This document shows positions 1-64,000 of a DNA stretch of 64,000 bases, piece by piece. Location: the sequence record MN850609.1. The stretch is one strand, 5' to 3'. The notes beneath the pieces are model-generated. The model worked only from the letters and a program-made list of their open reading frames with translations, was not told the DNA's origin and searched no databases. Source of the DNA: Escherichia phage dhaeg. The translations under genes were made by a program, and so were the position numbers. The number at the start of each line of letters is the position of its first letter. Positions within the stretch are counted from its first letter, which is position 1.

Positions 1-30
1 GTTTACTTCTGCTTTAAACATGATACTATA
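1..30 (+). promoter_or_regulatory. T4-type early promoter (GTTTAC -35, 17-nt spacer, TACTAT -10) upstream of motA
   Basis: gtttac at 1-6, tgaTACTATag at 21-31; same 30-nt block recurs at 17290-17320. Confidence 0.55.
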
Positions 31-63
31 GACCTATCAAATAAATGGTTATCGGAGATTAAA

Positions 64-696
64 ATGTCTAAAATTACTTATATCATCAAAGCTTCTGAAG
101 ACGTCCTGAATGAAAAAACGGCTTCTATCTTAGTACATATCATCAAGAATAACTTCATCACTTCAGGCGAAGTCCGTGAAGCCCTGAGTGAGCAATTTAG
201 TGCTGCGGTAGTTAATTCTAACATCGGTGTATTGATTAAGAAAGGATTCATCGAAAAATCTGGTGATGGACTGGTGGCTACAGGTGAAGCAATGGACCTA
301 GTTCAAAAAGCTGCCGACCTGTTCGCTTCTGAAAATGCTCCGGAGATGTTGGAAAAACGTAAAACTCGCAGTTCACGTGGTGTTACTCCTGAAATGGTGG
401 TATTGGCGGATGAAGTTAAATCTTTGTTAGAAGACCGTATCGAGATTCGTGAAATCGCTGAAAACCGTAGCAATCTTGAAGTTCGATTCGCTAAACGTAC
501 CAACGGTATTCGCCAAATCGAAGTCCGTCGTGACGGAATGATGCGTATCTTCGGTTATAATATGACCGATAAAGAAAAACAAGTGTTTACTTCCTTGAAT
601 CTTGATGTTAAGATTAAGACTGGTGGTAAGAATACTTATATCGACTTCCAAAATGTATCATCTGAAGTTATCAAAACCGTAACCAACGCAATTTAA
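64..696 (+). CDS. motA: MotA middle-transcription activator
   Basis: 210 aa; N-terminal MSKxTYIIKAS...NVVNSNIGVLIKKG...KSGDGL and central RTNGIR blocks match T4 MotA (about 211 aa) as I recall it. Confidence 0.85.
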   Translation: MSKITYIIKASEDVLNEKTASILVHIIKNNFITSGEVREALSEQFSAAVVNSNIGVLIKKGFIEKSGDGLVATGEAMDLVQKAADLFASENAPEMLEKRKTRSSRGVTPEMVVLADEVKSLLEDRIEIREIAENRSNLEVRFAKRTNGIRQIEVRRDGMMRIFGYNMTDKEKQVFTSLNLDVKIKTGGKNTYIDFQNVSSEVIKTVTNAI

Positions 697-714
697 CTGA
701 CTGAGGAAATTATT

Positions 715-1044
715 ATGAACAAGCTTAATATTGTTAATGAACTTCGTCGCTGTGCAGAACCTACTCAAGAAGGTTGGGATATTTGGTACCATGGCGCTTA
801 TCTCGGCACTATTGTTAAGATTAAAGCAGGTAAATACTTAATCATCCGTGGTGGTTCTGAAGCTTCTATGGGAATTCGTAAGAACTTTATGGCAGCCATC
901 AGCACCTTTGTTCCGGCTGCTTATGAAGTCTATAAAGCCGACTACAAAGAATACCAGGAATCACAACCGGTTATTCGTTCAATTGGTGTAAATAAAGCTC
1001 AACAGAAAACTTTATGGCAACGTGTTAAAGGATGGTTCAAATGA
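715..1044 (+). CDS. hypothetical early protein (arn.x-like position)
   Basis: 109-aa ORF with GAGGA Shine-Dalgarno 8 nt upstream; position between motA and arn as in T4. Confidence 0.5.
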   Translation: MNKLNIVNELRRCAEPTQEGWDIWYHGAYLGTIVKIKAGKYLIIRGGSEASMGIRKNFMAAISTFVPAAYEVYKADYKEYQESQPVIRSIGVNKAQQKTLWQRVKGWFK

Positions 1045-1391
1045 TTCCAATGGAACTTAACTGGGACGGCGAAGGCCATTCCCTTAAATTGATTGAAGAA
1101 CCTCGCGAAGAACAACGTAATGCCTGGAATGAAATGGCTTCCTTAGTTAACGGTGTTAAGAAAGTATACCAGCTTAATCTCCGTATTCATGACGTGACTC
1201 TTGAATTTGGTATGCAGTTAAATAGATTTTTAGCTATGATTGCTAAGGAAGAAGTTTCTATCAACCCATACGGTAAAGGTCAAATTGTGAACATCAGTTT
1301 ATCTTCTTCGGATGAGGATATGTTGATAGAAACAGGTTCCAAAATCCAATCATTTTCCAAAGTTAAAGGCTATAAGGTGATTGTGAAATGA
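1041..1391 (+). CDS. hypothetical early protein
   Basis: ORF in ATGA overlap with upstream stop (translational coupling); 116 aa from ATG at 1041. Confidence 0.45.
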
Positions 1392-1876
1392 ATCCGTTAA
1401 AAGGTAAAGAATTATCCTTTAAAGACCGTATGGCCTTGTTAGATAAAGCTCTTTCTCGCGAGACGCCTGAAAGCTTAGCAGCTAAATTACGAGCCTATGG
1501 TGATTACGCTGAATATTCGGAAGAGGATGTTTTAGAAGAGGTTCCTGAAATCTGTTGGCAGATTGCTCATTGGAATAACAATGAAAAATACCAACGTCGA
1601 ATTGTATGCGCAGCCAATCGCTTTAAGTTAAAAGACGGTGGGACTCTGGTTATTCCAGGAGCCCGACATTATTCAAAAGATATGGCAGAAGTGCTTGACC
1701 AAGTAAGTGATAAACTTGTGTCAGAGCATGTTTGTGGTGATGACCAAGGATTTATCGACCAATACTCAAACTATTGGACTCGCGAAGAAGCAATGATTAT
1801 TGCAACATATGCTAATCAAGTTCGTATTGAACGTGGTGGTAGTGAAAAAGAACTTTACTCTGAGGACCTTTACTAA
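1388..1876 (+). CDS. hypothetical early protein, 162 aa
   Basis: ATGA overlap with upstream gene; no recognisable motif. Confidence 0.5.
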
Positions 1877-2157
1877 TGAATCTTAAACAACTCCAGATTG
1901 ATGCAATCGAAGCCCATATCAACCATATTAAACGTCTGAATGTTATGCTGGAAGACAACTGGGGAACTTATGTCAACCAACCGGCTTGGGATGCATTAGA
2001 CCATGAATATATAAAGAATATTAGTTCTAAGACAATCCATGGGAATATGGAAGGGTTGAAGCCGTTCCTACGTGATATGTATATTGCAACTAATAAAGAA
2101 ATTATCAGTTCTCTTGAATATCAATTAAGGAAATTACGTGAACAACCTTGTAGCTAA
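1876..2157 (+). CDS. arn: putative Arn (anti-restriction, McrBC inhibitor) by position and size
   Basis: 93-aa ORF directly upstream of asiA, as arn is in T4 (about 92 aa); sequence identity not verified. Confidence 0.4.
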   Translation: MNLKQLQIDAIEAHINHIKRLNVMLEDNWGTYVNQPAWDALDHEYIKNISSKTIHGNMEGLKPFLRDMYIATNKEIISSLEYQLRKLREQPCS

Positions 2158-2246
2158 GCACGATTTCAATAAGGCTTCAGTCCATAAGGACAAGAAGAAA
2201 AATTTTAAAGAGTCCAAGCGTAAGCAGAAACATAAGGGTAAAGGCT

Positions 2247-2411
2247 ATGAGTCATAACTTAGAGAATACTGTAACAGGTATGCGTACGCGTGAGCAGGAG
2301 TGCTTTGAGGAATTCCTAGGAGCTGATTTTAAGTTCCAGGAACCTATTGAAGAAATGTATCAGGAATATGTTGTACGGATGAAAAATCATGTGTACAACC
2401 CAGAAGAATAG
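2247..2411 (+). CDS. small hypothetical ORF (54 aa)
   Basis: ATG-initiated open frame in the 313-nt gap between arn and asiA; below the ORF-track length cutoff. Confidence 0.25.
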   Translation: MSHNLENTVTGMRTREQECFEEFLGADFKFQEPIEEMYQEYVVRMKNHVYNPEE

Positions 2412-2469
2412 TGTTACAATATTCTTACTGAATAAATGAATGTCCTATTGAATACTTGAGTAAATTAAA

Positions 2470-2745
2470 ATGACTAAAATTGAAATCGTTTCCGAAATTG
2501 CTACTATTGTTTCTATTTTGATTAAAACGGATTGTGAAGACATCATGCAACGTCGTGATGAGTTTATTGCCTTTTTGAATGAGTTGGGTATTCGTAATGA
2601 ACATGGAAAGGAACTTAATGGCCTATCTTTTAATAAACTCTTTAAGTCTTTAACTGAAGATGAACGTGATACTCTTATTGAGCAATTTAATGAAGGGTAT
2701 GAAGATATACACCGTTATCTAATGATGTATACCTCCAATTTTTAA
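2470..2745 (+). CDS. asiA: AsiA anti-sigma70 factor
   Basis: 91 aa; blocks IASILIK, FIAFLNE, LIEQFNEGYE and RYLMMYT match T4 AsiA (90 aa) from memory. Confidence 0.85.
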   Translation: MTKIEIVSEIATIVSILIKTDCEDIMQRRDEFIAFLNELGIRNEHGKELNGLSFNKLFKSLTEDERDTLIEQFNEGYEDIHRYLMMYTSNF

Positions 2746-3395
2746 CGAGTTCGACCTAATGTTCTCCCAGCCTGACCACACATAGACGAAAGTCTAGGAA
2801 ATCCTAAATCCGGTTTGATATCGTACCAATATAATGATATCGAGCCGGCATAGATGTTATCCAAATTAAAAAACGGGCATGAAAACATATAAGTGAAATG
2901 GGTTTTCTCCTTTGTAGGGAGAAACACAGATTCAGTAGATGATTCAAAATAGTTCCCGTTAACTCCCGCCATATACTCTACTGACGTTTTGTCAATCGGG
3001 AATCCTCCCGTATTTTTTGCGTCTACCGTTTCCGGTAATTTACCCTCATAAGCTACCATATCCACAAAATAATTCATGTTGGTTGGCCTAAAAGAATATA
3101 TTGCTGTGAAGTCTGCGCCTGAAGAAGAATGCACTATTCGGAGCTGCTCGATAGCCGCAATTTTAAATCTATTGTCCTGGTCTTGTCTAATCATTTCAGT
3201 ATAAGAGGCATAAGTTGTCTCTTTGTAAAAGTTTAGAATATGCTCGCCTTTATACCAAACCAATGCCATAAAGAACAATAATATTACGACTAGGACCCGG
3301 GAAAAAACTACTTTCCCGGAAGAAGTATCTTTAAAAATTCTATCAAGAAGTCCAAAAAGTAGGTCTGTTATTGAAAATCCTACTTTTGGTTCCAT
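2742..3395 (-). CDS. t: holin T
   Basis: 217 aa; DLLFGLLDRIFKD..GKV..SRV.VVILLF.MA.VWY N-terminus, single TM then large periplasmic domain, C-terminal NLDNIYAG; matches T4 T holin (218 aa). Confidence 0.9.
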   Translation of the reverse strand: MEPKVGFSITDLLFGLLDRIFKDTSSGKVVFSRVLVVILLFFMALVWYKGEHILNFYKETTYASYTEMIRQDQDNRFKIAAIEQLRIVHSSSGADFTAIYSFRPTNMNYFVDMVAYEGKLPETVDAKNTGGFPIDKTSVEYMAGVNGNYFESSTESVFLPTKEKTHFTYMFSCPFFNLDNIYAGSISLYWYDIKPDLGFPRLSSMCGQAGRTLGRTR

Positions 3396-3413
3396 ACTTT
3401 TCTCCTTTAAAGA

Positions 3414-3421
3414 TATTTATA
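3414..3421 (-). promoter_or_regulatory. late promoter TATAAATA for t
   Basis: reverse complement of tatttata gives TATAAATA about 19 nt upstream of the t start codon. Confidence 0.6.
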
Positions 3422-3432
3422 ATACAGAAGTA

Positions 3433-4221
3433 TTAAACTCGGCTGCCGTGAATAGTACCAACGTTTTGCCAAGAAGGAGCATTACCTGTAACGGCTGCAC
3501 CAGCAGAACCACCTGCAGAAGTATAAACGTTAGAACCCCATCCTCGTCCGCCGCCAGCACCAACGTTACCACCATTACCTGCACCGTATTGGACCGTGGT
3601 ACCACCTGTGCCTGCAGCAGTTAGGGATGCGTTTGAACCTGACAATATGCTATCTGAACCGATTTTGCCGCCGACACCAAATGGTCTACCACCACCGCCA
3701 CCACAGGAACCGTTAGTCGGGTAGTTATTTTGCAATGATACTGCGCCACCGCCACCGCCACCACCAGCAATAGTACCGTTGTTCCGAATGCGTAATTTGG
3801 TTCCTGCTGAGTTACGTATCGCAACACCGCCATTTCCACCTGCTGAACCGTTAGTTGAACCATTACCGCCGCGTCCATAAACAGTTACACCACTATTAAT
3901 AGTAAGTTGAATATATGCATTAGGAAGGTCGCTAGGAAATTCTAAACAAGCATTACCTGTACTATTAGATACTATGTTGCCGGTTACTGTGATAACGACA
4001 GGCGCACTGCCTTGGGCCCTCATCCAATTAATTAGTGTATTTTTGTCATAAGAGTTATTAGCCCCTATTGAATAGTAAATTTCTTTTGATTGGTTAGCCA
4101 TTGAACCCATCCAACCAGGAACAGCTACACGAACGTCTCGCATTGCCGCATCCATCCAACGTTGACCTGTTTCATCAACTGCGGATTGTCCAATCCAACC
4201 AGGTAATCCTACAATTGCCAT
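3433..4221 (-). CDS. 38: gp38 receptor-recognising adhesin, T2-type with glycine-rich motifs
   Basis: 262 aa; N-terminus MAIVGLPGWIGQSAVDE typical of T2-type gp38; poly-Gly tracts (GGGGGGG, GGGGGRPFGVGG) separated by variable segments. Confidence 0.8.
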   Translation of the reverse strand: MAIVGLPGWIGQSAVDETGQRWMDAAMRDVRVAVPGWMGSMANQSKEIYYSIGANNSYDKNTLINWMRAQGSAPVVITVTGNIVSNSTGNACLEFPSDLPNAYIQLTINSGVTVYGRGGNGSTNGSAGGNGGVAIRNSAGTKLRIRNNGTIAGGGGGGGAVSLQNNYPTNGSCGGGGGRPFGVGGKIGSDSILSGSNASLTAAGTGGTTVQYGAGNGGNVGAGGGRGWGSNVYTSAGGSAGAAVTGNAPSWQNVGTIHGSRV

Positions 4222-4232
4222 TATAAATCCTT

Positions 4233-4250
4233 AGAGGGCCGAAGCCCTCT
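4233..4250 (-). other. stem-loop between genes 37 and 38 (agagggc-cgaa-gccctct)
   Basis: perfect 7-bp GC-rich inverted repeat with 4-nt loop; no T-run follows on the minus strand, so likely an RNA stability or processing hairpin rather than a terminator. Confidence 0.4.
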
Positions 4251-4252
4251 TA

Positions 4253-7200
4253 TTAGTTTAACTTAGCTTCAAGTTCTTTTACTTTAGCCGACAGGGTTTT
4301 AACTGCTTCAATTAATAGAGCAACTTGTGCCTGAGTCGAAACTGTCAGAACTTTATTACCTTTGATATCTTCAACTTCACGAATAGCTTCAGGTAATACA
4401 TCATTCAATTTCTGAGCAATAACACCAGCTTCAGTATGAACAACCTCTCCACCAATATAATCAGCTTTATCATAGATTAAACCATCAAGCTGTTCAACCT
4501 TTTCAAGAGCGTTTTCAATTGGTTTGAAGTTTGATTTCAAACGAATATCAGAACGAATATAAACGTTTGGAGCATTTATATTCATATCTGAATAAGTGTC
4601 GCCACCTTGGAATCTCATTCGGCGGGCGGCATTGGTCCAAACTTCTAAAAGCCCGTCACCAACTTGTCTGAAACCCGTATCGTTATCGCCAATTGCAATC
4701 GAGTTACCACCCCAGGCATTAGTTGTGTTGACACCAAAGGCACCAATTTGAGGCGTATTAATCTTGGTATTAACGTTAAGAGTAGTTATACCGTTTACTT
4801 CACACTGGTTATATGAAGAACGGTTTGCACCACCTGGAGTTTTTTCGAAATAAACAATATAATTTGATTCGTCAGCTATTTCAATACGGTTTCCACGAGA
4901 AGCATCACCTGCATGGAATATACACATGTTTCTCGGGTTCGCCCCAGACTTATCAAAGTTAATGCTTCCATTATTTTTGAGGTTAAGGCCATTATAAAAC
5001 TCTGCAACTCCAGAAACACTCATAGAGTTTGAAATAGTTACTTTACCGGAAGCAATATTGATAGAAAAAGGCCTTAAACTGTTGTTAGAACCAGAGGCTT
5101 TAGTCTTATCAGTGTCAGTGTTCTTATCTGTTAATAATATATGGAACGTCGTACCATCATTATAAAACAGAGTAGCGGCAGAACCACTTTCATCACCATT
5201 GGATTTATGGCGGAAACCTACAGTTGTATTAGCAACAAAGGTGGCATTTGTAGAAATATTAGAACTACCCGCGTCAAAAACGTCTGAGCTATTATTAAGA
5301 AGTTTAAAAACACGACCTTTAACAGTATCTACAGGAAGCTCTTCTACCGGTGATTGCGTAGGCCCGTATAATCCATGAACTACTACTGAGGCGTTTTCTG
5401 AAGTGCTATATTCTAGAGTAAGTCTATTTAAATAAGTGCCACAATTAATATAAACATCATACTCATCGCCTGAGGTATTAACATACGCAATATCTTTAAT
5501 AGCATCTGTTTCACGTTGCCATAAAACACCGTTAATTCCTTTAGGCGTATTATTACCAGAACGTAATACAATTTCATTAATTGTTGCTTGTTTGAAAATA
5601 CCAACGTTAAAACCAGAGCCGCCTGTTATTTTAAATTGGACCGTAGCTACACCTTGAGGCATATTTACTGTTGCCAATTTATACCAACCACTTGCAGAAG
5701 AATAGTTAATCCAGCCCGTGGTAACTTTGCGGTCTAAAGTAGTATTCAGGTTAGAGAAATTACCAGAACCACCAGTGATATTACCATCCGTACCTAGATA
5801 AACAGAACCGCCAGCAGAAACACGTTTAGGAGATACAAAATCACCTGATTTAGTGAATTCCCAACCGTAGTCCGCAATCTGAGCACCGGTCGAACCACCA
5901 TCACCACCAGCATGATAATGAACGCGGAAGTTGCCGTTATTCAACAAAGTACCGATTGAAAAACATCCATTACCCTGAACATAACGTTGCTTAATCATTG
6001 GAACATAAGTGCTAGTATCATCTCGGTCAATATTCATGTAGAATGGAGCGCGGACATTTTCATTATTCTGGGAAGCAAATGAACCTGCACCAGCTGAACG
6101 ACCATTTGCATCCATCAAAGCATTTATATAAGCACCGTTTTCCAGGTCCATACGATAGTTAGGGTTAATTTTAGAATGACTGTTAATTGTAATCAAGAAT
6201 GCTTTGGTATCAATATTCAGCAGGCCATCGCCTCGAGCCGAGTTGCCTATCATTAAAGAATGGCCTATATTAATTGCGCCAGTACCTAATTCAATACTAA
6301 ATGGACGTAAATTGCTTATCGGCCCGTTTTCCCCTTCGTTTTCATTGGTTGGGATAATATGCAATGATGTTTCTGAGCGGCGGAAAATAGCCCCATACCG
6401 GTCGTTCCAAATTCTTAATGCGTCGTTAACGCCACCAATTTTAACCTGGCCGCTTATATTAGCGCCGCCGCGAATAGCCGCTCCATTTTCAAAAGTAACA
6501 CCACCACCAAAAGAACCTTTACCTGAAGCGGTAATATCGCCAAGACCAACGATATGACCTGTTTCAACAGTTCCGTTAAACTTAAAATTAACAGGTCCTA
6601 CACCACCAGCAACGGATGGATTAGTACGTTGAGCATAGAAATAATATCCTTGTGAGTCTGATACTTCGAATACAGTTTCTCTATTACCACCGCCCGCGTT
6701 AAATGAGTTACCCCATGCCTTAATTGTAACGGTATTTTTGTTCTGGCCATTTCGGGTGCCGGCGTCCCAGTTAATGGTTTTAGTACCATCTACACCGGAA
6801 GGAGCTTTAAATGATAATGCATTGGTATTATCATCACCGTTTAAAAATAAACCAGTACGCATAGAAATGCGATTGGTGGAGTCAAATGTACCATCTGCTC
6901 TAATAGCAACTCTATTGGACCCGGTTTTAACATCTAAAATACCCGGCTCAACAAGAAGCCCGTCGCCCATACTAACAGACATACGACCTTGGCCACGGAA
7001 ATAGTGATACATCTTTGCATTGCTGCTATAACCGATATGAGTCTGCCCATCACCGTTATTATTATCGTCGACATCAGTGCGTGCAGTAAACATTGCTTGG
7101 TTGTTATTTGGGAAATCCCATGTAGTACCTGAATCACGGCTATAACCAACCATCAATTTCTTAGTGCTATTAATACCGTTATTCAAAATGGTAGCAGATG

Positions 7201-8227
7201 AAATACCATTAGCCATGAAATCAATAACACCATCGCGGACCCATTTAATACCGGTATCGTTATCGCCAATTGCAATACCAATAGAAATGGCGGAATCTAA
7301 AGGATAGCGTCCATTTGTACCGTTATCCGGAAGACCTACTGAAATAGATTTACCCGCAGTAATACGTCCAGAGTTATCAAACGCCCATTGGAAAGATGAA
7401 GGACCTACACCAGTCCACCAAGAAATTTCTTGTGGTTTACCTTTGCGACAATCAGCAATTTCATGGAAAATACTTGATGCACTTGATGCACGCAATTTAC
7501 GCAAATAGTTTAAACCGTTAGTAGTATCATCAGAGCCATCAGCAGGTGGATTATAAACCCAGGTAGGTAATGAAACCCAATCATACCCGATGTTGGCGTT
7601 AGCTACAAATGTTTTTGTACTGAAATTAATATTTTTGGTAACAATTTCAGGACCGGTGATAATACCATTAGCTGAATTTATGTTTCCTGATGCAGAAATA
7701 TTACCTGCTGATACCATTAAACTACCGCTATCAACTTGAAAATTACCATTACGATTAAAGGTCCAATATTTTGAATCACCTGTTTCATTAATATAGTGGA
7801 ATTTAAAACTGCCTTCGTTTACTAATGTACCTGCTGAAAAAGTACCGTCTTTATAACGTTGCTTAATCAAAGGGTGGTATTCTGAAACAGAAGTAGTTGA
7901 ACTCAAATCTGTAAAGATAGGGGCTTTATTCAGATGTTGGTTAGCCCAGGCGCCGTTGCCAGCTGTTTTAGGCAGGAATTCGATGTATTTACCTGCATAA
8001 ACATATTGGTTGCCATTGAGGTTAAATGTCCCGTTTTGAAGAACATCCCCATCAATGGTCCCACCCTTTGCAAAGCCTAAATCAATAATCTGACCTTGGT
8101 CTGACTTAGTAAAAATAGTGCGATCACGCAAGTTAATAGCCAGTTCACCTTCATCTAACTGGGCTGCAGTAGGCTTGGCTCCTGCTATTTTACTTCTTTT
8201 AAATTGTATCGATTTTAAAGTAGCCAT
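4253..8227 (-). CDS. 37: long tail fibre distal subunit gp37
   Basis: 1324 aa; position between gp36 and gp38; Gly/Asn/Thr/Ser-rich fibrous composition; size fits T2-type gp37. Confidence 0.85.
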   Translation of the reverse strand: MATLKSIQFKRSKIAGAKPTAAQLDEGELAINLRDRTIFTKSDQGQIIDLGFAKGGTIDGDVLQNGTFNLNGNQYVYAGKYIEFLPKTAGNGAWANQHLNKAPIFTDLSSTTSVSEYHPLIKQRYKDGTFSAGTLVNEGSFKFHYINETGDSKYWTFNRNGNFQVDSGSLMVSAGNISASGNINSANGIITGPEIVTKNINFSTKTFVANANIGYDWVSLPTWVYNPPADGSDDTTNGLNYLRKLRASSASSIFHEIADCRKGKPQEISWWTGVGPSSFQWAFDNSGRITAGKSISVGLPDNGTNGRYPLDSAISIGIAIGDNDTGIKWVRDGVIDFMANGISSATILNNGINSTKKLMVGYSRDSGTTWDFPNNNQAMFTARTDVDDNNNGDGQTHIGYSSNAKMYHYFRGQGRMSVSMGDGLLVEPGILDVKTGSNRVAIRADGTFDSTNRISMRTGLFLNGDDNTNALSFKAPSGVDGTKTINWDAGTRNGQNKNTVTIKAWGNSFNAGGGNRETVFEVSDSQGYYFYAQRTNPSVAGGVGPVNFKFNGTVETGHIVGLGDITASGKGSFGGGVTFENGAAIRGGANISGQVKIGGVNDALRIWNDRYGAIFRRSETSLHIIPTNENEGENGPISNLRPFSIELGTGAINIGHSLMIGNSARGDGLLNIDTKAFLITINSHSKINPNYRMDLENGAYINALMDANGRSAGAGSFASQNNENVRAPFYMNIDRDDTSTYVPMIKQRYVQGNGCFSIGTLLNNGNFRVHYHAGGDGGSTGAQIADYGWEFTKSGDFVSPKRVSAGGSVYLGTDGNITGGSGNFSNLNTTLDRKVTTGWINYSSASGWYKLATVNMPQGVATVQFKITGGSGFNVGIFKQATINEIVLRSGNNTPKGINGVLWQRETDAIKDIAYVNTSGDEYDVYINCGTYLNRLTLEYSTSENASVVVHGLYGPTQSPVEELPVDTVKGRVFKLLNNSSDVFDAGSSNISTNATFVANTTVGFRHKSNGDESGSAATLFYNDGTTFHILLTDKNTDTDKTKASGSNNSLRPFSINIASGKVTISNSMSVSGVAEFYNGLNLKNNGSINFDKSGANPRNMCIFHAGDASRGNRIEIADESNYIVYFEKTPGGANRSSYNQCEVNGITTLNVNTKINTPQIGAFGVNTTNAWGGNSIAIGDNDTGFRQVGDGLLEVWTNAARRMRFQGGDTYSDMNINAPNVYIRSDIRLKSNFKPIENALEKVEQLDGLIYDKADYIGGEVVHTEAGVIAQKLNDVLPEAIREVEDIKGNKVLTVSTQAQVALLIEAVKTLSAKVKELEAKLN

Positions 8228-8235
8228 AATGCCTC

Positions 8236-8895
8236 TTAATAATATCCAAAATCTTCAGATGTACCTCTAAGAACAACCTGGTCAATACGAGGAACGTGTT
8301 CGTTCAATGTACCTGGGTTCCTAGATATAAAATTCGGGGCTGAAAGAACACCAGCCATAGATTGTATGTTACTATTATTTATTTGGACCTGTTTTGCGTT
8401 ATCTACATCACTTAATCCAACCTGGGCTTTAGTAGGGGTGTTACCAGGTGAAAATACTCGACCGGATTCATCTTTAATCTGACGGCCAAGAATATCGCCC
8501 ATTACGGTAAGACGGTTAGCTCCTACTGTAGTGCTAGGGTCAAAGATTACAAATGGCGTCCCATCTGCTGTTTCAAGTCCCATACCTTTACTCATTCTAA
8601 ATGAGAAAGAATACGTAGACGACATTGGAGTAGTATTGGTTTTTCTACCTAATTTAACCCAATAACCATCCGAATCTTTAAATTGTAGGTCTTTATCAAA
8701 GTTTACAGTACCCAAATAATTCCCACCGTTGGCTTTAGAAACAAAGTCGTTATCTGCGGCTTGGGGCTTATTAAATTCGGTATAGATTTTGTAGGTTTTA
8801 TATAAAATATCATTTGATACCGGCGTCAGCGGAAAGTTACCTTGGTGCCATATAACGGAACCTCCAGCGGTTGAGCCTAATTTTAAATCAGCCAT
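8236..8895 (-). CDS. 36: long tail fibre distal connector gp36
   Basis: 219 aa (T4 gp36 about 221 aa); synteny 34-35-36-37. Confidence 0.8.
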   Translation of the reverse strand: MADLKLGSTAGGSVIWHQGNFPLTPVSNDILYKTYKIYTEFNKPQAADNDFVSKANGGNYLGTVNFDKDLQFKDSDGYWVKLGRKTNTTPMSSTYSFSFRMSKGMGLETADGTPFVIFDPSTTVGANRLTVMGDILGRQIKDESGRVFSPGNTPTKAQVGLSDVDNAKQVQINNSNIQSMAGVLSAPNFISRNPGTLNEHVPRIDQVVLRGTSEDFGYY

Positions 8896-8920
8896 AGTTA
8901 TTCCTCTTTATTAGATAACG

Positions 8921-8928
8921 TATTTATA
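8921..8928 (-). promoter_or_regulatory. late promoter TATAAATA for gene 36
   Basis: tatttata on plus strand = TATAAATA on minus, 25 nt upstream of gp36 ATG. Confidence 0.55.
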
Positions 8929-8934
8929 GCAAAA

Positions 8935-8953
8935 AGGGACCTCACGGTCCCTT
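8935..8953 (-). terminator. intrinsic terminator after gene 35
   Basis: agggacc-tcac-ggtccct hairpin followed on minus strand by TTTTT. Confidence 0.55.
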
Positions 8954-10076
8954 AATATTTTTCTTTAAATTCTTGAACAAATACTTTACCTGCGTTACCG
9001 GATGATTTATCATTCAACTGTGCAATAACATTATCCATTGAACGGGTTTCTGTACCAAAGTTCATACGAATACCGTTAACACCAATTTCAGCGGATTTAG
9101 GAGTATCTTCAGGTCTAGCTATTTCACCAAACACAACATTTCTAACACCACCTTGGCCGTCTAGGACAGTTTTTCTGGCATATAAGGTAAATCCATTAGC
9201 ATTTGGTGGAACTTCTACTACACGCTCAAAGGACATCCATGCGCCTGCCGGTGGAGAGCCAGCTCCTACAGGAATATTGATATCAGTGGATTGAAGCATT
9301 TCTTGGCCATTAAAAAATCGTATGGACATCTGGGTCGTCCCTAAATCTTTTAAAGCCTGGTCATAGGTCATTTGGAATTTAAGATAAAAGAAATCTCCTG
9401 GAACCATATTATAATCTGCACAAGGAGTTATAGTGGCTTCAGTAGGAAACCTTTTAATTTCTTGGGTAGCTCCACTATAATAAGTATTTTCATCTTCGAC
9501 AATTCTAACCGGGAATCCTGTCCCACCTACGTCATTAAAATTATCATAAACTACTTCTAACGGAGTTGAAACATCTTCAACTAAAACACCGTCGTTATAA
9601 AGAACGTGCTCCATTACAATGGCATTTCTTCCTGAAACGTAAAAAGCTGAATAAGAAGTATCCACTTTATCAATGAGCCATTTATCCGGAAAGGCCGCAG
9701 ACCCTGCAGCTCTAAACCAATCAATTAACACTTGCGAGGCGTTTAATTTGCCGGAAGAAATAAAGCAAACAATTCTACCGGCAGGTATAGAAGAAATATA
9801 AGTTATAAACGCTTGGGAAATAACATCATGGTCTTTGGTAAAGGCGTATGATTTTGTAGCCACTATTGTGTTATTTGTCGGGTCTATTTCAACCAAATTT
9901 AGCCCGGATTGGAAATTCTGAGGACCGAAGTCCTCATCTTGAAATTTAATATAAGCCTTTTTAGTAGACTTAGTACAGCTCCCTGCTATACTAAGTTTAT
10001 AACTAACGGCATTATTTTCAGATAGTACAGGAATTTGAACGTAATCTTGTCCAAATTCAGCCATAAATCTTTCCAT
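8952..10076 (-). CDS. 35: long tail fibre hinge connector gp35
   Basis: 374 aa (T4 gp35 about 372 aa); synteny. Confidence 0.8.
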   Translation of the reverse strand: MERFMAEFGQDYVQIPVLSENNAVSYKLSIAGSCTKSTKKAYIKFQDEDFGPQNFQSGLNLVEIDPTNNTIVATKSYAFTKDHDVISQAFITYISSIPAGRIVCFISSGKLNASQVLIDWFRAAGSAAFPDKWLIDKVDTSYSAFYVSGRNAIVMEHVLYNDGVLVEDVSTPLEVVYDNFNDVGGTGFPVRIVEDENTYYSGATQEIKRFPTEATITPCADYNMVPGDFFYLKFQMTYDQALKDLGTTQMSIRFFNGQEMLQSTDINIPVGAGSPPAGAWMSFERVVEVPPNANGFTLYARKTVLDGQGGVRNVVFGEIARPEDTPKSAEIGVNGIRMNFGTETRSMDNVIAQLNDKSSGNAGKVFVQEFKEKY

Positions 10077-10084
10077 ATTACCTC

Positions 10085-13000
10085 TTATGGTGTATCAATC
10101 CATTCGAATTTAACAGAACGAGTTACTGGGTCCGGAATTATACGAACGTTACCAATACGTAACCAATCACGAATGGTCAAGTTACTCATTGAAGCATTAT
10201 CAGAAGGTAATGCACCAATATCAGACGGTTGAGGTGGGTTACCGCCATCAAATACCTGAACAAATCCAGACCAAGCATTTTTATTTTGCTGCCAAGTACG
10301 AGTCCAACGAGTTGTGCTTCCATCTGCAGTATTTGGATAGGTAATCCAATCCTGGTAAAGTGAATTCAGAGTGTTACCGAACTGAGTTAATGTACCTGGT
10401 GATTTAACTTCTTCACCACGAACCAAATACGGCAACCCTGTTACTTCGTTAATTTTTTCAACCATTTTAAAATAACCAGGGAACTGATTATAAGTAGCCG
10501 AATCATTAACGTCAACAGACCAAAAGCCTGTATTGTCTGCATTAGGTTTTCTGGAATAAAGGTCGGCAGGTTTAGTACCTTGAGAACGAATTCTCGAGTT
10601 AACCGTTAAACCGCCATTAGCTGTCAAAGGGTCTCGGACAGTTAACGTATTATTAATTGCAACACTACCATCAAATCTTGATGCAGCTGTAGCAACAAAA
10701 CCTGTGGTAGTAATACCAGATGCTTTAGTTACACTTAACCCGCCATTAATAGTAGCATTACCGTTGTATAGAGTTAAGTCACCTTCTGATAAAAGTAGGG
10801 AACCATCTCTACGGAAGGTCCATCTTCTTTGTGTCTGGGCTTCATCAATATAATGCAATACAAATGAACCTTCGTCCGGACTTGTTTCAGATTCATTTAT
10901 TAAAGTACCAAAACTAAATGTCCCGGTTTTATACCTTTGCTTTGCGATAGGAACATATTTAGAAGAACCTGGACCTGTAGTTATATTTACAAATATAGGT
11001 GCTTTAACATTAGAAGCATGTTGTGAAGCCCAACTACCTGCACCTTGAGTCTCTGAAATAAATTCAATATAATTCAGAGTACCTACAGTAGAATTGCTAT
11101 TGATTGTAGTAGAACCGGTTAATGTAGTATTATTTGAAGTAATAGAACCACTCAAATTAACTGCACCTGTAACGGTTAAAGTACTTTCAATTCTTACAGG
11201 CTGTTTAAATGCCATATTAGCATTAATATCTTGTGCTATATCACGACGAATAAACTGCGCGCTATCAAATCCATCTAATTTATCAGAGTCAAAAGCCTTA
11301 CCTTTAATCGGAAGATAGTGAGTTAATGCCGTATTCATTTGAAGAGGGGAAATAGCAAAGCCATCGTCTTCAAATTTAGCCAGGTTAGCAACAGAACCGT
11401 TAGTATCGTCACCTTCCCAAGTGGCTGTACCTGTAGTTAATTTAACATATCCTCTACGAGCAGAAGTAGCTTCCCAGGATTTTTCCTGTTGGACGATATA
11501 TTTGTAATGCTTAGGACTAAACGCTTTATTACTTACCGTACCATCAATAACTTCGGCCTGAGTAGCAAGCTGGATAATACCTTCGGCATTTTCGGTAGCC
11601 TTTTTAGCTTGAAGCTTAAGAGGAGTAATGATTGTTTTATCATCGGTTCCAGTATTAACTTCAGTTTGGGTAGCCAAACGAGCCGTACCACGTTGGGTAT
11701 TACTTGCTTCACGGATATCTAGTGTATAATGGTTCCATAAGGTTCCTGATTCAATCAAACCGCTGGCTGCTGAGACAGAAGTTCTAGCAGTATTATCAAA
11801 TCTTGTTTTAATTTTCAACGGAGTTGAAATAACATTATCTAATACACCTGCATCAAATTCTACTTGAGTACCAATACGAGCAATACCAGTTAAAGTCTCT
11901 GTAGCCTTCCTATCATTTAACGTCTTAGGCGTTACCGCACGAGTATAATCAGTTCCAGCATCAGTCTCTGCTTGCGTAGCAATTTCAATTAAACCATGAT
12001 TAGTATCAGTAGAACGACGAGCACCTAATGTTTCAGGTGTGACAACCGAGTTACTAAAACCAGGGTTAGTAGCACCAGCATTAACTTCGGCTTGCGTAGC
12101 AAGATATACGGCACCTTGGTTATTTTGGTCAGCTTTATACTGGTCCAAAGCTTTAGGAGAAATAACTAAAGTAGTAGTGTTCTTATTATAAACGTTGGTA
12201 CCTACAGTTGCTCTGGAGTCCGCAGGAGTGGTTCCTGTGGTAGATACATATTTTACTATACCAGACAGGCTTTCGGTTCCCTGGCGCGTCTGTAGCTTCT
12301 TAGGAGTGATAATGGTTGTATCATCAACACCTGCATCAGTTTCCTGTTGCGTAGCAATTTCAGCTACACCACGACGAGTTTCTGTAGCAGTACGTTCGTT
12401 TAATTTCTTAGGAGAAATAATCAAATCGTCCTGGAAAGCGAAAGTTGTATTCTGGTTTACCTGAGCAGTTGTAGCAATACGAGCAATACCACGACGTGAT
12501 TCGGTGGCAACACGATTAGCTAAAGTCTGTGGAGTAATTGCAAGTTCTTTTTCAGGATTATTTTCATGGTCGACGTTTGCCTGGGTCTGAGATGCAAGGG
12601 CAATAACACCGAGACGAGCACGAGTTAAATCATCCTTAGAATCCACACGTTCTACAGTAGGAACGTTCTGAGCAACCACCCAGTAGTTAACGTTAATATC
12701 TGTATCTTCAAGATAACTTAATTCGATAACCGGAGTATAACTTAAGTTACCATTAAAGGTCAATACGTCATTCAGAACCCATTCAGTATCCGGTGGATAT
12801 TCCGAACGTTTAGGGAACTGGAGCAATTGAACCGAAGAAGCAATTTTATCACCTACAGCAGCCTTAATATTTACTGTCTGGGCTTTACGAAGATAGTTCA
12901 ATGCGATTTTAATAGTATCGCCTTGCGCTACGTTAGTAGGTAAAGTGATATTAATAGTTTGTGGAGTTGTGTTATTAGGACCAAAAACAATAACACTTTC

Positions 13001-13963
13001 ATTAGCCAAGAGCTCAACATCGTCACGAATTACACGTAAACGAGTTTGACGGTCTCCGTCCCAAACATACCACATTTTTTCAACAGAGTTATAAACAAAG
13101 AACCCATCACCGGAGGTACGGAATTCCATGCTGTGCTGGCCAGGCTTACCTAATGAAGACGACGCATCAAACGTTTCAACTACTAAATGGAACTTACTTC
13201 CAAGACCATCGATATCAACGGTTTTAACCATATCACCTTGGTTTGCATACTTAGGAAGAGTAAATTTAATTACTGCACCTGAAGTATAACGACGTAAAAC
13301 GTTATCACCTGCTTGTGATTGGAACTGTGCAGTGTTAGGCTCTACACGAATACCGCGTTCTTCGTTACCTGCTTCCCAGAAATGCCAAAGACGGTTAGCA
13401 AAGATAAGCATGTTATAAGAAAAAGGTTTGGTTATCAGAGTTTCAGAGAACTGGTTACCAAATCGAACAATTTTCTGATTACCGCCGCCTGGAGCAGAAC
13501 TAGATTGAACCTTGATTTCATTATAACCTACACGGCCACCAATGTCCTTGATTACAATGGTATCGCCATCAGTAGGGTTAGGAGGCAGAGTAAATGTAGT
13601 AAAGCTAGCAGCAGAATCCACTGCGATATATTCACCGGAAGCCAGCTGGCGTGTAGGAGATGCTACTGTAATCCATTTAGGGTCAGTACGGGTAGCGGTC
13701 CAATATCCAGGTACAAAAGTTCCAGCCGGTGCAGCGATATCACGTTGAGCAACCCAAATACGCTGGTCATGGATTACGGCAAACCCTTTCTTATATCCGC
13801 GCGTCTCGTCGTACGCCTGGATGGTGTTCTCATCTATAAAGAATTCAACGTTGACGCCATCATCTAGTACATTGTAATCGGCTTTGGCAACATTGATAAC
13901 TTTCTCGCCCGCAGCATCGAGTCCGGATGTAGCACGGAATGCAGGTTTTAAAATATCAGCCAT
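10085..13963 (-). CDS. 34: long tail fibre proximal subunit gp34
   Basis: 1292 aa (T4 gp34 about 1289 aa); repeated ...TQxExxAG.D...ITP.KL... segments; divergent from rnh as in T4. Confidence 0.9.
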   Translation of the reverse strand: MADILKPAFRATSGLDAAGEKVINVAKADYNVLDDGVNVEFFIDENTIQAYDETRGYKKGFAVIHDQRIWVAQRDIAAPAGTFVPGYWTATRTDPKWITVASPTRQLASGEYIAVDSAASFTTFTLPPNPTDGDTIVIKDIGGRVGYNEIKVQSSSAPGGGNQKIVRFGNQFSETLITKPFSYNMLIFANRLWHFWEAGNEERGIRVEPNTAQFQSQAGDNVLRRYTSGAVIKFTLPKYANQGDMVKTVDIDGLGSKFHLVVETFDASSSLGKPGQHSMEFRTSGDGFFVYNSVEKMWYVWDGDRQTRLRVIRDDVELLANESVIVFGPNNTTPQTINITLPTNVAQGDTIKIALNYLRKAQTVNIKAAVGDKIASSVQLLQFPKRSEYPPDTEWVLNDVLTFNGNLSYTPVIELSYLEDTDINVNYWVVAQNVPTVERVDSKDDLTRARLGVIALASQTQANVDHENNPEKELAITPQTLANRVATESRRGIARIATTAQVNQNTTFAFQDDLIISPKKLNERTATETRRGVAEIATQQETDAGVDDTTIITPKKLQTRQGTESLSGIVKYVSTTGTTPADSRATVGTNVYNKNTTTLVISPKALDQYKADQNNQGAVYLATQAEVNAGATNPGFSNSVVTPETLGARRSTDTNHGLIEIATQAETDAGTDYTRAVTPKTLNDRKATETLTGIARIGTQVEFDAGVLDNVISTPLKIKTRFDNTARTSVSAASGLIESGTLWNHYTLDIREASNTQRGTARLATQTEVNTGTDDKTIITPLKLQAKKATENAEGIIQLATQAEVIDGTVSNKAFSPKHYKYIVQQEKSWEATSARRGYVKLTTGTATWEGDDTNGSVANLAKFEDDGFAISPLQMNTALTHYLPIKGKAFDSDKLDGFDSAQFIRRDIAQDINANMAFKQPVRIESTLTVTGAVNLSGSITSNNTTLTGSTTINSNSTVGTLNYIEFISETQGAGSWASQHASNVKAPIFVNITTGPGSSKYVPIAKQRYKTGTFSFGTLINESETSPDEGSFVLHYIDEAQTQRRWTFRRDGSLLLSEGDLTLYNGNATINGGLSVTKASGITTTGFVATAASRFDGSVAINNTLTVRDPLTANGGLTVNSRIRSQGTKPADLYSRKPNADNTGFWSVDVNDSATYNQFPGYFKMVEKINEVTGLPYLVRGEEVKSPGTLTQFGNTLNSLYQDWITYPNTADGSTTRWTRTWQQNKNAWSGFVQVFDGGNPPQPSDIGALPSDNASMSNLTIRDWLRIGNVRIIPDPVTRSVKFEWIDTP

Positions 13964-13996
13964 TTTATTTCCTTTTCGTTTTTCAGGGTATAGAAC

Positions 13997-14004
13997 TATT
14001 TATA
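13997..14004 (-). promoter_or_regulatory. late promoter TATAAATA for gene 34
   Basis: tatttata on plus strand, about 34 nt upstream of gp34 ATG on minus. Confidence 0.6.
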
Positions 14005-14011
14005 GCAAAGT

Positions 14012-14040
14012 GTTTACTTCTTCCAGGGCCATGATATAAT
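14012..14040 (+). promoter_or_regulatory. early promoter for rnh (GTTTAC, 17 nt, TATAAT)
   Basis: gtttac 14012-14017, tataat 14035-14040, preceded by TG at -14/-15. Confidence 0.6.
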
Positions 14041-14071
14041 AACCTTCTACACTAATTGGACAGAGGTTCAT

Positions 14072-15019
14072 ATGAACGATTTAGATTTTTTACTTCCTGA
14101 AGAAGACCAACAAAAAGATGGATTTTTACTCCTGGATTTCAGCCAAATCATTATGGCTGCGGCCTTCCAAGAATTTGGTGAAAACGCTGGATTTCCTAAA
14201 GTAACAACAGCAATGCTTCGACATCTCGTCTTGAATTCAATCAAGAAAAACATTAAAGACTTTAAAAAACAAGGTTACAACCAACTAATCATTTGTGTTG
14301 ATAACTCTAAATCAGGTTATTGGCGTCGTCGTTATTCTTCTTATTATAAGAAAAACCGTGCCAAGGCACGTGACGAATCACCATTTGATTGGGAAGGCTT
14401 ATTCACTGCAATGCATATTATTGTGGATGAACTGGAACAAAACATGCCTTATATTGTTATGAATATCGATACAATCGAGGCCGATGACCACATTGCTGTA
14501 TTGACTCGTATCCTTACGGCTAAAGGCCATCCGGTTATGATTGGTTCTTCTGATGGTGACTTTACCCAACTTCATAAATTCCCTGGTGTAAAACAATGGT
14601 CTCCAATGCAGAAAAAATTCGTCAAAACAAAATCTGGTGATGCTCTGCTTGATTGTGTGACTAAGGTTATTAAAGGTGACCGCAAGGATAACGTTGCAAG
14701 TATTAAAGTTCGTGGTGATTATTGGTTGACAATGGTTGAAGGCGAACGTACTCCTAGCACCCGTGCCAAGGAACTTGAAGCAATTGCTCTGAATTATTAT
14801 GACCATGATATAATTAAAACACTTCTTACTGAGGAACAATATGAACGTTTCTGTGAAAACCAAATCTTAATTGATATGGACTTTATTCCAGATGATATTG
14901 TTGCTTTAATTACTGAAAGATATAATACGTATAACAAACCTTCGAAATCTAAAGTTTATCCTTATTTCGTTAAATCTGGTTTGTCTAAACTAACTGCTAC
15001 AGTAGCTGATTTTTATTAA
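14072..15019 (+). CDS. rnh: RNase H / 5'-3' flap exonuclease
   Basis: 315 aa; blocks DFSQI, GYWRR..YYKKNR, DDHIAVL, SSDGDFTQLHK, KQWSPM.KK, KGD.KDNVAS.KVR match T4 RNase H. Confidence 0.95.
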   Translation: MNDLDFLLPEEDQQKDGFLLLDFSQIIMAAAFQEFGENAGFPKVTTAMLRHLVLNSIKKNIKDFKKQGYNQLIICVDNSKSGYWRRRYSSYYKKNRAKARDESPFDWEGLFTAMHIIVDELEQNMPYIVMNIDTIEADDHIAVLTRILTAKGHPVMIGSSDGDFTQLHKFPGVKQWSPMQKKFVKTKSGDALLDCVTKVIKGDRKDNVASIKVRGDYWLTMVEGERTPSTRAKELEAIALNYYDHDIIKTLLTEEQYERFCENQILIDMDFIPDDIVALITERYNTYNKPSKSKVYPYFVKSGLSKLTATVADFY

Positions 15020-15029
15020 GGTGAATATA

Positions 15030-15299
15030 ATGGCTAAAGAAAAAGTGAAAGTTGAATTCAACCAAGAAGAACATGGTAATACCCTAGCCCAGTTGATTAA
15101 AACTGCTTCCGATACCAAATTAAAAATGGAAGCATACGGCGACGAAATTAAAGATATCAAAGACCGTGCTAAGACTGAACTTGGTGTAGACGGTAAAATG
15201 TTTAACCAGCTGTTCTCCTTGTATCATAAAGGCACTCGTGAACGTTTCGAAGACGAAAAAACTGAAGTGGTAGAACTGTATGACACAATCTTTGAATGA
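15030..15299 (+). CDS. dsbA: DsbA dsDNA-binding late-transcription enhancer
   Basis: 89 aa from ATG at 15030 (SD aaggtga); position rnh-dsbA-33 as in T4 (DsbA 89 aa). Confidence 0.7.
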   Translation: MAKEKVKVEFNQEEHGNTLAQLIKTASDTKLKMEAYGDEIKDIKDRAKTELGVDGKMFNQLFSLYHKGTRERFEDEKTEVVELYDTIFE

Positions 15300-15582
15300 T
15301 TTTGATGGAGCGGTTAATACCGCTTCTGAACCCGTCCATGTATTGGTAAATAAACAACAGAATGGCCTTGATATTGAGGCCTTTGTTGAGGCTGAAGGAT
15401 GTAGCTATCTCGAAGCGGCTACCGCATGGTTGGAAGAGAACAGCATCCCTGAAGGTAACTTTGCTCGTTATTTGCCTGCAGGAATTATTGATAAAATTAT
15501 GAACGAGGCCATTGATGATAACTTGCTTCGTCCTTCAATGGCACGAACGCAAAAAACTAATACCCTGGATTTCTTGTTATGA
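15280..15582 (+). CDS. 33: gp33 late transcription co-activator
   Basis: 100 aa; WLEENSIPE...LRPS...LDFLL C-terminal blocks as in T4 gp33. Confidence 0.8.
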   Translation: MTQSLNDFDGAVNTASEPVHVLVNKQQNGLDIEAFVEAEGCSYLEAATAWLEENSIPEGNFARYLPAGIIDKIMNEAIDDNLLRPSMARTQKTNTLDFLL

Positions 15583-16232
15583 TTAAGATTCGCATGCCAC
15601 CAAACAATAACCGTATGGTGAATGGTAAGAGCGTATATTCACTATACTTAATGCTCAAACATCACTTCAATGCCAAATACGACGTTATAAAATATAACTG
15701 GGTCATGCGAATCTCTGATACGGCTTACCAAAAACGTCGTGACAAATATTTCTTCGAGAAATTGAGTGATAAATACACTTTGAAAGAGCTTGCTCTTATC
15801 TTCATGAGTAACTTGGTGGCTAACCAAGACGCATGGATTGGCGACATCAGTGATGCTGACGCCCTAGTCTTTTACCGAGAATATATTGGTAGACTTAAAA
15901 GAATAAAACAAGTTTTTGAGGACGATATCAAAAACATCTATTATTTCAGTAAGAAAGTGGAAGTTCAAGCGCTTTCTGAAATTTTTGATTATAATAAAAA
16001 AGTTAATTCGAGCTATATTTTTAAGCTCCTTCAATCGAATGTTATTTCGTTCGAAACGTTTATTTTGCTTGATTCATTTATGGATATAATAAATAAACAT
16101 GATGAACAGACCAACGATTTAGTGTGGTCTAAGTATTCGACTAAATTAAATGCTTATAAGAAAATTCTTATAATCGATAATTTAGAAGCTCGTAAATTGT
16201 TCATTGAAACTATCAAATCTTGTAAGTTTTAA
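15579..16232 (+). CDS. 59: gp59 helicase loader
   Basis: 217 aa, identical length to T4 gp59; long colinear identity (YDVIKYNW, AYQKRRDKYFF, LVANQDAWIGDISDADALVFYREYIGRLK). Confidence 0.95.
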   Translation: MIKIRMPPNNNRMVNGKSVYSLYLMLKHHFNAKYDVIKYNWVMRISDTAYQKRRDKYFFEKLSDKYTLKELALIFMSNLVANQDAWIGDISDADALVFYREYIGRLKRIKQVFEDDIKNIYYFSKKVEVQALSEIFDYNKKVNSSYIFKLLQSNVISFETFILLDSFMDIINKHDEQTNDLVWSKYSTKLNAYKKILIIDNLEARKLFIETIKSCKF

Positions 16233-16322
16233 TGCTTCATATTAAATGTGTTAATATACTAACTCAATCTGTTAAAAACTGTTAATAAAATACAACTGCT
16301 AAAATCTGCTAAGGTAAATAAT
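16233..16322 (+). promoter_or_regulatory. gene 32 5' leader (candidate autoregulatory translational operator)
   Basis: 90-nt AT-rich untranslated leader upstream of gene 32; in T4 this leader carries the gp32 binding site and pseudoknot; structure not verified here. Confidence 0.35.
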
Positions 16323-17228
16323 ATGTTCAAACGTAAAGACCCTTCCCAACTGGCTGCTCAACTGTCTGCAATGAAAGGTGGTTCTTCTTTCTCTTCCGAT
16401 GATAAAGCTGAATGGAAATTGAAAGACGACAATGGTGTTGGTACTGCGGTAATTCGTTTCCTACCTTCGAAAAACGAAGAAAATCCATCTCCATTCGTTA
16501 AGCTCGTTAACCACGGCTTTAAGAAAAATGGTCAATGGTACATTGAAAACTGTACGTCTACTCACGGTGATTTCGATTCTTGTCCTGTATGTAAATACAT
16601 GAACCAGAACGATACGTATAATACTAATAACGCCGAATACAAACTGATGAAACGTAAAACTTCCTTCTGGGCTAACATCCTTGTTATTAAGGATAGTGCA
16701 GTGCCTGCTAACGAAGGTAAAGTGTTTAAATTCCGTTTCGGTCAGAAAATTATGGATAAAATCAACCAGATGGTTGAAGTTGATACTGATATTGGTGAAG
16801 TGCCGGTTGACGTAACATGTCCGTTTGATGGTGCTAACTTCGTACTGAAATCTAAGAAAGTTGGTGACTTCAAAAACTACGACGATTCCAAATTCATGGG
16901 TCAGTCTGAAATTCCTAACATCAATGATGAAGCTTACCAAGCTAAATTGATGGAAGAAATGCACGACCTTTCTAAACTGCTCGAGTTCAAATCCTTTGAA
17001 ACTAACGAAGCCAAGTTTAAGAAAGTTGTTGGTACTGCTGCTCTTGGTGGTGCTGCCGCTAAAGCTTCTGCAGCTGCTGATAAGATTGGTGATGACCTGG
17101 ACGCATTCAGTGCAGACCTTGATGCATATGATTCCAAACCGTCTACACCGACCCGTTCCACTACTCCTGAACCATCAGTAAGTCCTTCTGATGACGATGG
17201 TCTGGACGACCTGTTAGCTGGTCTATAA
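16323..17228 (+). CDS. 32: gp32 single-stranded DNA-binding protein
   Basis: 301 aa, same length as T4 gp32; MFKRK...VIRFLPSKN...[24 protein letters not shown] (zinc site) ...SFWANILV. Confidence 0.97.
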
Positions 17229-17244
17229 GTTATTGATTTATAAT

Positions 17245-17269
17245 GGGAAGACTTCGGTCTTCCCTTTTT
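17245..17269 (+). terminator. intrinsic terminator after gene 32
   Basis: gggaagaCTTCGGtcttccc hairpin (UUCG loop) + TTTTT. Confidence 0.7.
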
Positions 17270-17280
17270 GGCATTTAATG

Positions 17281-17309
17281 GTTTACAATGCCTTTAAACA
17301 TGATACTAT
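17281..17309 (+). promoter_or_regulatory. early promoter cassette
   Basis: gtttac, 17-nt spacer, catgaTACTATagacctatcaa; near-identical to the cassette at 1-40. Confidence 0.55.
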
Positions 17310-17338
17310 AGACCTATCAACTACATGAGGAAATAAAA

Positions 17339-17707
17339 ATGGAAACTGGTAAATTTTACGTATTAGACCCTGCTGCCAAAAAACAATTCATCGCTGGTAG
17401 TCCTGATAACAATTCACGTATGGTTAAGATTATGGAACAACATGGCAGTTCCTTTAAAGTCCTGGGCATGTGTTATATCGACGGTGATTATTTTGTCGAA
17501 AAAGTTGAAATGAAAGATGGTACCATCCTGAAGTCTGTTTATGATAATGCTGACGAGTATTTTGAACTCGCTGAATGGGAATTCAAACACTTCATAGAAG
17601 TTGATGGCGATGCTCCTGCTGTTGATACCCAAACCATTCATGTGCAGGTAAATCATAAAAATGCGGCAGAAGTTGTTGCCTTGATTAAAGCTACCTTTGG
17701 AATTTAA
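17339..17707 (+). CDS. hypothetical early protein, paralog A (frd.x-like position)
   Basis: 122 aa; paralogous to the next gene. Confidence 0.55.
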   Translation: METGKFYVLDPAAKKQFIAGSPDNNSRMVKIMEQHGSSFKVLGMCYIDGDYFVEKVEMKDGTILKSVYDNADEYFELAEWEFKHFIEVDGDAPAVDTQTIHVQVNHKNAAEVVALIKATFGI

Positions 17708-17709
17708 AA

Positions 17710-18093
17710 ATGGAAATCGGTAAAAAATACGAACTTCGTCCTGAGCGTATCAAATCTTTTATTAATATCAGCCCTATCAATAATAATGATATGGTTGATA
17801 TTATCCAAGAAAACGGTGGTTGGTTTGAAGTAAAGGACATGATGACCACAGATGGGGATAAATTTGTAACTAAAATTAAATGTGCGAATGGTGAGATTTT
17901 TAGTTCGGACGGGACCCTAGAGGAATATTTTGAATTGCATGAAGATGAGTTCTATTGCTTCCGTGAATATGCCGAACAAGATGAAGTTGACGAACCTGTT
18001 ACTAAGGCAGGCGTAACTCAAATACATTGCATTGTTACCGAACAGAACGTTGACCAAATTATTAAACTTTTGCAAAAAACTTTTAAGGCCTAA
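17710..18093 (+). CDS. hypothetical early protein, paralog B
   Basis: 127 aa; shares ME.GK.Y.L.P...K.FI..SP.NN.MV.I.....F.V......DGD.FV.K......I.......EYFEL.E.EF with the 17339 ORF. Confidence 0.55.
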   Translation: MEIGKKYELRPERIKSFINISPINNNDMVDIIQENGGWFEVKDMMTTDGDKFVTKIKCANGEIFSSDGTLEEYFELHEDEFYCFREYAEQDEVDEPVTKAGVTQIHCIVTEQNVDQIIKLLQKTFKA

Positions 18094-18094
18094 C

Positions 18095-18355
18095 ATGACT
18101 AAAGATGATTTCCTGGATGCAGTAGAAAAAGCCAGTGAGAAATTTGAAGTGATGGGTGTACGAGTTCATAAAGACCGAAATTATGGCCTCGATATTCAAA
18201 CGTATTCGTTATGGCTTGTAGGTGAACATAGTCTTGTAACCAGCTTAGTTATGGGTGTTGATGCTCAACCTTTACTGGTTAAATTCAGAAGTATGGAAAA
18301 AGCTACCAAAGAAATGATTAAGCTTGGTAAATGGCTTGATAAAATTCAAAAATAA
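18095..18355 (+). CDS. hypothetical protein (86 aa)
   Basis: ATG at 18095 immediately after upstream stop; track ORF 18032 start overlaps previous gene. Confidence 0.45.
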   Translation: MTKDDFLDAVEKASEKFEVMGVRVHKDRNYGLDIQTYSLWLVGEHSLVTSLVMGVDAQPLLVKFRSMEKATKEMIKLGKWLDKIQK

Positions 18356-18357
18356 AT

Positions 18358-18386
18358 GTTTACATGGTCTATAGGCATGATACTAT
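18358..18386 (+). promoter_or_regulatory. early promoter cassette with inverted repeat ggtctatag/ctatagacc around -10
   Basis: gtttac 18358-18363, tactat 18381-18386. Confidence 0.55.
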
Positions 18387-18418
18387 AGACCTATCAACTA
18401 ATGAGTGAGGAAAATAAA

Positions 18419-18646
18419 ATGGCTAAGGTTAATATTGATATCGTTGATTTTGAATACACTTACGAAGTTATCCGTAATCGTTATCCTTCTTTGAATATGA
18501 CTTATATCAAAGATACGCAATTCTGTAGTATGCAAATTGAAGTCCAAGGTCCTCTTGAAGACCTTACCCGCTTTATGGCTGATGAATATTGCGATGGTAT
18601 GCATGCTGAAGACGCTGAATTTTATATGGGCTTAATTCAAAAATAA
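18419..18646 (+). CDS. hypothetical protein (75 aa)
   Basis: ATG with gaggaaaataaa SD; track start 18401 lies in the promoter cassette. Confidence 0.45.
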
Positions 18647-18648
18647 GT

Positions 18649-18678
18649 GTTTACCTAAGGCTATGGTAGTGATACTAT
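18649..18678 (+). promoter_or_regulatory. early promoter cassette with inverted repeat aaggctat/atagcctt
   Basis: gtttac 18649-18654, tactat 18673-18678. Confidence 0.5.
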
Positions 18679-18704
18679 AGCCTTATCAACTTGAGGAGAA
18701 TAAA

Positions 18705-18944
18705 ATGAAATTACAACGCGAATCAATCAAAAATTCTGAAGTTAAAGGCAAATGGTACTTCACAATCCAAGGTAACAATCCAGAAGCTCTGGAAAAAGCC
18801 GAACAGGCTTTGTGTGAAATGGGTTGGAAAGATGAGTGTGATGGTTGTCCTCTTTATGAAGATGGTAGCTCATCTGGTTTCTGGATTCACCATTCTGATG
18901 TTGACCAATTTAAAGCTGACTGGAAAGTCGCTAAGAAAGCGTGA
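18705..18944 (+). CDS. hypothetical protein (79 aa)
   Basis: SD gaggagaataaa; Cys-containing small protein (CEMGWKDECDGCP). Confidence 0.5.
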   Translation: MKLQRESIKNSEVKGKWYFTIQGNNPEALEKAEQALCEMGWKDECDGCPLYEDGSSSGFWIHHSDVDQFKADWKVAKKA

Positions 18945-18954
18945 GGAAAATATA

Positions 18955-20076
<1,122 letters not shown>

Positions 20077-20077
<1 letters not shown>

Positions 20078-20937
20078 TGAAACAATACCAATTTTTAATT
20101 AAAGATATCCTGGAAAATGGCTACGAAACCGACGACCGTACCGGCACCGGTACAATTGCACTGTTCGGTACTAAATTACGTTTTGATTTAACTAAAGGCT
20201 TTCCTGCAGTAACAACTAAAAAATTAGCATGGAAAGCCTGTATTGCTGAGCTCCTTTGGTTCCTTTCGGGTTCAACTAACGTTAATGACCTTCGTTTCCG
20301 TACTCACGGTTCATTAATTGGCGGCAAAACTATTTGGGACGAGAACTATGAAAATCAGGCCAAAGACCTAGGTTATCATAGTGGTGAACTGGGTCCGGTA
20401 TACGGGAAACAATGGCGAGATTTTGGTGGTGTCGACCAGGTTGTAGAAATTATCGACCGCATTAAAAAGATGCCTAATGACCGACGTCAAATAGTATCTG
20501 CATGGAACCCGGCTGAAATCGACCAGATGGCTCTTCCTCCATGTCATTGTTTTTACCAGTTCAACGTTCGTAATGGACATCTTGACCTCCAGTGGTACCA
20601 ACGTTCTGTTGACGTGTTCTTAGGATTGCCATTTAATATTGCCTCTTACGCCGCTCTTGTGCATATTGTAGCTAAGATGTGTAATCTTATTCCGGGCGAT
20701 TTAGTGTTCTCAGGCGGCAATACGCACATCTATTCTAACCACGTTGAACAATGCCAAGAAGTTCTTCGTCGTGAGCCTAAAGAGCTTTGTGAACTGGAAA
20801 TTAATTGGCCTGAAGGATTCTCTGATTGGAGCACGACATTACAGCTTTATTGGGTAACAGAGCATATGGTCCATGAAGATTTTAAACTCATTGGTTACGA
20901 ATCACACCCTACCATTAAGGCTAAAATGGCTGTATGA
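20077..20937 (+). CDS. td: thymidylate synthase, uninterrupted (no intron)
   Basis: 286 aa from MKQYQ; continuous match to T4 TS through ...GNTHIYSNHVEQC.E.LRREPKEL; no intron or intron ORF. Confidence 0.95.
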
Positions 20938-20998
20938 AAATTCAAATAATCTGTACTCTGTTTTTGGTTATTATGGTCGGACTGAATTTGGTGTTATA

Positions 20999-21292
20999 AT
21001 GAGAGTCTGTAGAGTTGTTAACAAGTATAAAGAAGATTTTGATGTCAATATCCAGCGTGGAACCATGTGGGGTAATCCATTTAAAGATGGTACCCGCGAG
21101 GAAAACATCAAGAACTTTAAAGAATACTTTATTGCTAAAATAAAATCGGGTGAAATTAAAAGAGAACACCTTGAAACCCTTAGAGGTATGCGAATAGCGT
21201 GCACCTGTAAACCTAAGGACTGTCATGGGGATGTGATAGCCCTGGTTGTTAACAAACTTTTCAAAGATACGTTCTCATTAGAAGACCTATAA
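20999..21292 (+). CDS. hypothetical protein with DUF4326-like motif (GNPF ... C.CKP..CHGDV)
   Basis: 97 aa from ATG at 20999; motif pattern only. Confidence 0.5.
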   Translation: MRVCRVVNKYKEDFDVNIQRGTMWGNPFKDGTREENIKNFKEYFIAKIKSGEIKREHLETLRGMRIACTCKPKDCHGDVIALVVNKLFKDTFSLEDL

Positions 21293-21358
21293 ATATCAGT
21301 CCATGCTTAACAGGTTCTATGTTATTATAGATGTAGAACCTAACATATTGAGGAAATT

Positions 21359-23614
21359 ATGCAAGTACAAAAGAGTAGTGGTGTATCCCAAGATTTTGAC
21401 GCACAAAAAATTATTAAAGTTCTGACTTGGGGCTGTGAAGGAACCCAAATCGACCCCTATGAATTATACGAAGAAATCAAATCCCATCTTCGTGATGGTA
21501 TGACCACCAAAGATATCCAGAATCTGACTGTTAAGGTAGCAGCCAACCTTATCTCGGTTGAAGAACCCGATTACCAATATGTTGCTGCAAAGCAATTGAT
21601 GTTTGCCCTGCGTAAAGAAGTTTATGGCCAGTTTGAACCGCGTAGTTTTATTGACCATATTTCCTATTGTGTTAACGAAGGTAAATATGACCCTGAATTG
21701 CTGTCTCGATATTCTGCGGAAGAAATTACTTTCTTAGAATCTCATATCAAGCATGAACGCGATTTTGAATTGACCTATGCGGGTGCAATGCAGCTGAAAG
21801 AGAAATATCTGGTTAAAGATAAAACAACCGGTAAAATCTACGAAACCCCTCAGTTCGCTATCATGTGTATTGGTATGGCCTTACACCAAGACGAGCCAGG
21901 TAACCGTTTAGCACATATTATTCGTTTTTATGACGCTGTAAGTACTCGTCAGGTTTCGTTGCCTACTCCTATTATGGCAGGAGCACGTACTCCAACCCGT
22001 CAATTTAGTTCTTGTGTGGTTATTGAAGCAGGCGACTCGCTGAAATCTATTAACAAAACCGCTAACTCAATAATTGAATACATTTCTAAACGTGCAGGTA
22101 TTGGTATCAACGTTGGTATGATTCGTGCTGAAGGTTCTCGTATTGGCATGGGTGAAGTCAAGCATACCGGTGTTATTCCATTCTGGAAACATTTCCAGAC
22201 TGCTGTTAAATCATGTTCACAAGGTGGAATCCGTGGCGGCGCTGCTACTGCTTATTATCCTATTTGGCATTTGGAAGTTGAAAATCTGCTCGTTCTGAAA
22301 AACAACAAAGGTGTCGATGAGAACCGTATTCGACATATGGACTACGGAATCCAGTTGAACGACCTTATGATGGAACGTTTCGGTAAAAATGATTACATCA
22401 CGTTGTTCAGTCCTCATGAAATGGGCGGTGAGCTTTATTATTCTTATTTTGAAGACCAAGAACGTTTCCGTGAATTGTATGAAGCGGCTGAAAAAGACCC
22501 TAGCATTCGCAAGAAACGTATTAAAGCACGCGACCTCTTTGAATTGTTCATGACCGAACGTTCAGGCACTGCACGAATTTATCCTCAGTTTGTTGATAAC
22601 ACTAACAACTTCACACCATTTATTCGTGAAAAGGCTCCTATTCGCCAGAGTAACTTGTGTTGTGAAATTGCTATCCCGACCACCGATGTGAATAGTCCGG
22701 ACGCTGAAATCGGGTTGTGTACGCTGTCTGCATTCGTGTTGGATAACTTTGATTGGCAAGACCAAGACAAAATCAACGAACTTGCTGAAGTACAGGTACG
22801 TGCACTTGATAACTTGTTAGATTATCAAAGCTATCCTGTTCCTGAAGCTTTGAAGGCTAAGAAACGTCGTAACCTGGGTGTAGGTGTTACGAACTACGCC
22901 GCATGGTTAGCAAGCAACTTTGCTTCTTATGAAGATGCAAACGATTTAACTCACGAATTGTTTGAGAGATTACAGTATGGACTTATCAGAGCATCAATCA
23001 AGTTGGCCGAAGAAAAAGGGCCTTGCGAGTATTATTCAGACACTAAATGGTCTCGAGGCGAGCTTCCTATCGACTGGTACAATAAAAAGATTGACCAAAT
23101 CGCAGCCCCAAACTATGTTTGTGACTGGTCGTCGTTGCGGGAAGACTTGGCTAAACATGGCATCCGTAATAGCACATTATCAGCACTTATGCCATGCGAG
23201 TCAAGCAGCCAAGTTTCCAACTCTACAAACGGTATCGAACCTCCGCGTGGTCCGGTAAGTATTAAAGAATCTAAAGAAGGTAACTTCCGTCAGGTAGTTC
23301 CTAATGTAGAACATAACCAAGGCCTCTATGATTACGCTTGGAGCCTCGCTAAGAAAGGTAATAAACCTTATCTTACCCAAGTAGCAATTATGTTGAAATG
23401 GGTTTGCCAATCTGCATCAGCGAATACGTATTACGACCCTCAGAACTATGAGAAAGGAAAAGTTCCTATGTCAGTAATGCTTGATGACCTGTTATATTTC
23501 TGGTACTTTGGTGGTAAGAACCTTTACTATCATAACACCCGTGATGGCTCTGGTACCGACGATTATGAAATCGAAACCCCTAAAGCCGATGATTGCGCAG
23601 CTTGTAAGCTTTAA
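21359..23614 (+). CDS. nrdA: aerobic ribonucleotide reductase large subunit
   Basis: 751 aa; N-terminal ATP-cone, catalytic-site block SNLCCEI, C-terminal redox-active cysteines (..CAACKL). Confidence 0.95.
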   Translation: MQVQKSSGVSQDFDAQKIIKVLTWGCEGTQIDPYELYEEIKSHLRDGMTTKDIQNLTVKVAANLISVEEPDYQYVAAKQLMFALRKEVYGQFEPRSFIDHISYCVNEGKYDPELLSRYSAEEITFLESHIKHERDFELTYAGAMQLKEKYLVKDKTTGKIYETPQFAIMCIGMALHQDEPGNRLAHIIRFYDAVSTRQVSLPTPIMAGARTPTRQFSSCVVIEAGDSLKSINKTANSIIEYISKRAGIGINVGMIRAEGSRIGMGEVKHTGVIPFWKHFQTAVKSCSQGGIRGGAATAYYPIWHLEVENLLVLKNNKGVDENRIRHMDYGIQLNDLMMERFGKNDYITLFSPHEMGGELYYSYFEDQERFRELYEAAEKDPSIRKKRIKARDLFELFMTERSGTARIYPQFVDNTNNFTPFIREKAPIRQSNLCCEIAIPTTDVNSPDAEIGLCTLSAFVLDNFDWQDQDKINELAEVQVRALDNLLDYQSYPVPEALKAKKRRNLGVGVTNYAAWLASNFASYEDANDLTHELFERLQYGLIRASIKLAEEKGPCEYYSDTKWSRGELPIDWYNKKIDQIAAPNYVCDWSSLREDLAKHGIRNSTLSALMPCESSSQVSNSTNGIEPPRGPVSIKESKEGNFRQVVPNVEHNQGLYDYAWSLAKKGNKPYLTQVAIMLKWVCQSASANTYYDPQNYEKGKVPMSVMLDDLLYFWYFGGKNLYYHNTRDGSGTDDYEIETPKADDCAACKL

Positions 23615-23667
23615 TAAAATCTGATTATAATTGACTCATGGATGAGTCACTAACAAATGAGAATAAT

Positions 23668-24807
23668 ATGTCTACAGTTTTTAATACTACCCCAGTTGAT
23701 GTTTTAGTCGAACCGATGTTCTTTGGTTCAGGATTGGGTATTGCTCGTTACGATATCCAACGTCATAAAGTATTCGAAGAGCTTTGTGAAAAGCAGTTGA
23801 GTTTCTTCTGGCGTCCAGAGGAAGTTAACTTGATGATGGATGCTGCCCAGTTTAATAAGCTTCCTCAATTCCAACAAAATATTTTTACCAATAACCTGAA
23901 GTATCAATCACTTCTGGATAGTATCCAGGGACGTGCTCCTTCTGCTGCGCTCCAAGCATTGATTTCAGACCCTAGCCTTGATACATGGGTGGCTACATGG
24001 ACCTTTAGTGAAACTATTCACTCTCGTTCGTATACCCATATCATGCGTAACCTATACACAGACCCATCTAAGGTATTTGATGAAATTCTGTTAGATGAAG
24101 CTATCATGAAACGTGCTGAATCTATTGGTCGCTATTATGATGATGTTATTGAGAAAACCCGACTTTACCAGAATGCTTTAGAAGAATATCATGAGTTTAG
24201 CGAAGGCGTAAAACAGGCCAAATACGAACTAATGCGCTCTCTTTACCTCTGCCTGCATGTAATAAACGCATTGGAAGCTATTCGTTTTTATGTATCTTTC
24301 GCATGTACCTTTAACTTCCATAAGAATATGGAAATCATGGAAGGTAATGCTAAGATTATGAAGTTCATTGCACGTGATGAACAGCTTCACCTTAAAGGCA
24401 CCCAGTACATTATCCGTCAACTCCAGCTTGGTACAGATGGTGATGAATGGGTTAAAATTGCTCAAGAGTGTGAACAAGAAGCAGTTGATATTTTCATGGA
24501 AGTTAACCGACAAGAAAAAGAGTGGGCCGCTCACCTGTTCAAAGATGGTACTTGCCCTGGATTAAATACTCAGAACATGGGTGCTTTTGTCGATTACCTG
24601 ACAGTTTCTCGTATGAAGCAATGTGGCTTACCGTGTCCTATTACTGATGCCCCTACTCGCCATCCTTATCCTTGGATTCGCGAATACCTGAACTCTGATG
24701 CTGTACAGGCTGCTCCTCAGGAAGTGGAAATCAGTTCTTACCTTGTAGCACAAATTGATAATGACGTCGATGAAAAAGTAATGGCGTCATACAAGAAATA
24801 TTTTTAA
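23668..24807 (+). CDS. nrdB: ribonucleotide reductase small subunit, uninterrupted
   Basis: 379 aa from MSTVFNTTPVD (T4 NrdB start); no intron; only 54 nt separates it from nrdA. Confidence 0.92.
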   Translation: MSTVFNTTPVDVLVEPMFFGSGLGIARYDIQRHKVFEELCEKQLSFFWRPEEVNLMMDAAQFNKLPQFQQNIFTNNLKYQSLLDSIQGRAPSAALQALISDPSLDTWVATWTFSETIHSRSYTHIMRNLYTDPSKVFDEILLDEAIMKRAESIGRYYDDVIEKTRLYQNALEEYHEFSEGVKQAKYELMRSLYLCLHVINALEAIRFYVSFACTFNFHKNMEIMEGNAKIMKFIARDEQLHLKGTQYIIRQLQLGTDGDEWVKIAQECEQEAVDIFMEVNRQEKEWAAHLFKDGTCPGLNTQNMGAFVDYLTVSRMKQCGLPCPITDAPTRHPYPWIREYLNSDAVQAAPQEVEISSYLVAQIDNDVDEKVMASYKKYF

Positions 24808-24834
24808 GGAATGGGGCTTCGGCCCCTTATTGCT

Positions 24835-25248
24835 ATGAAAGAAATCGCAGATGAATTTAGCTTTATCAAGTACGTTACACTGGAGCTCCAAACAGATGCT
24901 ACTATAGCCCCTATCACGGTTCCAAATAAACAAAATGTCATATATGCTATAGCGGTTGATGATATACTAGTCTACATCGGGAAGACTAAAAATCTTCGTA
25001 AGCGCATCAACTACTACCGAACCGCTATTAATCGTAAGGACCAAACGTCGGATTCGACCAAGTCCATTCTGATTCATGAAGCATTAATGGCTGGTAAAAA
25101 GGTAGAGTTCTATGCTAGACAGTGCTTTAATCTGTCAATGACTAACGAACTTGGAACTATGTCAGTTGAGACCATGTCTCTTGAAGAGCCAATGTTCATA
25201 AAGAAATTTAATCCACCTTGGAATACCCAACATAGGATAAAGCAATGA
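24835..25248 (+). CDS. denA: endonuclease II (GIY-YIG family)
   Basis: 137 aa from MKEIADEF; VIYAIA..D.LVYIGKTKNLRKRINYYR GIY-YIG block; near-colinear with T4 EndoII (136 aa). Confidence 0.9.
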   Translation: MKEIADEFSFIKYVTLELQTDATIAPITVPNKQNVIYAIAVDDILVYIGKTKNLRKRINYYRTAINRKDQTSDSTKSILIHEALMAGKKVEFYARQCFNLSMTNELGTMSVETMSLEEPMFIKKFNPPWNTQHRIKQ

Positions 25249-26393
25249 TTGAATTATATGATAACTTGATGACTTTGGTTAAAAACTCGACTAAATCTAA
25301 GTTCTTCTTTAAAGACTTCCAGAGTGCGCTAGGAGTCAACTATCGCATCTTTAGTTATAACTATGCATCGTACAGTGATTGGTTGGAAGACGGCGCACTA
25401 GAGTGCCGAGGCATTATGTTTGAAATGGACGAGAATGGTCCTGTACGTATCGCTGCTCGTCCTATGCAAAAGTTCTTTAATCTCGATGAAAACCCGTTGA
25501 CTATTGGTTTGGATTTATCACAAGAAAATATCGACCTCGTAATGGCCAAGGAAGATGGTTCTTTGATTTCTACCTTCATGGATAGACAATATCTTTCTGT
25601 TAAATCTAAAGGCTCTATCCATTCATCGATGGTACATGATTCTTTACGTTTCCTTCGACTCCCTGAAAATGAGGCCTTTGCTGCTCGTTTAGAAGAAATT
25701 ACTAAAGCAGGCTATACGTGCAACCTCGAGTATGTTTCGCCTACTAACCGTATTGTGCTGGCATACCAAGAAACAAACCTTATCTTACTGAACGTTCGTA
25801 ATAACGAAACAGGTGAGTATATCCCTTACGCTGAACTGTTTAAAGATGGCGCTCTGCGTAAGCATTTGGTTAAAAGCTATGAACTCGCTGAAGGTGATTT
25901 TGTTGACAATATCCGTAAACAAGAGGGTATTGAAGGCTTTATCTTTGTACTTAAAGATGGTACGTTCTTTAAACTCAAAACCGCTTGGTATAGCGCACTG
26001 CATCATACCAAAGATTCCATTAACAACAACGAACGTTTGTTTGAAGTTGTAGTGGCCGGTGGAACCGATGACCTCCGAGGTTTGTTCAGCACAGATTCAT
26101 TTGCTATTGAGAAAATCAATGCATTTGAACGTATCCATTTAGACTACTTAGAACAGTCCTTGGCTTTGTTAGAAGCAGCATATTCTCAGCTCAAGGGTCG
26201 TGACCGTAAAGACTATGCTGTTACCGGTCAGTTAATTCTCAAAGACTTCCCAGGGCTGTTCTCTATTCTTATGCAGGCGTACGTAGGCGGTATTAATTAT
26301 GATACGGTCGTAGACCAGATTAACTCTGTGTTCTTGAAAAATCATAAGGCCCAAATCCCTGAAAAATATTTGAAAGAAATTGTGATAGAGTAG
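25245..26393 (+). CDS. rnlA: RNA ligase 1
   Basis: 382 aa; YRIFSYNYASYSDW...ALECRGIMFEMD, KEDGSL (lysine nucleotidyl motif), NRIVLAYQE...LLNVR.NETGEY match T4 Rnl1. Confidence 0.95.
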   Translation: MIELYDNLMTLVKNSTKSKFFFKDFQSALGVNYRIFSYNYASYSDWLEDGALECRGIMFEMDENGPVRIAARPMQKFFNLDENPLTIGLDLSQENIDLVMAKEDGSLISTFMDRQYLSVKSKGSIHSSMVHDSLRFLRLPENEAFAARLEEITKAGYTCNLEYVSPTNRIVLAYQETNLILLNVRNNETGEYIPYAELFKDGALRKHLVKSYELAEGDFVDNIRKQEGIEGFIFVLKDGTFFKLKTAWYSALHHTKDSINNNERLFEVVVAGGTDDLRGLFSTDSFAIEKINAFERIHLDYLEQSLALLEAAYSQLKGRDRKDYAVTGQLILKDFPGLFSILMQAYVGGINYDTVVDQINSVFLKNHKAQIPEKYLKEIVIE

Positions 26394-26421
26394 TTTACAT
26401 CTCCTCATGATGTGTTAGTAT
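26393..26421 (+). promoter_or_regulatory. early promoter cassette upstream of alc
   Basis: gtttac 26393-26398, tagtat 26416-26421, flanked by inverted repeat ctcctcat/atgaggag whose 3' arm contains the SD. Confidence 0.5.
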
Positions 26422-26451
26422 AGACTTACCAACTAATGAGGAGAAAACAAA

Positions 26452-26952
26452 ATGAATATGCAAATGATTACCAACGAAATGGTTGTTAAAGCTTTTGGTG
26501 ACTCTACTGACGGTATCCAAGTTTTTAAAGGTTCTCGTGCAGTAGGGTACCTAACCGATCTTCGTGTTACTTTAGCTAAAAATGCTAAAAAGAAAATTAA
26601 GCAAAAAGAATACTCAACCCGTTATGCAGAAGAAAAGCGTGAAGCCATGCCGGAAGCTGTTAACTCTATGGTTGAGTTTCTCCAAAACAACCTTTCTAAG
26701 TATGATGCTGAGGTATTCATTAATATCAGCCAACCTAATGTCAAAGTCGCAGGAATCACTTTCTATTTGATTTGCGACCCATTAAGCGATAAGTTTAATC
26801 GCCTTGGCATTTCCAGCCCGTACCATACCGCTGAAGAATTGTGCGTGATGTTTGAAACGTATAAAATCCAGTGTGAAAACCCTAAAACGGTTCTTATCAA
26901 CTCCCTGTCACGTGATGACATCATCGAGATTATTACCAAATGTCTAAATTAA
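26452..26952 (+). CDS. alc: putative Alc (host transcription shutoff) by position
   Basis: 166 aa between rnlA and the spanin pair, as alc (about 167 aa) is in T4. Confidence 0.55.
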   Translation: MNMQMITNEMVVKAFGDSTDGIQVFKGSRAVGYLTDLRVTLAKNAKKKIKQKEYSTRYAEEKREAMPEAVNSMVEFLQNNLSKYDAEVFINISQPNVKVAGITFYLICDPLSDKFNRLGISSPYHTAEELCVMFETYKIQCENPKTVLINSLSRDDIIEIITKCLN

Positions 26953-27293
26953 GTATTTACCTTTTAGCTGGAGCTCTTGCAGTAGGTGCTTATGGTCTGA
27001 TTTCATATCAATCAAGCCGTATTGATACCCTTACTGAAGAACTGAAAACGACCCAGGAAGCGGCTAAACAGAACGCCGAAGCTGTTGATGACCTTCGTGG
27101 TCAATATTCAGATATTGAATTCCGTACTACTGAAATGAATGCCAGACTGGATAAAATTAAGGTAGAAAATGAAAAGCTCCGTAAAGATTCGAAGAAGGCG
27201 CACGTGGTGGCAAGTAAGCCAGGATTGGTCGAAAAACAAATCAACAAGTCCTTCGATTCCTTTACAGAAGACTTCAGGAGCATCACAGAATGA
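26940..27293 (+). CDS. i-spanin (PseT.3-like)
   Basis: 117 aa; N-terminal TM helix (LSIYLLAGALAVGAYGLI) then charged coiled-coil periplasmic domain. Confidence 0.75.
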   Translation: MSKLSIYLLAGALAVGAYGLISYQSSRIDTLTEELKTTQEAAKQNAEAVDDLRGQYSDIEFRTTEMNARLDKIKVENEKLRKDSKKAHVVASKPGLVEKQINKSFDSFTEDFRSITE

Positions 27294-27580
27294 TTAAATT
27301 GGCTGCTGTAATGTTATCTATTGGATTGCTAGTTGGATGTGCCCAGGATGTTCCTGTAGCGCCTAAACAACAACTCCACCCTTCATGGCCACAACCTATT
27401 GCCGAACATAATGTTAAGTGGCAGGTTAAGGTAATCGATGGTAAGGCTTGGGTCGGTATGCCATTTGAAGACTCCCAAGAACATCGGATTTGGTTGAATG
27501 ACGTAAAAAGATATGTACAAGACCAGAAATCTATGTTATGTTATTATCGTTCTGGGTTAAAAGAGGAGAAGTGCAAATGA
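27290..27580 (+). CDS. o-spanin lipoprotein (PseT.2-like)
   Basis: 96 aa; signal peptide with lipobox LLVGC; overlaps i-spanin stop (ATGA). Confidence 0.75.
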   Translation: MIKLAAVMLSIGLLVGCAQDVPVAPKQQLHPSWPQPIAEHNVKWQVKVIDGKAWVGMPFEDSQEHRIWLNDVKRYVQDQKSMLCYYRSGLKEEKCK

Positions 27581-27684
27581 TCGAGGCTTGTGCTGACGGG
27601 TGGGATATCGTTCGATTTGGTTTTGCATGCTTTTGTTTTGGAATCGTGTTCAGCATGTGTATGAACGGTATTTTTGGAAAGTAG

Positions 27685-27713
27685 TTTACAAACTCTTAGG
27701 AGCAGAGTATAAT
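27685..27713 (+). promoter_or_regulatory. early promoter cassette (GTTTAC, 17 nt, TATAAT inside taggagca/tgctccta inverted repeat)
   Basis: gtttac 27685-27690; tataat 27708-27713. Confidence 0.55.
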
Positions 27714-27747
27714 GCTCCTACGGATTATAAAAATTGAGGAAATGACT

Positions 27748-28205
27748 ATGAAAATATTATGGTATGTTGAGAACGCTAATAATATCATGAAGTGTAAAGA
27801 CGAATTCTTCCAAAATCTGGCCCGAATTGGTTCTTGCCGTAAAACACCTTTGGAAGGTAAAGCTCGATTCTTTATTTCAGAATGTAAAGACAAAGCTATT
27901 ACAGAAGTTGAATACTACGCCCCATGGAATGATTTCCCGAGCAGAGTGTTGAAATTATCCAAGCCTATTCCTTCTGATGTGTGGAATTCAATCTTAGATG
28001 TTACTGCATGCTATGAAGAAAACCAATCACTTCATGAAGAAAAAGAACGTATTCGCGAACTGGTAAAAAGTTTTGAATATGCGGCTAAACGCCATGGCCA
28101 AATGCAATCCGCAGTAACCCTTGGCGATGTTCCTGAAAGTGTTGCTTATGAATCAGGTAAAATCCTTAAAACCTGCCGTGAAGAACTTTATAAGGAGCTC
28201 GGTGT

Positions 28206-28209
<4 letters not shown>
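27748..28209 (+). CDS. hypothetical protein (PseT.1-like position)
   Basis: 153 aa from MKILWY with gagg SD 8 nt upstream. Confidence 0.5.
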
Positions 28210-29430
<1,221 letters not shown>

Positions 29431-29431
<1 letters not shown>

Positions 29432-29628
29432 TGAATAATATCGAAAAGATTTTTCGTACAATCGAAGAAATTGAAAAACGTAAATGCTTTTTCTTCGGCG
29501 TATGGCCTTTAACTGATGGACGTATTGGCCTGGATGTTATGGACTATAAAGATGAAGACAAGGTCGATGGTGGTATTTTTAAATCCGCGCCGGAACTCCT
29601 TGCCTTCTTGGAAGAACATTATGTATAA
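29431..29628 (+). CDS. hypothetical small protein (cd.x-like)
   Basis: 65 aa; TAATG overlap with pseT stop. Confidence 0.4.
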
Positions 29629-29836
29629 CAAACACCACGAAGTTGAAGAAGAAGCTTATAAAGAGCTTCAGAAACTGGTAGGACAGAATATGTCTCCTGC
29701 TCTCATTAACTCGCTTGCCACTCTTCGTAATGACTTGAACGAACGTTACAAAGGTGAATATTATGTCGAGTTCGTTCCACTGACTGAAGTCGTTGACCGG
29801 TTTATTGTTAACGTGAAGGTCCATACAGTACACTGA
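29621..29836 (+). CDS. hypothetical small protein
   Basis: 71 aa from MYNKHH. Confidence 0.4.
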   Translation: MYNKHHEVEEEAYKELQKLVGQNMSPALINSLATLRNDLNERYKGEYYVEFVPLTEVVDRFIVNVKVHTVH

Positions 29837-29837
29837 G

Positions 29838-30122
29838 GTGATTATGTTCCCTACTTATTCTGAAATTGTTAAAGTAGTTTTTAGTCAGATTGTATCTGAT
29901 TACCTATACGAACCTGTCGACACGTCGACTGAACTAAAAGTTCACGGTCGTTTGTCTGCTATTCTTGAAATCATGTTCCCGGATGCAGTCGATGCAATCA
30001 CTGTCCAACTCACGCCCGGTGCAGCATTTGCAATTGTTCCATTTAAAATTGATAACCACATTTTGGCTATTTCATGCAAAATGGACTTCCAGAAACAAAC
30101 GGTAGTTGTCGAAGCAATTTAA
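29838..30122 (+). CDS. hypothetical protein (94 aa)
   Basis: ORF with aggtga SD. Confidence 0.45.
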   Translation: MIMFPTYSEIVKVVFSQIVSDYLYEPVDTSTELKVHGRLSAILEIMFPDAVDAITVQLTPGAAFAIVPFKIDNHILAISCKMDFQKQTVVVEAI

Positions 30123-30124
30123 GT

Positions 30125-30154
30125 GTTTACAACATGGTAGGACTGTGGTATAGT
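30125..30154 (+). promoter_or_regulatory. early promoter cassette with inverted repeat gtaggact/agtcctac
   Basis: gtttac 30125-30130; tatagt in loop. Confidence 0.5.
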
Positions 30155-30184
30155 AGTCCTACCGAAACAAATGAGGAAATCGAA

Positions 30185-30739
30185 ATGAGCAAGTTCTTTG
30201 AAGAGCGTAAGTTTTATAAGTTCGTTAGTGAATACACTAAAAACAAATTCACTAATAACGGCGCTTACGGCCTCAATACAGCTTTTGCCAAGTATGTAGG
30301 TATGAACCCGTTTGAAGTTGAAATTGATTACCATAATGGGCGTGAACGTGTAAGCCGAATTCGTGTATATGACGAGATGATGTTTGTCGACCCGAGAAAA
30401 ATCACAGGTAATCCTGATGATGCAAATGCCGTTCTTTTTAATTCAACAGGCTTTTTTGGCCATGAATTCGATTACTTTATTGAAGTAGTACGTCCACTGG
30501 CCTCGGTGAGTATTCCTGAAAATGGTGGACCTAAACCGGTAAAAGCCACTGCGGATTGGAAAGTGCTTATCGTTAAAAATGGTAAGATTGAAGTTCATTC
30601 TCGCCATAACACAAAGGAACAAGCCGACCGTCAAGCCGAAGAGCTTTTGACCAGTTCGTTCCAACAAGTGTGTTATATTGTTAAAGGCGACGTTACCCAA
30701 GCTACCACTACCAAACAACTTAAGTTGGAGACCATCTAA
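30185..30739 (+). CDS. hypothetical protein (184 aa)
   Basis: ATG with gaggaaatcgaa SD. Confidence 0.5.
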   Translation: MSKFFEERKFYKFVSEYTKNKFTNNGAYGLNTAFAKYVGMNPFEVEIDYHNGRERVSRIRVYDEMMFVDPRKITGNPDDANAVLFNSTGFFGHEFDYFIEVVRPLASVSIPENGGPKPVKATADWKVLIVKNGKIEVHSRHNTKEQADRQAEELLTSSFQQVCYIVKGDVTQATTTKQLKLETI

Positions 30740-30972
30740 TGCTGAGCGAACAACCTATTACTGTAGAGCAGTTCCAAGTTAAAGTTAAAGAATTTGCTCA
30801 GGCTCTGATTAATAAGGTTTCTGTACGTTTTCCTGATGCAACTCTGCGAGTAATTCAGGAATCACCACGTGCGGTATTGGTTATCGTTAATCCTAAAAAT
30901 GGCGGCCAGATTACCCAGTTAAAACTTGGTTCTGATGGTCTGGTCGAAGCACAGCGAGTGTTCGTAGAATGA
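30739..30972 (+). CDS. hypothetical protein (77 aa)
   Basis: coupled ORF upstream of cd. Confidence 0.45.
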   Translation: MLSEQPITVEQFQVKVKEFAQALINKVSVRFPDATLRVIQESPRAVLVIVNPKNGGQITQLKLGSDGLVEAQRVFVE

Positions 30973-31514
30973 AAGCAAGTACATATCTTCAGATTGCCTA
31001 TCTGATTTCTCAGGAATCAAAATGTTGTTCATGGAAAGTTGGCGCGGTTATTGAAAAGAATGGTCGCATTATTTCTACAGGGTATAATGGTTCTCCGTCT
31101 GGTGGTGTTAACTGTTGTGACCATGCAGTGGAACAGGACTGGACTCGTGTTGTGTATGACCCAGCACGAATGTCCCATAAATCGATTCTTCTTAAAGAAC
31201 ATCGTATGGCCCATGCCGCATGGTCATCCAAAAATGAAATCCATGCCGAATTGAATGCTATCCTGTTCGCAGCTCGTACAGGAAGTTCTATTGACGGTGC
31301 TACGATGTATGTGACACTATCCCCATGTGCCGATTGTGCTAAGTCTATTGCGCAGTCTGGAATTAAAACACTGGTTTATGCTGAACTCTATGACCGAAAT
31401 CCTGAAGGTTGGGATGATATCCTCCGTGAATCAGGCATCGAAGTTATCCAGTATAACCGTACTGGCCTCCGTTCTCTGAACTGGGAATCAATTCAAAACT
31501 ATTGTGGTGAATAA
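30969..31514 (+). CDS. cd: dCMP deaminase
   Basis: 181 aa; cytidine/dCMP deaminase zinc motifs HAE and PCxxC. Confidence 0.85.
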   Translation: MKASTYLQIAYLISQESKCCSWKVGAVIEKNGRIISTGYNGSPSGGVNCCDHAVEQDWTRVVYDPARMSHKSILLKEHRMAHAAWSSKNEIHAELNAILFAARTGSSIDGATMYVTLSPCADCAKSIAQSGIKTLVYAELYDRNPEGWDDILRESGIEVIQYNRTGLRSLNWESIQNYCGE

Positions 31515-31747
31515 TGAAATTTCGTTTAGTTAAGTTTTCAGGTCTGAATTCAAAAGGTGAAAGCTTAGTAGCCTATTCGGTAGAATACAAAAAGTACTTT
31601 TTCTCTCGATGGAAATCGTACTATAAATCTGAGTGGGTTTATGCCGATATGAATTACAAAACAGTGCCTATTCTTGAGAATTGCCATAGCCTATTAAGAG
31701 CTCTAAAAGAGCGTAATGCAACCACTATTAAAACTATTCTGGAATAA
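31514..31747 (+). CDS. hypothetical protein (77 aa)
   Basis: TAATG-coupled ORF. Confidence 0.4.
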   Translation: MKFRLVKFSGLNSKGESLVAYSVEYKKYFFSRWKSYYKSEWVYADMNYKTVPILENCHSLLRALKERNATTIKTILE

Positions 31748-31749
31748 TT

Positions 31750-32049
31750 ATGATTTTAACTGAACAAGAAACTATTCGACTCCGTGAAAAAGTCAAGACC
31801 ATCTTGTCTGTTGGCTTTCACGAAGTTCTGTTTGAAAAGGCGGATGGCAGCGTTCGTCGTATGACTTGTACTCGCGACCTGGACCTCCTCCCGTATAAAG
31901 AAATTCAAGCACCGGGCCCAGAAGCTAATAAAGAACCGGTCAATTATATTCGTGTATTTGATACCAAGGTTAATGACTGGCGCTCGTTCCGTTTCGATAA
32001 ACTGATTTCTATTAATGGGCTTCAGACTGAAACTCTGCTTGTCATGTAA
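31750..32049 (+). CDS. hypothetical protein (99 aa)
   Basis: ORF. Confidence 0.45.
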   Translation: MILTEQETIRLREKVKTILSVGFHEVLFEKADGSVRRMTCTRDLDLLPYKEIQAPGPEANKEPVNYIRVFDTKVNDWRSFRFDKLISINGLQTETLLVM

Positions 32050-32107
32050 TATGCTTTAAGAATAGCGTGTTATTATTAATCTATCAACAAAACAACATGG
32101 ATTAAAT

Positions 32108-32431
32108 ATGGAACTTCCTATTAAAGCGGTCGGAGAATATGTTATTCTCGTTTCCGAACCAAAACAAGCTGGCGATGAAGAAACTACTGCATCTGGTATC
32201 GTTATTGGTAAACTTCACCAAGGTGAAATCCCTGAACTTTGTGAAATTTATTCTGTAGGACCTGATGTCCCTGAAGGGTTTTGTGAAGTAGGTGATTTGA
32301 CTCCACTTCCTGTTGGTAAGATTGCTAACGTGCCGCATCCTTTAGTTGCATTGGGTATTAAACAGCCTAAAGAAATTAAACAGAAATTCGTTACCTGTCA
32401 CTATAAAGCTATTCCGTGTCTTTATAAGTGA
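32108..32431 (+). CDS. 31: gp31 co-chaperonin (GroES-like)
   Basis: 107 aa; [18 protein letters not shown]...[22 protein letters not shown]...[31 protein letters not shown] matches T4 gp31. Confidence 0.95.
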
Positions 32432-32591
32432 TATAAATAATAATATGGATTGGCTGATGTCATACAGAGCTTTGCTGGTGTATGGGGTTAGCTAATCCTA
32501 AGCGGTGGACTACAACTGAGAGACTTGCCGAAAGGAAGTGAAATTCAGAAGAACGTGTCCACCAATCTTTATCTCGAATCGAGAATTTAAA

Positions 32592-32840
32592 ATGAACAAA
32601 CATCTGAATCACGCTCTTGAACTGCAACGCAACGCTTGGAACAACGGTCACGAAAATTACGGCGCATCTATTGATGTTGAAGCCGAAGCACTGGAAATCC
32701 TGCGTTATTTCAAACATCTTAATCCTGCTCAGGCTGCTCTGGCTGCTGAACTGGAAGCAAAAGATGAACTGAAATATGCTAAGCCTTTGGCTTCAGCAGC
32801 TCGTAAAGCAGTACGTCATTTTATTATTACCCTGAAGTAA
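32592..32840 (+). CDS. rIII: rIII lysis-inhibition accessory protein
   Basis: 82 aa from MNKHLNH; HENYGASIDVEAEALEILRYFKH.NPAQ.AL.AELEAK.ELK.AKPLASAARKAVRHFI.TLK. Confidence 0.85.
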   Translation: MNKHLNHALELQRNAWNNGHENYGASIDVEAEALEILRYFKHLNPAQAALAAELEAKDELKYAKPLASAARKAVRHFIITLK

Positions 32841-33193
32841 AATCGAGGAGCCGTCGAACTGTCTGATTAATGATTTGCGAATCATTATAGTTTTAAGACC
32901 CCGGCAGTTTTACGGTGTACCTCTTGAATGTTATTTTATAGCGGCAAGTGCATGCTACCCCGAGGTGATGGCCAATCGGGAGTACGCCTCAAGGCCTATA
33001 TACCCATCAGTATATATCTTATCCTCGAGAAATCGAACCCGGAACCTTTAAGCTAACGGTGCGCAACAGATAAGAGCTATGATGACGAGGTTTATGGTTA
33101 TCCTGTCGTTAAATATCCGAAACCTATGTTCCCCTTGAGGGCTTGCGCAGGCAACGCCAATAAGTCCTGCATTCTAATTTAAGAGATTTAAAA
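32841..33193 (+). other. ORF-free ~350-nt region with local hairpins (candidate structured RNA, regulatory leader or decayed gene)
   Basis: no ORF of at least 60 aa on either strand in a genome that is otherwise coding almost everywhere; hairpins at 32868-32888 and 32997-33016. Confidence 0.25.
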
Positions 33194-33355
33194 ATGGCTA
33201 AGAAAGAAGTTAAAGTAGTTGACGGAACCTCTAAACGCGCTGGTTACAAGCGTGCGTCTAACAAGCGTATCAATCAGGTAGTTGATAAGCTTCAAGCTCG
33301 TGCTCGTGCAGTATTGCGTGCAGATGCTGCTTGCTTCGGTAAAGTTATTGCATAA
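33194..33355 (+). CDS. small basic protein (53 aa)
   Basis: MAKKEVKVVDG...KRAGYKRASNKR...; followed directly by a strong terminator. Confidence 0.4.
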   Translation: MAKKEVKVVDGTSKRAGYKRASNKRINQVVDKLQARARAVLRADAACFGKVIA

Positions 33356-33360
33356 GTTAT

Positions 33361-33390
33361 GGGACTCTTCGGAGTCCCATTTTTGTTTCT
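33361..33390 (+). terminator. intrinsic terminator
   Basis: gggactCTTCGGagtccc + TTTTTGTTT. Confidence 0.7.
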
Positions 33391-33476
33391 AAATCTTTAA
33401 AAAAGGGTATACATCTCCGGTAGGCATGATACTATAGACATGTACCAAATAATACGAAAACAAACCGGAGAATAAA

Positions 33477-33845
33477 ATGAAAATCAATCTTAACTCATAT
33501 ATCAAATGTAAAGACCACGACGGTTATAAAGCTATTGAAACTAAAGAGATGCAATGGCGCTTGTACAAAGAACAATTTGAATTTGTAGGTTGTATGACTC
33601 CTGAAGGTCCTTCCGATGACTTCTCTTGGAAAATTTTGGTAACAAACTTTTTTACTGGTGATACCTACGAACTGAAAACTATCATAACCGGTAAGATTCG
33701 TTGTAAGACCTATGAAGATGAAGAAACCGGTTATTCTGAAGATGTTACATGGTATCAAAATGGTCGTATAACTGCAGATAACTTGATCGAAAAAATGAAA
33801 GCCAAAGGTGAATTAAATTTAGATAATTGGATTAAAGTTGCATAA
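33477..33845 (+). CDS. hypothetical protein (122 aa)
   Basis: ATG after ggagaataaa SD; leader nearly identical to that of the next gene. Confidence 0.5.
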   Translation: MKINLNSYIKCKDHDGYKAIETKEMQWRLYKEQFEFVGCMTPEGPSDDFSWKILVTNFFTGDTYELKTIITGKIRCKTYEDEETGYSEDVTWYQNGRITADNLIEKMKAKGELNLDNWIKVA

Positions 33846-33848
33846 AAC

Positions 33849-33876
33849 GGTTTACTTTGGTACAGGTTGTGTTATT
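33849..33876 (+). promoter_or_regulatory. early promoter cassette with inverted repeat ggtacaggt/acctgtacc
   Basis: gtttac 33849-33854; tattat 33871-33876. Confidence 0.5.
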
Positions 33877-33919
33877 ATAGACCTGTACCAAATAATACGA
33901 AAACAAACTGGAGAATAAA

Positions 33920-34285
33920 ATGAACTACATCAACTTCGAACGTAAATATGTTTCTAACGGTATCGCTGGTTCTTCTGAAGTTATTTGCCTGTGGAAACAC
34001 AACAACGGCACAGTGTGCGAAATCGAACAGTGCATGACTCCTAACTACGTTTATATGCGCTTTGAAAATGGTATCACGGTTTCAATCACTATGGAAGGTT
34101 CTACTTTTAAAATCGCTTTAGACGATGATTTCCGTCAACGTGATTTAGGTACCCATCCTTGCTGGAACGGCGCTAATCGTAAGCTTCTGGTTAAAACTTG
34201 GATTCGTCATATCCTGAGCAACCGTGCTAAACCTGAACACCTGGAAGCAATCTTTGATGTAGTTCTGAATGAATTTGATATCTAA
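33920..34285 (+). CDS. hypothetical protein (121 aa)
   Basis: ATG after ggagaataaa SD. Confidence 0.5.
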   Translation: MNYINFERKYVSNGIAGSSEVICLWKHNNGTVCEIEQCMTPNYVYMRFENGITVSITMEGSTFKIALDDDFRQRDLGTHPCWNGANRKLLVKTWIRHILSNRAKPEHLEAIFDVVLNEFDI

Positions 34286-34326
34286 TCTTAAAAATGGAGG
34301 CTTCGGCCTCCTTTGAGGAAAATATT

Positions 34327-34614
34327 ATGTTTATGACCACTTATTTCGATACTCGTAAAAATTTCTGTGAAGTTGTTTTCTCTAAGGCAGGTAAAGATGT
34401 TCCTGCTGACAAACAGCCTACTCGTGAATCCATTAAGGCCTATGCTGATGTGGTTTGTCCAGTAGAATTCCGTACAGTCAATGGTCGTGACACCCTAGCA
34501 ATCACTAAGCTCAGCCATGATATTAACATCGACCCTAGCGCTGCCCGCGAAGTCAATACTTCTGACATCTACGGTGGTAATGTTAAATCACATGGATTTC
34601 AGATGAGGTTCTAA
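34327..34614 (+). CDS. hypothetical protein (95 aa)
   Basis: ATG at 34327 after gagga SD; the upstream part of the track ORF is a hairpin (ggaggCTTCGGcctcc). Confidence 0.45.
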   Translation: MFMTTYFDTRKNFCEVVFSKAGKDVPADKQPTRESIKAYADVVCPVEFRTVNGRDTLAITKLSHDINIDPSAAREVNTSDIYGGNVKSHGFQMRF

Positions 34615-34808
34615 TGCAACTATTCTTATCACAAACCGTCCAGTTAAAAGGTGTAGGTATTCCTGGAATGATTTCTAAGGTCTTGCCTGGTTTTAAATTA
34701 GGTAATGCTACTATTAAAGAAGCCTACACCGTCCTGTGGGTCGATGGAACTGAAGACGTTCGTATGGGTTCTGAATTGTCTGTAATCAAATGTTTGAAGC
34801 GAGGATAA
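34614..34808 (+). CDS. hypothetical protein (64 aa)
   Basis: TAATG-coupled ORF. Confidence 0.4.
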   Translation: MQLFLSQTVQLKGVGIPGMISKVLPGFKLGNATIKEAYTVLWVDGTEDVRMGSELSVIKCLKRG

Positions 34809-34809
34809 T

Positions 34810-35025
34810 ATGGTTAAGAAACTGATTCAGAAATTGTTAGGTACGGAAATGGTTGAAGTGACTTATCGTGTGACTGATGTTTCTCCTCATACGGCAGACC
34901 ATTTAGAACCTTATATCATGACAATTAAAATGCCTAAACATGACGGTGGCTTATCCATTGAAGACCGACTACCTGGTTATGGTCATTGGGCTGATGTGGA
35001 GATTATCAGTGTCAAAGATATTTAA
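34810..35025 (+). CDS. hypothetical small protein, tandem paralog 1
   Basis: 71 aa; LxKKLxxxEMVEVTYRV.D.SP ... RLP..G.W....IISVKD shared with next ORF. Confidence 0.55.
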   Translation: MVKKLIQKLLGTEMVEVTYRVTDVSPHTADHLEPYIMTIKMPKHDGGLSIEDRLPGYGHWADVEIISVKDI

Positions 35026-35034
35026 GGAACCTTC

Positions 35035-35247
35035 ATGATTAATAAATTATTTAAAAAGCTGTTTGGTTTGGAAATGGTTGAAGTGACTTATCGTGTTATT
35101 GATTTATCACCGCCATATGCTTGCGATGAAGATGCTATTAAAACTGTTGTTATGCGAAAAACATATCGCGGGCGGTCAATTAAAGAAAGATTACCGGACC
35201 ATGGCATGTGGTATGCAACCAAGATTATAAGTGTCAAAGATGTCTGA
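35035..35247 (+). CDS. hypothetical small protein, tandem paralog 2
   Basis: 70 aa; paralog of 34810..35025. Confidence 0.55.
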   Translation: MINKLFKKLFGLEMVEVTYRVIDLSPPYACDEDAIKTVVMRKTYRGRSIKERLPDHGMWYATKIISVKDV

Positions 35248-35698
35248 GTTAGAGATAAGAAGTAACTTTCCGTGGCCATCATGCGCATTAAGTAACTTTG
35301 CTAAATGGCCTTTCGTTATGGATGGTATCCAATTCGGTGGGCTCGAAGGATTCCTCCAAGGATGTAAGGTGAAAAATGTTGAACAGCAAAGACGTATATT
35401 TAGGATGTCCGGGTTGGACGCGCAAAAAGCTGGACGAGCTTATGCTAGAGCTCAGGACCGTGGCACGTTGTTCTGGCTTGGAACCCCGTTTTCAAGATAT
35501 TCCGAAGCATGGAAAGAGCTTTACGAAAGTGCGTATTTTGAAGCAGCGCTCCAGAACAAAGGATTTCGCGATGCGTTACAAGCCACTAAAGGTAAGGTTT
35601 TAAAGCATTCAATGGCAAGCCACCTAAAAGAATGTGATACAATACTAACTGAAAAAGAGTTTATCGACATCCTAAACAAATTGAGAGATTTATTATGA
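35231..35698 (+). CDS. NADAR/YbiA-like (DUF1768-like) domain protein
   Basis: 155 aa; SNF..WP...DG..F...E.F.Q..K ... R.I....G.....KAGRA pattern resembling E. coli YbiA-family proteins; not verified by search. Confidence 0.5.
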   Translation: MSKMSELEIRSNFPWPSCALSNFAKWPFVMDGIQFGGLEGFLQGCKVKNVEQQRRIFRMSGLDAQKAGRAYARAQDRGTLFWLGTPFSRYSEAWKELYESAYFEAALQNKGFRDALQATKGKVLKHSMASHLKECDTILTEKEFIDILNKLRDLL

Positions 35699-36333
35699 AA
35701 CCAGTTATCTTAACAGATATCGATGGAGTATGTTTAAGTTGGCAGTCCGGCTTGCCTTATTTCGCACAGAAATATAATTTGCCTTTAGAACATATTTTGA
35801 ATATGATTCAGGACGAACGTTTCTTATCTCCAGGCGAACTGTTTAATTGTGACGACGAATTAGGCGCACGTTTAATCGAGAAGTATAACCAGTCAGATTT
35901 TATTCGTTATCTGTCCCCTTACATGGACGCATTAAAACACATCAACAAGCTCAAAAAAGACTTCGATTTTGTAGCCGTGACTGCGCTAGGCGACTCAATT
36001 GATGCCCTGCTGAATAGACAATTCAATTTGAATGCTTTGTTCCCTGGCGCATTCAAGGAGATTCTGATGTGTGGTCATTCAGAATCAAAAGAAGACCTGT
36101 TCATAAGAGCTAAAAATACGTACGGCAAACGTATTAAGTTTTATGTCGATGATTTGGCTCACCACTGTGATGCTGCATCTAATATTCTCATGGATATCCA
36201 AGTTTATTGGTTAGCCCGTGGTGAACGCGACTTTAAACCTAATTTAGCCGTAAAGGTTAATTCATGGGACGATATCGCAGCTATCGAATCCCTTCGTAAT
36301 AATGCAGCAGTTGAATGGATTGCTCGAGGTTAA
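35695..36333 (+). CDS. HAD-superfamily phosphatase / nucleotidase-like
   Basis: 212 aa; N-terminal ILTDIDGV (HAD motif I DxDGx) and C-terminal YVDD; ATGA-coupled to NADAR gene. Confidence 0.55.
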   Translation: MKPVILTDIDGVCLSWQSGLPYFAQKYNLPLEHILNMIQDERFLSPGELFNCDDELGARLIEKYNQSDFIRYLSPYMDALKHINKLKKDFDFVAVTALGDSIDALLNRQFNLNALFPGAFKEILMCGHSESKEDLFIRAKNTYGKRIKFYVDDLAHHCDAASNILMDIQVYWLARGERDFKPNLAVKVNSWDDIAAIESLRNNAAVEWIARG

Positions 36334-36334
36334 T

Positions 36335-36607
36335 ATGTTTGTTGTTCATACAATTTCGGACCATGGCCCTACCACTACAATGGATTATGGTCACGTCAAT
36401 CAGTTCTTTCGTCATCAACCTTTATTTAGGATTGCCAAAGAAAATCCTTTATTTAAAGAATGTGTGGAGCAAGGGTTTATTTACATCAGCAAATACGATG
36501 TAAATATGTTTTCCACAGGCAATAATAGAATGATTACCTACAATAAACGCCTTGACTTGCTGTTAGAAGAAGTGGCGTATAATAGAAATCAATCCGGAAG
36601 AAGGTAA
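36335..36607 (+). CDS. hypothetical protein (90 aa)
   Basis: TAATATG overlap with HAD gene stop. Confidence 0.4.
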   Translation: MFVVHTISDHGPTTTMDYGHVNQFFRHQPLFRIAKENPLFKECVEQGFIYISKYDVNMFSTGNNRMITYNKRLDLLLEEVAYNRNQSGRR

Positions 36608-36610
36608 ATT

Positions 36611-38116
36611 ATGATTTTAGATATTTTGAACGAAATTGCTGCTATCGATTCTACTAAAGCTAAAGAAGCTATTATTGCTCGTGAAAAGGATAACGAGCTT
36701 CTGAAACGTGTTTATCATATGGCTTATACCCGTCGTCTGAACTACGGTATTAAAAAGTGGCCAGAACCTGGATTTACGTCTCAATCCTTTGGTATGATTA
36801 CACTTGAAGACCTTCTTGATTTCGCTGAGTTCACACTAGCAACCCGTAAGATTACAGGTAATGCTGCTATTGAAGAACTTGCTCAAATTATTGCTGATGC
36901 CAAGGGTCCTGACGCTGAGGTATTACGTCGCGTAATGATGCGTGACCTTGAATGTGGTGCATCGATTTCTATTGCCAACAAGGTTTGGAAAGGTTTAATC
37001 CCTGAACAACCTCAAATGTTGGCTAGTTCTTATGACGAAGCTCTAATTAAGAAAAATATTAAATGGCCAGCGTTCGCTCAATTAAAAGCTGACGGTGCTC
37101 GTTGTTTTGCTGAAGTTCGTAACGATGGGGTAACATTCCTTACTCGTGGTGGTAATGAATATCAAGGGCTTACTAAGCTTGCAGCCGAACTTATTAAAAT
37201 GACTGAAGAAGCTCGTCAGCGCCATCCTAATGGTGTTATGATTGACGGCGAATTAGTTTACCATACACCTAAAGTAGAACCTAAAGCATCTAATGATTTG
37301 TTTAGTATGTTTGATGAGGAACTTCCTGAATTAAGTAAGGCTAAGGAATTCCAAACCGTAGCTGATCGTTCTACGTCAAATGGCTTGGCTAATAAAGCCC
37401 TCCAAGGAACTATTACTCCGGCTGAAGCTGATGGTATGGTATTACAGGCATGGGACTTTGTTCCACTGGATGAAGTTTATTCTGAAGGCAAAATTAAAGG
37501 TCAAAAATACGATGTTCGTTTAGCGGCATTAGTACAAATGGCTGAAGGTTTTACACGTGTCGAGCCTATCGAAACGCAATGGGTTAATAATCTTGACGAA
37601 GCTAAAGTCGTTTATAAGAAATATGTCGACCAAGGTCTGGAAGGTATTATCCTTAAGAACATGGACTCCTACTGGGAAAACCGCCGTTCTAAGAATCTTA
37701 TCAAGTTCAAAGAAGTAATTGATATCGCTTTAGAAGTGGTGGGTTATTATGAACACTCGAAGGACCCTAACAAACTTGGTGGTGTCGAGCTAGTATCGCG
37801 GTGTCGTCGAATTACATCCGACTGTGGTTCAGGCTTTAAAGATACTACCCATAAGAAAGATAAATCAGGTAAAAAGGTATTGATTCCATTGGAAGACCGT
37901 CCTGATTTAGACCGTGAACTTCTTATGAAACAAGCTCGTGAAGGTAAGTTGATTGGACGTATTGCTGACTGTGAATGTAATGGTTGGGTTCATTCTAAAG
38001 GACGTACAGATACTGTAGGTATTTTCCTTCCAATTATTAAAGGTTGGCGTTTCGATAAAACAGAAGCTGATACATTTGAAGATGTATTTGGTGATTGGTC
38101 TCAAACTGGACTATAA
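36611..38116 (+). CDS. 30: ATP-dependent DNA ligase
   Basis: 501 aa; MIL.ILNEIA.I.STK.K.AI....KDNELLKRVY, adenylation lysine block AQLKADGARCFAEVR, DGELVY, LEGIILKN match T4 DNA ligase. Confidence 0.97.
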   Translation: MILDILNEIAAIDSTKAKEAIIAREKDNELLKRVYHMAYTRRLNYGIKKWPEPGFTSQSFGMITLEDLLDFAEFTLATRKITGNAAIEELAQIIADAKGPDAEVLRRVMMRDLECGASISIANKVWKGLIPEQPQMLASSYDEALIKKNIKWPAFAQLKADGARCFAEVRNDGVTFLTRGGNEYQGLTKLAAELIKMTEEARQRHPNGVMIDGELVYHTPKVEPKASNDLFSMFDEELPELSKAKEFQTVADRSTSNGLANKALQGTITPAEADGMVLQAWDFVPLDEVYSEGKIKGQKYDVRLAALVQMAEGFTRVEPIETQWVNNLDEAKVVYKKYVDQGLEGIILKNMDSYWENRRSKNLIKFKEVIDIALEVVGYYEHSKDPNKLGGVELVSRCRRITSDCGSGFKDTTHKKDKSGKKVLIPLEDRPDLDRELLMKQAREGKLIGRIADCECNGWVHSKGRTDTVGIFLPIIKGWRFDKTEADTFEDVFGDWSQTGL

Positions 38117-38117
38117 T

Positions 38118-38288
38118 ATGAAAGCTTATTTAGAAACAATTGTTGTAACAAATACAAATACCACCGCGGCCTCTCAAATCATCCTAGAGTTTGAGGATGA
38201 AATAGCTTTTGCCGATTTTAAAGACGTGTTTGATGGCTATGAAAAAGGCCCGACATTCGAAGTATATCGTACGTTGCTACCACTTTAA
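38118..38288 (+). CDS. hypothetical small protein (56 aa)
   Basis: ORF from MKAYLE; followed by terminator. Confidence 0.35.
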   Translation: MKAYLETIVVTNTNTTAASQIILEFEDEIAFADFKDVFDGYEKGPTFEVYRTLLPL

Positions 38289-38305
38289 GGCCTTCGGGCC
38301 TTTTA
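38288..38305 (+). terminator. intrinsic terminator
   Basis: aaggccTTCGggcctttt. Confidence 0.65.
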
Positions 38306-38338
38306 TGGCATAAATACGGTTATTAAAGAGGAATTATT

Positions 38339-40399
38339 ATGACCGAACAATTGAATGAGGTGTTTGAGTCCGAAGGCACCCTGCCTACTGTAAACTTAAA
38401 CCCAAAACTTAAAGTACCGCAGATTTGGAAGATTGGCGACGCCGAATCCCAATTAGTGGCCCGTATGGTATCTTATGCCTCTGAAGGCGATGCTATTAAA
38501 CAGGTTAAATTAGGTGATAAATACGCCCATGTTATCCTTATGAGCCTTTCAGCTAAAGGTTCTCCGGCCGAACTTAAAGGTGGCTTAGGCCCTACTCCTA
38601 TTGATGCTATTAATACCATTTTCGACGTAGTATTCGAACAAGTTAAAAAGCTTCGTATGGATGCTGTGATGTTCCGTTTTCCAACCAAGAAAATGAAAGG
38701 GCAAGGACCTATTGTCCAACGGATTATCCAACGTTTGGTAGCACAGAAAACCGGTGGACGTTTTAAAGTAGTTCCGGCTATGTACCAATTTACCGGTAAA
38801 CATACTTATATCCTAGTAGTTCGTAAACAAGCTGATATCGAAGATATCAAAGGTATGCCTGGAATTAATGCCGAATTGTATACTAAGGTAGATTCTGATG
38901 TTGGTGAAGTTTATATTTCTAAAAAAGAAGGCCTGCAGGTTACTAAAGAAACTGCTATTGCCGGCAGTATTGCTAAAGTTGAAGAACGTCGCACTGATAA
39001 AATGGTTATAACCAAGACTAAGATTTCTCGTCGCGCTATTGCAGCAAGCCAGTCTTTAGAATCCTATCGTAATGAAAGTGAACTGTTTAAGAAATATGAA
39101 GCCACTGCCGCTGATTTTAATAAACCGGCAACAGCTCCATTAATCCCTGATGCCCAAGAAATGGTTACTAATAACAATTCTCCTGCGGCTAAAAATAAGG
39201 TTGCTAATATAGTAGCTGAAGGCACTGCTGAAGAGTTGCATTACGATTATAAAATGTTTCCTCTTCACGGTATAGGTGAAATCCAAGAGAAAATTAAAGA
39301 GAGAATCCTTACGGCCATCAAAAACGAACCTTTGACATCTGTTAAAGCTCTAGAAAAATATGCCTCTGTTATTAATACCGTTTTCGAAGAATACAAAGGT
39401 GAATGGCTGGCTAAGCATAACAAAACTCGTAAAGGTCAGCCTGATGACGTCTGGAATGAATTAACCGAGTCCAAGTGGAAAGCAGCCAAGACCAAGTTCA
39501 TTAAAAAACGTGTGTATAGTTTTGCTGGTGTAGGTGGTGGTATTATGGTTGATATTACTTTAGGTCATAGTGCAGATAAATACACCCCTTCTCAAAAACG
39601 TGGTATTCGTGAATATTGTGGCTCCGGATATGGCGATATCAATAACCTTCTTTTAGGACGATATAATCCTCAGAACTATGAGGTTATGAGCGAAAAAGAT
39701 ATCGAATCTGCAGTTAATAATTTGGATTCTGCTTTTGAAAACGGTGATAGATTACCTGAAGGCATTACTGTTTATCGTGCACAGAGTATGACGTGGGCCA
39801 TATATAATGCTTTAGTCAAAAATAAAGTATTCTATTTTAGAAACTTTGTATCCACTTCACTGACTCCTATTATTTTCGGCCGTTTTGGTGTTACTCATGC
39901 GGGTGTGGGTCTTTTAGAGCCTGAAGTTAGAGCCGAACTTACCGTAGATAAAAATGATGAAGGTTATACTAAGGTCCAAGGTTCCGGCGACAAGTTGGTT
40001 AAAGTTGGTTGGGCTATTGATGGGGCTTCTAAGGTTAACGTAGTATTCCCTGGGCAACTTGGCATTGCTACTGAAGCTGAAATCATTCTCCCGCGTGGAC
40101 TAATGGTAAAAATTAATAAAATAACAGATGCATCCAATAATGACGGTATAATATCCAACAATACAAAACTCATTCAAGCTGAAGTTATGACAACAGATGA
40201 GCTTCAAGAGTCAGTGGTATATGATGGTGATGTACTAATGGAAACTGGTGAATTGGTTGTATACCAAGATGACTTCGATACTTCCGAAAGCCCTGTATCT
40301 TTTGATTCATTTGTTAAATCTACACGGTTTGACGTACTGCCTCTTTTGGCTTCATGCATAGACCTCTATGACATCCCAGAAAAATTCATCCAAGGGTAA
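38339..40399 (+). CDS. alt: Alt-like ADP-ribosyltransferase, paralog 1
   Basis: 686 aa; N-terminal packaging region like T4 Alt (..LP.TNL.PK.K.PQI, MDAVMFRFPTKKMKG); C-terminal R-S-ExE ART signature (VYRAQ, FVSTSL, EAEIILPRG). Confidence 0.85.
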   Translation: MTEQLNEVFESEGTLPTVNLNPKLKVPQIWKIGDAESQLVARMVSYASEGDAIKQVKLGDKYAHVILMSLSAKGSPAELKGGLGPTPIDAINTIFDVVFEQVKKLRMDAVMFRFPTKKMKGQGPIVQRIIQRLVAQKTGGRFKVVPAMYQFTGKHTYILVVRKQADIEDIKGMPGINAELYTKVDSDVGEVYISKKEGLQVTKETAIAGSIAKVEERRTDKMVITKTKISRRAIAASQSLESYRNESELFKKYEATAADFNKPATAPLIPDAQEMVTNNNSPAAKNKVANIVAEGTAEELHYDYKMFPLHGIGEIQEKIKERILTAIKNEPLTSVKALEKYASVINTVFEEYKGEWLAKHNKTRKGQPDDVWNELTESKWKAAKTKFIKKRVYSFAGVGGGIMVDITLGHSADKYTPSQKRGIREYCGSGYGDINNLLLGRYNPQNYEVMSEKDIESAVNNLDSAFENGDRLPEGITVYRAQSMTWAIYNALVKNKVFYFRNFVSTSLTPIIFGRFGVTHAGVGLLEPEVRAELTVDKNDEGYTKVQGSGDKLVKVGWAIDGASKVNVVFPGQLGIATEAEIILPRGLMVKINKITDASNNDGIISNNTKLIQAEVMTTDELQESVVYDGDVLMETGELVVYQDDFDTSESPVSFDSFVKSTRFDVLPLLASCIDLYDIPEKFIQG

Positions 40400-40402
40400 A
40401 TA

Positions 40403-42526
40403 ATGGAAAATTTAAACGAAGTTTTTGATAGTGATTCCGCTAAAAACTATCCAGTAACAAATCTTAAACCAGGCTCCGGTATCCCACAGATTTTCTCTAT
40501 TCAAGCACCAGGTAACGATAACCTGGTTGCTCGTATGGTATCTTATGCGTCTCAAGGAGACGCTATTAAAATGGTTAAGCCCGGCGACAAATACGTTCAT
40601 GTTATTTTAATGAGTTTGTCGAGCAAGGGTGCTCCAGCTGAACTAAAAGGTGGCCTTGGTTCCGACCCACTTGGTACATTGAATACTATTTTCGATACGA
40701 TATATGAACAAGTAAATAAACTTAAAATGGATGCGGTTTTGTTCCGTTTCCCTACCAAGAAAATGAAAGGTAAGGGCCCTACTGTTCAGCGTGTATTAGC
40801 TCGTTTGGCGATGGCACGTACCGGTGGTAAGTTTAAAGTTGTCGATAGCATGTTCCAGTTTAGTGGTAAACATACATACGTTCTTTTAGCACGTCGTGGC
40901 ACTAATATCGAAGATATCAAGGGTATGCCTGAAATTGATGCGGACCTTTATACCAAGGTTGAGTCTAAAGTCGGTGAAGTTTATGTTTCTAAGAAAACCG
41001 GCCAGGCCGTAAGTAAGGTCGAAGCCGTAGCAGCATCTATTGCACAGGTTGAAGAGAAACGTACCGATAAGGCTGTTATCTCTCGTACTAAAATTTCCCG
41101 TCGTATGGCTGCAGCAGCGCAGTATTCTACTGCCGAACCTGAAACTTTATCACCTAAAGAATTGCAGGTTTATAACGAGTTTGAAGCTTCCGTCCCTGTT
41201 CACTCGGCCGAAGGCCCTGAGAACGAAGGTATTGAACAAATTAGCCAGAACTTTAAAAAAGGTGCTATTACTAAAATGCGTCAGGCCTCTCAGTTTAAAT
41301 CTAAGAGTGAGGACCTTGCCAACTTTAGATACACCATTGCTCTCACACACGCTTTAATGACTGATAGTAAATTTAAACTAAATTATGCTAATAGAGATAA
41401 ACAAGGGTTTGAAATTTACTCTAATAATATGGCATTTTTTAATACGGAAGTCGATAGACTTTTAAGCGGCCTTTCTCAAATCAATACTACCAATAGTCTG
41501 GATATTATTAAGAGAATTGTTAATAACCTGAGTGCCCGTTTTCAGGGGTCTCCTTCAGAGAAAGCATCCCGAATTGCTTTCGCTATGGAAGCCGTTTATA
41601 AACTGATTAACGATTCTATTAGCGATGCATATGCTTATTCAGGCGAGCTCATTAAACCTAAGGGCTTGACCAAAGACGAAAGTAATGCCATTATTGAATA
41701 TTGTGCGGCTGAATATGCTCCTATGAACTTATTCCTTTTAGGTAAACCTGAATCCGAAAACAATACAACAGCTATTAAATTGATTAAGGATTTAGACTCA
41801 GCATTTACCAAGGGTATTAAACTTCCTAAGGGTACTATTTTGTATCGTGGTCAGGATTTACCATACAAAATTCTGCGCCATAATATTGATAACAAAACCT
41901 TTTACTTTAAGAACTTTGTATCCGCTTCATTAAAGCCTAATATCTTTGGTGAATTTGGTAAAAATTATATGGCCCTCGACAACCAAGCAGTTTTTGTTGG
42001 TGATGAAGGTTCTTTATCCTCCGCCGATGAGTTGTTTAAATTGGCCAGTGGTAGTTCATCTGACGTAGGTGAAGTTGATGATGAAGAGGTAGAATGGGAA
42101 GAAGACGAGTTTGGTAATCCAATTGCACCTGAAGGCCCTGCAGACAGGATTGCTGAAATTGGTATGGTTATTCGAGGTGCTGAAGCAGTTAAAGTTATCG
42201 CTCCTGGTGACCTTACAGAATATGCCGAAGAAGCGGAAATTATCCTTCCGCGCGGATTATTGTTGAAGGTTGATAAAGTAGCAGCTTTTGCTATGAATGA
42301 TAGGGTATCTCACAAATACCTTATGGAAGCTACAGTGACATCTCCTTCAGAACTCAGTGAGTCCGTTTACGATGGTGACCATCTGATGGAAACCGGCGAA
42401 GTTAAATTGATGAATGGGTTTAAAGAATTCCTAGTTTCAGAATCTGTTTCAGAAAGTAACGAGGCTATGGAAATCCTTGCTGCATCTTTGGACATCTCTT
42501 CTTTACCAAATAAATTCAAAATGTAG
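40403..42526 (+). CDS. Alt-like ADP-ribosyltransferase, paralog 2
   Basis: 707 aa; first ~230 aa closely similar to paralog 1, divergent middle; ART signature (LYRGQ, FVSASL, EEAEIILPRG). Confidence 0.85.
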   Translation: MENLNEVFDSDSAKNYPVTNLKPGSGIPQIFSIQAPGNDNLVARMVSYASQGDAIKMVKPGDKYVHVILMSLSSKGAPAELKGGLGSDPLGTLNTIFDTIYEQVNKLKMDAVLFRFPTKKMKGKGPTVQRVLARLAMARTGGKFKVVDSMFQFSGKHTYVLLARRGTNIEDIKGMPEIDADLYTKVESKVGEVYVSKKTGQAVSKVEAVAASIAQVEEKRTDKAVISRTKISRRMAAAAQYSTAEPETLSPKELQVYNEFEASVPVHSAEGPENEGIEQISQNFKKGAITKMRQASQFKSKSEDLANFRYTIALTHALMTDSKFKLNYANRDKQGFEIYSNNMAFFNTEVDRLLSGLSQINTTNSLDIIKRIVNNLSARFQGSPSEKASRIAFAMEAVYKLINDSISDAYAYSGELIKPKGLTKDESNAIIEYCAAEYAPMNLFLLGKPESENNTTAIKLIKDLDSAFTKGIKLPKGTILYRGQDLPYKILRHNIDNKTFYFKNFVSASLKPNIFGEFGKNYMALDNQAVFVGDEGSLSSADELFKLASGSSSDVGEVDDEEVEWEEDEFGNPIAPEGPADRIAEIGMVIRGAEAVKVIAPGDLTEYAEEAEIILPRGLLLKVDKVAAFAMNDRVSHKYLMEATVTSPSELSESVYDGDHLMETGEVKLMNGFKEFLVSESVSESNEAMEILAASLDISSLPNKFKM

Positions 42527-42556
42527 TTTACAACACCACAAGGATGTGGTACTATT
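42526..42556 (+). promoter_or_regulatory. early promoter cassette
   Basis: gtttac 42526-42531, ccaca/tgtgg inverted repeat, tactat 42551-42556. Confidence 0.5.
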
Positions 42557-42583
42557 ACCTTACACAAACATGAGGAGAACATT

Positions 42584-42874
42584 ATGAAATCTGCATTCCG
42601 TTTTAATGGTCAAGAACTGGTAGTTGAAAACGTTATCCCTGCTTCTGAAGAGTTCGACAGTGCAGTAGGTAATGAATTACGTCGAGTTTTCGGCGAAGAC
42701 AAACAGTTCGACTTACGCCCGGTTGAAAATTTTTCACAACCTGAGCAAACCGAAAATATTTTTAATGGTGTAGTAACCGGTCAGCTTGAATCTGAAGCTC
42801 CTATTTCTATCACGGTCTTTGTTAAAAAGCAGCCATTAATGACCGCTGCAGGTTTTATCTCGTTCCGTAAATAA
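42584..42874 (+). CDS. hypothetical protein (96 aa)
   Basis: SD catgaggagaacatt; followed by terminator. Confidence 0.5.
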   Translation: MKSAFRFNGQELVVENVIPASEEFDSAVGNELRRVFGEDKQFDLRPVENFSQPEQTENIFNGVVTGQLESEAPISITVFVKKQPLMTAAGFISFRK

Positions 42875-42883
42875 ACCCCTAAA

Positions 42884-42908
42884 GGAGAGCGTAAGCTCTC
42901 CTTTTTTG
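42884..42908 (+). terminator. intrinsic terminator
   Basis: ggagagc-gtaa-gctctcc + TTTTTTG. Confidence 0.7.
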
Positions 42909-43862
42909 TTATAACAACCTGGATACTCCATTATTAATAGCACGCCCACCAAATGTATTAACCAACCCGGTCAATCCACTAGAAGCTCCTGAAAGTCTAC
43001 TTAATTTAGCTACAGAAGAACTTAATGAGTTACTCTCACTTATACCTGCTACGCCTTTAAGGACTTTATCTTCCAGCCATTCATAAGCAGCTTGTTTACC
43101 GACTGCACCCGTCTGTACACTTCTATAAGCAAATGTAACATCAAACGAAGCAATCTGGTTATCGCCATCATAAGATAATTCCGGCGATGAAACACTTACA
43201 GGAACACATCCATTAAGCATTACTACCGTATGTGGCAATCCATTACGAGAATGAAGGTTGACTTGGATATCGGCTTCAACATCCTCTGGCAATGCTCTTA
43301 ATTGTGTAATAGGGTCTTGGACACTGTTGACCCAATCATTAAAAGCACGGTAGTTAGCAGCTTCAGAATCCATACGGAAGCTTAATACCAATGGAGAATA
43401 TTCTCTTCCGGTAATTTTGATATTAGGCGAGTTGTGATTCAAATCCATTTCATAGTTCAAAGTATTATCTGGGATTTTAACAGCATGGACTAAAAGACCT
43501 GCCGTAGGATAAGCCATATTGAAAAAATCCATCAGATAAGTCCCGACTTCAAACTCACCTAGTAAGCTCTGCACAACCCTGGATGACATAGCACCAATCA
43601 GATATTTACTTATGCCTGACTTACGAATCAACTTCTGAGTGCCCGCGGTCACTAATGTCGTAACACCTTGAGTCAACTCTCCTTGAGTAATTCCAAACAA
43701 ATCAGTGTTCAATGGGATATTGTTAAATAAAGCTCCACCGAACTGGTCGAGGAGCGCTTGGGATTTAGAAGAAGGAACTGTAGCAAATACTACACTAAAC
43801 AGGTTATTCCTCTGTAGGTCAATATTAATTGCCTGGTTTTGAAATTCTTGTAAAGTATACAT
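42909..43862 (-). CDS. 54: baseplate tail-tube initiator gp54
   Basis: 317 aa (T4 gp54 about 320 aa); position downstream of gp48. Confidence 0.8.
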   Translation of the reverse strand: MYTLQEFQNQAINIDLQRNNLFSVVFATVPSSKSQALLDQFGGALFNNIPLNTDLFGITQGELTQGVTTLVTAGTQKLIRKSGISKYLIGAMSSRVVQSLLGEFEVGTYLMDFFNMAYPTAGLLVHAVKIPDNTLNYEMDLNHNSPNIKITGREYSPLVLSFRMDSEAANYRAFNDWVNSVQDPITQLRALPEDVEADIQVNLHSRNGLPHTVVMLNGCVPVSVSSPELSYDGDNQIASFDVTFAYRSVQTGAVGKQAAYEWLEDKVLKGVAGISESNSLSSSVAKLSRLSGASSGLTGLVNTFGGRAINNGVSRLL

Positions 43863-44956
43863 TAGAATCCTTCCGTATAAAGTGAGCCACGGTTCAAAGT
43901 AATGATTTCACGGAAAGTAACTTCTAAACTAAACGTAGATGGTAAGTTAGGAGCAATAGCCAAACCGTTAAAATGTCCATCAGGAGTTTTATCAAATCGT
44001 ATACTTTGGATTTGGCAGGGTCCGAAAATATCTTCACGGCCATCGTATGAACTACTATCACCAAAGTTTCGAATATACCAAATAGTTGGGTTACTTACCA
44101 CAATAACATTAGAAAGGAAGCTCGTAATACCTTCGCCTAATAGTTTGCCGTCAAAGTTATCAATAGCTTCTTTTTTAAATGTGGAACGGTACCAAGTATC
44201 AATCTTCTCTTTTAATTCACCGGCGAAGGCAGAGTTACCGGTTTCACCATAAGAATAGTAATTAAAGATTTCGTATATTTTAATAATCTGAATAAGGTCT
44301 TGGGCGTTTCTAGGGGTCATTTCCCAAGTAAATACCTTAGTACGGTTATCTGGCCCTGCATACATACTACGGGCGGTTGTGTATATTTGCTCACCTGAAT
44401 CGGCCATTACGCCGTTAGTTACGGATTCCAATGCTCCAAATACAGCAGTACTGGCAACGTTACTCAAAATACCGGTAGCAGTACCACCACCTTTAGTAAT
44501 TAATGATTCGCCTACATCATTAAATTTATGGGTAACCGAATCAACATCAGATTTAGAACGTGGGAGCAAAATATTGGCTAAAGCCTGGCTATCAAATTTA
44601 ACTCCTTTAGAGTTGTTACTAAACAAGTTTTTAACCGCACTGAATCCTCCGGTATTACCGGTAAGTTTACTAGCGGCTTTTGAAAACTTTTTAGTCATTT
44701 GGCTTGAACGGTCATTACGCAAATCGGGTGATACACGAGAGCTAAAATTATATGCTGTAAAAAGTAGCCCGTTTTTATATAAATCGCTTAACACCATATC
44801 CGTAGAGGTGTCATTACCAGAGGCCCTTTCTGCCGGGTATTGGGCCGTTACTGTAGTTTGGACCGGTTTAGCTTTAGACTGGCCGGCGGAGGTCTTTGAA
44901 CCTCCTTTAAACAAGGAGGCTACGTCAATGTCAATTTCTTTTACTTTCATTATCAA
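43862..44956 (-). CDS. 48: baseplate tail-tube cap gp48
   Basis: 364 aa, same as T4 gp48; synteny 29-48-54. Confidence 0.8.
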   Translation of the reverse strand: MIMKVKEIDIDVASLFKGGSKTSAGQSKAKPVQTTVTAQYPAERASGNDTSTDMVLSDLYKNGLLFTAYNFSSRVSPDLRNDRSSQMTKKFSKAASKLTGNTGGFSAVKNLFSNNSKGVKFDSQALANILLPRSKSDVDSVTHKFNDVGESLITKGGGTATGILSNVASTAVFGALESVTNGVMADSGEQIYTTARSMYAGPDNRTKVFTWEMTPRNAQDLIQIIKIYEIFNYYSYGETGNSAFAGELKEKIDTWYRSTFKKEAIDNFDGKLLGEGITSFLSNVIVVSNPTIWYIRNFGDSSSYDGREDIFGPCQIQSIRFDKTPDGHFNGLAIAPNLPSTFSLEVTFREIITLNRGSLYTEGF

Positions 44957-44958
44957 TC

Positions 44959-46695
44959 CTAATTAACTTTAGTAGCTTGACGCATACCAGGAGCAGGAGT
45001 AGAAGACTGTGGTGGTAAATTATAACTGGTCTTACTCGTTTTCTTGATATTCGTTTGCTGATTTATTTGAGTTGGAGCTTGCTGACTATATTTAGCATTT
45101 TCCTTTGCTCTCATTTGCTCGTCAACCTTTTTAACCTGGGTGTTTTCAGGAGATTCCGCTACAGAAGCAGGTTTAGGCTTTTCAGCTTCGTTAAATTTCT
45201 CTAAAGATTTATTCATCTTATCAAGTAATTGCTGGATATTAAGGTCCTTAGGTGCTCCACCTTTAGCCATAATAGGGTCAGCCAATTGTTTCTCGATATC
45301 CGCTTTAAATGCCTTGGCATTTTCGATATCTTTAGAATCAGGCTTCATTATATTATCGGCGGTTTGAGTTAAACGAATAATATCGGCCTGTGCTTTATCA
45401 CGTTTCTTGAAATACTCTAAACGTTCTTCTTCAGGGAGGTCACGGAAGCTTGTGTCAATTCCACCTGCGCGTAATTGGTCAGCTTGTTCTTTAGTAAGGT
45501 TACCGTATTTCTCTGCCTGGTTTATAAGCTCGGGTTTATCCTTATACTTCTTATTCATTTTCTCGGCTGCTTCTAAAGCCTCGGCAGAACGTCTATCATG
45601 ATACTTGGCTACTTTAGTTTGGTCTTCGTCATCTAAAGTGGCTCCGGTATTTTGTTGATATGACATTAAAGCGGATGCCTCTACGTTTTCAGCCAACTCG
45701 CCCATACCTGGTATTTTACTTAAAATAGCAGAAATCAATTTAGAAATACCGAGCATTAACAGTTGTGCCATATTTTTGGTAAGATTAACCATACCGCGAA
45801 TAATAGCTTCTGCCAGACCTAGCCAATTTCTTTCGCTAAACATAGCTTCAGCATTCTTGGCCCAGGTCATTAAGCCTTCAAGTACAGGTCCCCACTCTTT
45901 AAACTTATCGTTAAATTTTTTCCATCCTTCATTAAATTGGTCCATGAAATATTGGAAGTATACACGAATAGCATCTATACCAAATATTAAAAGGGCTAAA
46001 CCTGCGGCAAGTTTAGCGGCTTCTGCAGCAGCAGTAATAGTATACTTAAAAAGCATGCCTGAAATTCTATCAGCGACGCCTATAGAAGCTTTAAATCCTT
46101 TTTCGGTTATTTTTGTAAGGGCTTCGATTTTATCAGAAAGAGAAGACTTATCACCTTCTTTACCTTCATCCGAATTTTTAGGAGGCTCTGGCATAAATTC
46201 GGCGTCAGGTTTATTATCTTCAGGCGGAAGAATATCTTCAACAACAGCAGGGACTTTAGGAGTTTCGGCCTTGGGTTCTTCCGGAATAGAGTCTTCAATA
46301 ACCTTTAATGAGCTCCCGTCCGGTGGAATAGAAATACCGGAAAATTTAGCCTCCAACATATTAGAAAGCTTATTAATCTTTTCGTTTAATGCATCCGAAA
46401 GAGCTTTAGACTGTTGGGTTTGTTCTGATATAGCTTCAGCTGTTAATTCTGTTCCAGCGACAACGTCTTGGACGCTTTTATCTACTCTATCTACAGAATT
46501 AATAATCTGATTGGACTTTGTCTCAACCACTTCAGAGAGCAATTCAGACGCCGCCTGGGAATCAGATAAAACATCTGATATATTTCCTAATTCATCGTTC
46601 TGAGTTTGGGCTAGCGCCTCAGCACGACGCTGAGGAGCCATTTCTTCAATCAGTTTATTGCGACGAAAACTATTCTGATTAGATTCATTCTTCAT
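44959..46695 (-). CDS. 29: tail-length tape measure / baseplate hub protein gp29
   Basis: 578 aa (T4 gp29 about 590 aa); coiled-coil-rich with internal hydrophobic segment. Confidence 0.8.
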   Translation of the reverse strand: MKNESNQNSFRRNKLIEEMAPQRRAEALAQTQNDELGNISDVLSDSQAASELLSEVVETKSNQIINSVDRVDKSVQDVVAGTELTAEAISEQTQQSKALSDALNEKINKLSNMLEAKFSGISIPPDGSSLKVIEDSIPEEPKAETPKVPAVVEDILPPEDNKPDAEFMPEPPKNSDEGKEGDKSSLSDKIEALTKITEKGFKASIGVADRISGMLFKYTITAAAEAAKLAAGLALLIFGIDAIRVYFQYFMDQFNEGWKKFNDKFKEWGPVLEGLMTWAKNAEAMFSERNWLGLAEAIIRGMVNLTKNMAQLLMLGISKLISAILSKIPGMGELAENVEASALMSYQQNTGATLDDEDQTKVAKYHDRRSAEALEAAEKMNKKYKDKPELINQAEKYGNLTKEQADQLRAGGIDTSFRDLPEEERLEYFKKRDKAQADIIRLTQTADNIMKPDSKDIENAKAFKADIEKQLADPIMAKGGAPKDLNIQQLLDKMNKSLEKFNEAEKPKPASVAESPENTQVKKVDEQMRAKENAKYSQQAPTQINQQTNIKKTSKTSYNLPPQSSTPAPGMRQATKVN

Positions 46696-47206
46696 TTAAG
46701 ATATCCATGATTTTAAGCAATCCTTTGATAGGACCATTAGGACCAGGGATAGCTACAGTAGAAGTTATATCGTCGGCCCATGTAGCAACAAAGGCAGGCA
46801 TATCCAGAAAATCTGGTACATCGTTACCAAGGTAAAGAGATTGTAATACACTATCAACCGGACCAAAGGTTTGGAATGGTTCGTGCGATTTGAATTTAAA
46901 TGTTTTACCTTGGAATTGGAATTCAAGTCGCTGGCAGATATAAAGGTCATTTAGGTTATACGTAAACCCGTCCTTAGTTACCTTTTCTTTCAACCGTCCG
47001 TTGAATTCTAAAAGATGAAGAGCAGCGAAATCGGTTTCGGCCGCAGTTAAACCCTTATAAATGGAATTCATTAATATATGAAGAGCTTTATATGGGTCTT
47101 TTTCATCTTTAACCAATTTTTGGTGTTTAAGACCTAATTTAGGAATGGAAATCTCTTTATCACCCAGCGTTATTTTCTTGATCGGGAGTATCAGTTTTAA
47201 GTTCAT
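46685..47206 (-). CDS. 28: baseplate hub distal subunit gp28
   Basis: about 173 aa from MNLKLILP (T4 gp28 about 177 aa); exact start uncertain (track ORF starts at 47248). Confidence 0.65.
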
Positions 47207-48329
47207 TTTTAACCTTCGGTGGTTCTTCAATCTTAATAGGCTTACCATTAGTAAACATATAAAGGTTTGTAATTGATGTATTGTTACTCACTTCATGAAT
47301 AACTTCGTCTACATAAAAATCGTACTGGAATTGGTTTTTAGGGTCATAGAAATTAATCTTATCACCTGGAGTTAATTCAAAGTTACCGTATACCTTACAA
47401 TGAGCATAGCCATCATACTGGGCCATTGTAACTAATCTATCAGCTTCTTCAAATCCGTTTCGGTAGGTATAATCAGAATATCCACCTGAACGAGAAACCA
47501 ATATACTGTTTTGTCCATCACCAAAAGTAATTCGTGTAGCGTTTTTATCTAGGAACGAATGGGCATATACTGTAGCATTTTCGTATGGCTTTCTGGTATG
47601 TTGGTTAGCTTTAGTTAGCCACTCAAAATCAAATGCAATAGGGGTATCCATATCTTGGACGTATTGGCCTATTAAACGAGGCTCACCAACCACAAAATTG
47701 ATAGGCTCCTGATTAACCATAAATTCGTAGTCCATGATAGAAATACCATCTATATCTTCCCAGACAAATACAAATTTATCGGATTCAACAGCCATACCTA
47801 CTTCTCGCACAAATTCCATATATCTGTCCATAGAATCACACCACGGAACATTAGGAACGTAAACGTTTATTCCGTTCAAAGGAGGAGCAAGTAACGGACG
47901 GTCTTGGTAAATAACACCAATCATTTCTGTTAATGTTTCTTGAACGCTAGGGAAGAACATACGTCCGAATTTAAGATTTTCTAAAAAGTGGATAGGGGCG
48001 AGTTGTATTGTTATGATATTGTCGCCCTTAGAATCCACCCCTACTGCAAAGTGTTTACTTCCGTAAATTCTTGATTGGGTACGTTCAGAGTTGGCATTCT
48101 TAACAGAAACTTGGATAATTTGTTCACCATCCATTTTAGTATGAAGGTTTTTTGCATCATAAAACTGGAGCAATCCTTCATTACTACCGTAAAGGCCATC
48201 ACGCATTGTTAGGGTAGTAAATGTCGCGCCTAGTTCAACAAAACGATGCTCTAACCAGGCGTCATAATCTTCGTAAAGGCGTATACTAATATTAGGAAAG
48301 CCTTCACGCTGCATAGTTTTTGAACTCAT
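47160..48329 (-). CDS. 27: baseplate hub subunit gp27
   Basis: 389 aa (T4 gp27 about 391 aa); synteny 51-27-28-29. Confidence 0.8.
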
Positions 48330-49078
48330 TTCTTAAGGTCCTTTTCAACCAAAGACAAAGCAATACCGCGTTCGATTGGAATCATCTGCATAATGCTTTC
48401 TAATGAATAATTGTTCTTTACCAATAAATGGTTTATTTGGTAAAATAAAAATATCTCATCCGGATTGACTATAAGCTTAAACACCTCTAAAATATCGGTA
48501 TACGTAATTGTTCTACGATTACAGCATCCATATTTGAGTTCGAAATGAATAGGGCTTGTTTGTTTGACTATATCCTCTAAAGTGGATAAGTCTATAGCAT
48601 CTATTACGGCCAACTGGTCTTCTTCAGAAAGGTCAGTCCAATTATATGTCCCATTTTCATCTTCGACGGTTTGGAGGGTGTTCAAAATCAATTCAGATTT
48701 GTCGTGATATTCTATTTCCGGAAATTTGAATGTTAGTTTCAAGCCAGCCACTTCAATTGTAGGGTTATCTAACTTGGCCTGTTTCAAATTGAATAAGACT
48801 TGTTTATCCTTTTCACACTTACTGCAAGTGTATCGGATAGGAATTTTGGTCTTGCCGAGTGATGACGTGTAAAGTTCAATGAACATATACGGGCGCCATG
48901 ACATAGGATATTCACCGAAGTATTCTTCCAGTAACTCATCTAAAATTTGTTTTTGCTCTTCAGGTGATTTATTATTCATGTCATTTCGAATCAAAATAAA
49001 ATCACGATAATCAGCTACTGTAAAAGGTTTAAATCGGTGGACTCCATCGGGCATTTCACAACGTACTATATTAGCCAT
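48326..49078 (-). CDS. 51: baseplate hub assembly catalyst gp51
   Basis: 250 aa from [12 protein letters not shown] (T4 gp51 about 249 aa); SD gagga; Cys-rich. Confidence 0.75.
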
Positions 49079-49098
49079 AGGGTGTCCTCTTATTGATG

Positions 49099-49110
49099 TA
49101 TTTATAAATA
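49099..49110. promoter_or_regulatory. palindromic bidirectional late promoter (TATTTATAAATA) for genes 51 and 26
   Basis: TATAAATA readable on both strands at the divergent 51/26 junction. Confidence 0.55.
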
Positions 49111-49128
49111 AGCTTAAAGGAGAAGACA

Positions 49129-49752
49129 ATGAATTATACTTTTGACGTAAAAATTAAAAACAAAACCATAAAATGCAGAGCATTTACCCTCAGAGAGTAT
49201 AAGGACTTGCTCCAAGCTAAATTAGAAGGCAGAATAGAGTCCTTTATCAATGAACTCATTTCGAATTGCACAGATGCTCGTGATTTAAACAAGCAAGAAT
49301 CTGAGCTCCTGGTGATAAACCTGTGGGCCCATTCATTAGCTGAAGTTAATATAGAACGTGAGTGGGTTTGTAGTTGTGGTCGCTCACAGGTTGTTCCTAT
49401 GACACTAACTCGCGCAACATTAGGTAAAGAGCCAGATGTTATTAAAGACTTTGGCAACTTTAAAATCGTGTTCAGATATCCTAAACTCTTTGAAGATAAA
49501 AATAGAGCTATGATGGTCGCAGGGTGTATCGATTATATTTTAACTTCTGCAGGCGAAAAGCTTTTTCTTTCCGATTTAAGTGATGCGGAACTTGATGACC
49601 TTTATTCTGTGATAACAGAAAAAGATATAAAAGAAGTTTATGATGCTCTAGTTGCCCCTAAGCCTATTTTGGCCATACCTATTTCTTGTGAATGTGGTGA
49701 ACATACCGTCCATGTTATTGAGGGACTTAAAGAGTTCTTTAAGGTGATGTAA
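49129..49752 (+). CDS. 26: baseplate hub subunit gp26
   Basis: 207 aa (T4 gp26 208 aa); aaggagaagacaATG. Confidence 0.8.
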   Translation: MNYTFDVKIKNKTIKCRAFTLREYKDLLQAKLEGRIESFINELISNCTDARDLNKQESELLVINLWAHSLAEVNIEREWVCSCGRSQVVPMTLTRATLGKEPDVIKDFGNFKIVFRYPKLFEDKNRAMMVAGCIDYILTSAGEKLFLSDLSDAELDDLYSVITEKDIKEVYDALVAPKPILAIPISCECGEHTVHVIEGLKEFFKVM

Positions 49753-50141
49753 TGAATATCAATAAAATGTATTCAGATTTAGACCCTGAAATGAGGACGT
49801 CTTGGAATAGAGACGTCGCTAAAGCTACAGGGGCCCGTGCAGTAAAAAACAGTTTGCTAGGCATTATTACCACCCGTAAGGGTTCTCGCCCTTTTATGCC
49901 TGAATTTGGTTGTGATATCAGTAATCAACTATTTGAGAATATTACTCCATTAATCACAGATACCATTAAGCGTAATATAGTTTCCGCTGTGCGGAACTTC
50001 GAACCTAGAATTTCTGCTCTTGCCGTAGGCGTTACCCCTGTTTATGATGACAACTCTATTATAGTAACTGTCCAGTTTAGTATTGTTGATGACCCGGATA
50101 CATTAGAGCAAATTAGAATCCAGCTCTCACAGAGTGGTTAA
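49752..50141 (+). CDS. 25: baseplate wedge protein gp25 (gpW/lysozyme-like fold)
   Basis: 129 aa; NINK.YSD.DPEM...WN.DV....G.R..KNSLLGIITTRKGSRPF.PEFGCD...QLFEN.TPL..DT..RNI.SAVRN.EPRI match T4 gp25. Confidence 0.95.
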   Translation: MNINKMYSDLDPEMRTSWNRDVAKATGARAVKNSLLGIITTRKGSRPFMPEFGCDISNQLFENITPLITDTIKRNIVSAVRNFEPRISALAVGVTPVYDDNSIIVTVQFSIVDDPDTLEQIRIQLSQSG

Positions 50142-50199
50142 TTGCTGTTCAAATGAATAGTGTATAATGGTCCTATGGTTATTACACAGGAAACATGCG

Positions 50200-50634
50200 A
50201 TGAGTAAAGAGATTGAATATAAATTGGAATCATTCCAAGATGCATTAGATGAAGATTTAAAGATTGATGGGACCCGTTTACAGTATGAAGTACAGAACAA
50301 CGTTTTGCTGCACAGCAAATGGCTAAGGCTGTATACGAATTGTAAGAAAGAGATAATGCGATTAGAAATCCAGAAAAAGACCTCTCTTAAGAAGCGATTA
50401 GATTTCTACACGGGACGTGGAGAGCCCGGTGATGAGGTTTGTATGGACCAGTATGAGAAGTCAGAATTAAAGACTGTAATGGCCGCAGATTCTAGCGTGA
50501 TTAAAATAGATACATCAATTCAATATTGGGCTTTATTACAGGACTTTTGTAGTTCAGCCCTTGATGCTATTAAAGCGCGAGGTTTTAACCTTAAGACCAT
50601 GCATGAGATGAGGCAATTTGAGGCAGGTAAATAA
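50200..50634 (+). CDS. uvsY: UvsY recombination mediator
   Basis: 144 aa from MSKEIEY; LQYE..NNV.L.SKWL, MRLE.QKK..LK.RLD.Y.GRG, YEKSE.KTV..AD..V.K.DTS.QYW..L.DFCS.ALDAIK.RGF match T4 UvsY. Confidence 0.92.
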   Translation: MSKEIEYKLESFQDALDEDLKIDGTRLQYEVQNNVLLHSKWLRLYTNCKKEIMRLEIQKKTSLKKRLDFYTGRGEPGDEVCMDQYEKSELKTVMAADSSVIKIDTSIQYWALLQDFCSSALDAIKARGFNLKTMHEMRQFEAGK

Positions 50635-50732
50635 TGAGACGTACTAAAAATACCAAACCCATTAAAGTAGATGCCGATAAGATGAAACTTCTCCAAGAAT
50701 TCATTAATGCCGCTTTAGCAAGTAATAAATAG
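50634..50732 (+). CDS. small ORF (uvsY.-1-like, 32 aa)
   Basis: TAATG-coupled small ORF. Confidence 0.35.
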   Translation: MRRTKNTKPIKVDADKMKLLQEFINAALASNK

Positions 50733-50760
50733 ATATGTAAGATAAACTAAGGAGACAATC

Positions 50761-50928
50761 ATGTCAGATAAGATTTGCGTTGTCTGTAAAACTCCAATCG
50801 ATGCTGCATTGGTTGTTGAAACAGAAAAAGGTCCGGTTCATCCGGGTCCATGTTATAATTACGTTCAAAGCATGCCTGTTACGGAAAACACTGAAGAACA
50901 GCTGAACGAAACCCAATTATTACTTTAG
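50761..50928 (+). CDS. small Cys-containing protein (uvsY.-2-like, 55 aa)
   Basis: aaggagacaatcATG; CVVCKTP...PGPCYNY putative zinc ribbon. Confidence 0.45.
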   Translation: MSDKICVVCKTPIDAALVVETEKGPVHPGPCYNYVQSMPVTENTEEQLNETQLLL

Positions 50929-50958
50929 TCTAGTGTGTATAGCCATTTTATGGTTATT

Positions 50959-50990
50959 GGCCCTTCCGAAAGGTTGGGCCCTTTTTTGTT
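50959..50990 (+). terminator. intrinsic terminator after uvsY operon
   Basis: ggccc-ttccgaaaggtt-gggcc + TTTTTTGTTTTT. Confidence 0.65.
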
Positions 50991-50991
50991 T

Positions 50992-51219
50992 TTAGAACTC
51001 TTCTTGCTCTTCGTCATCCATGGATTCTAATTCAGCCCGTTTACCTGCCAGGGCATCACGAACACTGATATCATCCGAATCTCGAAGTTCAGCTTCTTTA
51101 CTACGAGTTTTGTAATACTTCTCCAATTCCTTCAAACCGTCCATGGTTTGACAAGAACTAATTTTAGACATGAAGCTCTCGATAGAGGCTTCATAGATAA
51201 CTTCTTTAAAGGACTTCAT
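50992..51219 (-). CDS. UvsW.1
   Basis: 75 aa acidic ORF immediately downstream of uvsW, overlapping its stop. Confidence 0.6.
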   Translation of the reverse strand: MKSFKEVIYEASIESFMSKISSCQTMDGLKELEKYYKTRSKEAELRDSDDISVRDALAGKRAELESMDDEEQEEF

Positions 51220-52712
51220 AAATCCACCTGTTTCATTACGTAATTAAATTTCTCGTCAGCATAACGTTGAATACGTTCTAAGGCATGTTTTAATGCATAA
51301 TTCAAATGAACATATTTCTTTTTAGCATTTGCTGATTTAGGCTTAACGCCCATGTCGTCTATAATGTCCCAAACTTGTGCTGTTGATTTAGAAGCATGTT
51401 TACGGAGCACACGACCTATTGTCTGGAGTACAATGATTTTGGATTTTACCGGATGTGCAAATATTACATGGTGGAGGTTCTTAACGGAAATACCAGTAGA
51501 GAACACACCATAACTTGCCACAACAATAATACCCTTACCATTTTCCGCCATTACTTTAAGAGCATTACGAGTTTCTGTATTAACTTCACCTGATACGTAA
51601 TAAACTTCTTTATGTTGCTCTTTAACCATTTCAAAAAGAGTTTTACCGTGCTCGATGTTTTTAAACATCAGGAATACGTTCTCTTCTTTCTTAGCGAGTT
51701 TAACAGCTAAATTAGCAACCCATTTATTACGACGAGTAGCCTTAGTAATGACTTTAATTTCTGATTGGTAATCTTTACCTTTCATCTTAACAGTGAATTC
51801 ATCCGGATAACGAAGGAAAATACTGTTTATTTTTAAATCAGTTACCTGTCCTTCTTCCATTAACTGTGAAGTGGATACTGGCTTAAACACATCACCAAAC
51901 AAACCCATATATTGCATTAAATTGGCTTTACCGTCTTTTAAAGAACCGGACAAACCGAATTTAAACATACAATTGGTAAGGCCTTCGATGATGGTAGAAA
52001 TTGATTTACCTGTTGCCAAATGGCATTCGTCATTCATAAACATACCAAACTGAGCAAACCATTCTTTAGGTTGTTTAATAGCCGTTTGATAAGTTGAAAC
52101 ATAAATCATTGCATCAGAATCACGAGCAGTACCTGAACGAATACCAAGCATAGCGGCTTTAGGGAACAAACGATAATCGATGAAGTCATTAATCATCTGG
52201 TCGACAAGTGCAGTAGTAGGAACTAAGATAAGAATTTTACCTTCATAGTTCTCAACGTAATATCGACTCAGGAGCGCCTGAATCAATGATTTACCTGCGG
52301 ATGTAGGTAAATTCAGAATTGCACGACGTTTTGTCAGACCGTTGTATACGGCTTCATTCTGGTACCAATGTGGCTCAATCTTGGTAGAACCTGAATAAAT
52401 CTCTTGTGAAGCCACCCATGAGTCAAAATCTTCGCGAGAAATATCTTCCTGTTCAAGAATACGTGGGTCTATCCAAAGAGAGTATTCAAACTGGTCAGCG
52501 AATTTTTTAATTTGTGGGACTAGACCATACGGAAGTTTACGGTTATAATCTAGAAGACGAATTCTCCCGTCCCATTGCCCGTAACGGTATTTAGGGTTAA
52601 ATTTATATCCATCAGCTTCAAAGCTGAAATAGTCTCTGAGTTCGTAGAAGGTGGATTCATCACACTCAACACGAACATGACTAAAATTATCAAAATGTAC
52701 TTGAATTTGCAT
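51216..52712 (-). CDS. uvsW: UvsW DNA/RNA helicase (SF2)
   Basis: 498 aa; Walker A NLPTSAGKS, DECH box (MNDECHLATGKS), near-colinear with T4 UvsW. Confidence 0.95.
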   Translation of the reverse strand: MQIQVHFDNFSHVRVECDESTFYELRDYFSFEADGYKFNPKYRYGQWDGRIRLLDYNRKLPYGLVPQIKKFADQFEYSLWIDPRILEQEDISREDFDSWVASQEIYSGSTKIEPHWYQNEAVYNGLTKRRAILNLPTSAGKSLIQALLSRYYVENYEGKILILVPTTALVDQMINDFIDYRLFPKAAMLGIRSGTARDSDAMIYVSTYQTAIKQPKEWFAQFGMFMNDECHLATGKSISTIIEGLTNCMFKFGLSGSLKDGKANLMQYMGLFGDVFKPVSTSQLMEEGQVTDLKINSIFLRYPDEFTVKMKGKDYQSEIKVITKATRRNKWVANLAVKLAKKEENVFLMFKNIEHGKTLFEMVKEQHKEVYYVSGEVNTETRNALKVMAENGKGIIVVASYGVFSTGISVKNLHHVIFAHPVKSKIIVLQTIGRVLRKHASKSTAQVWDIIDDMGVKPKSANAKKKYVHLNYALKHALERIQRYADEKFNYVMKQVDL

Positions 52713-52726
52713 GTCTAATTCTCAGT

Positions 52727-52748
52727 TATAAATATAATTATATTTATA
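52727..52748. promoter_or_regulatory. divergent late promoters: TATAAATA (+, inh) and TATTTATA (= TATAAATA on -, uvsW)
   Basis: tataaata at 52727-52734 on plus; tatttata at 52741-52748. Confidence 0.5.
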
Positions 52749-52767
52749 CACCAACAAGAGACTAATT

Positions 52768-53439
52768 ATGGATACTCAATATATTGAAGAGCTTCGTGCA
52801 CTCGAAGATAAAAAAGAAGCTAAAGCTAAGTTAATCGAATACGGCGAACAATTCGGTTTGAAACTTAAGAAAACCCGTTCGTTTGATAATTTGATTATCG
52901 ATATCTCTGAAGGCCTTAAAGCCCTGGCTGATGAACCACTTCCAGAAACCGAAGGTTTGTCTATTTCTGATTTGATTGATGCCGCCGACGAACTCACAGG
53001 CGCTAACGAATTTGTTGATGGTGCCGAACCCGCCAAAGAAGAGGCTACCCTATTATTTGATGCCCCTGAAGCGGTAGTTGAAGTTATTGAGGTAGCCGAA
53101 CTTCCTAAGGTAGAGATTATTGAAGAAGACGTCCCGTTTGTCGAAGAGAAATTCAAAGAGGCTGTGGCCGAGGTTATTGAATCTGAAAAACCTGTATTCT
53201 CTTTACCTGAAAACTTTAGCCCTAATCTTTTACTCATTGGTAAAAACCCAGGGTATTGTACTGTGCCTTGGTGGATTTATCAATGGATTACCGAAACCCC
53301 TGATTGGAAAGAACGCCCTAAAGATTTCCAACACCCATCTGCCCACCAAACACTATTCAGTCTGATTTATTACATCAATCGTAATGGTTCAGTATTAGTA
53401 CGTGAAACGCGTAATTCATCTTTCGTAACTTTAAAATAA
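52768..53439 (+). CDS. inh: putative Inh (prohead protease inhibitor) by position
   Basis: 223 aa acidic protein between uvsW and hoc (T4 Inh about 226 aa). Confidence 0.55.
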   Translation: MDTQYIEELRALEDKKEAKAKLIEYGEQFGLKLKKTRSFDNLIIDISEGLKALADEPLPETEGLSISDLIDAADELTGANEFVDGAEPAKEEATLLFDAPEAVVEVIEVAELPKVEIIEEDVPFVEEKFKEAVAEVIESEKPVFSLPENFSPNLLLIGKNPGYCTVPWWIYQWITETPDWKERPKDFQHPSAHQTLFSLIYYINRNGSVLVRETRNSSFVTLK

Positions 53440-53448
53440 GGGTAAAAT

Positions 53449-54861
53449 ATGGCTTTTACTGTAAGTATAGCCGGCACAGCGTCTATTAAAATAGGCGAAA
53501 GTGCTAACTACACTGCTACCGCAACAGGTGCAGCTGTAGAAGGAACCATTACATATGTATGGTCTATTGATGGTGCTTCTAATCCAGAAGCAACCAATGT
53601 TTTGAAATATACAGGTGCTGCACCTGTAGGTAAGAAAGTTTTAAAAGTAGTAGCAACTTCTACTCCGGCTGAAGGCGAACCTGAGGTAGCTGAAGATACT
53701 TTTGAAGTTACCGTAGCTAATAAGACCATGTCTATTTCTTTGGCTTTGGACCCTATTTCTGTTTCTAAAGAAGTTGGCCAATCTCAAGTTGTTACTGCTA
53801 ACGTGACGGGTGCACCTGCAGGTGCAACAATTGCTTATGTTTGGAAACGTAACACCAGCGTAATCTCTGGCCAAACTGGTAAAACTATTACTGTAACCGA
53901 AGCCGCGGAAGCAAATTACACGTTGAACTGTGAAGTTACTGTTACCGCCCCTGAATATAACCCGGGTACCGCTACTAAAGGTGCTGCGGTAACTTTTGTT
54001 AAGAAAACTATATCAGGTGTTTCTGTTACTTTAACACCGGCCTCAATTAGTACAGAGAAAGACTCATCTGCACAGTTTAAAGCGGATGTAGTCGGCGCTC
54101 CTTCCGGCGTAAATGCAACTTATTCTTGGAAGAAAAACGGTTCTATTATTCCGGGCGAAAGCAGTAATACTCTTGCTGTTGATACGTCTACAATAGGTTC
54201 TTACTCTATTGAAGTTTCGGTACTCCTAAAAGGTACGGATTATAATGATTTAACCGTTACCAAAACAGGAAGTGTAACAATTACTAAAAAGACTATGGCA
54301 GGTGTTTCTGTTAATTTAACGCCTGCTTCTATTACTGTCTCTGAAGGAATCCCGGCTTCTTTTAAAGCCACGGTAGTCGGTGCGCCTAGTGGTGCTACTT
54401 TTGCTTATTCTTGGAAGAAAGATGGTTCACCTGTTGTGGGTGCTACGGATACATTAGTAATTGACACAAGCGCTGAAGGTTCACAGGTTATTGAAGTTTC
54501 TGTTGTGGTTTCGGCTACCGACTATAATTCTGTGACCGTCACAAAATCCGGTAATGTAACAATTACGGCTAAAGTCGCTCCTGAACCAGAGGGCGAACTA
54601 CCTTACGTTCATCCGCTACCAGTTCGTAATTCAGCTTATATTTGGTGTGGTTGGTGGGTTATGGACGAAATTCAGAAAATGACCCTTGAAGGCAAAGACT
54701 GGAAAACTGACGAACCTGATAGTGAATATTATCTCCATCGTTATACCCTTCAAAAAATGGTAGCCGATTATCCTGAGGTTGATGTACAGGAATCTCGTAA
54801 TGGTAGAATTATTCACAGAACCGCTTTGGATGCTGGAATTATTTACGATTACGTTTATTAA
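53449..54861 (+). CDS. hoc: Hoc highly antigenic outer capsid protein, four Ig-like repeats + capsid-binding C-terminus
   Basis: 470 aa; C-terminus PEPEGELPYVHPLP...AYIWCGWWVMDEIQKMT.EGKDWKTD.PDS.YYLHRYTLQKM..DYPEVDVQESRNG.IIH.TAL matches T4 Hoc; four tandem ~90-aa Ig-like repeats. Confidence 0.92.
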   Translation: MAFTVSIAGTASIKIGESANYTATATGAAVEGTITYVWSIDGASNPEATNVLKYTGAAPVGKKVLKVVATSTPAEGEPEVAEDTFEVTVANKTMSISLALDPISVSKEVGQSQVVTANVTGAPAGATIAYVWKRNTSVISGQTGKTITVTEAAEANYTLNCEVTVTAPEYNPGTATKGAAVTFVKKTISGVSVTLTPASISTEKDSSAQFKADVVGAPSGVNATYSWKKNGSIIPGESSNTLAVDTSTIGSYSIEVSVLLKGTDYNDLTVTKTGSVTITKKTMAGVSVNLTPASITVSEGIPASFKATVVGAPSGATFAYSWKKDGSPVVGATDTLVIDTSAEGSQVIEVSVVVSATDYNSVTVTKSGNVTITAKVAPEPEGELPYVHPLPVRNSAYIWCGWWVMDEIQKMTLEGKDWKTDEPDSEYYLHRYTLQKMVADYPEVDVQESRNGRIIHRTALDAGIIYDYVY

Positions 54862-54864
54862 TAA

Positions 54865-54886
54865 AGGGCCGCAAGGCCCTTATTTA
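54865..54886 (+). terminator. terminator after hoc
   Basis: agggcc-gcaa-ggccct + TATTT (weak T-run). Confidence 0.45.
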
Positions 54887-54946
54887 GTTTATGATAATGT
54901 TTCGGGAGATTAAGTTATTGACGAATAATTTTTAATAGGTGGATAT

Positions 54947-55126
54947 ATGAAATTTAACAAAGATATAGGGTTGTTGGTTTTCTTTATAGTGCTGTTTTTG
55001 TTTTCGTTAATTTCATTAACTAGTGGGTTGTTTGCTTCTATATTGGCTCTTTTCACATGCATTAGTTCCTTTTTTGGGATAATAGCTACTATAGATAAAA
55101 TTTTACATACCAAAAAGGGCCCGTAG
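54947..55126 (+). CDS. small hydrophobic ORF (59 aa, predicted membrane peptide)
   Basis: MKFNKDIGLLVFFIVLFLFSLISLTSGLFASILALFTCISSFFGIIA...; sits between convergent terminators; weak SD. Confidence 0.3.
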   Translation: MKFNKDIGLLVFFIVLFLFSLISLTSGLFASILALFTCISSFFGIIATIDKILHTKKGP

Positions 55127-55140
55127 GCCCTTTATTATTT
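55114..55140. terminator. bidirectional terminator
   Basis: aaagggcc-cgta-ggcccttt with T-runs on both strands. Confidence 0.6.
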
Positions 55141-56001
55141 TTCAGGAGGGACGTAAACTAAGTCTTTCCTTTCTAAGATGTAGCCATTTCTCGACTCTTG
55201 TATCTCTACTTCAGGATACTTAGACAAAAGGTCGGCTACTTTTTGTAACTCACATTTATACTTGTATGGGCTGTTGTTTATATCCAAAGTCCAATCTTCT
55301 CCCAATCTAACGGCTTCTCTTATTTCGTCCCATACCCACCAACCTATCCACATATACGATTCATTTCTTCCACCGCCATAGGGTAAATAAGCATTAAGGT
55401 CGTTATCATATATGAAAGGGCACTGCAATACATCATCCCTAGGTTTTATTTCAACTAAAAGTTCTTCAGAAGCAGGGATATATGCTCCTTCGCAGGTCGC
55501 TATAGATTTTAATGTATAATCTCCAAATTTATCAGGGTCGTCTATTAATATATCAATATCTTCGTCTTTAGATAATTCTACTCCATCTCTATACCATCTA
55601 CAAATTCTTTCGGCATAAGTGGGTTCCACTCTACACGACGGGCGAAGTGAAACTGTTTCTCCTATATTGGCATATATTAATTCCCTAGAGTTTATATCTA
55701 GGACTATTCTTCTTGGAAGGGTACCTATTTCAAGTTCTATTTCGTTACTCTTTGTTATTTCACCACTTTTCTTATTTGTTATGGTCGCATAAAATGTTCC
55801 TGCCGCCGGGAATCCTACTTCCCATAAATTTAATTCAAAAGGGTCTTCGGTAGGAAGTTGTGGAATATGGACATCGTTTTTATACCAATTAATTTCTACG
55901 TCATCTAGAGTAGAACCGGGTGGTAATACAAACCCGGTATAAAAGGTTACTGTCCTGCCAACCAATTCATATCTAGGACCATTTATTTTAAGTACAATCA
56001 T
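55135..56001 (-). CDS. Hoc-like protein (Ig-like N-terminal domains + Hoc-type capsid-binding C-terminal domain)
   Basis: 288 aa; C-terminus YMWIGWWVWDEIREAVRLGEDWTLD...YKYKCELQKVADLLSKYPEVEIQESRNGYILERKDL aligns with Hoc C-terminus. Confidence 0.7.
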   Translation of the reverse strand: MIVLKINGPRYELVGRTVTFYTGFVLPPGSTLDDVEINWYKNDVHIPQLPTEDPFELNLWEVGFPAAGTFYATITNKKSGEITKSNEIELEIGTLPRRIVLDINSRELIYANIGETVSLRPSCRVEPTYAERICRWYRDGVELSKDEDIDILIDDPDKFGDYTLKSIATCEGAYIPASEELLVEIKPRDDVLQCPFIYDNDLNAYLPYGGGRNESYMWIGWWVWDEIREAVRLGEDWTLDINNSPYKYKCELQKVADLLSKYPEVEIQESRNGYILERKDLVYVPPEK

Positions 56002-56010
56002 TTAACCTCC

Positions 56011-57516
56011 TTAAAACGTGCTCATATTGGTATGGTCTTCGACAGAAAATAAAACTTCAACAGGGATATCTGTAGTCGTATTAAGAGGGCCGCCTACAAT
56101 AAACACAGATACAGTGTAGTATTTTCTAGTATCACGGTCAAATATTTCGTAACGGTTAAATTGTCTTGCACTAGAATAAGCCAAATCGTCGAATAATTCA
56201 GGAGATGATGACCACAACACATTACTCCAGTTGGCACATTCTATTCCGTTTTCATAGTTGGTAAATCTTTTAATATCAAGCCTATTAGTAAGACCTGCAT
56301 TAGTAGCCCTTATATGGATGCCTACAGATGAGTACATGCGAACATGAAGAACCATATTAAGGTCCCACAAACGTATTTCCTTCCACTCTGAAGTGTTCAG
56401 AGGCTTATCAAATCTTAAAGAGCCTTTCCAATATCTAGGTGGATAGAATGGGAAAAGTTTATCATATAAAGATTTTAATTGAGACTGGGTTAAAGAATCG
56501 ACATCAAATACTGCATCTTTGCCTGGCGCACCTGCAGGACCTATAGGACCTTGAATACCTTGTGGCCCGGGTTCACCCTTTTCACCTTTAGGACCTGGGT
56601 CGCCTTGCGGTCCTTGGGCACCTTGCTCTCCAGGTGCACCATCTTCTCCGGGATTTCCTGGACGCCCTTCTTTTACAAATAAATTCCAATAATCGGCCCA
56701 CAGGTCTCCACTCCCAGGATAACTATCATTATTTGCTATATTATCCTGGATACAAATCCAAGAAGACCCTTCGCACTGGACCAAATCGTTTATATAATAA
56801 GACGAACCAAGGGCCCAGTTTCCGGCCCAGATAAACCCATTACCATCTTGGCCTGGCGCGCCTTGTGGACCTTGAGGGCCGGTTGGGCCTGTTGGTCCTT
56901 GAGGACCTGGTGCACCGATATTAGCCAATAGTGCCCAAACTCCTTCGCTAGGAGGTATTGTTCCTGTATTAGAACTGATGCAAAAATAAGAAGCTCCCTG
57001 GTATCCAACTGCATCGTCTTTAGAGTATTGGGTAGATTCATCCCAGGCTCCCTTCCACACCAAACCTGCCGGGCCTATAGGACCTTGTGGTCCTTGCGGT
57101 CCTACTTCTCCTTGGGCCCCTTGTAAACCCTGAGGGCCTTCTTTTCCTGGTGAACCCGGGTCTCCTTTAGGACCTTCTGGACCTGCTGGTCCTGGTTCGC
57201 CCTTTTCTCCTTTAGGACCGGGGTTACCTTGAATACCTTGCGGCCCTGGGTCTCCTTTAGGGCCTTGTGGACCTTCAGTACCAGGTGTTAGCATCTCATT
57301 AGTTATACCTAAATGGGCCAACGCGCCTTCCCTAGAAGCTTGTTTTATAAATTCAAGTCCATAGCTTTGAGAAGAATCTAGCATAGTAGGGTCTAAGGTG
57401 CTTTCACTAGTGAGTATGTCCACAAATTCCAATGATTTGTTCTGTGGAACTTCTACTAATGATACGCCTCTAAAGTGGCCTCTACCATCATGCCCGTATA
57501 ATGGATTGTCTGACAT
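56011..57516 (-). CDS. collagen-like triple-helix repeat protein
   Basis: 501 aa; three blocks of G-x-y repeats rich in Pro/Gln/Lys/Glu ([49 protein letters not shown]...), interspersed with repeated W.G.W...Y..D.V...G.S..CI globular segments. Confidence 0.75.
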
Positions 57517-57526
57517 AAAATCTCCT

Positions 57527-57556
57527 GTTTACAAGTTAAAATTCTCATGTTACTAT
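57527..57556 (+). promoter_or_regulatory. early promoter (GTTTAC, 18 nt, TACTAT)
   Basis: gtttac 57527-57532; tactat 57551-57556. Confidence 0.5.
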
Positions 57557-57585
57557 TGAATAGTTCAAATCACAAGAGAACTGTT

Positions 57586-57798
57586 ATGGATAAGATTAAA
57601 GTACATTTTTTACATGAATCGGGTATGAATTTTATTGATATTGCTAAAAAGATTGGCGGAACTGCCAGAGATATGGCTAAAGCCTGGGCCGAAGTTGAGA
57701 ATGCTAAGGCCAAGTTTAAAGCAAAAGAGAAAGTTGTGTATCGTAAAAGATTAAACAACAAAAAGGTCAGCGCAAAGCGCGTTTTTGGTCTAAAGTAA
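57586..57798 (+). CDS. small basic protein with possible helix-turn-helix (70 aa)
   Basis: MDKIKVHFLHESGMNFIDIAKKIGGTARDMAKAW... then Lys/Arg-rich tail. Confidence 0.4.
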   Translation: MDKIKVHFLHESGMNFIDIAKKIGGTARDMAKAWAEVENAKAKFKAKEKVVYRKRLNNKKVSAKRVFGLK

Positions 57799-57912
57799 TA
57801 TGCTTTAAATTTAGGTGTGTTATAATGGGTCTAGGTCCTTCCGTTAAACCATTTGGCTTGGTGACAGAAGATTACTAGCTCTTCTATTTAATTATATTTA
57901 TTATGGTGATTT

Positions 57913-58920
57913 ATGTTCAAGAAATATAGCAGTCTGGAAAACCACTACAACAGTAAGTTTATCGAAAAACTCCGTACCAATGGTTTGACTGGTGGTGAAT
58001 GGGTAGCACGTGAGAAGATTCATGGAACCAACTTTAGTTTAATCATAGAACGTGACGCAGTCACATGCGCCAAGCGCACTGGCCCAATTCTCCCTGCTGA
58101 AGATTTCTATGGTTATGAAATTGTACTTAAGAACTACGCTGATTCTATTAAATCTATACAAGATATTATGGAAACTTCAGCAGCCGTATCTTATCAAGTT
58201 TTCGGTGAATTCGCTGGAACAGGCATTCAGAAGAACGTTGATTACGGTGATAAAGATTTTTATGTATTTGACATTATTGTTACCACCGAAAGCGGCGATG
58301 TGACTTATGTCGACGATTATATGATGGAATCATTTTGTAAGACGTTCAAATTTAAAATGGCACCACTTTTAGGTCGTGGTAAATTTGAAGACCTTATTAA
58401 ATTGCCAAATGATTTAGATTCCGTCCTTCCTGATTATAATTTTACAGTAGATAATGTCGGGCTAGCCGAAGCTAATGCTCATGTGTGGAATGCCGAAGCA
58501 AAAGGCGAAGTATTTACCGCTGAAGGGTACGTATTAAAACCTTGTTATCCGCTTTGGCTGCCTAATGGAAATCGTGTAGCAATTAAATGCAAGAACTCTA
58601 AATTCAGCGAGAAGAAAAAAACTGATAAGCCTATTAAAGTTGCAGTAGTATTATCCCAAGACGATTTAGATTTATTACAACAATTCACAGATTATGTGAC
58701 TGTTAACCGTATTAACAACGTTATCAGTAAGATTGGTGAAGTATCACCTAAAGATTTTGGAAAGGTAATGGGACTGACGGTCCAAGATATTTTGGAAGAG
58801 GCAGCCCGCGAAGAATTAGAATTAACCGATGCAGAAAACCCTGTTGAAGTTAAAAAGCAGCTTATTGAGTGCGTTAAAGATACGCTACGAGCTGTATGGA
58901 TTGAATTAGTATCCAAATAA
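57913..58920 (+). CDS. rnlB: RNA ligase 2
   Basis: 335 aa; near-colinear with T4 Rnl2 ([65 protein letters not shown]). Confidence 0.97.
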
Positions 58921-58926
58921 ACAATA

Positions 58927-58955
58927 AAGGGACCTTACGGTCCCTTTTATTTTTC
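58927..58955 (+). terminator. terminator after rnlB
   Basis: aagggacc-ttac-ggtccctt + TTATTTTT. Confidence 0.6.
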
Positions 58956-60227
58956 TAGTGGTGGAAGTTTAACACCGAGATAAGAACTCAACTGGCTTTG
59001 GTTAGCCATTTTGTCCATATCAGAACCATCAATAATGCGGGCTTCTTTATCGTCCTTAGCGACGGTATAAGGGTTTGCAGTCAATGCATAACGAGCAAGC
59101 AATGCTACTGTAGGTTGTAAGCTTTCTGGGTCAACAATAACCTTAAATTCACCTACTGAAGTATCACCTTCTTCATCAACCACATCCAAACCTTCCGTAT
59201 AAGGCGCATAATATAAAGATGCGACCGTCTGTCCTTCACCCATCTGAGCATTTACACCAACAATAACATAATCACATGGACTATTCATATCGGCATAAAG
59301 AGGTAGACCATTCTTTAATACACCATAAGCCAATTCATCTTGGTCTTCCTTTTTCTCAACCCAACCGGATGCAGCGAGAATAGCAGCACAACGAGAACTA
59401 GCTACGGCATAAGTCCCAGCGAAAGAAGTTTGACGTTGGACGGCAGAGTTCATCTCACACATGTAATAATATAATGTACGAGCACGGTCCTGGGCATTAT
59501 CATAACGTGGGTTAGTAAGGTCCAATACGCCCTTTTCAGAAACACCCTGGACTTTAAAACGAGAACTCACTGTAATTAATGACTGTAATACGTCCTTATT
59601 AATTTCTTCTGCCATTTGAATGCCTAGCAGATTTTCAATGAAATTAGGAGCATTAAACCCGTTTGATTCTAGGTCTTGGGCTAATTCGACTGTCAATGAA
59701 GTTTTCAGTTTACGTGATTTAACTTCAGATTGCCATTTGTCAATACGGAAGCCTGCTTCAGCAATTTCAGGATGGCCTTGTTCGAATTTAGAAGTAATAG
59801 CAGCATCTGATACCATACGAATATGCCCAGCGGCCACTGCTTCAGAAATAACTTCACCGAGGTCGGTTTCCGTGGTTCCGGCGAAAGGAGATGCTTCTAG
59901 AACTTTAAACACTACACTTTCAAACTGGAACATATCGCCGGCTGCATAAGCTGTAGACGAATCGGTAAATTCAGGAATATTTTCACGTTCCGACATACCA
60001 ATCTGGCCTGCAAATGTAGCGCCACCAAGATAAGTCATTTTGTCGTCAGGGTTAAGTACACGAACCCCGTACAGAGCAGCAACAGGTTGGCTTGTTTTTT
60101 GTTCAGCAACTAGGGCTTTAAAGATTCGTTTATTAGTTGCTTGGGTGTATGAAAGAAGAGCAGGACGGCCAACCGAGTTGGCAGCCGTCAATGTGGATTC
60201 TTTAATTAGGTCTATAATCTTAGACAT
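58947..60227 (-). CDS. gp24-like capsid vertex protein, divergent paralog
   Basis: 426 aa; same domain order as gp24/gp23 fold (..RK.LKT..TVELAQDLE.NGF.AP.F.E.LL...M..EINKD.LQSLITVS.R.KV.GVS..G..DLT) but about half identical to the adjacent copy. Confidence 0.8.
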   Translation of the reverse strand: MSKIIDLIKESTLTAANSVGRPALLSYTQATNKRIFKALVAEQKTSQPVAALYGVRVLNPDDKMTYLGGATFAGQIGMSERENIPEFTDSSTAYAAGDMFQFESVVFKVLEASPFAGTTETDLGEVISEAVAAGHIRMVSDAAITSKFEQGHPEIAEAGFRIDKWQSEVKSRKLKTSLTVELAQDLESNGFNAPNFIENLLGIQMAEEINKDVLQSLITVSSRFKVQGVSEKGVLDLTNPRYDNAQDRARTLYYYMCEMNSAVQRQTSFAGTYAVASSRCAAILAASGWVEKKEDQDELAYGVLKNGLPLYADMNSPCDYVIVGVNAQMGEGQTVASLYYAPYTEGLDVVDEEGDTSVGEFKVIVDPESLQPTVALLARYALTANPYTVAKDDKEARIIDGSDMDKMANQSQLSSYLGVKLPPLEK

Positions 60228-61510
60228 TAATCAGCCTCGTAAATAATTGCTGGAAGTTTAACACCAAGCAGATAAGACATATTACTCTGACCAGCCATTA
60301 AATCCATATTGGTTGCATCGATAACACGAGCTTCTTTATCGTCTTTAGCTACGGTGTACGGGTTAGCGGACAGTGCATAACGAACCATCAGAGAAATAGA
60401 AGGCTGTAATGAATCCGGGTCGACAATAACCTTATAAGCACCAACGTGTTCTTGGTCGTCTAAATCCAGGCCTTCTGTATATGGGGCATAGAAAATAGAA
60501 CCGACAACTTCATTACCACCATAGTTCTCTTTAACACCTACGATAACATAATCCAATGGGCTGTTAACGTCACAGAACAGAGGTAATCCATTCAACAAAT
60601 AACCATAGGCCGTTTCTGGGAGCCAATTATTATCTTCAGGTCTATGTTTTAACCAGCCAGAACCTGCAAGCATTGCAGCCACACGACTTGAAGCCACAAC
60701 AAACGTACCCGAATAAGAAGTAGTTTTCTGGATTTCAGAATTCATCTCACAAACAATTTCATAAAGTTTACGTGCAGATTCTGGAGCACTATCATAAGTC
60801 AAATCGATGATGCCATTATCAGATACACCCGTAACTTTATAGCGTTTGGATACGGTTATTAGAGATTGCAGAACATCTTTATTAATTTCATCTGCCATTA
60901 CTGTAGCCAGGAGGTCTTCTAAGAATGCAGGGGCGTCGAAGCCATTTGATTCCATATCCTGTGCTAATTCTACGGTCAAAGCAGTCTTCAATTTACGGGT
61001 CTTAACAGGGGCATTCCATTTATTAACCTGGAATACAGCATCAGAGATTTCTACATCACTCTCTTCAAATTTAGTGGTATGGGCTGCATCAGGAACCAAA
61101 CGACACGTTAATGACACCAAACCTTCTTGAAGAGCATCGGCCAATTCTGTAGCGCTAGTGGATGCGAGTGGGCTTGCTTGAAGAGCCTTATAAACCACAT
61201 TCTGATACTTAAAGTAGTCACCCTTGGCAATCGCCTGGGCTTTATCTGTGAGTTCCGGGATAGTTTCACGGTCTTTAGAACCAACTTCACCACCATAAAC
61301 TGCACCGGTTTGGAAACTGAATTCATTATCAGGGGTAAGATATTTGACACCATACAACGCAGCGATAGGTTGGTTTGTACGTTGTTCAGCGATGATATCG
61401 CGATAAATTAGTTTAGTGGTAGCACGGGTCAAAGCAACAAGATTAGGGCGACCCAATGAGTTGCTGGTAGTAGTTGTTGACTCGCGCAGTAATTCGTTAA
61501 TCTTTGCCAT
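60227..61510 (-). CDS. 24: gp24 capsid vertex protein
   Basis: 427 aa, same as T4 gp24; MAKINELLRESTTT.SNS.GRPNLVALTRATTKLIY.DI.A.QRTNQP.AA.YG.KYL.PDNEF. Confidence 0.92.
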   Translation of the reverse strand: MAKINELLRESTTTTSNSLGRPNLVALTRATTKLIYRDIIAEQRTNQPIAALYGVKYLTPDNEFSFQTGAVYGGEVGSKDRETIPELTDKAQAIAKGDYFKYQNVVYKALQASPLASTSATELADALQEGLVSLTCRLVPDAAHTTKFEESDVEISDAVFQVNKWNAPVKTRKLKTALTVELAQDMESNGFDAPAFLEDLLATVMADEINKDVLQSLITVSKRYKVTGVSDNGIIDLTYDSAPESARKLYEIVCEMNSEIQKTTSYSGTFVVASSRVAAMLAGSGWLKHRPEDNNWLPETAYGYLLNGLPLFCDVNSPLDYVIVGVKENYGGNEVVGSIFYAPYTEGLDLDDQEHVGAYKVIVDPDSLQPSISLMVRYALSANPYTVAKDDKEARVIDATNMDLMAGQSNMSYLLGVKLPAIIYEAD

Positions 61511-61538
61511 TGCGCTTTCCTTATTGAGGGTATATGTT

Positions 61539-61546
61539 TATTTATA
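61539..61546 (-). promoter_or_regulatory. late promoter TATAAATA for gene 24
   Basis: tatttata on plus strand, about 29 nt upstream of gp24 ATG. Confidence 0.55.
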
Positions 61547-61600
61547 AAAGTTGTTTACAGCAAGGTTCCCACGTGTTACTATAGTACAGAAACAAGAATG

Positions 61601-61618
61601 GGAGACCGAAGTCTCCCA
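61601..61618 (-). terminator. hairpin after gene 23 (gggagaCTTCGGtctccc on minus strand)
   Basis: perfect 7-bp stem with UUCG loop, followed on minus strand by T-rich attcttgtttct. Confidence 0.5.
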
Positions 61619-61633
61619 TAATAAGGTTAGGTC

Positions 61634-63193
61634 TTAGATACCTTTAACATAAACGCGACGGAAGTAACCATTCAGACCGAGGCTGTTAACGATGTCCGGC
61701 ATACCATTCTGAATACGTTTGGTAGGTGCCTGAGCAGCTGGGTCAGCGAACGGGTTAATACCGATACCGTAACGAGTTTTGAAGCCCATTACCGGCTGGA
61801 AGTTCTTCGGATCGGAACCGCGCAGTGGGGTCAGTGCAACGTAAGGGGCGTAGTAGATACCTGCGTCCATTTCGTTGGAACCTTTATAACCGATGGTGAA
61901 GTAATCAGCACGGGCATACTGGTCGATGTAAACGCGATATTTACCACCAAGAACACCGGCAAATACTGCTTTAGTGGTGTCAACGTTGAAACCTTGACCC
62001 AGACCTTGAGCTGCATAACTTACAGAAGTATCAACTGCAGCCAGTACGTTAACTACGTTACGGGAAGCGATGATGAAGTTACCAGCACCACGACCGGTCT
62101 GACGAGCGATTTCGGCTGCTTCTTTATCAATCTGGAACAGAAGGGCTTTAAAGCTCTCACCGGCCCAACGAGCACCACGGATATCGATCGGGTCCTGGAA
62201 GTCAAACACACCAGCTTTAGCGCCAACGGTGTTGGTCATACCAGATTTACCAACCTGTGCAGAGTAGTTAATCCAATCAATAACTTCACGGTTGATTTCG
62301 AGCATAATTTCGGTAGCAAGGATACCGGACAGTTCAGCATCTGCATCCATACCGTGTACTGCACGAAGGTCCTGTGCCAGTTCGATGGAGTAACTTGCTT
62401 TCAGCTGACGGGATTTAGCTTCGATAACTTGTTTATCGATACGGAAGCCCATTTCGTTCCACGGGTTGTCCTGAGAACCGTTAAAGCCTTCCTGAAGTTC
62501 AGCGATAGAAGTAGCCATACCTTCAGCCAATTCAGCCAGCTGACCAGCTTCCAACAGAGAGGTTACGGCAACATCCAGTTTAGCAGCATCGGTAGCAGCA
62601 GCATCAACGGTTACGGCTTCAACAGCCTGGAAGTGTGCAGAACCGGTAGCTTCGAAGAAGTGAGAATAAATTTTACCAACTTCCAGAACTTTACCTGCAG
62701 CCAGTGCTTCAAAAGTCTGAGCAGCACCCTGACCAGAGAACATAGCATTCGGAGCATACATCGGGTGGAAAGCTTCTTTAGCGCCAGCAGCGATAGGGTC
62801 TTTACCGTATACTGCGCGCAGTGCAAATACCTGGCCGGTAGGGTTATTCAGAGGCTGAACACCACAAATATCAAAAGCAATCAGATGAGGAATAGCACGA
62901 CGAACCATACCCATTACTGCCGGCCCAATCTGAGTTACAGCACCAGAGGTCTGGCCAGCTGCGATATTGGTAGCATCATAACCGTGGTCACCACCGATTT
63001 CAGCTTCAGTCAGGAAAGAACCAAATGCTTCGGAGATTTTTTCGTCACGATATTCAGGAGCGGTCAGAATATCTTGTTCCTGGTTTTCAAAGATTTTAGC
63101 GATGATAGCTTGTTTAGAAGCACCAACGATTTCAGGAAGAGCTTCGTTTTCCAGCAGAGCGGACCATTTTTGTACTAATGCATTCTTTTTCAT
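61634..63193 (-). CDS. 23: major capsid protein gp23
   Basis: 519 aa; very high identity to T4 gp23 along its whole length (e.g. AIIAKIFENQE, DHGY.ATNIAAGQTSGAVTQIGPAVMGMVRRAIP.LIAFDICGVQP, C-terminal FRRVYVKGI). Confidence 0.98.
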   Translation of the reverse strand: MKKNALVQKWSALLENEALPEIVGASKQAIIAKIFENQEQDILTAPEYRDEKISEAFGSFLTEAEIGGDHGYDATNIAAGQTSGAVTQIGPAVMGMVRRAIPHLIAFDICGVQPLNNPTGQVFALRAVYGKDPIAAGAKEAFHPMYAPNAMFSGQGAAQTFEALAAGKVLEVGKIYSHFFEATGSAHFQAVEAVTVDAAATDAAKLDVAVTSLLEAGQLAELAEGMATSIAELQEGFNGSQDNPWNEMGFRIDKQVIEAKSRQLKASYSIELAQDLRAVHGMDADAELSGILATEIMLEINREVIDWINYSAQVGKSGMTNTVGAKAGVFDFQDPIDIRGARWAGESFKALLFQIDKEAAEIARQTGRGAGNFIIASRNVVNVLAAVDTSVSYAAQGLGQGFNVDTTKAVFAGVLGGKYRVYIDQYARADYFTIGYKGSNEMDAGIYYAPYVALTPLRGSDPKNFQPVMGFKTRYGIGINPFADPAAQAPTKRIQNGMPDIVNSLGLNGYFRRVYVKGI

Positions 63194-63214
63194 GTGTTGT
63201 ATAACCTTATTAAA

Positions 63215-64000
63215 TTAAGAAATTCGAGATGCTGCGATTGCAGACAGGTCCGCGAAGGACAGGGTAGGCTTAGCGCCTTTTTCTTCAACTGCTTCCGAAA
63301 TATAATTCAGTGCTGCAGCATCGTCTTCAGTTTTATTTATAGCGGCTTCAGTGATTGGTTTTTCAACGTCGGTCTGACCCTTAACCATTTCAACGATAGC
63401 GCCAATTTTTTTACCAAATGCATCGGAATAATCCATGCCTTCTACCAGAGAACTAACTTTTTCTTTCTGAGATTCAGTCAGGTCTTTGGTTGCTTCCATA
63501 ACAGCTTGTTCACGCTGTACGTAATTAATATATGCGTCACGCTTGCCAACTTCTTCGAACAAACGAGCGGTTTCAGCTTTCTGTTCAGCCAATTCTTCTT
63601 CCATTTCAGCGACAACGTCTACTGCTTCTTCTGGAACAACCACGTTATGTTCAACAAACAGTTCTTTCATACCCATCAACATGGATTCGAACAGTTCGGC
63701 TTTAATACCTTTATCAACAGCCAGCTGGTTTTCAGCCATCCATTCTTTAGCGACGTGGTCAAGGAAACGACCGGCAGCTTCTTGGATTTTCTTATCAGCT
63801 TTTTCTTCAGCTTCTTCTTTATTTTTCTCAACTTCTTCTTCCGCTTTTTCAGCGATTTTAGCGATATGAGATTCAGCCAGTTTAACGGCGTGTTGCTTGA
63901 CGGTAGCTTCGAATACAGTGCCGAAAGTTTCTTTTGCTTCCGGAGAAATATTAACTGATTCGAAAATACTGTCAAGAGCAACGGAAGCATCAATATTCTG
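63215..64000 (-). CDS. 22: prohead core scaffold protein gp22 (5' end beyond window)
   Basis: frame remains open upstream of the track Met to the window edge, encoding ...IQEAAGRFLDHVAKEWMAENQLAVDKGIKAE... as in T4 gp22; N-terminus not in window. Confidence 0.8.
   Translation of the reverse strand, partial: QNIDASVALDSIFESVNISPEAKETFGTVFEATVKQHAVKLAESHIAKIAEKAEEEVEKNKEEAEEKADKKIQEAAGRFLDHVAKEWMAENQLAVDKGIKAELFESMLMGMKELFVEHNVVVPEEAVDVVAEMEEELAEQKAETARLFEEVGKRDAYINYVQREQAVMEATKDLTESQKEKVSSLVEGMDYSDAFGKKIGAIVEMVKGQTDVEKPITEAAINKTEDDAAALNYISEAVEEKGAKPTLSFADLSAIAASRIS

Follow-up and report, generated by a model that had tools for sequence, protein, structure and literature searches.

Gene 38 of Escherichia phage dhaeg: a mosaic allele in the T2-type long tail fibre adhesin family

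In T4, gp38 is a tail fibre assembly chaperone that is not a component of the virion, and gp37 itself binds the receptor. T2 gp38 recognises FadL and, in some reports, OmpF (PMC3157838; PMC12529663), and two related proteins have been solved structurally. S16 gp37-gp38 (PDB 6F45; Dunne et al., 2018) combines an attachment domain, a beta-helix and a polyglycine-II (PGII) sandwich with protruding loops, the same arrangement as in the protein described here, to which S16 gp38 (249 aa) is about 47% identical; its loops, which belong to the hypervariable segments (HVSs), are different and shorter, and its receptor is Salmonella OmpC. The receptor-binding domain of PP01 gp38 (PDB 9V85; mBio 2026, PMC12892980) has the same fold, with loops A-E mapping onto HVS1-4; PP01 gp38 is 46% identical, has a T6-like N-terminus and binds OmpC of O157. 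The literature already covers the family, the structure and modular evolution of its members and their engineering through swapped cassettes, and the gene described here, a slightly new mosaic allele of this well-understood family and not a new kind of thing, advances no open question. Here, we compare it with these systems, using a stretch of 64,000 nucleotides of the dhaeg record MN850609.1 (the window). Positions 3433-4221 very probably encode, on the minus strand, a functional T2-type gp38 adhesin of a Dhakavirus-like T-even coliphage, working by the docking and loop mechanism proposed below.

Gene 38 and its family

The gene and its upstream signals are as follows.

3433..4221, minus strand: gene 38, T2-type gp38 long tail fibre adhesin, 262 aa, stop codon at 3433-3435 (ORF listing, Pfam, T2 identity, PDB 6F45_D)
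4228-4232, minus strand: Shine-Dalgarno AAGGA, after the UUCG hairpin and correctly spaced for g38 (sequence)
4233..4250, minus strand: intercistronic hairpin with UUCG tetraloop in the g37/g38 gap, AGAGGGC-UUCG-GCCCUCU (sequence; MFE -13.4 kcal/mol; identical in T2)

The 262-aa reading frame reported in the first-pass annotation is intact at exactly these coordinates, and the strand, which had been left unstated, is minus. ORF listing and Pfam give the canonical gene order g36-g37-g38-t, with the minus strand carrying gp37 (4253-8227), gp38 and the holin t (2742-3395). The window yielded neither RNA genes nor matches to Rfam families. A match to ILEI in gp35 was discarded as a phage-specific oddity; it is family-wide, being found also in T6, in RB69 and, at lower strength, in S16.

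The protein is matched by Pfam GP38 (PF05268; E 8e-77, 258 bits with a cutoff of 25) over aa 47-262 and the complete model (1-218 of 218), by Gp38_N (PF21721; E 4e-16, 59 bits) over aa 1-42, and by PHROG 2056, 'tail fiber protein; host specificity' (E 2e-95). T2 gp38 has the same length and the same two domains, and aligns without gaps at 229 of 262 identical residues (87%); the two phages further share the N-terminal subtype, a matching gp37 tip, the HVS allele set, the gene order and the UUCG hairpin. Among sequences in the PDB, S16 gp38 (6F45_D, E 2e-43) and PP01 gp38 (E 3e-42) are matched. Relatives at 90-96% identity are mostly recorded as 'long tail fiber adhesin' or 'tail fiber protein; host specificity'. 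Two proteins bearing the former name, from dhabil (MN850621) and CLB_P2 (OL770107), are 96.2% identical to that of dhaeg, and their holin and asiA flank has 100% nucleotide identity over window positions 3307-2512.

From its name and its position between g37 and t, the gene could also be taken for a T4-type gp38, which assists fibre assembly as a chaperone, is left out of the virion and leaves receptor binding to gp37, and some GenBank relatives do carry the mistaken label 'distal long tail fiber assembly catalyst'. Name and position are, however, all that the two have in common: T4 gp38 has 183 aa of dissimilar sequence, BLASTP found no similarity to it (best E 0.23 over 13 aa), T4 gp38 itself matches no Pfam family, including GP38 and Gp38_N, and in a blastn comparison with the T4 locus nothing aligns across 3433-4221. 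The partner protein differs as well, in that the C-terminus of gp37 lacks the His-rich needle of T4 gp37, to whose C-terminus it is unrelated, and carries a T2-type tip and an S74 domain. A T4-type chaperone was consequently rejected on BLASTP, Pfam and blastn, none of which gave a match to T4, and we regard it as practically impossible. The earlier assignment to T2-type adhesins rather than T4-type chaperones held in every element that could be tested (Pfam, PHROG, T2 identity, the T4 null results and the fold).

The gene is under purifying selection and has probably retained its function, as indicated by 107 synonymous against 33 non-synonymous codon differences from T2. Glycine makes up 59 of the 262 residues, and 48 of these 59 lie within aa 116-262 (33% of the segment), far beyond the chance level. 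Three ORFs of 58-85 aa overlap the gene in other frames, GGN-rich DNA remaining open in several frames, and could suggest that the glycine-rich frame is a compositional artefact, or the gene a decaying, non-functional copy. Against this stand the full-length frame, free of frameshift and internal stop, in which both Pfam domains are matched end to end, as well as the codon differences, the correctly spaced Shine-Dalgarno sequence and the occurrence of the identical protein on three independent assembled contigs; decay or artefact is thereby effectively refuted, and its probability is negligible.

Architecture and attachment to gp37

Column entropy, computed across 111 gp38 homologues, separates five glycine-rich motifs (GRMs; 0.14-1.01 bits) that alternate with four HVSs (1.9-2.8 bits) and are followed by a conserved C-terminal end. 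This alternation is the family layout given by Trojet 2011 (PMC3157838), which also describes a conserved C-terminal extremity of gp38. The segments of the protein are listed below; entropies are in bits.

4084..4221, minus strand: N-terminal attachment domain, aa 1-46, T2 subtype, predicted to dock onto the gp37 tip (Gp38_N at aa 1-42; 83% T2 identity; modelled helices at aa 10-18, 23-29 and 38-41)
3877..4083, minus strand: N-terminal part of the beta-helix domain, aa 47-115, holding the mosaic patch 3975-4126 (AF2 beta-strands at aa 48-115; informative sites; sliding identity)
3859..3876, minus strand: GRM1, aa 116-121, GRGGNG (entropy 0.14; invariant in the labelled gp38 alignment)
3769..3858, minus strand: HVS1, aa 122-151, of which only aa 122-130 (putative loop A) are variable (entropy 1.90, against 0.78 for aa 131-151)
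3745..3768, minus strand: GRM2, aa 152-159, AGGGGGGG, holding a 21-nt pure GGN run at 3745-3765 (entropy 0.21)
3703..3744, minus strand: HVS2, aa 160-173, AVSLQNNYPTNGSC, putative receptor loop B (entropy 2.79; pLDDT dip)
3667..3702, minus strand: GRM3, aa 174-185, GGGGGRPFGVGG, holding a 15-nt pure GGN run at 3688-3702 (entropy 0.54)
3583..3666, minus strand: HVS3, aa 186-213, putative receptor loops C and D, including D190 (entropy 2.23)
3547..3582, minus strand: GRM4, aa 214-225, AGNGGNVGAGGG (entropy 1.01; GNGG invariant in the labelled gp38 alignment)
3514..3546, minus strand: HVS4, aa 226-236, RGWGSNVYTSA, putative receptor loop E (entropy 2.53)
3484..3513, minus strand: GRM5, aa 237-246, GGSAGAAVTG (entropy 0.83)
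3436..3483, minus strand: conserved C-terminal segment 'Cfin', aa 247-262, returning to the beta-helix (entropy 1.07; AF2 beta-strands at aa 244-258)

An AlphaFold (AF2) model of the protein (pLDDT 90.9, pTM 0.86) superposes on PP01 9V85_C with a TM of 0.93 and an rmsd of 1.5 A over 219 columns (Foldseek), and on S16 6F45_D with a TM of 0.81 (Foldseek E 4e-22); apart from these two, Foldseek retrieved no fold from the PDB below E = 5. In silico, the fold is thus that of an attachment domain, a beta-helix and a polyglycine-II sandwich. The variable segments announced by the first-pass annotation exist; they span 11-30 aa, so that not all are short, and aa 131-151 of HVS1 are conserved, are modelled as beta-strands and can be read as beta-helix. 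Loop A was mapped from the PP01 structure paper (PMC12892980) together with the alignment to the PDB sequence matches. Model confidence dips in HVS2, with pLDDT below 50 at aa 165-167; adsorption of PP01 requires the counterpart of this segment, loop B (PMC12892980).

The partner of gp38 is encoded directly upstream.

4253..8227, minus strand: gene 37, distal long tail fibre subunit, 1324 aa, trimeric shaft expected to carry gp38 (ORF listing; T2 gp37 identity)
4553..4783, minus strand: gp37 tip module, aa 1149-1225, with a GDNDTG motif, predicted docking site for the gp38 N-terminus (T2 identity; 6F45_A match)
4256..4552, minus strand: gp37 intramolecular chaperone, Peptidase_S74, aa 1226-1324 (Pfam PF13884, E 3.5e-14, at aa 1226-1282)

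Identity to T2 gp37 is only 52% across aa 1-1073 and 71% in the C-terminal 175 aa, and the tip and C-terminus of the protein are 70-71% identical to T2 as opposed to 35-39% to T6, RB69, Bp7 and S16. The tip also matches the S16 gp37 fragment that was crystallised with gp38 (6F45_A, E 4.8e-7). On the side of gp38, aa 1-46 are 83% identical to T2, 61% to Bp7, 57% to T6, 45% to S16 and 41% to RB69, which bears out the T2-type N-terminus claimed earlier; these five phages were the subtype references, and a K3 subtype is excluded only indirectly by them. The gp38 N-terminus and the gp37 C-terminus hence vary together, which is what Trojet 2011 (PMC3157838) predicts in its lock-and-key model.

From these modules and from work on T2, S16 and PP01, an order of events can be proposed. 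The gp37 chains would trimerise with the aid of the C-terminal S74 chaperone (aa 1226-1324), which would then cut itself off. S74 domains self-cleave, T2 gp37 is processed, and the SDIRLK motif is common to T2 and dhaeg, so that cleavage is predicted just before S1226, between YIR and SDIRLK. One gp38 monomer, a stoichiometry taken over from the same systems, would attach to the exposed tip of gp37 (aa ~1149-1225) through its T2-subtype aa 1-46, placing gp38 at the end of the fibre. The rest of gp38 would form a small beta-helix (aa 47-115, 131-151 and 247-262) topped by the five-GRM polyglycine-II sandwich, from which the four HVSs may project as loops A-E and contact the extracellular loops of a beta-barrel protein in the outer membrane, by analogy with the three described adhesins. 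This reversible binding of gp38 would be the first step that determines host range, before the short tail fibres engage LPS. A phage of this kind would recognise its primary receptor by the gp38 cap and not by gp37, which is of use to annotators and to designers of phage therapy.

Glycine codons and mosaicism of the locus

The region was first described as several poly-glycine tracts encoded by near-perfect (ggt/ggc/gga)n repeats. A glycine-rich scaffold is real, but only two of its tracts are truly homopolymeric, one of seven glycines (aa 153-159, window 3745-3765, GGT GGT GGC GGT GGC GGT GGC) and one of five (aa 174-178, window 3688-3702); the remaining glycines of the region form GG and GGG doublets and triplets broken by N, S, A or R. 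At the DNA level the description was overstated, since pure GGN runs number two only, of 21 and 15 nt, and Tandem Repeats Finder reports a single 23-nt array of period 6 with a score of 39, under the default threshold of 50; a long tandem repeat was rejected on this ground. The scaffold is made of five short glycine-rich motifs and not of a long DNA repeat. All differences from T2 in GRM1-GRM4 are synonymous third-position changes, and GRM5 contains one replacement. The conservation of the tracts is therefore explained by the glycine requirement of the protein, the glycine codons being present primarily because the PGII lattice needs glycine.

It has also been proposed that the (GGN)n runs matter chiefly as DNA repeats, that is, as recombination substrates that made this allele and drive host-range switching. 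Several observations can be cited in favour. The longest identical nucleotide stretches that the gene shares with divergent alleles lie in GRM3, at 23 nt for RB69 and 26 nt for Bp7, and crossovers in or near conserved motifs have been described (Tetart 1998; Trojet 2011). The gp38 of CJ20 is VR20/T2-like to about aa 165, has only 47-69% nucleotide identity across aa 181-239 and is again at 78-96% beyond, from aa 240; in sequence this pattern is a cassette swap with GRM3 and GRM5 as its limits. An engineered swap moved only the part from HVS2 onwards, and functional T2/PP01 chimeras joined within this C-terminal region are published (PMC12892980). The motifs of dhaeg, in contrast, offer short runs and synonymous differences that the glycine requirement accounts for, and the longest exact matches to T6 and S16 are only 12 nt. 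Furthermore, the sole recombination junction detectable inside the allele, at nt 247-261 (aa 83-87), lies in the beta-helix and outside the glycine tracts, the principal breakpoint of the locus falls within gp37, around window position 4700, and crosses of RB5 with RB32/RB33 preferred exchange at conserved sequences flanking the specificity domain. A primary role as DNA repeats is thus improbable. Under the glycine requirement, which we prefer as the explanation, the GRMs are, as a by-product, the sole stretches in which divergent alleles keep nucleotide identity, and can act as crossover points for swaps of loop cassettes.

The locus is a clean case of fine-scale tail fibre mosaicism, with a gp38 patch of ~150 nt and three donor-like segments in gp37. 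By informative sites and sliding identity, the patch at 3975-4126 (roughly 150 nt) follows IME341/AnYang and not dhabil; over aa 50-83 the nucleotide identity is 93% to IME341/AnYang, against 75-82% to dhabil. The proteins of dhabil and CLB_P2 have nine of their ten differences from that of dhaeg clustered in aa 50-83, and differ over aa 87-262 by S189T alone. Upstream of about window position 4700, gp37 is unrelated to that of dhabil (25-57%) and resembles those of VR20 and AnYang. That a T2-like Tequatrovirus recently donated gp38 by horizontal transfer was considered and rejected: nucleotide identity to T2 gp38 is only 78.8%, with 107 synonymous codon differences, which points to an old divergence, and the flanking arn and motA are similar at about 80%.

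Receptor prediction

The earlier annotation listed OmpF, OmpC, FadL and Tsx as examples of gp38 receptors; these are general knowledge, and no specific receptor was proposed for this phage. By analogy with T2, we slightly favour FadL as the receptor, possibly together with OmpF. All four HVSs are of the T2 allele type, with 71 of 83 HVS residues identical, 12 different and no indels. Residues D190 and G207 are conserved, and both sites alter adsorption or specificity of T2-type adhesins, D190G being a published T2 escape mutation (PMC12529663) and G207D occurring in SV76. A genome-wide screen found fadL for T2, which was the only FadL phage among the 255 screened, so that one phage alone connects this allele type with FadL. 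In the Dhakavirus isolates P-S15S and P-S17S, FadL is labelled as hypothesised (PMC12753057). Literature searches with Dhakavirus plus gp38, Dhakavirus plus FadL and CLB_P2 by name found no receptor experiment for dhabil or CLB_P2, whose records are the closest to that of dhaeg. If FadL or OmpF is indeed the target, loss of fadL or ompF would be the predicted route to resistance.

Only a little less probable is that the same adhesin has been turned by its loop substitutions towards another receptor: OmpF only, OmpA, OmpC, Tsx, OmpW or an FhuA-dependent one. Of the 33 amino acid differences from T2, 15 fall within aa 116-262 (specificity domain and C-terminal tail); those in or flanking the loops, given as residue here, position and residue in T2, are G125S, V161A, Q164K, N166S, A202D, V210F, S230K and A236E, whereby the T2 charges K164, D202, K230 and E236 are replaced by neutral residues. 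Position 161 is V in dhaeg, A in T2 and T in SV76, and the gp38 proteins of T2 and SV76, which differ only by A161T and G207D, are reported with different receptors (PMC3157838). A receptor switch can follow from as little as one or two HVS changes, as published examples demonstrate; in RB68 a single HVS3 change, Q206L, switches OmpF to OmpW. The Dhakavirus LHE83 uses OmpA, though with a gp38 C-terminus of a different type; OmpA-type alleles, of which K3, Ox2 and M1 would be the named references, entered our comparison only via unlabelled database matches. On the other hand, the HVSs are largely those of T2 and free of indels, they are under purifying selection throughout the T2/Dhakavirus/VR20 clade, published phylogenies show a common receptor among close gp38 relatives (PMC12032242), and Dhakavirus isolates are provisionally assigned to FadL.

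It is also tentatively conceivable that the Dhakavirus allele, with the T2 loop framework minus four charges and with V161, has a receptor preference that differs from that of T2, such as for FadL variants carried by wild E. coli but unusable for T2, or for a different porin. The alleles of T2, SV76 and Dhakavirus would then form a natural series for mapping the loop residues that read FadL.

The gene 38 locus and family assignment

Gene 38 of dhaeg, which the first-pass annotation had placed at 3433-4221, is an intact ORF on the minus strand, and the gp36 and gp35 genes lie upstream of the gp37 gene (ORF listing, Pfam). The features discussed first are:

3433-4221, minus strand: gene 38, intact ORF encoding gp38 (262 aa)
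4253-8227: gene for gp37, the distal long-tail-fibre subunit (1324 aa), directly upstream of gene 38
2742-3395: holin t, downstream of gene 38
3745-3765: pure GGN run of 21 nt, encoding G7
3688-3702: pure GGN run of 15 nt, encoding G5

The product had been read as a T2-type adhesin rather than a fibre-assembly chaperone of the T4 type, and this interpretation is supported. Pfam GP38 matches aa 47-262 over the whole model (258 bits), Gp38_N matches aa 1-42, and PHROG 2056 ("tail fiber protein; host specificity") also matches. T2 gp38 matches the same two Pfam families and aligns without gaps (229/262 identities), while T4 gp38 matches none and has no similarity to the dhaeg protein (E 0.23 over 13 aa). 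Since, in addition, blastn with the T4 locus gave no match across 3433-4221 and the gp37 C-terminus of T4 is unrelated to that of dhaeg, the chaperone reading is ruled out.

The closest annotated long-tail-fibre adhesins are those of Dhakavirus dhabil and CLB_P2 (96.2% identity), followed by those of IME08, IME341, VR20, and AnYang (90-94%). Of the 754 phage records that match, only 20 cover 80% or more of the length; the remainder have only the N-terminal half in common, which makes the T2-type specificity domain a minority allele. Over its first 12 kb the window resembles Dhakavirus, with a best match in the phage collection of 96.6% identity over 71% of the length. The only exact copies of the 262-aa protein were on three contigs, all assembled from publicly available sequencing runs. 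Two of them, from SRR34902444 and SRR34902438 (19.7 and 33.7 kb), also carry a gp37 of 1324 aa, with the same genes downstream, and are likely the source phage itself or close siblings.

The records of T6, JS10, Bp7, and teqsoen still call the adhesin an "assembly catalyst". Beyond ~aa 225, Bp7 gp38 (L012:3726-4517) diverges completely from its RB69-like relatives, having a nonsense-looking tail and lacking the conserved C-terminal end, which points to a frameshift or a sequencing mistake in the GenBank record.

Glycine-rich architecture and fold

Glycine makes up 59 of the 262 residues, 48 of them within aa 116-262. Near-perfect GGN repeats had been claimed for several poly-glycine tracts, a description that holds for the two pure runs; elsewhere the glycines are doublets or triplets split by N, S, A, or R, and Tandem Repeats Finder reported in gene 38 a single 23-nt period-6 array (score 39, under the default threshold). 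Three ORFs of 58-85 aa in other frames of the gene, at 3417-3605 (minus), 3448-3624 (plus), and 3621-3878 (minus), are by-products of the GGN/NCC-rich composition; CJ20 and similar relatives carry equivalent spurious "hypothetical protein" annotations across gp38 and t.

The column entropies and an AlphaFold2 model were both derived from an alignment of dhaeg gp38 and 110 homologues found by database search. Entropies are 0.14, 0.21, 0.54, 1.01, and 0.83 bits for the five glycine-rich motifs (GRM1-5) and reach 1.9-2.8 bits in the hypervariable segments (HVS1-4) between them; aa 131-151, nominally within HVS1, are conserved (0.78 bits). The model has a mean pLDDT of 90.9 and a pTM of 0.86, with pLDDT below 50 only at aa 165-167, inside HVS2. 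In Foldseek searches of the PDB it matched the two solved gp38 adhesins, from PP01 (9V85_C; E 2.5e-22, TM 0.93, rmsd 1.5 A) and S16 (6F45_D; E 4.4e-22, TM 0.81), all else having E >5. Loops A-E of PP01 (PMC12892980), transferred by sequence alignment, map to ~aa 122-127, 163-172, 186-193, 208-212, and 228-234, within HVS1a (the variable part of HVS1), HVS2, HVS3 (two loops), and HVS4.

All of the gp38 biology found here has already been described. The T2/T4 dichotomy was known before, and the GRM/HVS design (Trojet, 2011), the polyglycine-II sandwich (Dunne, 2018; PP01 structure of 2026, PMC12892980), receptor prediction from gp38 phylogeny (Lutz, 2025), and cassette engineering (2026 preprint) have been published.

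Mosaic structure of genes 38 and 37

At 78.8% nucleotide identity to T2, gene 38 differs from it synonymously in 107 codons and non-synonymously in 33, which indicates a functional, anciently diverged gene and rules out recent transfer from T2. Sites that distinguish dhabil from IME341 show it to be like IME341 at ~nt 96-247 (aa 32-83) and like dhabil at nt 261-786. It is a clean mosaic within the Dhakavirus group and, with 96% identity to annotated adhesins, a new allele.

The glycine repeats had been proposed as recombination substrates at the DNA level, an emphasis that proved overstated: the mosaic junction of gene 38 itself sits in the beta-helix, outside the glycine tracts, and GRM1-4 differ from T2 by synonymous changes without exception, their nucleotide conservation being no more than the glycine requirement by itself would give. 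Relatives lend support to exchange at the GRMs. CJ20 gp38 matches VR20/T2 to ~aa 165, falls to 47-69% nucleotide identity across aa 181-239 and is close to them again from aa 240; the swapped HVS3-HVS4 cassette lies between GRM3 and GRM5. GRM3 also carries the longest exact nucleotide matches to the divergent alleles of RB69 (23 nt) and Bp7 (26 nt), while for T6 and S16 the longest match with gene 38 is only 12 nt. Crossovers in or near conserved motifs have been reported, T2/PP01 chimeras are functional (PMC12892980), and engineered exchange from HVS2 onwards switched the receptor.

The partner gp37 is more strongly mosaic than gp38, as the following segments indicate:

4698-4253, minus strand: dhabil-like, 87-100%
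4966-4699, minus strand: AnYang-like, 80-85%
5625-4851, minus strand: VR20-like (Gaprivervirus), 84-93%
3307-2512: holin and asiA flank, 100% dhabil-like

Distal gp37 (4253-5721, minus) is a three-donor mosaic, its last junction coinciding with the beginning of the conserved tip module predicted to bind gp38. Against T2 gp37 the last 175 residues are 71% identical and the first 1073 residues 52%, and aa 1074-1148 do not align. Those 175 residues match the S16 gp37 fragment crystallised with gp38, and the protein ends in a Peptidase_S74 intramolecular chaperone domain starting at S1226 (YIR|SDIRLK). Identity to T2 is 83% for the gp38 N-terminus and 70% for the gp37 C-terminus, against 41-61% and 35-39%, respectively, to T6, RB69, Bp7, and S16. 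Both are T2-type, in keeping with the lock-and-key co-variation of Trojet et al. (2011).

Predicted receptor and intercistronic elements

T2 gp38 recognises FadL, and in some reports OmpF too (PMC3157838; PMC12529663); fadL was the T2 hit in a genome-wide screen, and no other FadL phage was found among 255 screened. The dhaeg HVSs are the same allele set as in T2 (71/83 residues identical, no indels), and D190 and G207 are kept, D190G being a T2 escape mutation (PMC12529663). We consider FadL, with or without OmpF, only slightly better than an even prospect as the receptor, because 15 positions in aa 116-262 differ from T2, four loop-region positions lack the T2 charge, and small changes have switched receptors elsewhere: A161T and G207D are the only differences between T2 and SV76, for which different receptors are nonetheless reported, and one HVS3 change moved RB68 from OmpF to OmpW. 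Substitutions in or beside the loops (dhaeg residue, position, T2 residue) are G125S, V161A, Q164K, N166S, A202D, V210F, S230K, and A236E. Literature searches by the names dhabil and CLB_P2, the closest records, found no receptor experiments for either.

A 7-bp stem capped by a UUCG tetraloop (4233-4250, minus; AGAGGGC-UUCG-GCCCUCU, -13.4 kcal/mol) separates the gp37 stop codon from the gp38 Shine-Dalgarno sequence. T2 has the identical hairpin, although the coding DNA on either side is only ~75-80% identical; its role is probably to stabilise the transcript or to couple translation, like elements known between T4 cistrons. The T4 late-promoter consensus TATAAATA (3414-3421, minus) falls within the 37 nt that separate the gp38 stop from the start of holin t, and a Shine-Dalgarno AAAGGAG follows it ahead of t, an arrangement consistent with late transcription of t. 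ARAGORN found no tRNA genes in the 64-kb window, and no Rfam family reached its gathering threshold there. The proximal hinge connector gp35 (8952-10076, minus) matches Pfam ILEI ("interleukin-like EMT inducer", FAM3/PANDER-like) at aa 57-128 with 34.9 bits, which exceeds the gathering score; since T6 and RB69 gp35, and weakly that of S16, have the same match, it is family-wide rather than phage-specific.

Follow-up and report, generated by a model that had tools for sequence, protein, structure and literature searches.

Embedded inverted repeats in the T4-type early promoters of Escherichia phage dhaeg and their possible role as hairpins in read-through RNA

Results

The sequence analyzed here, referred to as the window, is a stretch of 64,000 nucleotides of Escherichia phage dhaeg (MN850609.1), a Dhakavirus and JS98-like T4-type coliphage. 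The interval 17229–18704 harbors, on the + strand, a canonical intrinsic terminator after gene 32 and three promoter cassettes, placed upstream of frd.2a, frd.3, and frd.1. The terminator was located by a terminator scan at 17245–17269 (stem-loop 17245–17264) and consists of GGGAAGA-CTTCGG-TCTTCCC followed by TTTTT. The first cassette, P17281 (17281–17338), has its −35 hexamer at 17281–17286 and its −10 hexamer at 17304–17309, with a predicted +1 at about 17316, a Shine-Dalgarno (SD) sequence at 17327, and the start codon at 17339. It sits behind the gene-32 terminator, contains no inverted repeat, and is predicted to form no hairpin (RNA fold z = +0.09). Its nucleotides 17292–17320 are identical to 12–40 of the window, in the cassette P1; the exact repeat had been noted in the preliminary description as a block of 30 nt, but it measures 29 nt, and the base before it differs. 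The other two cassettes carry class A hairpins, the term being used here for stems with the 3′ arm just past the −10, while in class B the 3′ arm lies on the SD (e.g., at 26393 and 33407). In P18358 (18358–18418; −35 18358–18363, −10 18381–18386, predicted +1 about 18393, SD 18407, start codon 18419), the arms are 18366–18374 GGTCTATAG and 18383–18391 CTATAGACC, with a predicted fold of −14.4 kcal/mol (z −2.45). In P18649 (18649–18704; −35 18649–18654, −10 18673–18678, predicted +1 about 18685, SD 18693, start codon 18705), they are 18656–18664 TAAGGCTAT and 18677–18685 ATAGCCTTA, with a predicted fold of −19.3 kcal/mol (z −4.19).

The window contains 14 such intergenic early-promoter cassettes, all on the + strand. 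Embedded repeats are absent from P1, the motA early promoter (1–63; −35 1–6, −10 24–29, start codon 64), from the rnh promoter P14012 (14012–14071), located in the divergent gap between gene 34 (− strand) and rnh (+ strand), from P57527 (57527–57585), also in a divergent gap with the upstream gene on the − strand, and from the orphan early promoter P61553 (61553–61582), which is flanked by the late genes 24 and 23, both on the − strand; in JS98, orf173 is found directly after the −10 at the place of P61553. Class A hairpins are present in the asiA promoter P2391 (2391–2469; arms 2404–2410 AAGAATA and 2420–2426 TATTCTT), in P27684 (27684–27747; predicted +1 about 27720; arms 27697–27704 TAGGAGCA and 27713–27720 TGCTCCTA), in P30125 (30125–30184; predicted +1 about 30161; arms 30136–30144 GGTAGGACT and 30155–30163 AGTCCTACC), which corresponds in T4 to a promoter annotated as early, Pe133295, and in P33850 (33850–33919; predicted +1 about 33885; start codon 33920), where 33856–33867 TTTGGTACAGGT and 33881–33892 ACCTGTACCAAA form a 12-bp stem (z −4.87). 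P42526 (42526–42583), behind alt, has a short hairpin within the spacer and the −10 (42535–42540 ACCACA, 42545–42550 TGTGGT), which represents a recurrent CCACAaggaTGTGG motif. The class B hairpins belong to P26393 and P33407. P26393 (26393–26451; predicted +1 about 26428) is the alc promoter directly behind rnlA, and its 5′ arm in the promoter spacer (26400–26408 TCTCCTCAT) pairs with the SD sequence at 26436–26444 ATGAGGAGA (z −4.0). In P33407 (33407–33476; start codon 33477), 33414–33421 TCTCCGGT pairs with the SD at 33464–33471 ACCGGAGA (z −2.35); upstream of this cassette, the terminator scan found a canonical intrinsic terminator on the + strand at 33359–33385 (ATGGGACT-CTTCGG-AGTCCCAT then TTTTGTTT).

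Judged by their sequence, the listed sites are strong T4-type early promoters. Scanning the whole window for GTTTAC-N16-19-TANNAT gave 13 matches, none of them on the − strand, while shuffled sequences contained 1.05 ± 0.93. This bears out the recurrence claimed in the preliminary description. All eleven sites of that description are present, nine at the coordinates given and two displaced by 1 nt (the −35 hexamers begin at 27684 and 33850); its "at least eleven" missed 2391 (GTGTAC), 33407 (GTATAC), and 61553, and to the −10 forms TAcTAT and TATAAT, which do occur, TAGTAT (26393), TATAGT (30125), and TATTAT (33850) have to be added. Matches at 585 and 60766 lie inside ORFs, are probably due to chance, and were rejected as cassettes. 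A generic sigma-70 consensus scan of the window showed no enrichment (44 matches versus 51.5 in shuffles), so that the T4-specific motif alone carries information; a search of the entire window against Rfam gave no family. Each site comprises a GTTTAC-like −35, a spacer of 17–18 nt counted from GTTTAC, often a TGn, and a TAnnAT −10, the TGn/−10 of the three sites in 17229–18704 reading cATGaTACTAT or gTGaTACTAT. By eye, an A-rich stretch resembling an UP element is also seen around −40 to −44, e.g., aaaattcaaaaataaatGTTTAC (18358) and aattcaaaaataagtGTTTAC (18649). This is in agreement with the published T4 early consensus of GTTTAC at −36 to −31, an A-rich −40 to −44 region, and the "uber" UP/−35/TGn/−10 architecture (Nolan et al., 2006, PMC1524935; Hinton, 2010, PMC2988021), with which the cassettes also share the early-gene orientation and the location 5′ to small ORFs.

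All the promoters lie on the same strand as the early genes motA, asiA, rnh, frd.x, alc, and 30.x, and each is followed by an SD and a start codon, the downstream genes including frd.1–3, alc, and 30.8/30.9-like ORFs, among others. Across 1.12 Mb of T4-like loci, sites combining the motif with an SD numbered 234 on the gene strand versus 2 on the opposite strand. The +1 was predicted at about 7 nt downstream of the −10; applied to Pe133295, the rule gives exactly the coordinate that this promoter is named after, and the +1 there falls within the 3′ arm. By analogy with T4, transcription in dhaeg would start at the predicted sites and would also enter them by read-through from upstream.

A stem-loop within or beside the promoter is present in 9 of the 14 window cassettes (2 of 3 in the interval 17229–18704), so that the inverted repeats ascribed earlier to many of the cassettes are real but have no counterpart at 1, 14012, 17281, 57527, and 61553. 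The four repeats quoted at that time are exact, and the variation of the arms between copies holds and agrees with the published description of promoter-early stem-loops (PeSLs). Six of the 14 cassettes contain a perfect repeat of 8 bp or longer, a frequency well beyond the 3.1% found for random 60-nt windows (binomial p about 2e-6). In 1.1 Mb of T4-like loci, a repeat score of at least 8 was reached by 29 of 89 promoter clusters (p = 3e-14 relative to chimeric controls, which join the 5′ half of one promoter to the 3′ half of another and so retain the position-specific composition); the corresponding values were p = 1.4e-14 for class A alone and p = 8.5e-6 for class B alone at the same score. 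As the clusters were defined by promoter sequence and do not represent independent evolutionary events, the p-values based on them, here and below, are optimistic. About half of all clusters fall under the stem threshold, and many of those have stems of 5–6 bp or stems containing G:U. A scan of T4 itself revealed the same architecture at regB, denV, and alc, which are of class B, and at dmd and ipI. Repeats of this kind could be imagined to arise by chance, given that promoter sequence is rich in AT and in part palindromic (TATA, CTATAG), and by copying between paralogous cassettes; the CTATAG within TACTATAG is itself palindromic, and several cassettes are indeed paralogous copies. The chimeras, however, reach the score of 8 in only 6% of cases against the observed 33%, random windows in 3%, and covariation and compensatory changes are present. 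Such an origin is scarcely credible and is effectively refuted already.

The 5′ arm was always found upstream of the predicted start site, and hence the hairpin cannot form in RNA begun there but only in RNA that reads through from upstream. The read-through RNAs are predicted to fold with −14 to −22 kcal/mol (z −2.3 to −4.9), versus an essentially unstructured RNA begun at +1. In class A, the axis of symmetry is confined to a narrow zone around the first base of the −10 (register sum +1 in 13 clusters and −5 in 6), and the loops are long, 8–14 nt, because the −10 lies inside them. These stems stop 5–19 nt before the SD in most clusters, most commonly 6–11 nt, and leave it untouched; an effect on translation is thus doubtful for this class. 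In class B, the 3′ arm lies 27 nt (26393) and 42 nt (33407) downstream of the 5′ arm. The earlier statement that the repeats always bracket the −10 does not hold: P26393 and P33407 have the SD as their 3′ arm, and in P42526 both arms lie in the spacer and the −10.

Comparison with relatives was based on ungapped alignments anchored on the −10, since MAFFT alignment with the −35 gapped the 5′ arm and mis-registered the pairs. Among orthologs of the alc promoter, 87% of the cells were paired and 8 of 13 pairs had changed on both sides (slid controls, 40–54% paired); for the class A set, 94% were paired and 6 of 11 pairs had changed on both sides (slid controls, 26–57%). P27684 has a compensatory variant TGGGAGCA/TGCTCCCA in one relative (L030), P30125 shows compensatory changes in two (L032 and L037), and the P18358 stem has a G:T variant in another (L003), while promoters of frd.1 homologs in other genera carry different self-complementary arms (GGAGCTAT, GGTGTAGA, ATGGGGC). 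Of 17 independent internal mismatches, 16 were G:T or T:G and one was C:A, with no other type, whereas G:T types make up 13.7% of the mismatches in chance stems (p = 2e-13 for the excess). Tolerance of G:T is also compatible with a hairpin in single-stranded non-template DNA.

The covariation, the G:T mismatches, and the position of the 5′ arm upstream of the start point together point to a hairpin selected in the sense-strand RNA. The earlier suggestion of a structural role rather than a protein operator holds, with the selection now placed on the RNA. It may be argued that the repeats act in DNA, either as a cruciform or non-template-strand hairpin that tunes promoter melting or as a dyad operator for a dimeric regulator, and the tight symmetry axis as well as the tolerance of G:T pairs by single-stranded DNA would fit such a role. 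A cruciform, however, requires pairing on both strands, and mismatches are tolerated only as sense-strand G:T; a common protein site is excluded by arms that differ wholly between promoters and covary. Moreover, the SD to which class B arms pair is 30–45 nt distant, an arrangement that would be pointless for promoter melting, and the repeats are missing exactly where transcription from upstream would not arrive. We consider a DNA-level function very improbable.

The distribution of the hairpins follows the genomic context. Of the clusters behind a co-directional ORF with no terminator, 32/57 have a hairpin, as against 2/19 of those preceded by a canonical terminator at a distance of up to 80 nt and 0/4 of the divergent clusters (Fisher p = 4.6e-5); for class A, the contrast between co-directional contexts lacking a terminator and terminator contexts is 25 versus 0. 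Two class B clusters, including 33407, sit behind a terminator. In the window, all nine promoters directly behind a co-directional ORF have a hairpin. As for the five hairpin-free promoters, 14012 and 57527 are divergent, 61553 lies between opposite-strand genes, and 17281 is behind the gene-32 terminator; at P1, the closest relative has a separate hairpin just upstream of the place matching window position 1. In general, promoters with no embedded repeat showed no excess of non-terminator hairpins upstream of the −35 (2/25 versus 8% background).

The canonical terminators at 17245 and 33359 occupy the same slot as the embedded hairpins do at other junctions. The mutual exclusion of the two at the same kind of junction would be expected if the embedded hairpins were ordinary intrinsic (Rho-independent) terminators that overlap the next promoter by chance, and one published phi1 PeSL stem-loop reduced lacZ expression as strongly as rrnB T1. 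Against this, the terminator scan of the window detected 17245 and 33359 and none of the embedded hairpins, the class A loops are long, and class B loops measure 27–42 nt. The 8-nt tails behind class A stems contain 0–4 T (at most 3 in 67/70) and are 23% T and 49% A, with no U-tract behind any stem. Hence, the embedded hairpins are not canonical terminators, and termination at class A sites is not predicted by the canonical rule. Their identity as ordinary terminators is accordingly judged to be quite unlikely.

The preliminary description had also proposed that the cassettes mark indel-variable genes and mediate their shuffling. This corresponds to PeSLs in their full published sense, i.e., DNA recombination modules for excision, insertion, or swapping of the flanked small genes (as mini-circles), with the stem-loop kept for that purpose. 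The cassettes fit the published definition, in which the stem-loop overlaps the −10 or is placed between it and the −35, and for phi1 and RB49 inverse PCR has demonstrated recombination between PeSLs. In the window, the cassettes form a 7-copy, 47-nt repeat family, with one copy exact over 29 nt and another 93% identical over 55 nt; gene order in the gene 32–frd region differs among relatives, with some breakpoints at 17297, 18350, and 18640, and a comparison with JS98 placed breakpoints at 33845, 57517, and 61581, at most 30 nt from a cassette. The hint of enrichment from JS98 came from a cruder comparison and was overturned by the junction count across 19 Dhakavirus loci, in which 5/9 junctions with a cassette were broken versus 24/49 without (Fisher p = 1). 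Only about 5 of about 22 pure indels adjoin a cassette; the other 17 or so are clean, gene-sized, and away from cassettes, such as frd.2b at 17710–18090, and the frd.2a deletion uses paralogous ORF starts, not two cassettes. As breakpoints are not enriched at cassette junctions, the shuffling claim is weakly supported. The arms, which differ between copies, add no homology, and the G:T-only mismatches and SD-pairing arms indicate RNA rather than DNA. Recombination as the reason for the stem-loops appears unlikely.

Discussion

The window cassettes belong to a known kind. The promoters are textbook T4 biology, and the composite of promoter and stem-loop was named in 2010; the finding is therefore not new in kind. 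PeSLs of T4-type phages (Arbiol et al., 2010, PMC2839356; Comeau et al., 2014, PMC4122927) combine, according to the relevant sections of these papers, a strong early promoter preceded by AT-rich sequence with a stem-loop and with the SD and initiation codon of a small gene. Most of the stem-loops of phi1 and RB49 overlap the −10 or are located between it and the −35, as in dhaeg. The authors remarked on G-T pairs in the stems and proposed that the element attenuates upstream transcription; the mutual exclusion with canonical terminators seen here would favor such a role, whereas the missing U-tract speaks against a canonical mechanism. There are also differences. The PeSLs described for phi1/RB49 have G(n)...C(n) rich stems and TTGACA-type promoters, and those described for the T-even pair PST/T4 have stem-loops just upstream of the promoter, whereas dhaeg and T4 in our scan show GTTTAC-type promoters with AT-rich stems embedded around the −10. 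The stress laid on recombination and shuffling in those sections finds no statistical support among the relatives of the window, and the sections mention neither an SD-pairing subclass nor a complementary distribution with terminators. Inverted repeats, hairpins, or stem-loops tied to early promoters were not found in Hinton (2010) and Nolan et al. (2006), and apart from the two PeSL papers and the reviews mentioned here, literature searches for T4 start-site or 3′-end maps and for earlier accounts of hairpins in T4 early promoters were negative. What is added here is that the stem-loops appear to be selected in the sense-strand RNA and tied to upstream transcription entering the promoter, with one subclass pairing with the ribosome-binding site.

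The account we regard as probable is that the cassettes are T4-type early promoters with a hairpin that forms only in read-through RNA and insulates neighboring expression units. The host sigma-70 RNA polymerase would read each site as a T4-type early promoter joined to a short leader and the SD of a small early gene. Where the promoter lies directly behind a co-directional gene, the spacer would contain a sequence able to pair with either of two targets lying downstream, namely, a stretch of 8–13 nt that begins at the end of the −10 and crosses the start site (class A) or the SD (class B). If the hairpin forms in vivo, the upstream message would gain in class A a 3′-proximal hairpin that could serve as an attenuator, an exonuclease barrier, or a processing signal, and so influence termination or RNA stability; it would replace a separate terminator in a very compact genome. 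In class B, the ribosome-binding site would be masked on read-through RNA, and we propose that the gene is hence translated only from its own early transcript.

Hairpins that act as 3′ stabilizers or RNase E sites exist in polycistronic mRNAs. The embedded hairpins share with these, and with intrinsic terminators, an intercistronic location a few nt past a stop codon, but differ in having no U-tract, long loops, and an A-rich sequence after the stem. Class B finds its closest parallel in the T4 genes e, soc, 49, and I-TevI, in which RBS-sequestering hairpins occur together with an internal promoter (Uzan and Miller, 2010, PMC3014915). The principle is identical: in the T4 genes, the SD is paired in a long transcript initiated upstream, and a promoter within the DNA of the 5′ strand gives a short transcript open for translation; at 26393 and 33407, the SD is likewise predicted to be paired in the long transcript, the short transcript being devoid of the 5′ strand. 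The T4 promoters are, however, late promoters that delay expression, whereas the internal promoter of class B is of the early type and, by analogy, would limit translation to the immediate-early transcript.

More tentatively, and as a possibility that we hold to be somewhat doubtful, the embedded arms may be a "transcript-origin switch" that is general to T4-type early regions and has been maintained in evolution. The spacer would encode an anti-leader or anti-SD strand, a small early gene would be translated or handled differently on its own immediate-early RNA and on read-through RNA, and at compact junctions the hairpins would take over the place of terminators. Such a switch would provide a sequence-level reason why some genes are strictly immediate-early, and it would make the PeSL stem-loop an RNA device and not a recombination signal.

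Recognition of the cassettes could be of practical use in improving the annotation of promoters and operons in therapeutic phages of the T4-like type. If confirmed, the insulating hairpins would explain how separate expression units are kept among dense early genes with no sequence spent on terminators, and the PeSL concept would move from a recombination device toward an RNA insulator.

Genomic Context and Early-Promoter Cassettes

The 3-kb query around the finding was 97.6% identical to Escherichia phage CLB_P2, 95.9% to JS10 and 95.6% to JS98, all belonging to the genus Dhakavirus, family Straboviridae. Overlaying the JS98 annotation on the window gave the gene order motA, asiA, tail-fibre genes, rnh, 32, frd, td and nrdAB, followed by rnlA, alc, pseT, cd, 31, 30.x, 30 and alt, with late baseplate and head genes thereafter. 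The genome is 95% coding, and the interval 17229–18704 extends from gene 32 to frd.1, with the small genes frd.2a, frd.2b, orf232 and frd.3 inside. Tandem paralogous pairs, both annotated in JS98 too, were observed for alt (38339–40399/40403–42526; repeat families D2, D6 and D10; ~72–78% identity) and gene 24 (58947–60227/60227–61510; repeat family D4). A 2.6-kb insertion relative to JS98 (54880–57520), flanked by a hoc-like gene and a DUF2774 gene, carries two minus-strand ORFs. The longer, 56011–57516 (501 aa), combines collagen triple-helix repeats (Pfam E 8.6e-24) with a CBM_5_12 carbohydrate-binding module; the other, 55135–56001 (288 aa), has no Pfam match.

The motif GTTTAC-N16–19-TANNAT matched 13 times in the window, always on the plus strand (1.05 predicted from shuffles); the matches at 585 and 60766 lie within ORFs. 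All 11 promoter sites of the preliminary description were present, two of them 1 nt from the position given. The −10 element, described there as TAcTAT or TATAAT, also occurs as TAGTAT, TATAGT and TATTAT, and the repeated block is an exact copy, of 29 rather than 30 nt (12–40 = 17292–17320). Permitting one mismatch added cassettes (promoter plus leader, named by the −35 start) at 2391 (GTGTAC), 33407 (GTATAC) and 61553. The intergenic cassettes numbered 14, with a Shine-Dalgarno (SD) sequence and start codon downstream of all except 61553. The cassettes correspond to direct-repeat family D3 (seven copies, 47 nt).

Inverted Repeats Are Specific to Each Promoter

The four inverted repeats quoted in the preliminary description were all exact. 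Perfect repeats of at least 8 bp were present in 6/14 cassettes, as compared to 2.1% of shuffles and 3.1% of random 60-nt windows (p ~2e-6). In the interval 17229–18704, the fold z was −2.45 at 18358 and −4.19 at 18649; 17281 showed no fold (z +0.09) and has the canonical gene-32 terminator 17 nt upstream. No Rfam family matched anywhere in the window.

The analysis was extended to 1.12 Mb from 60 sources, comprising IMG/VR loci around gene 32, pseT and motA, the JS98 record and 132 kb of T4. Occurrences of the motif with a downstream SD and ATG numbered 234 on the gene strand and 2 on the opposite strand. The 201 unique promoter sequences formed 89 clusters at 75% identity and were compared with chimeras whose 5′ and 3′ halves came from two different promoters, a control that retains position-specific composition. 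A stem score of at least 8 was reached by 29/89 clusters and 6% of chimeras (p = 3e-14), and in a stricter version by 18/52 and 2.1%. Since the clusters exceed these composition-keeping chimeras, the repeats belong to the two halves of one promoter taken together and do not come from promoter composition.

Numbering from the start of the −10 hexamer (its first base being 0), the 5′ arm is without exception a spacer sequence and usually spans −17 to −4. The position of the 3′ arm defines two classes. In the 26 class A clusters it begins where the −10 ends and reaches ~+1 to +8 of the transcript, and the symmetry axis is sharply fixed (register sum +1 in 13 clusters, −5 in 6). In class B (nine clusters), the 3′ arm is the SD sequence, as at 26393 (TCTCCTCAT/ATGAGGAGA) and 33407 (TCTCCGGT/ACCGGAGA) in the window. 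Each class was enriched over chimeras (A, p = 1.4e-14; B, p = 8.5e-6). A scan of T4 revealed the same architecture as in the Dhakavirus cassettes, with class A sites at dmd, ipI, Pe133295, 30.7 and frd.1 and class B sites at regB, denV, alc, 30.8 and ndd.4. A third, weaker form is a 5–6 bp spacer hairpin, CCACAaggaTGTGG, at 42526 and several T4 promoters. It occupies 42535–42550, with its end in the TGn of the extended −10, and recurs in T4 promoters with +1 at ~167050, 50937 and 2422. Early promoters unrelated to one another, in T4 and in Dhakavirus, share it, and it falls below the stem threshold.

The transcription start was estimated by counting 12 nt downstream from the base that opens the −10, a rule that recovers the coordinate for which the annotated T4 early promoter Pe133295 is named; there, +1 falls within the 3′ arm. 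On this estimate, RNA initiated at the promoter would lack the 5′ arm and is predicted to be unstructured. The predicted folding energy of read-through RNA was −14 to −22 kcal/mol.

Covariation and the Paired Molecule

The alc promoters of five lineages have wholly different arms in an unchanged pairing register: 87% of cells were paired, as against 40–54% in slid controls, and both sides had changed in 8/13 pairs. In a class A set (30125 and 27684 orthologues), 94% were paired (slid controls, 26–57%), with both sides changed in 6/11 pairs; a fine-scale example is TAGGAGCA/TGCTCCTA to TGGGAGCA/TGCTCCCA. When stems were allowed mismatches at equal penalty for all types, 16 of the 17 cluster-distinct internal mismatches, read on the gene strand, were G:T or T:G and the remaining one was C:A, with no other type; chance (chimeric) stems held 13.7% G:T types and 16.4% A:C types (p = 2e-13). 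Selection on sense-strand RNA, with its G·U pairs, would predict such an asymmetry; a cruciform, an antisense RNA or a protein operator is disfavoured by it. The covarying arms and the asymmetry support the earlier proposal of a structural role rather than an operator.

Read-Through Context and Terminators

A hairpin was present in 32/57 clusters directly behind a co-directional ORF without a terminator, in 2/19 that have a canonical terminator in the preceding 80 nt, in 0/4 divergent clusters and in 2/9 others (Fisher p = 4.6e-5); for class A, 25 lay behind a terminator-free co-directional ORF and none behind a terminator. The window fits this rule at 14/14 promoters, with a hairpin at all nine directly behind a co-directional gene. 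Context accounts for the five hairpin-less promoters: 14012 and 57527 stand in divergent gaps, 17281 comes after the gene-32 terminator, 61553 has the minus-strand genes 24 and 23 on either side, and P1, the motA promoter, has a separate 9-bp hairpin, AGAGCTCTTgaaaAAGAGCTC, upstream in the closest relative (locus L053). This hairpin lies ~40 nt upstream of the match to window position 1 and is followed by an A-rich tract, not a U-tract, so non-canonical hairpins exist outside promoters too. Among promoters without an embedded hairpin, an extra upstream hairpin was no commoner than background.

That the embedded hairpins are canonical intrinsic terminators was ruled out: a U-tract is absent (0–4 T in the 8 nt after the stem, at most 3 T in 67/70; 49% A), the loops are long (class A, 8–14 nt; class B, 27–42 nt), and a terminator scan detected only 17245 and 33359. 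Canonical terminators at 17245–17264, 33359–33380, 24813–26 and 34296–34311 (minus strand) have UUCG-type tetraloops (CTTCGG) in common, whereas the loops of the promoter-embedded hairpins are long.

Proposed Gene Shuffling at the Cassettes

The gene 32–frd region is plastic, with relatives lacking frd.2a or frd.2b or having frd.2a/frd.3 permuted, and some homology blocks terminate within cassettes at 17297, 18350 and 18640. In JS98, unrelated sequence takes the place of the body of ORF 33477–33845, which the twin cassettes 33407 and 33850 enclose; this is the window's clearest cassette-flanked replacement. Two promoter-leader copies of 55 nt (33427–33481 and 33870–33924; 93% identical) lie on both sides of this ORF. 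The right end of the 2.6-kb insertion is 10 nt short of the −35 of P57527. At P61553, orf173 (~290 nt more), which directly follows the −10 in JS98, is missing from the window. P61553 (region 61553–61634) is an orphan early promoter pointing antisense to gene 23, and it sits in the 124 bp that separate genes 24 and 23, two late genes on the minus strand. Just downstream, the hairpin GGGAGACCGAAGTCTCCC probably represents the gene-23 terminator seen from the opposite strand.

Such single examples agree with the proposal that cassettes are mobile shuffling modules, but no excess breakage was found at cassette junctions and mobility is unproven. Across 19 Dhakavirus loci, 5/9 cassette-bearing junctions were broken and 24/49 others (p = 1), which gives no specific support to the idea that cassette-flanked genes are the indel-variable ones, and ~17 of ~22 pure indels were clean and gene-sized with no cassette nearby. 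The tandem paralogues frd.2a (17339–17707) and frd.2b (17710–18093; 38% amino-acid identity) share the start region TAAAAATGGAAA, and one-copy relatives break exactly there, not at a cassette; the frd.2a deletion is accounted for by these paralogous ORF starts (repeat family D16). The cassettes may act as occasional homology patches, to which the variable arms add no homology; that they drive variability is not shown by the data. The original observation is confirmed, its interpretation being right on identity and structural role and unproven on mobility.

Relation to Known Systems and Proposed Function

Assignment to the promoter-early stem-loops (PeSLs) of T4-type phages was right, given the match to published descriptions. 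Arbiol et al. (PMC2839356) placed the stem-loop in most cases between the −35 and −10 or over the −10, proposed an attenuator role, put one stem-loop through a lacZ assay and demonstrated that PeSLs recombine with one another, and Comeau et al. (2014; PMC4122927) extended PeSLs to PST/T4 and nt-1/KVP40, drawing the stem-loops directly upstream of the promoter. Early-promoter reviews, searched for an inverted repeat or hairpin, tied none to these promoters. What the window adds is Dhakavirus PeSLs in which the promoter is GTTTAC-type and the embedded stem AT-rich.

Many of these T4-type early promoters carry arms that are specific to the promoter, covary and pair on the sense strand; the 5′ arm lies outside the promoter's own predicted transcript, and the pairing occurs almost exclusively where upstream transcription arrives. 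By analogy with T4 e, soc, 49 and I-TevI, for which occlusion of the ribosome-binding site is established (PMC3014915), class B hairpins would hide this site on read-through RNA and limit translation to the immediate-early transcript; class B differs in that the promoter within its hairpin is an early one. Class A would provide the upstream message with a 3′-proximal hairpin, acting as an attenuator, exonuclease barrier or processing signal, and may stand in for a separate terminator in this densely coding genome. The element is of a known kind, and the analysis refines the most likely working of its stem-loop.

What the first reader, a model, noticed from the sequence alone, without database searches (positions are those of the whole stretch)
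20077..24807. td and nrdB are uninterrupted: no group I introns, no intron homing endonucleases, no mobE
td encodes a continuous 286-aa thymidylate synthase and nrdB a continuous 379-aa R2 protein, and only 54 nt separate nrdA from nrdB. In T4 these loci carry self-splicing introns encoding I-TevI and I-TevIII, and a free-standing mobE. Their absence makes these loci naive insertion sites, useful for studying homing, and suggests an ancestral or streamlined state. The td C-terminal region (after ...RREPKELCEL) is divergent from what I recall for T4.
Basis: partly seen in the sequence, partly recalled or inferred. Interest (0 to 1): 0.35.

Follow-up and report, generated by a model that had tools for sequence, protein, structure and literature searches.

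The report
Intron-free td and nrdB genes
This JS98-like (Dhakavirus) T4-type coliphage has uninterrupted thymidylate synthase and ribonucleotide reductase genes with no introns or homing endonucleases, which is the usual, already published state for this phage group and for most T4 relatives.

Summary
Nothing is inserted at the T4 intron sites (20625/20626 and 24304/24305). A covariance-model scan finds no group I intron here, while the same setting finds both T4 introns.

It is not new. The window is a Dhakavirus, 95-98% identical to JS98, CLB_P2 and dhabil. Published work already lists JS98 and JS10 as having no homing endonuclease genes and no mobE. Only 216 (I-TevI) and 129 (nrdB intron) of about 1000-1300 phage records with this locus carry the elements.

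The three target sites look intact in sequence. For I-TevI the CAACG motif is kept, for I-TevIII 57 of 60 bases match, and the MobE codon 42 is AAG. Phage Bp7 of the same genus has acquired the nrdB intron at exactly this site, so "vacant homing site" is supported.

"Streamlined" is not supported: a 68-aa accessory gene sits between frd and td and was exchanged recently with Tequatrovirus phages.

The divergent Td C-terminus is real. It is a 33-aa hypervariable cassette that also differs within the genus.

The parts
19293..19874 (+). frd, dihydrofolate reductase (193 aa)
   Evidence: Pfam DHFR_1, E=2e-18. Annotated frd in CLB_P2 and JS98.
19871..20077 (+). orf68, an accessory 68-aa gene of unknown function. 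Its start overlaps the frd stop (ATGA) and its stop overlaps the td start (TAATG). It is absent from T4, Bp7 and fDHCT2.
   Evidence: phrog_9550, E=4e-45, no Pfam match. Found in 237 phage records, including Tequatrovirus and, more distantly, Phapecoctavirus. 93-100% DNA identity to Tequatrovirus fFiEco06 over 19853-20132, against about 78% in the flanks.
20077..20937 (+). td, thymidylate synthase, uninterrupted, 286 aa
   Evidence: Pfam Thymidylat_synt 1-266/266, E=1.6e-98. Matches the T4 TS structure 1TIS over 1-286, E=1e-161. Collinear with spliced T4 td. Catalytic PPCH motif at aa 154.
20599..20603 (+). CAACG, the I-TevI cleavage motif, 27-23 nt upstream of the vacant td intron site
   Evidence: Identical to T4. 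Cleavage at -23/-25 is taken from PMC2988022.
20625..20626 (.). Vacant td intron insertion site (between these two bases)
   Evidence: Equivalent of the T4 exon junction TTGGGT|CTACCG. The window reads TTAGGA|TTGCCA. 28/38 bases are identical over -27..+11 and every difference is at a third codon position.
20797..20895 (+). Td aa 241-273, a hypervariable cassette-like segment that includes the phage-specific insertion relative to bacterial ThyA
   Evidence: 33% identity to T4 here against 89% over aa 1-240. JS98 is 100% identical over aa 1-240 but 52% here. DNA identity to JS98 falls to 47% at 20816-20875. Only 23 of 779 phage records are >=80% identical.
20999..21292 (+). nrdA.1 homologue (DUF4326). 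The ORF is open from 20873 and overlaps the td 3' end.
   Evidence: Pfam DUF4326, E=2e-21. T4 NrdA.1 hits the same family. phrog_464.
21359..23614 (+). nrdA, class Ia RNR large subunit, uninterrupted, 751 aa
   Evidence: ATP-cone, all-alpha and barrel domains, with barrel 1-523/523, E=1e-133.
23615..23667 (+). 53-nt nrdA-nrdB spacer. No mobE, hef or dam gene and no terminator. It holds the -10 hexamer of a promoter-like site (TTGTAA-18-TATAAT, 23602-23631) and a palindrome TGACTCAT-GG-ATGAGTCA (23632-23649).
   Evidence: Sequence read directly. Consensus scan. The scan found no more promoter-like sites than shuffled sequence gives, so the promoter call is only compatible with the statement in PMC2790892 about mobE-less phages.
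23668..24807 (+). nrdB, class Ia RNR small subunit, uninterrupted, 379 aa
   Evidence: Pfam Ribonuc_red_sm, E=2.5e-38. 331 identical columns of 389 against spliced T4 NrdB. Iron and radical motifs SETIHSRSY, EAIRFY and RDEQLH are present.
23791..23793 (+). nrdB codon 42 = AAG, at the mapped MobE nicking position, followed by the FFWRPEE block
   Evidence: PMC2790892 states that AAG occurs in T2 and all mobE-less phages, while T4 has CGG.
24169..24249 (+). Length-variable NrdB loop. The window has the short form. T4 is 9 aa longer and IME281 is 13 aa longer; Bp7 carries the same long form at the DNA level.
24289..24291 (.). Positions -16 to -14, where I-TevIII cuts relative to the insertion site
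   Evidence: Cleavage positions from PMC1865063. The window is identical to T4 here.
24304..24305 (.). Vacant nrdB intron insertion site (between these two bases, inside a Cys codon, T|GT)
   Evidence: 57/60 bases identical to the spliced T4 junction over -30..+30. Bp7 has its 1088-nt intron exactly here.
24811..25248 (+). denA, endonuclease II. This is a GIY-YIG enzyme that degrades host DNA, not a homing endonuclease.
   Evidence: Pfam GIY-YIG, phrog_1111 E=1.6e-63. Annotated denA in JS98, Bp7 and T4.
25245..26393 (+). rnlA, RNA ligase 1. It overlaps denA by 4 nt, so there is no HEG between them.
   Evidence: Pfam RNA_lig_T4_1 and T4_Rnl1_C. IME281 has a 216-aa HEG at this junction.

Best explanation
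The interval is the ordinary nucleotide-metabolism gene block of a JS98-like T4-type coliphage (genus Dhakavirus): frd, orf68, td, nrdA.1, nrdA, nrdB, denA and rnlA. td, nrdA and nrdB are plain continuous genes that need no splicing. The two T4 intron sites and the nrdA-nrdB spacer are unoccupied, as in the type phages of the genus and in most T4 relatives. The DNA the three T4 endonucleases act on lies in codons for catalytically essential residues, so it is conserved here. The phage is therefore expected to be a recipient, not a donor, if it co-infects a cell with an intron-bearing or mobE-bearing relative. The divergent Td C-terminus is a separate matter. It is a surface segment of about 33 residues that has been swapped by recombination many times among T4-type phages.

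Shown: gene continuity, absence of the elements, conservation of the target sequences, the polymorphisms within the genus, and the cassette pattern.

Inferred: that the sites would actually be cut and converted, and that the empty state is ancestral for the genus.
For: Identity of the phage: 98.4% to CLB_P2, 98.0% to dhabil and 95.4% to JS98 over 6.1 kb, all Dhakavirus.

Continuity: collinear alignment with spliced T4 td and nrdB. Full-length Pfam domains in Td, NrdA and NrdB.

No intron RNA: no group I intron model hit at E<=10, with a working T4 positive control.

Literature: JS98 and JS10 have no HEGs (PMC2993671) and are in the mobE-less set (PMC2790892).

Base rates: I-TevI DNA is in 216 phage records and the nrdB intron in 129. 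The locus itself is in 984-1304 records.

Target sites: CAACG is kept at -27..-23, the nrdB site is 57/60 identical, and codon 42 is AAG.

Natural precedent: Bp7 has an intron 99% identical to the RB3 type at the same nrdB site. Its upstream exon flank is T4-like (48/50) where the window is 42/50.

Cassette: JS98 Td is 100% identical over aa 1-240 and 52% over aa 241-273.
Against: - No experiment shows that I-TevI, I-TevIII or MobE cut this DNA.
- The td site differs from T4 at 10 of 38 positions. The base before the insertion site is A where T4 has T, the uridine that a group I intron needs at its 5' splice site (general knowledge of group I introns). Correct splicing after invasion would therefore depend on co-conversion of the flank.
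- "Ancestral" rests on distribution and the absence of conversion footprints, not on a dated phylogeny.
- The window alone cannot show whether the rest of the genome, for example nrdD, is intron-free.
Confidence: 0.9

Rival explanations
1. Secondary loss. An ancestor of this phage carried the nrdB intron, the td intron or both, and lost them precisely, for example by recombination with an intron-less allele. On this reading the empty sites are derived, not ancestral.
For: The 100 nt just downstream of the nrdB site are 98/100 identical to T4, while the gene averages about 80%. Same-codon use with T4 is raised over NrdB codons about 200-300. 595 phage records are >=90% identical over 24305-24424, against 59 for a control nrdB segment with equally conserved protein sequence.
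Against: - The raised conservation reaches Klebsiella and other genera.
- That stretch is rich in residues with one- or two-fold degenerate codons (M, F, N, H, K, E, Q), so it needs no conversion event.
- The upstream flank is not T4-like (42/50), unlike Bp7, which really did receive the intron (48/50).
- The td flanks are 70-77% identical to T4 with no local rise.
- All close relatives except Bp7 are empty.
Confidence: 0.06
2. The Td C-terminal difference from T4 is ordinary gradual divergence of a loosely constrained tail. It is not a swapped cassette.
For: The segment has the same length as in T4 (286 aa in all). A few anchor residues are kept (P, F, T, QL, DF, L). It lies in an insertion that bacterial ThyA lacks, so it is probably a surface region.
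Against: JS98 Td is 100% identical to the window over aa 1-240 and only 52% over aa 241-273. DNA identity drops from 92-100% to 47% within 60 nt and then recovers. Two phages of the genus Jiaodavirus also differ in this segment, including a 5-aa indel. Sharp edges in otherwise near-identical genes indicate replacement by recombination.
Confidence: 0.15
3. A degenerate or unusual mobile element is hidden in the interval. Candidates are an intron remnant, an intein in nrdA, or a disguised endonuclease in the td-nrdA gap or downstream of nrdB.
For: The 145-aa ORF after nrdB hits the GIY-YIG family.
Against: - The 139-aa ORF is DUF4326, the nrdA.1 homologue.
- The GIY-YIG protein is DenA, endonuclease II (phrog_1111 E=1.6e-63, syntenic with T4 denA).
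- NrdA domains are continuous, with barrel 1-523/523, and the protein is 751 aa, so there is no intein.
- There is no RNA family hit.
- orf68 has no nuclease motif and no family with a known function.
- Compared with HEG-free JS98, the whole 64-kb window gains only a 2.6-kb block, which encodes an Ig-like and a collagen-like protein.
Confidence: 0.03

Closest known systems
Phage JS98 / JS10 (Dhakavirus) frd-td-nrdA-nrdB-denA block
   Same: Same gene order and the same intron-less td and nrdB. Same short nrdA-nrdB spacer and the same 379-aa NrdB. 95.4% DNA identity over 6.1 kb. JS98 and JS10 are published as HEG-free and mobE-less.
   Different: The JS98 Td C-terminal cassette (aa 241-273) is only 52% identical. 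JS98 leaves the orf68 region unannotated, although the DNA is there.
Phage T4 td / nrdA / mobE / nrdB region
   Same: Homologous genes in the same order. Td is 80% identical and NrdB 85% identical in protein. The nrdA.1 (DUF4326) and denA neighbours are shared.
   Different: T4 has a 1017-nt td intron with I-TevI, a 598-nt nrdB intron with a truncated I-TevIII, mobE plus nrdB.1 between nrdA and nrdB, and nrdA.2. The window has none of these. T4 lacks orf68. T4 NrdB is 9 aa longer in the variable loop. T4 codon 42 is CGG, not AAG.
Phage T2 as the classical intron-less, mobE-less recipient in T4 x T2 crosses
   Same: Empty nrdA-nrdB spacer. AAG at nrdB codon 42, followed by FFWRPEE. No terminator in the spacer. 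These are the features PMC2790892 reports for mobE-less phages.
   Different: T2 belongs to a different genus (Tequatrovirus). No cross between T4 and a Dhakavirus has been reported in the papers I read. T2 sequence was not aligned here.
Phage Bp7 (Dhakavirus) nrdB with the I-TevIII intron
   Same: Same genus, with 92-93% DNA identity across the block. The intron sits exactly at the site that is empty in the window.
   Different: Bp7 carries a 1088-nt intron, 99% identical to the RB3/RB6/RB10 type, encoding a 268-aa HNH I-TevIII. Its upstream exon flank has been converted to T4-like sequence. It lacks orf68.

Membership tests
Group I intron in td or nrdB (Rfam RF00028, T4 td/nrdB type) | Extra sequence at the exon junction relative to the spliced gene | tested here: not met
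   Window td and nrdB align continuously across the T4 junctions, with no gap at 20625/20626 or 24304/24305.
Group I intron in td or nrdB (Rfam RF00028, T4 td/nrdB type) | Match to the group I intron covariance model | tested here: not met
   No hit at E<=10 in 19000-26500. The T4 introns score E=9e-8 and 2e-6 with the same setting.
Intron-encoded homing endonucleases I-TevI (GIY-YIG) and I-TevIII (HNH) | An endonuclease ORF nested inside td or nrdB | tested here: not met
   There is no room for one, because both genes are continuous. The only GIY-YIG protein nearby is DenA, outside nrdB.
mobE / hef type free-standing HNH endonuclease between nrdA and nrdB | An ORF with HNH and NUMOD motifs in the nrdA-nrdB interval | tested here: not met
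   The spacer is 53 nt with no ORF. T4 mobE hits HNH and T4 nrdB.1 hits NUMOD3.
Thymidylate synthase ThyA (PF00303) | Full-length domain with the catalytic Cys in the PPCH motif | tested here: met
   Profile 1-266/266, E=1.6e-98. PPCH at aa 154. Matches the T4 TS structure 1TIS over 1-286.
Class Ia ribonucleotide reductase beta subunit (PF00268) | Domain match together with the di-iron and tyrosyl-radical motifs | tested here: met
   E=2.5e-38. SETIHSRSY, EAIRFY and RDEQLH are present. 85% identical to T4 NrdB.
I-TevI homing site (td) | A cleavage motif of the form C-N-N-N-G, 23-27 nt upstream of the insertion site, and a binding region spanning the site | tested here: met
   CAACG is at 20599-20603. 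28/38 bases are identical over -27..+11 and the differences are all synonymous. The spacing and the 38-bp site are taken from PMC2988022. The C-N-N-N-G requirement is from my own knowledge (Edgell et al. 2004).
I-TevI homing site (td) | Actual cleavage by I-TevI and conversion to intron-plus | not testable with these tools
   Needs an enzyme assay or a phage cross.
I-TevIII homing site (nrdB) | Sequence spanning the cleavage positions (-14/-16) and the insertion site | tested here: met
   57/60 identical to T4 over -30..+30 and identical at -16..-14. Positions from PMC1865063. Bp7 shows natural invasion at this site within the genus.
MobE target (5' nrdB) | AAG at codon 42 next to the FFWRPEE-coding block, as in mobE-less phages | tested here: met
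   Codon 42 is AAG at 23791-23793 and FFWRPEE follows. The criterion is from PMC2790892.
Genus Dhakavirus (JS98-like T4-type phages) | High nucleotide identity and collinearity with the type members | tested here: met
   95-98% over 6.1 kb. The 64-kb window is collinear with JS98 except in the tail-fibre genes and one 2.6-kb block.

The most novel reading that the evidence does not exclude
The 33-residue Td segment (aa 241-273, 20797-20895) may be a recombining hypervariable cassette under diversifying pressure. One possible cause is that free-standing homing endonucleases inserted just downstream of td, as seen in Tegunavirus and Jiaodavirus, cut in the td 3' end, so that sequence change there gives immunity. 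Another is that this phage-specific surface insertion is a contact or a defence target. In either case a core metabolic enzyme would carry an arms-race module.
Probability: 0.12. Interest if true: 0.45.

Novelty: already known. Interest (0 to 1): 0.1.

Why it matters
It matters little on its own. The absence of the T4 introns and mobE is the rule outside a subset of T-even phages and is already on record for JS98-type phages. Its practical value is modest. The phage could serve as a recipient in homing crosses, and Bp7 together with two Mosigvirus phages shows that the I-TevIII intron is moving between coliphage genera at exactly this site. The more useful by-products are three descriptions:
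- the gene junctions around td and nrdB are recurrent insertion points (orf68, dam, several HEGs);
- the Td C-terminal segment is a swapped cassette;
- Rfam's gathering threshold misses the classic ORF-bearing T4 introns.

Tried and rejected
1. Rfam at the gathering threshold found nothing in the window. It also found nothing in T4 or Bp7, which do have introns. I rejected that negative as uninformative and repeated the scan at the E-value threshold with T4 as a positive control.

2. I looked for a co-conversion footprint of a past nrdB intron. Identity to T4 downstream of the site is raised compared with a control segment. I rejected it as evidence of past occupancy for three reasons: the pattern holds across genera, the stretch is rich in low-degeneracy codons, and the upstream flank is not T4-like.

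3. I considered whether orf68 travels as a passenger of I-TevI conversion tracts. The high-identity patch (19853-20132) is separated from the I-TevI cut site (about 20601) by roughly 470 nt of td sequence that is only 60-90% identical to the Tequatrovirus copy. I judged this unlikely.

4. The AlphaFold model of orf68, from a 12-sequence alignment, had mean pLDDT 55.7. That is too poor for a fold search, so none was run.

5. An apparent hypervariable patch against CLB_P2 at 24169-24249 was mostly an artefact of gap columns forced by the longer IME281 loop. A direct alignment shows only a few substitutions.

6. A search for MotA-box consensus matches gave 15 hits where 9 are expected, and none in the nrdA-nrdB spacer. 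The promoter and terminator scan was not above shuffled controls. The nrdB promoter call is therefore only compatible with the literature, not shown.

7. A literature search for a description of the T4 TS C-terminal insertion found nothing usable.

Full report
**What the window is.**

The 6.1 kb around the finding (19200-25300) is 98.4% identical to Escherichia phage CLB_P2, 98.0% to dhabil and 95.4% to JS98. All three are Dhakavirus (Straboviridae, Tevenvirinae). The whole 64-kb window is collinear with JS98, apart from the divergent tail-fibre genes and one 2.6-kb block.

**Anatomy.**

All genes lie on the + strand:

| Gene | Coordinates | Notes |
|---|---|---|
| frd | 19293-19874 | dihydrofolate reductase |
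| orf68 | 19871-20077 | 68 aa, phrog_9550, unknown function |
| td | 20077-20937 | 286 aa |
| nrdA.1 homologue | about 20999-21292 | DUF4326; ORF open from 20873 |
| nrdA | 21359-23614 | 751 aa |
| spacer | 23615-23667 | 53 nt |
| nrdB | 23668-24807 | 379 aa |
| denA | 24811-25248 | endonuclease II |
| rnlA | 25245-26393 | RNA ligase 1 |

Minus-strand ORFs in the interval are short and match no family. Base composition is flat.

**Check of the observation.**

I fetched the T4 region and derived the T4 exon junctions. td exon 1 ends ...TTGGGT and is followed by a 1017-nt intron. nrdB exon 1 ends ...TTTGCGT and is followed by a 598-nt intron.

- Window td aligns to T4 td at 1-548 and 553-735, matching T4 1-548 and 1570-1751.
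- Window nrdB aligns at 6-635 and 638-1140, matching T4 6-662 and 1263-1765.
- Both alignments run straight across the junctions. The equivalent positions in the window are 20625/20626 and 24304/24305.
- The nrdA stop is at 23612-23614 and the nrdB start at 23668. That leaves 53 nt, not 54, and no ORF.

Rfam at its gathering cut-off found nothing in the window. It also found nothing in T4 or Bp7, so that negative is worthless. At the E-value threshold the T4 td and nrdB introns are found (E=9e-8 and 2e-6, both below the gathering score). The same scan of window 19000-26500 gives no intron hit at E<=10.

Td, NrdA and NrdB all have full-length domains and the expected catalytic motifs.

**Is it unusual?**

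No.

- Petrov et al. (PMC2993671, Table 5) list JS98 and JS10 with no homing endonuclease genes at all. They state that the three intron-borne endonucleases reside in the T-even cluster.
- Wilson and Edgell (PMC2790892) placed JS98 and JS10 among the phages without mobE.
- In the phage collection the locus is found in 984 records, and nrdB segments in 1161-1304 records. I-TevI DNA is in 216 records and the nrdB intron in 129. The empty state is therefore the majority.

**Are the sites intact?**

*td.* The I-TevI cleavage motif CAACG is kept at 20599-20603, 27 to 23 nt upstream of the site. 28 of 38 bases are identical over -27..+11. All ten differences are at third codon positions, and the protein ([24 protein letters not shown]) is unchanged. 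I-TevI cuts at -23/-25 and recognises a 38-bp target (PMC2988022). The need for a C-N-N-N-G motif is from my own knowledge. The base at -1 is A, where T4 has the U that a group I intron needs at its 5' splice site. A newly arrived intron would therefore depend on co-conversion of that flank (inference).

*nrdB.* 57 of 60 bases are identical to T4 over -30..+30, including the -14/-16 cleavage positions reported for I-TevIII (PMC1865063).

*MobE.* Nicks map to nt 122-126 of nrdB. Codon 42 is AAG in T2 and all mobE-less phages and is followed by FFWRPEE. The window has AAG at 23791-23793 followed by FFWRPEE, while T4 has CGG.

All of this is sequence evidence. Cleavage itself was not testable.

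**Evidence from relatives.**

The junctions of this gene block are polymorphic within the genus:

- Bp7 has a 1088-nt intron with a 268-aa HNH I-TevIII exactly between the equivalents of 24304 and 24305.
- fDHCT2 has a D12-class Dam methylase gene in the nrdA-nrdB spacer.
- IME281 has a 216-aa homing endonuclease (phrog_314) between denA and rnlA.
- Bp7 and fDHCT2 lack orf68.

The Bp7 intron is 99% identical to that of RB3, RB6 and RB10. The 50 nt upstream of it are T4-like (48/50), where the window is 42/50. That is a co-conversion tract. The same intron (98-99% identical) is also in the Mosigvirus phages KAW3E185 and AV111. The element is therefore crossing genus boundaries, and the window's site is a genuine vacant target.

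**Ancestral or lost?**

The stretch downstream of the nrdB site is unusually similar to T4 (98/100). Same-codon use is raised over codons 200-300. 595 records are >=90% identical there, against 59 for a control segment.

I do not read this as a conversion footprint, for three reasons:

- It extends to Klebsiella and other genera.
- The stretch is rich in low-degeneracy codons.
- The upstream flank is not T4-like.

The td flanks show no local rise either. The empty state is best read as ancestral for the genus, with modest certainty.

**Not "streamlined".**

orf68 sits between frd and td. Its start overlaps the frd stop and its stop overlaps the td start. T4, Bp7 and fDHCT2 join frd directly to td.

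orf68 occurs in 237 phage records. 121 of them are >=95% identical in protein, including Tequatrovirus phages. There are also 40-45% identical copies in Phapecoctavirus.

Against Tequatrovirus fFiEco06, which carries the td intron, window 19853-20132 is 93-100% identical in DNA. The flanking frd and td sequence averages about 78%. This is a recently exchanged accessory gene.

Its function is unknown. It has no Pfam match, and database homologues are all unnamed. The structure model was poor (pLDDT 55.7, three predicted helices).

**The Td C-terminus.**

Identity to T4 is 215/245 up to ...KELCEL and 14/41 after it. The divergent part is aa 241-273. It includes an insertion that bacterial ThyA lacks.

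JS98 Td is 100% identical to the window over aa 1-240 but only 52% over aa 241-273. DNA identity falls to 47% at 20816-20875. Two Jiaodavirus phages also differ in this segment, including an indel. Only 23 of 779 phage records are >=80% identical to the window's version.

The sharp edges point to repeated replacement by recombination. In Tegunavirus and Jiaodavirus the td-nrdA gap holds a homing endonuclease on the opposite strand, abutting the td 3' end. This suggests, but does not show, a link between endonuclease traffic and this variable segment.

**Verdict.**

Interest is low. The side observations (junction hot-spots, the orf68 exchange, the Td cassette, the spread of the I-TevIII intron between genera) are descriptive and of modest interest.

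Noticed in passing
window 19871-20077 (high-identity patch 19853-20132): A 68-aa ORF (phrog_9550, unknown function) is wedged between frd and td with overlapping stop and start codons. It is absent from T4, Bp7 and fDHCT2. It is 93-100% identical in DNA to a Tequatrovirus copy against about 78% in its flanks, so it was exchanged between genera recently. More distant copies occur in Phapecoctavirus.
   Followed up: partly
L002 (Bp7) 6346-7433; L014 (KAW3E185) and L015 (AV111) 1501-2591: An nrdB group I intron with full-length I-TevIII, 98-99% identical to the RB3 type, is present in a Dhakavirus (Bp7) and in two Mosigvirus phages. This contrasts with the 2010 review statement that there was no convincing evidence for these introns moving beyond the T-even cluster. 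Bp7 shows a T4-like converted flank upstream of the intron.
   Followed up: partly
L002 (Bp7) 5671-6347: Bp7 nrdB exon 1 is annotated as two ORFs (nrdB, nrdB'). The spliced length is not a multiple of three. This is either a frameshift, and hence a pseudogene, or a sequencing error.
   Followed up: no
L004 (fDHCT2) 5674-6477: A D12-class Dam DNA methylase gene (Pfam E=1e-19) occupies the nrdA-nrdB spacer, the place where T4 has mobE.
   Followed up: partly
L003 (IME281) 7582-8232: A 216-aa free-standing homing endonuclease (phrog_314, no Pfam hit) lies between denA and rnlA in a same-genus phage. In the window these two genes overlap by 4 nt.
   Followed up: partly
L011 (phiR1-RT) 2138-2866; L012 (KpV477) 2153-2884; L013 (Nispero) 2138-2869: In Tegunavirus and Jiaodavirus the td-nrdA gap holds a homing endonuclease on the opposite strand, overlapping the td stop. 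The window has nrdA.1 in that gap. A different 105-120-aa ORF sits between frd and td in those phages.
   Followed up: no
window 24169-24249: There is a length-variable loop in NrdB. The short form (379 aa) is in the window, JS98, CLB_P2 and fDHCT2. T4 is 9 aa longer and IME281 is 13 aa longer (392 aa); Bp7 carries the same long form at the DNA level. The loop lies 55-135 nt upstream of the intron site.
   Followed up: partly
window 23632-23649: A perfect 8-bp palindrome with a 2-nt centre (TGACTCAT-GG-ATGAGTCA) lies in the nrdA-nrdB spacer. It contains the upstream in-frame ATG (23638) that some annotations use as the nrdB start.
   Followed up: no
window 54880-57516 (minus strand): A 2.6-kb block absent from JS98 encodes two proteins. 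One is a 288-aa Ig-like protein whose C-terminus resembles that of Hoc. The other is a 501-aa protein with collagen triple-helix repeats and CBM_5_12 modules. The block lies next to a 470-aa Hoc-like gene (53449-54861).
   Followed up: partly
L005 (T4) 5509-5749 and 10596-10826: Method note: the classic T4 td and nrdB introns score 40.3 and 35.7 bits against Rfam Intron_gpI, below its gathering score of 50. Default Rfam scans therefore miss them.
   Followed up: yes
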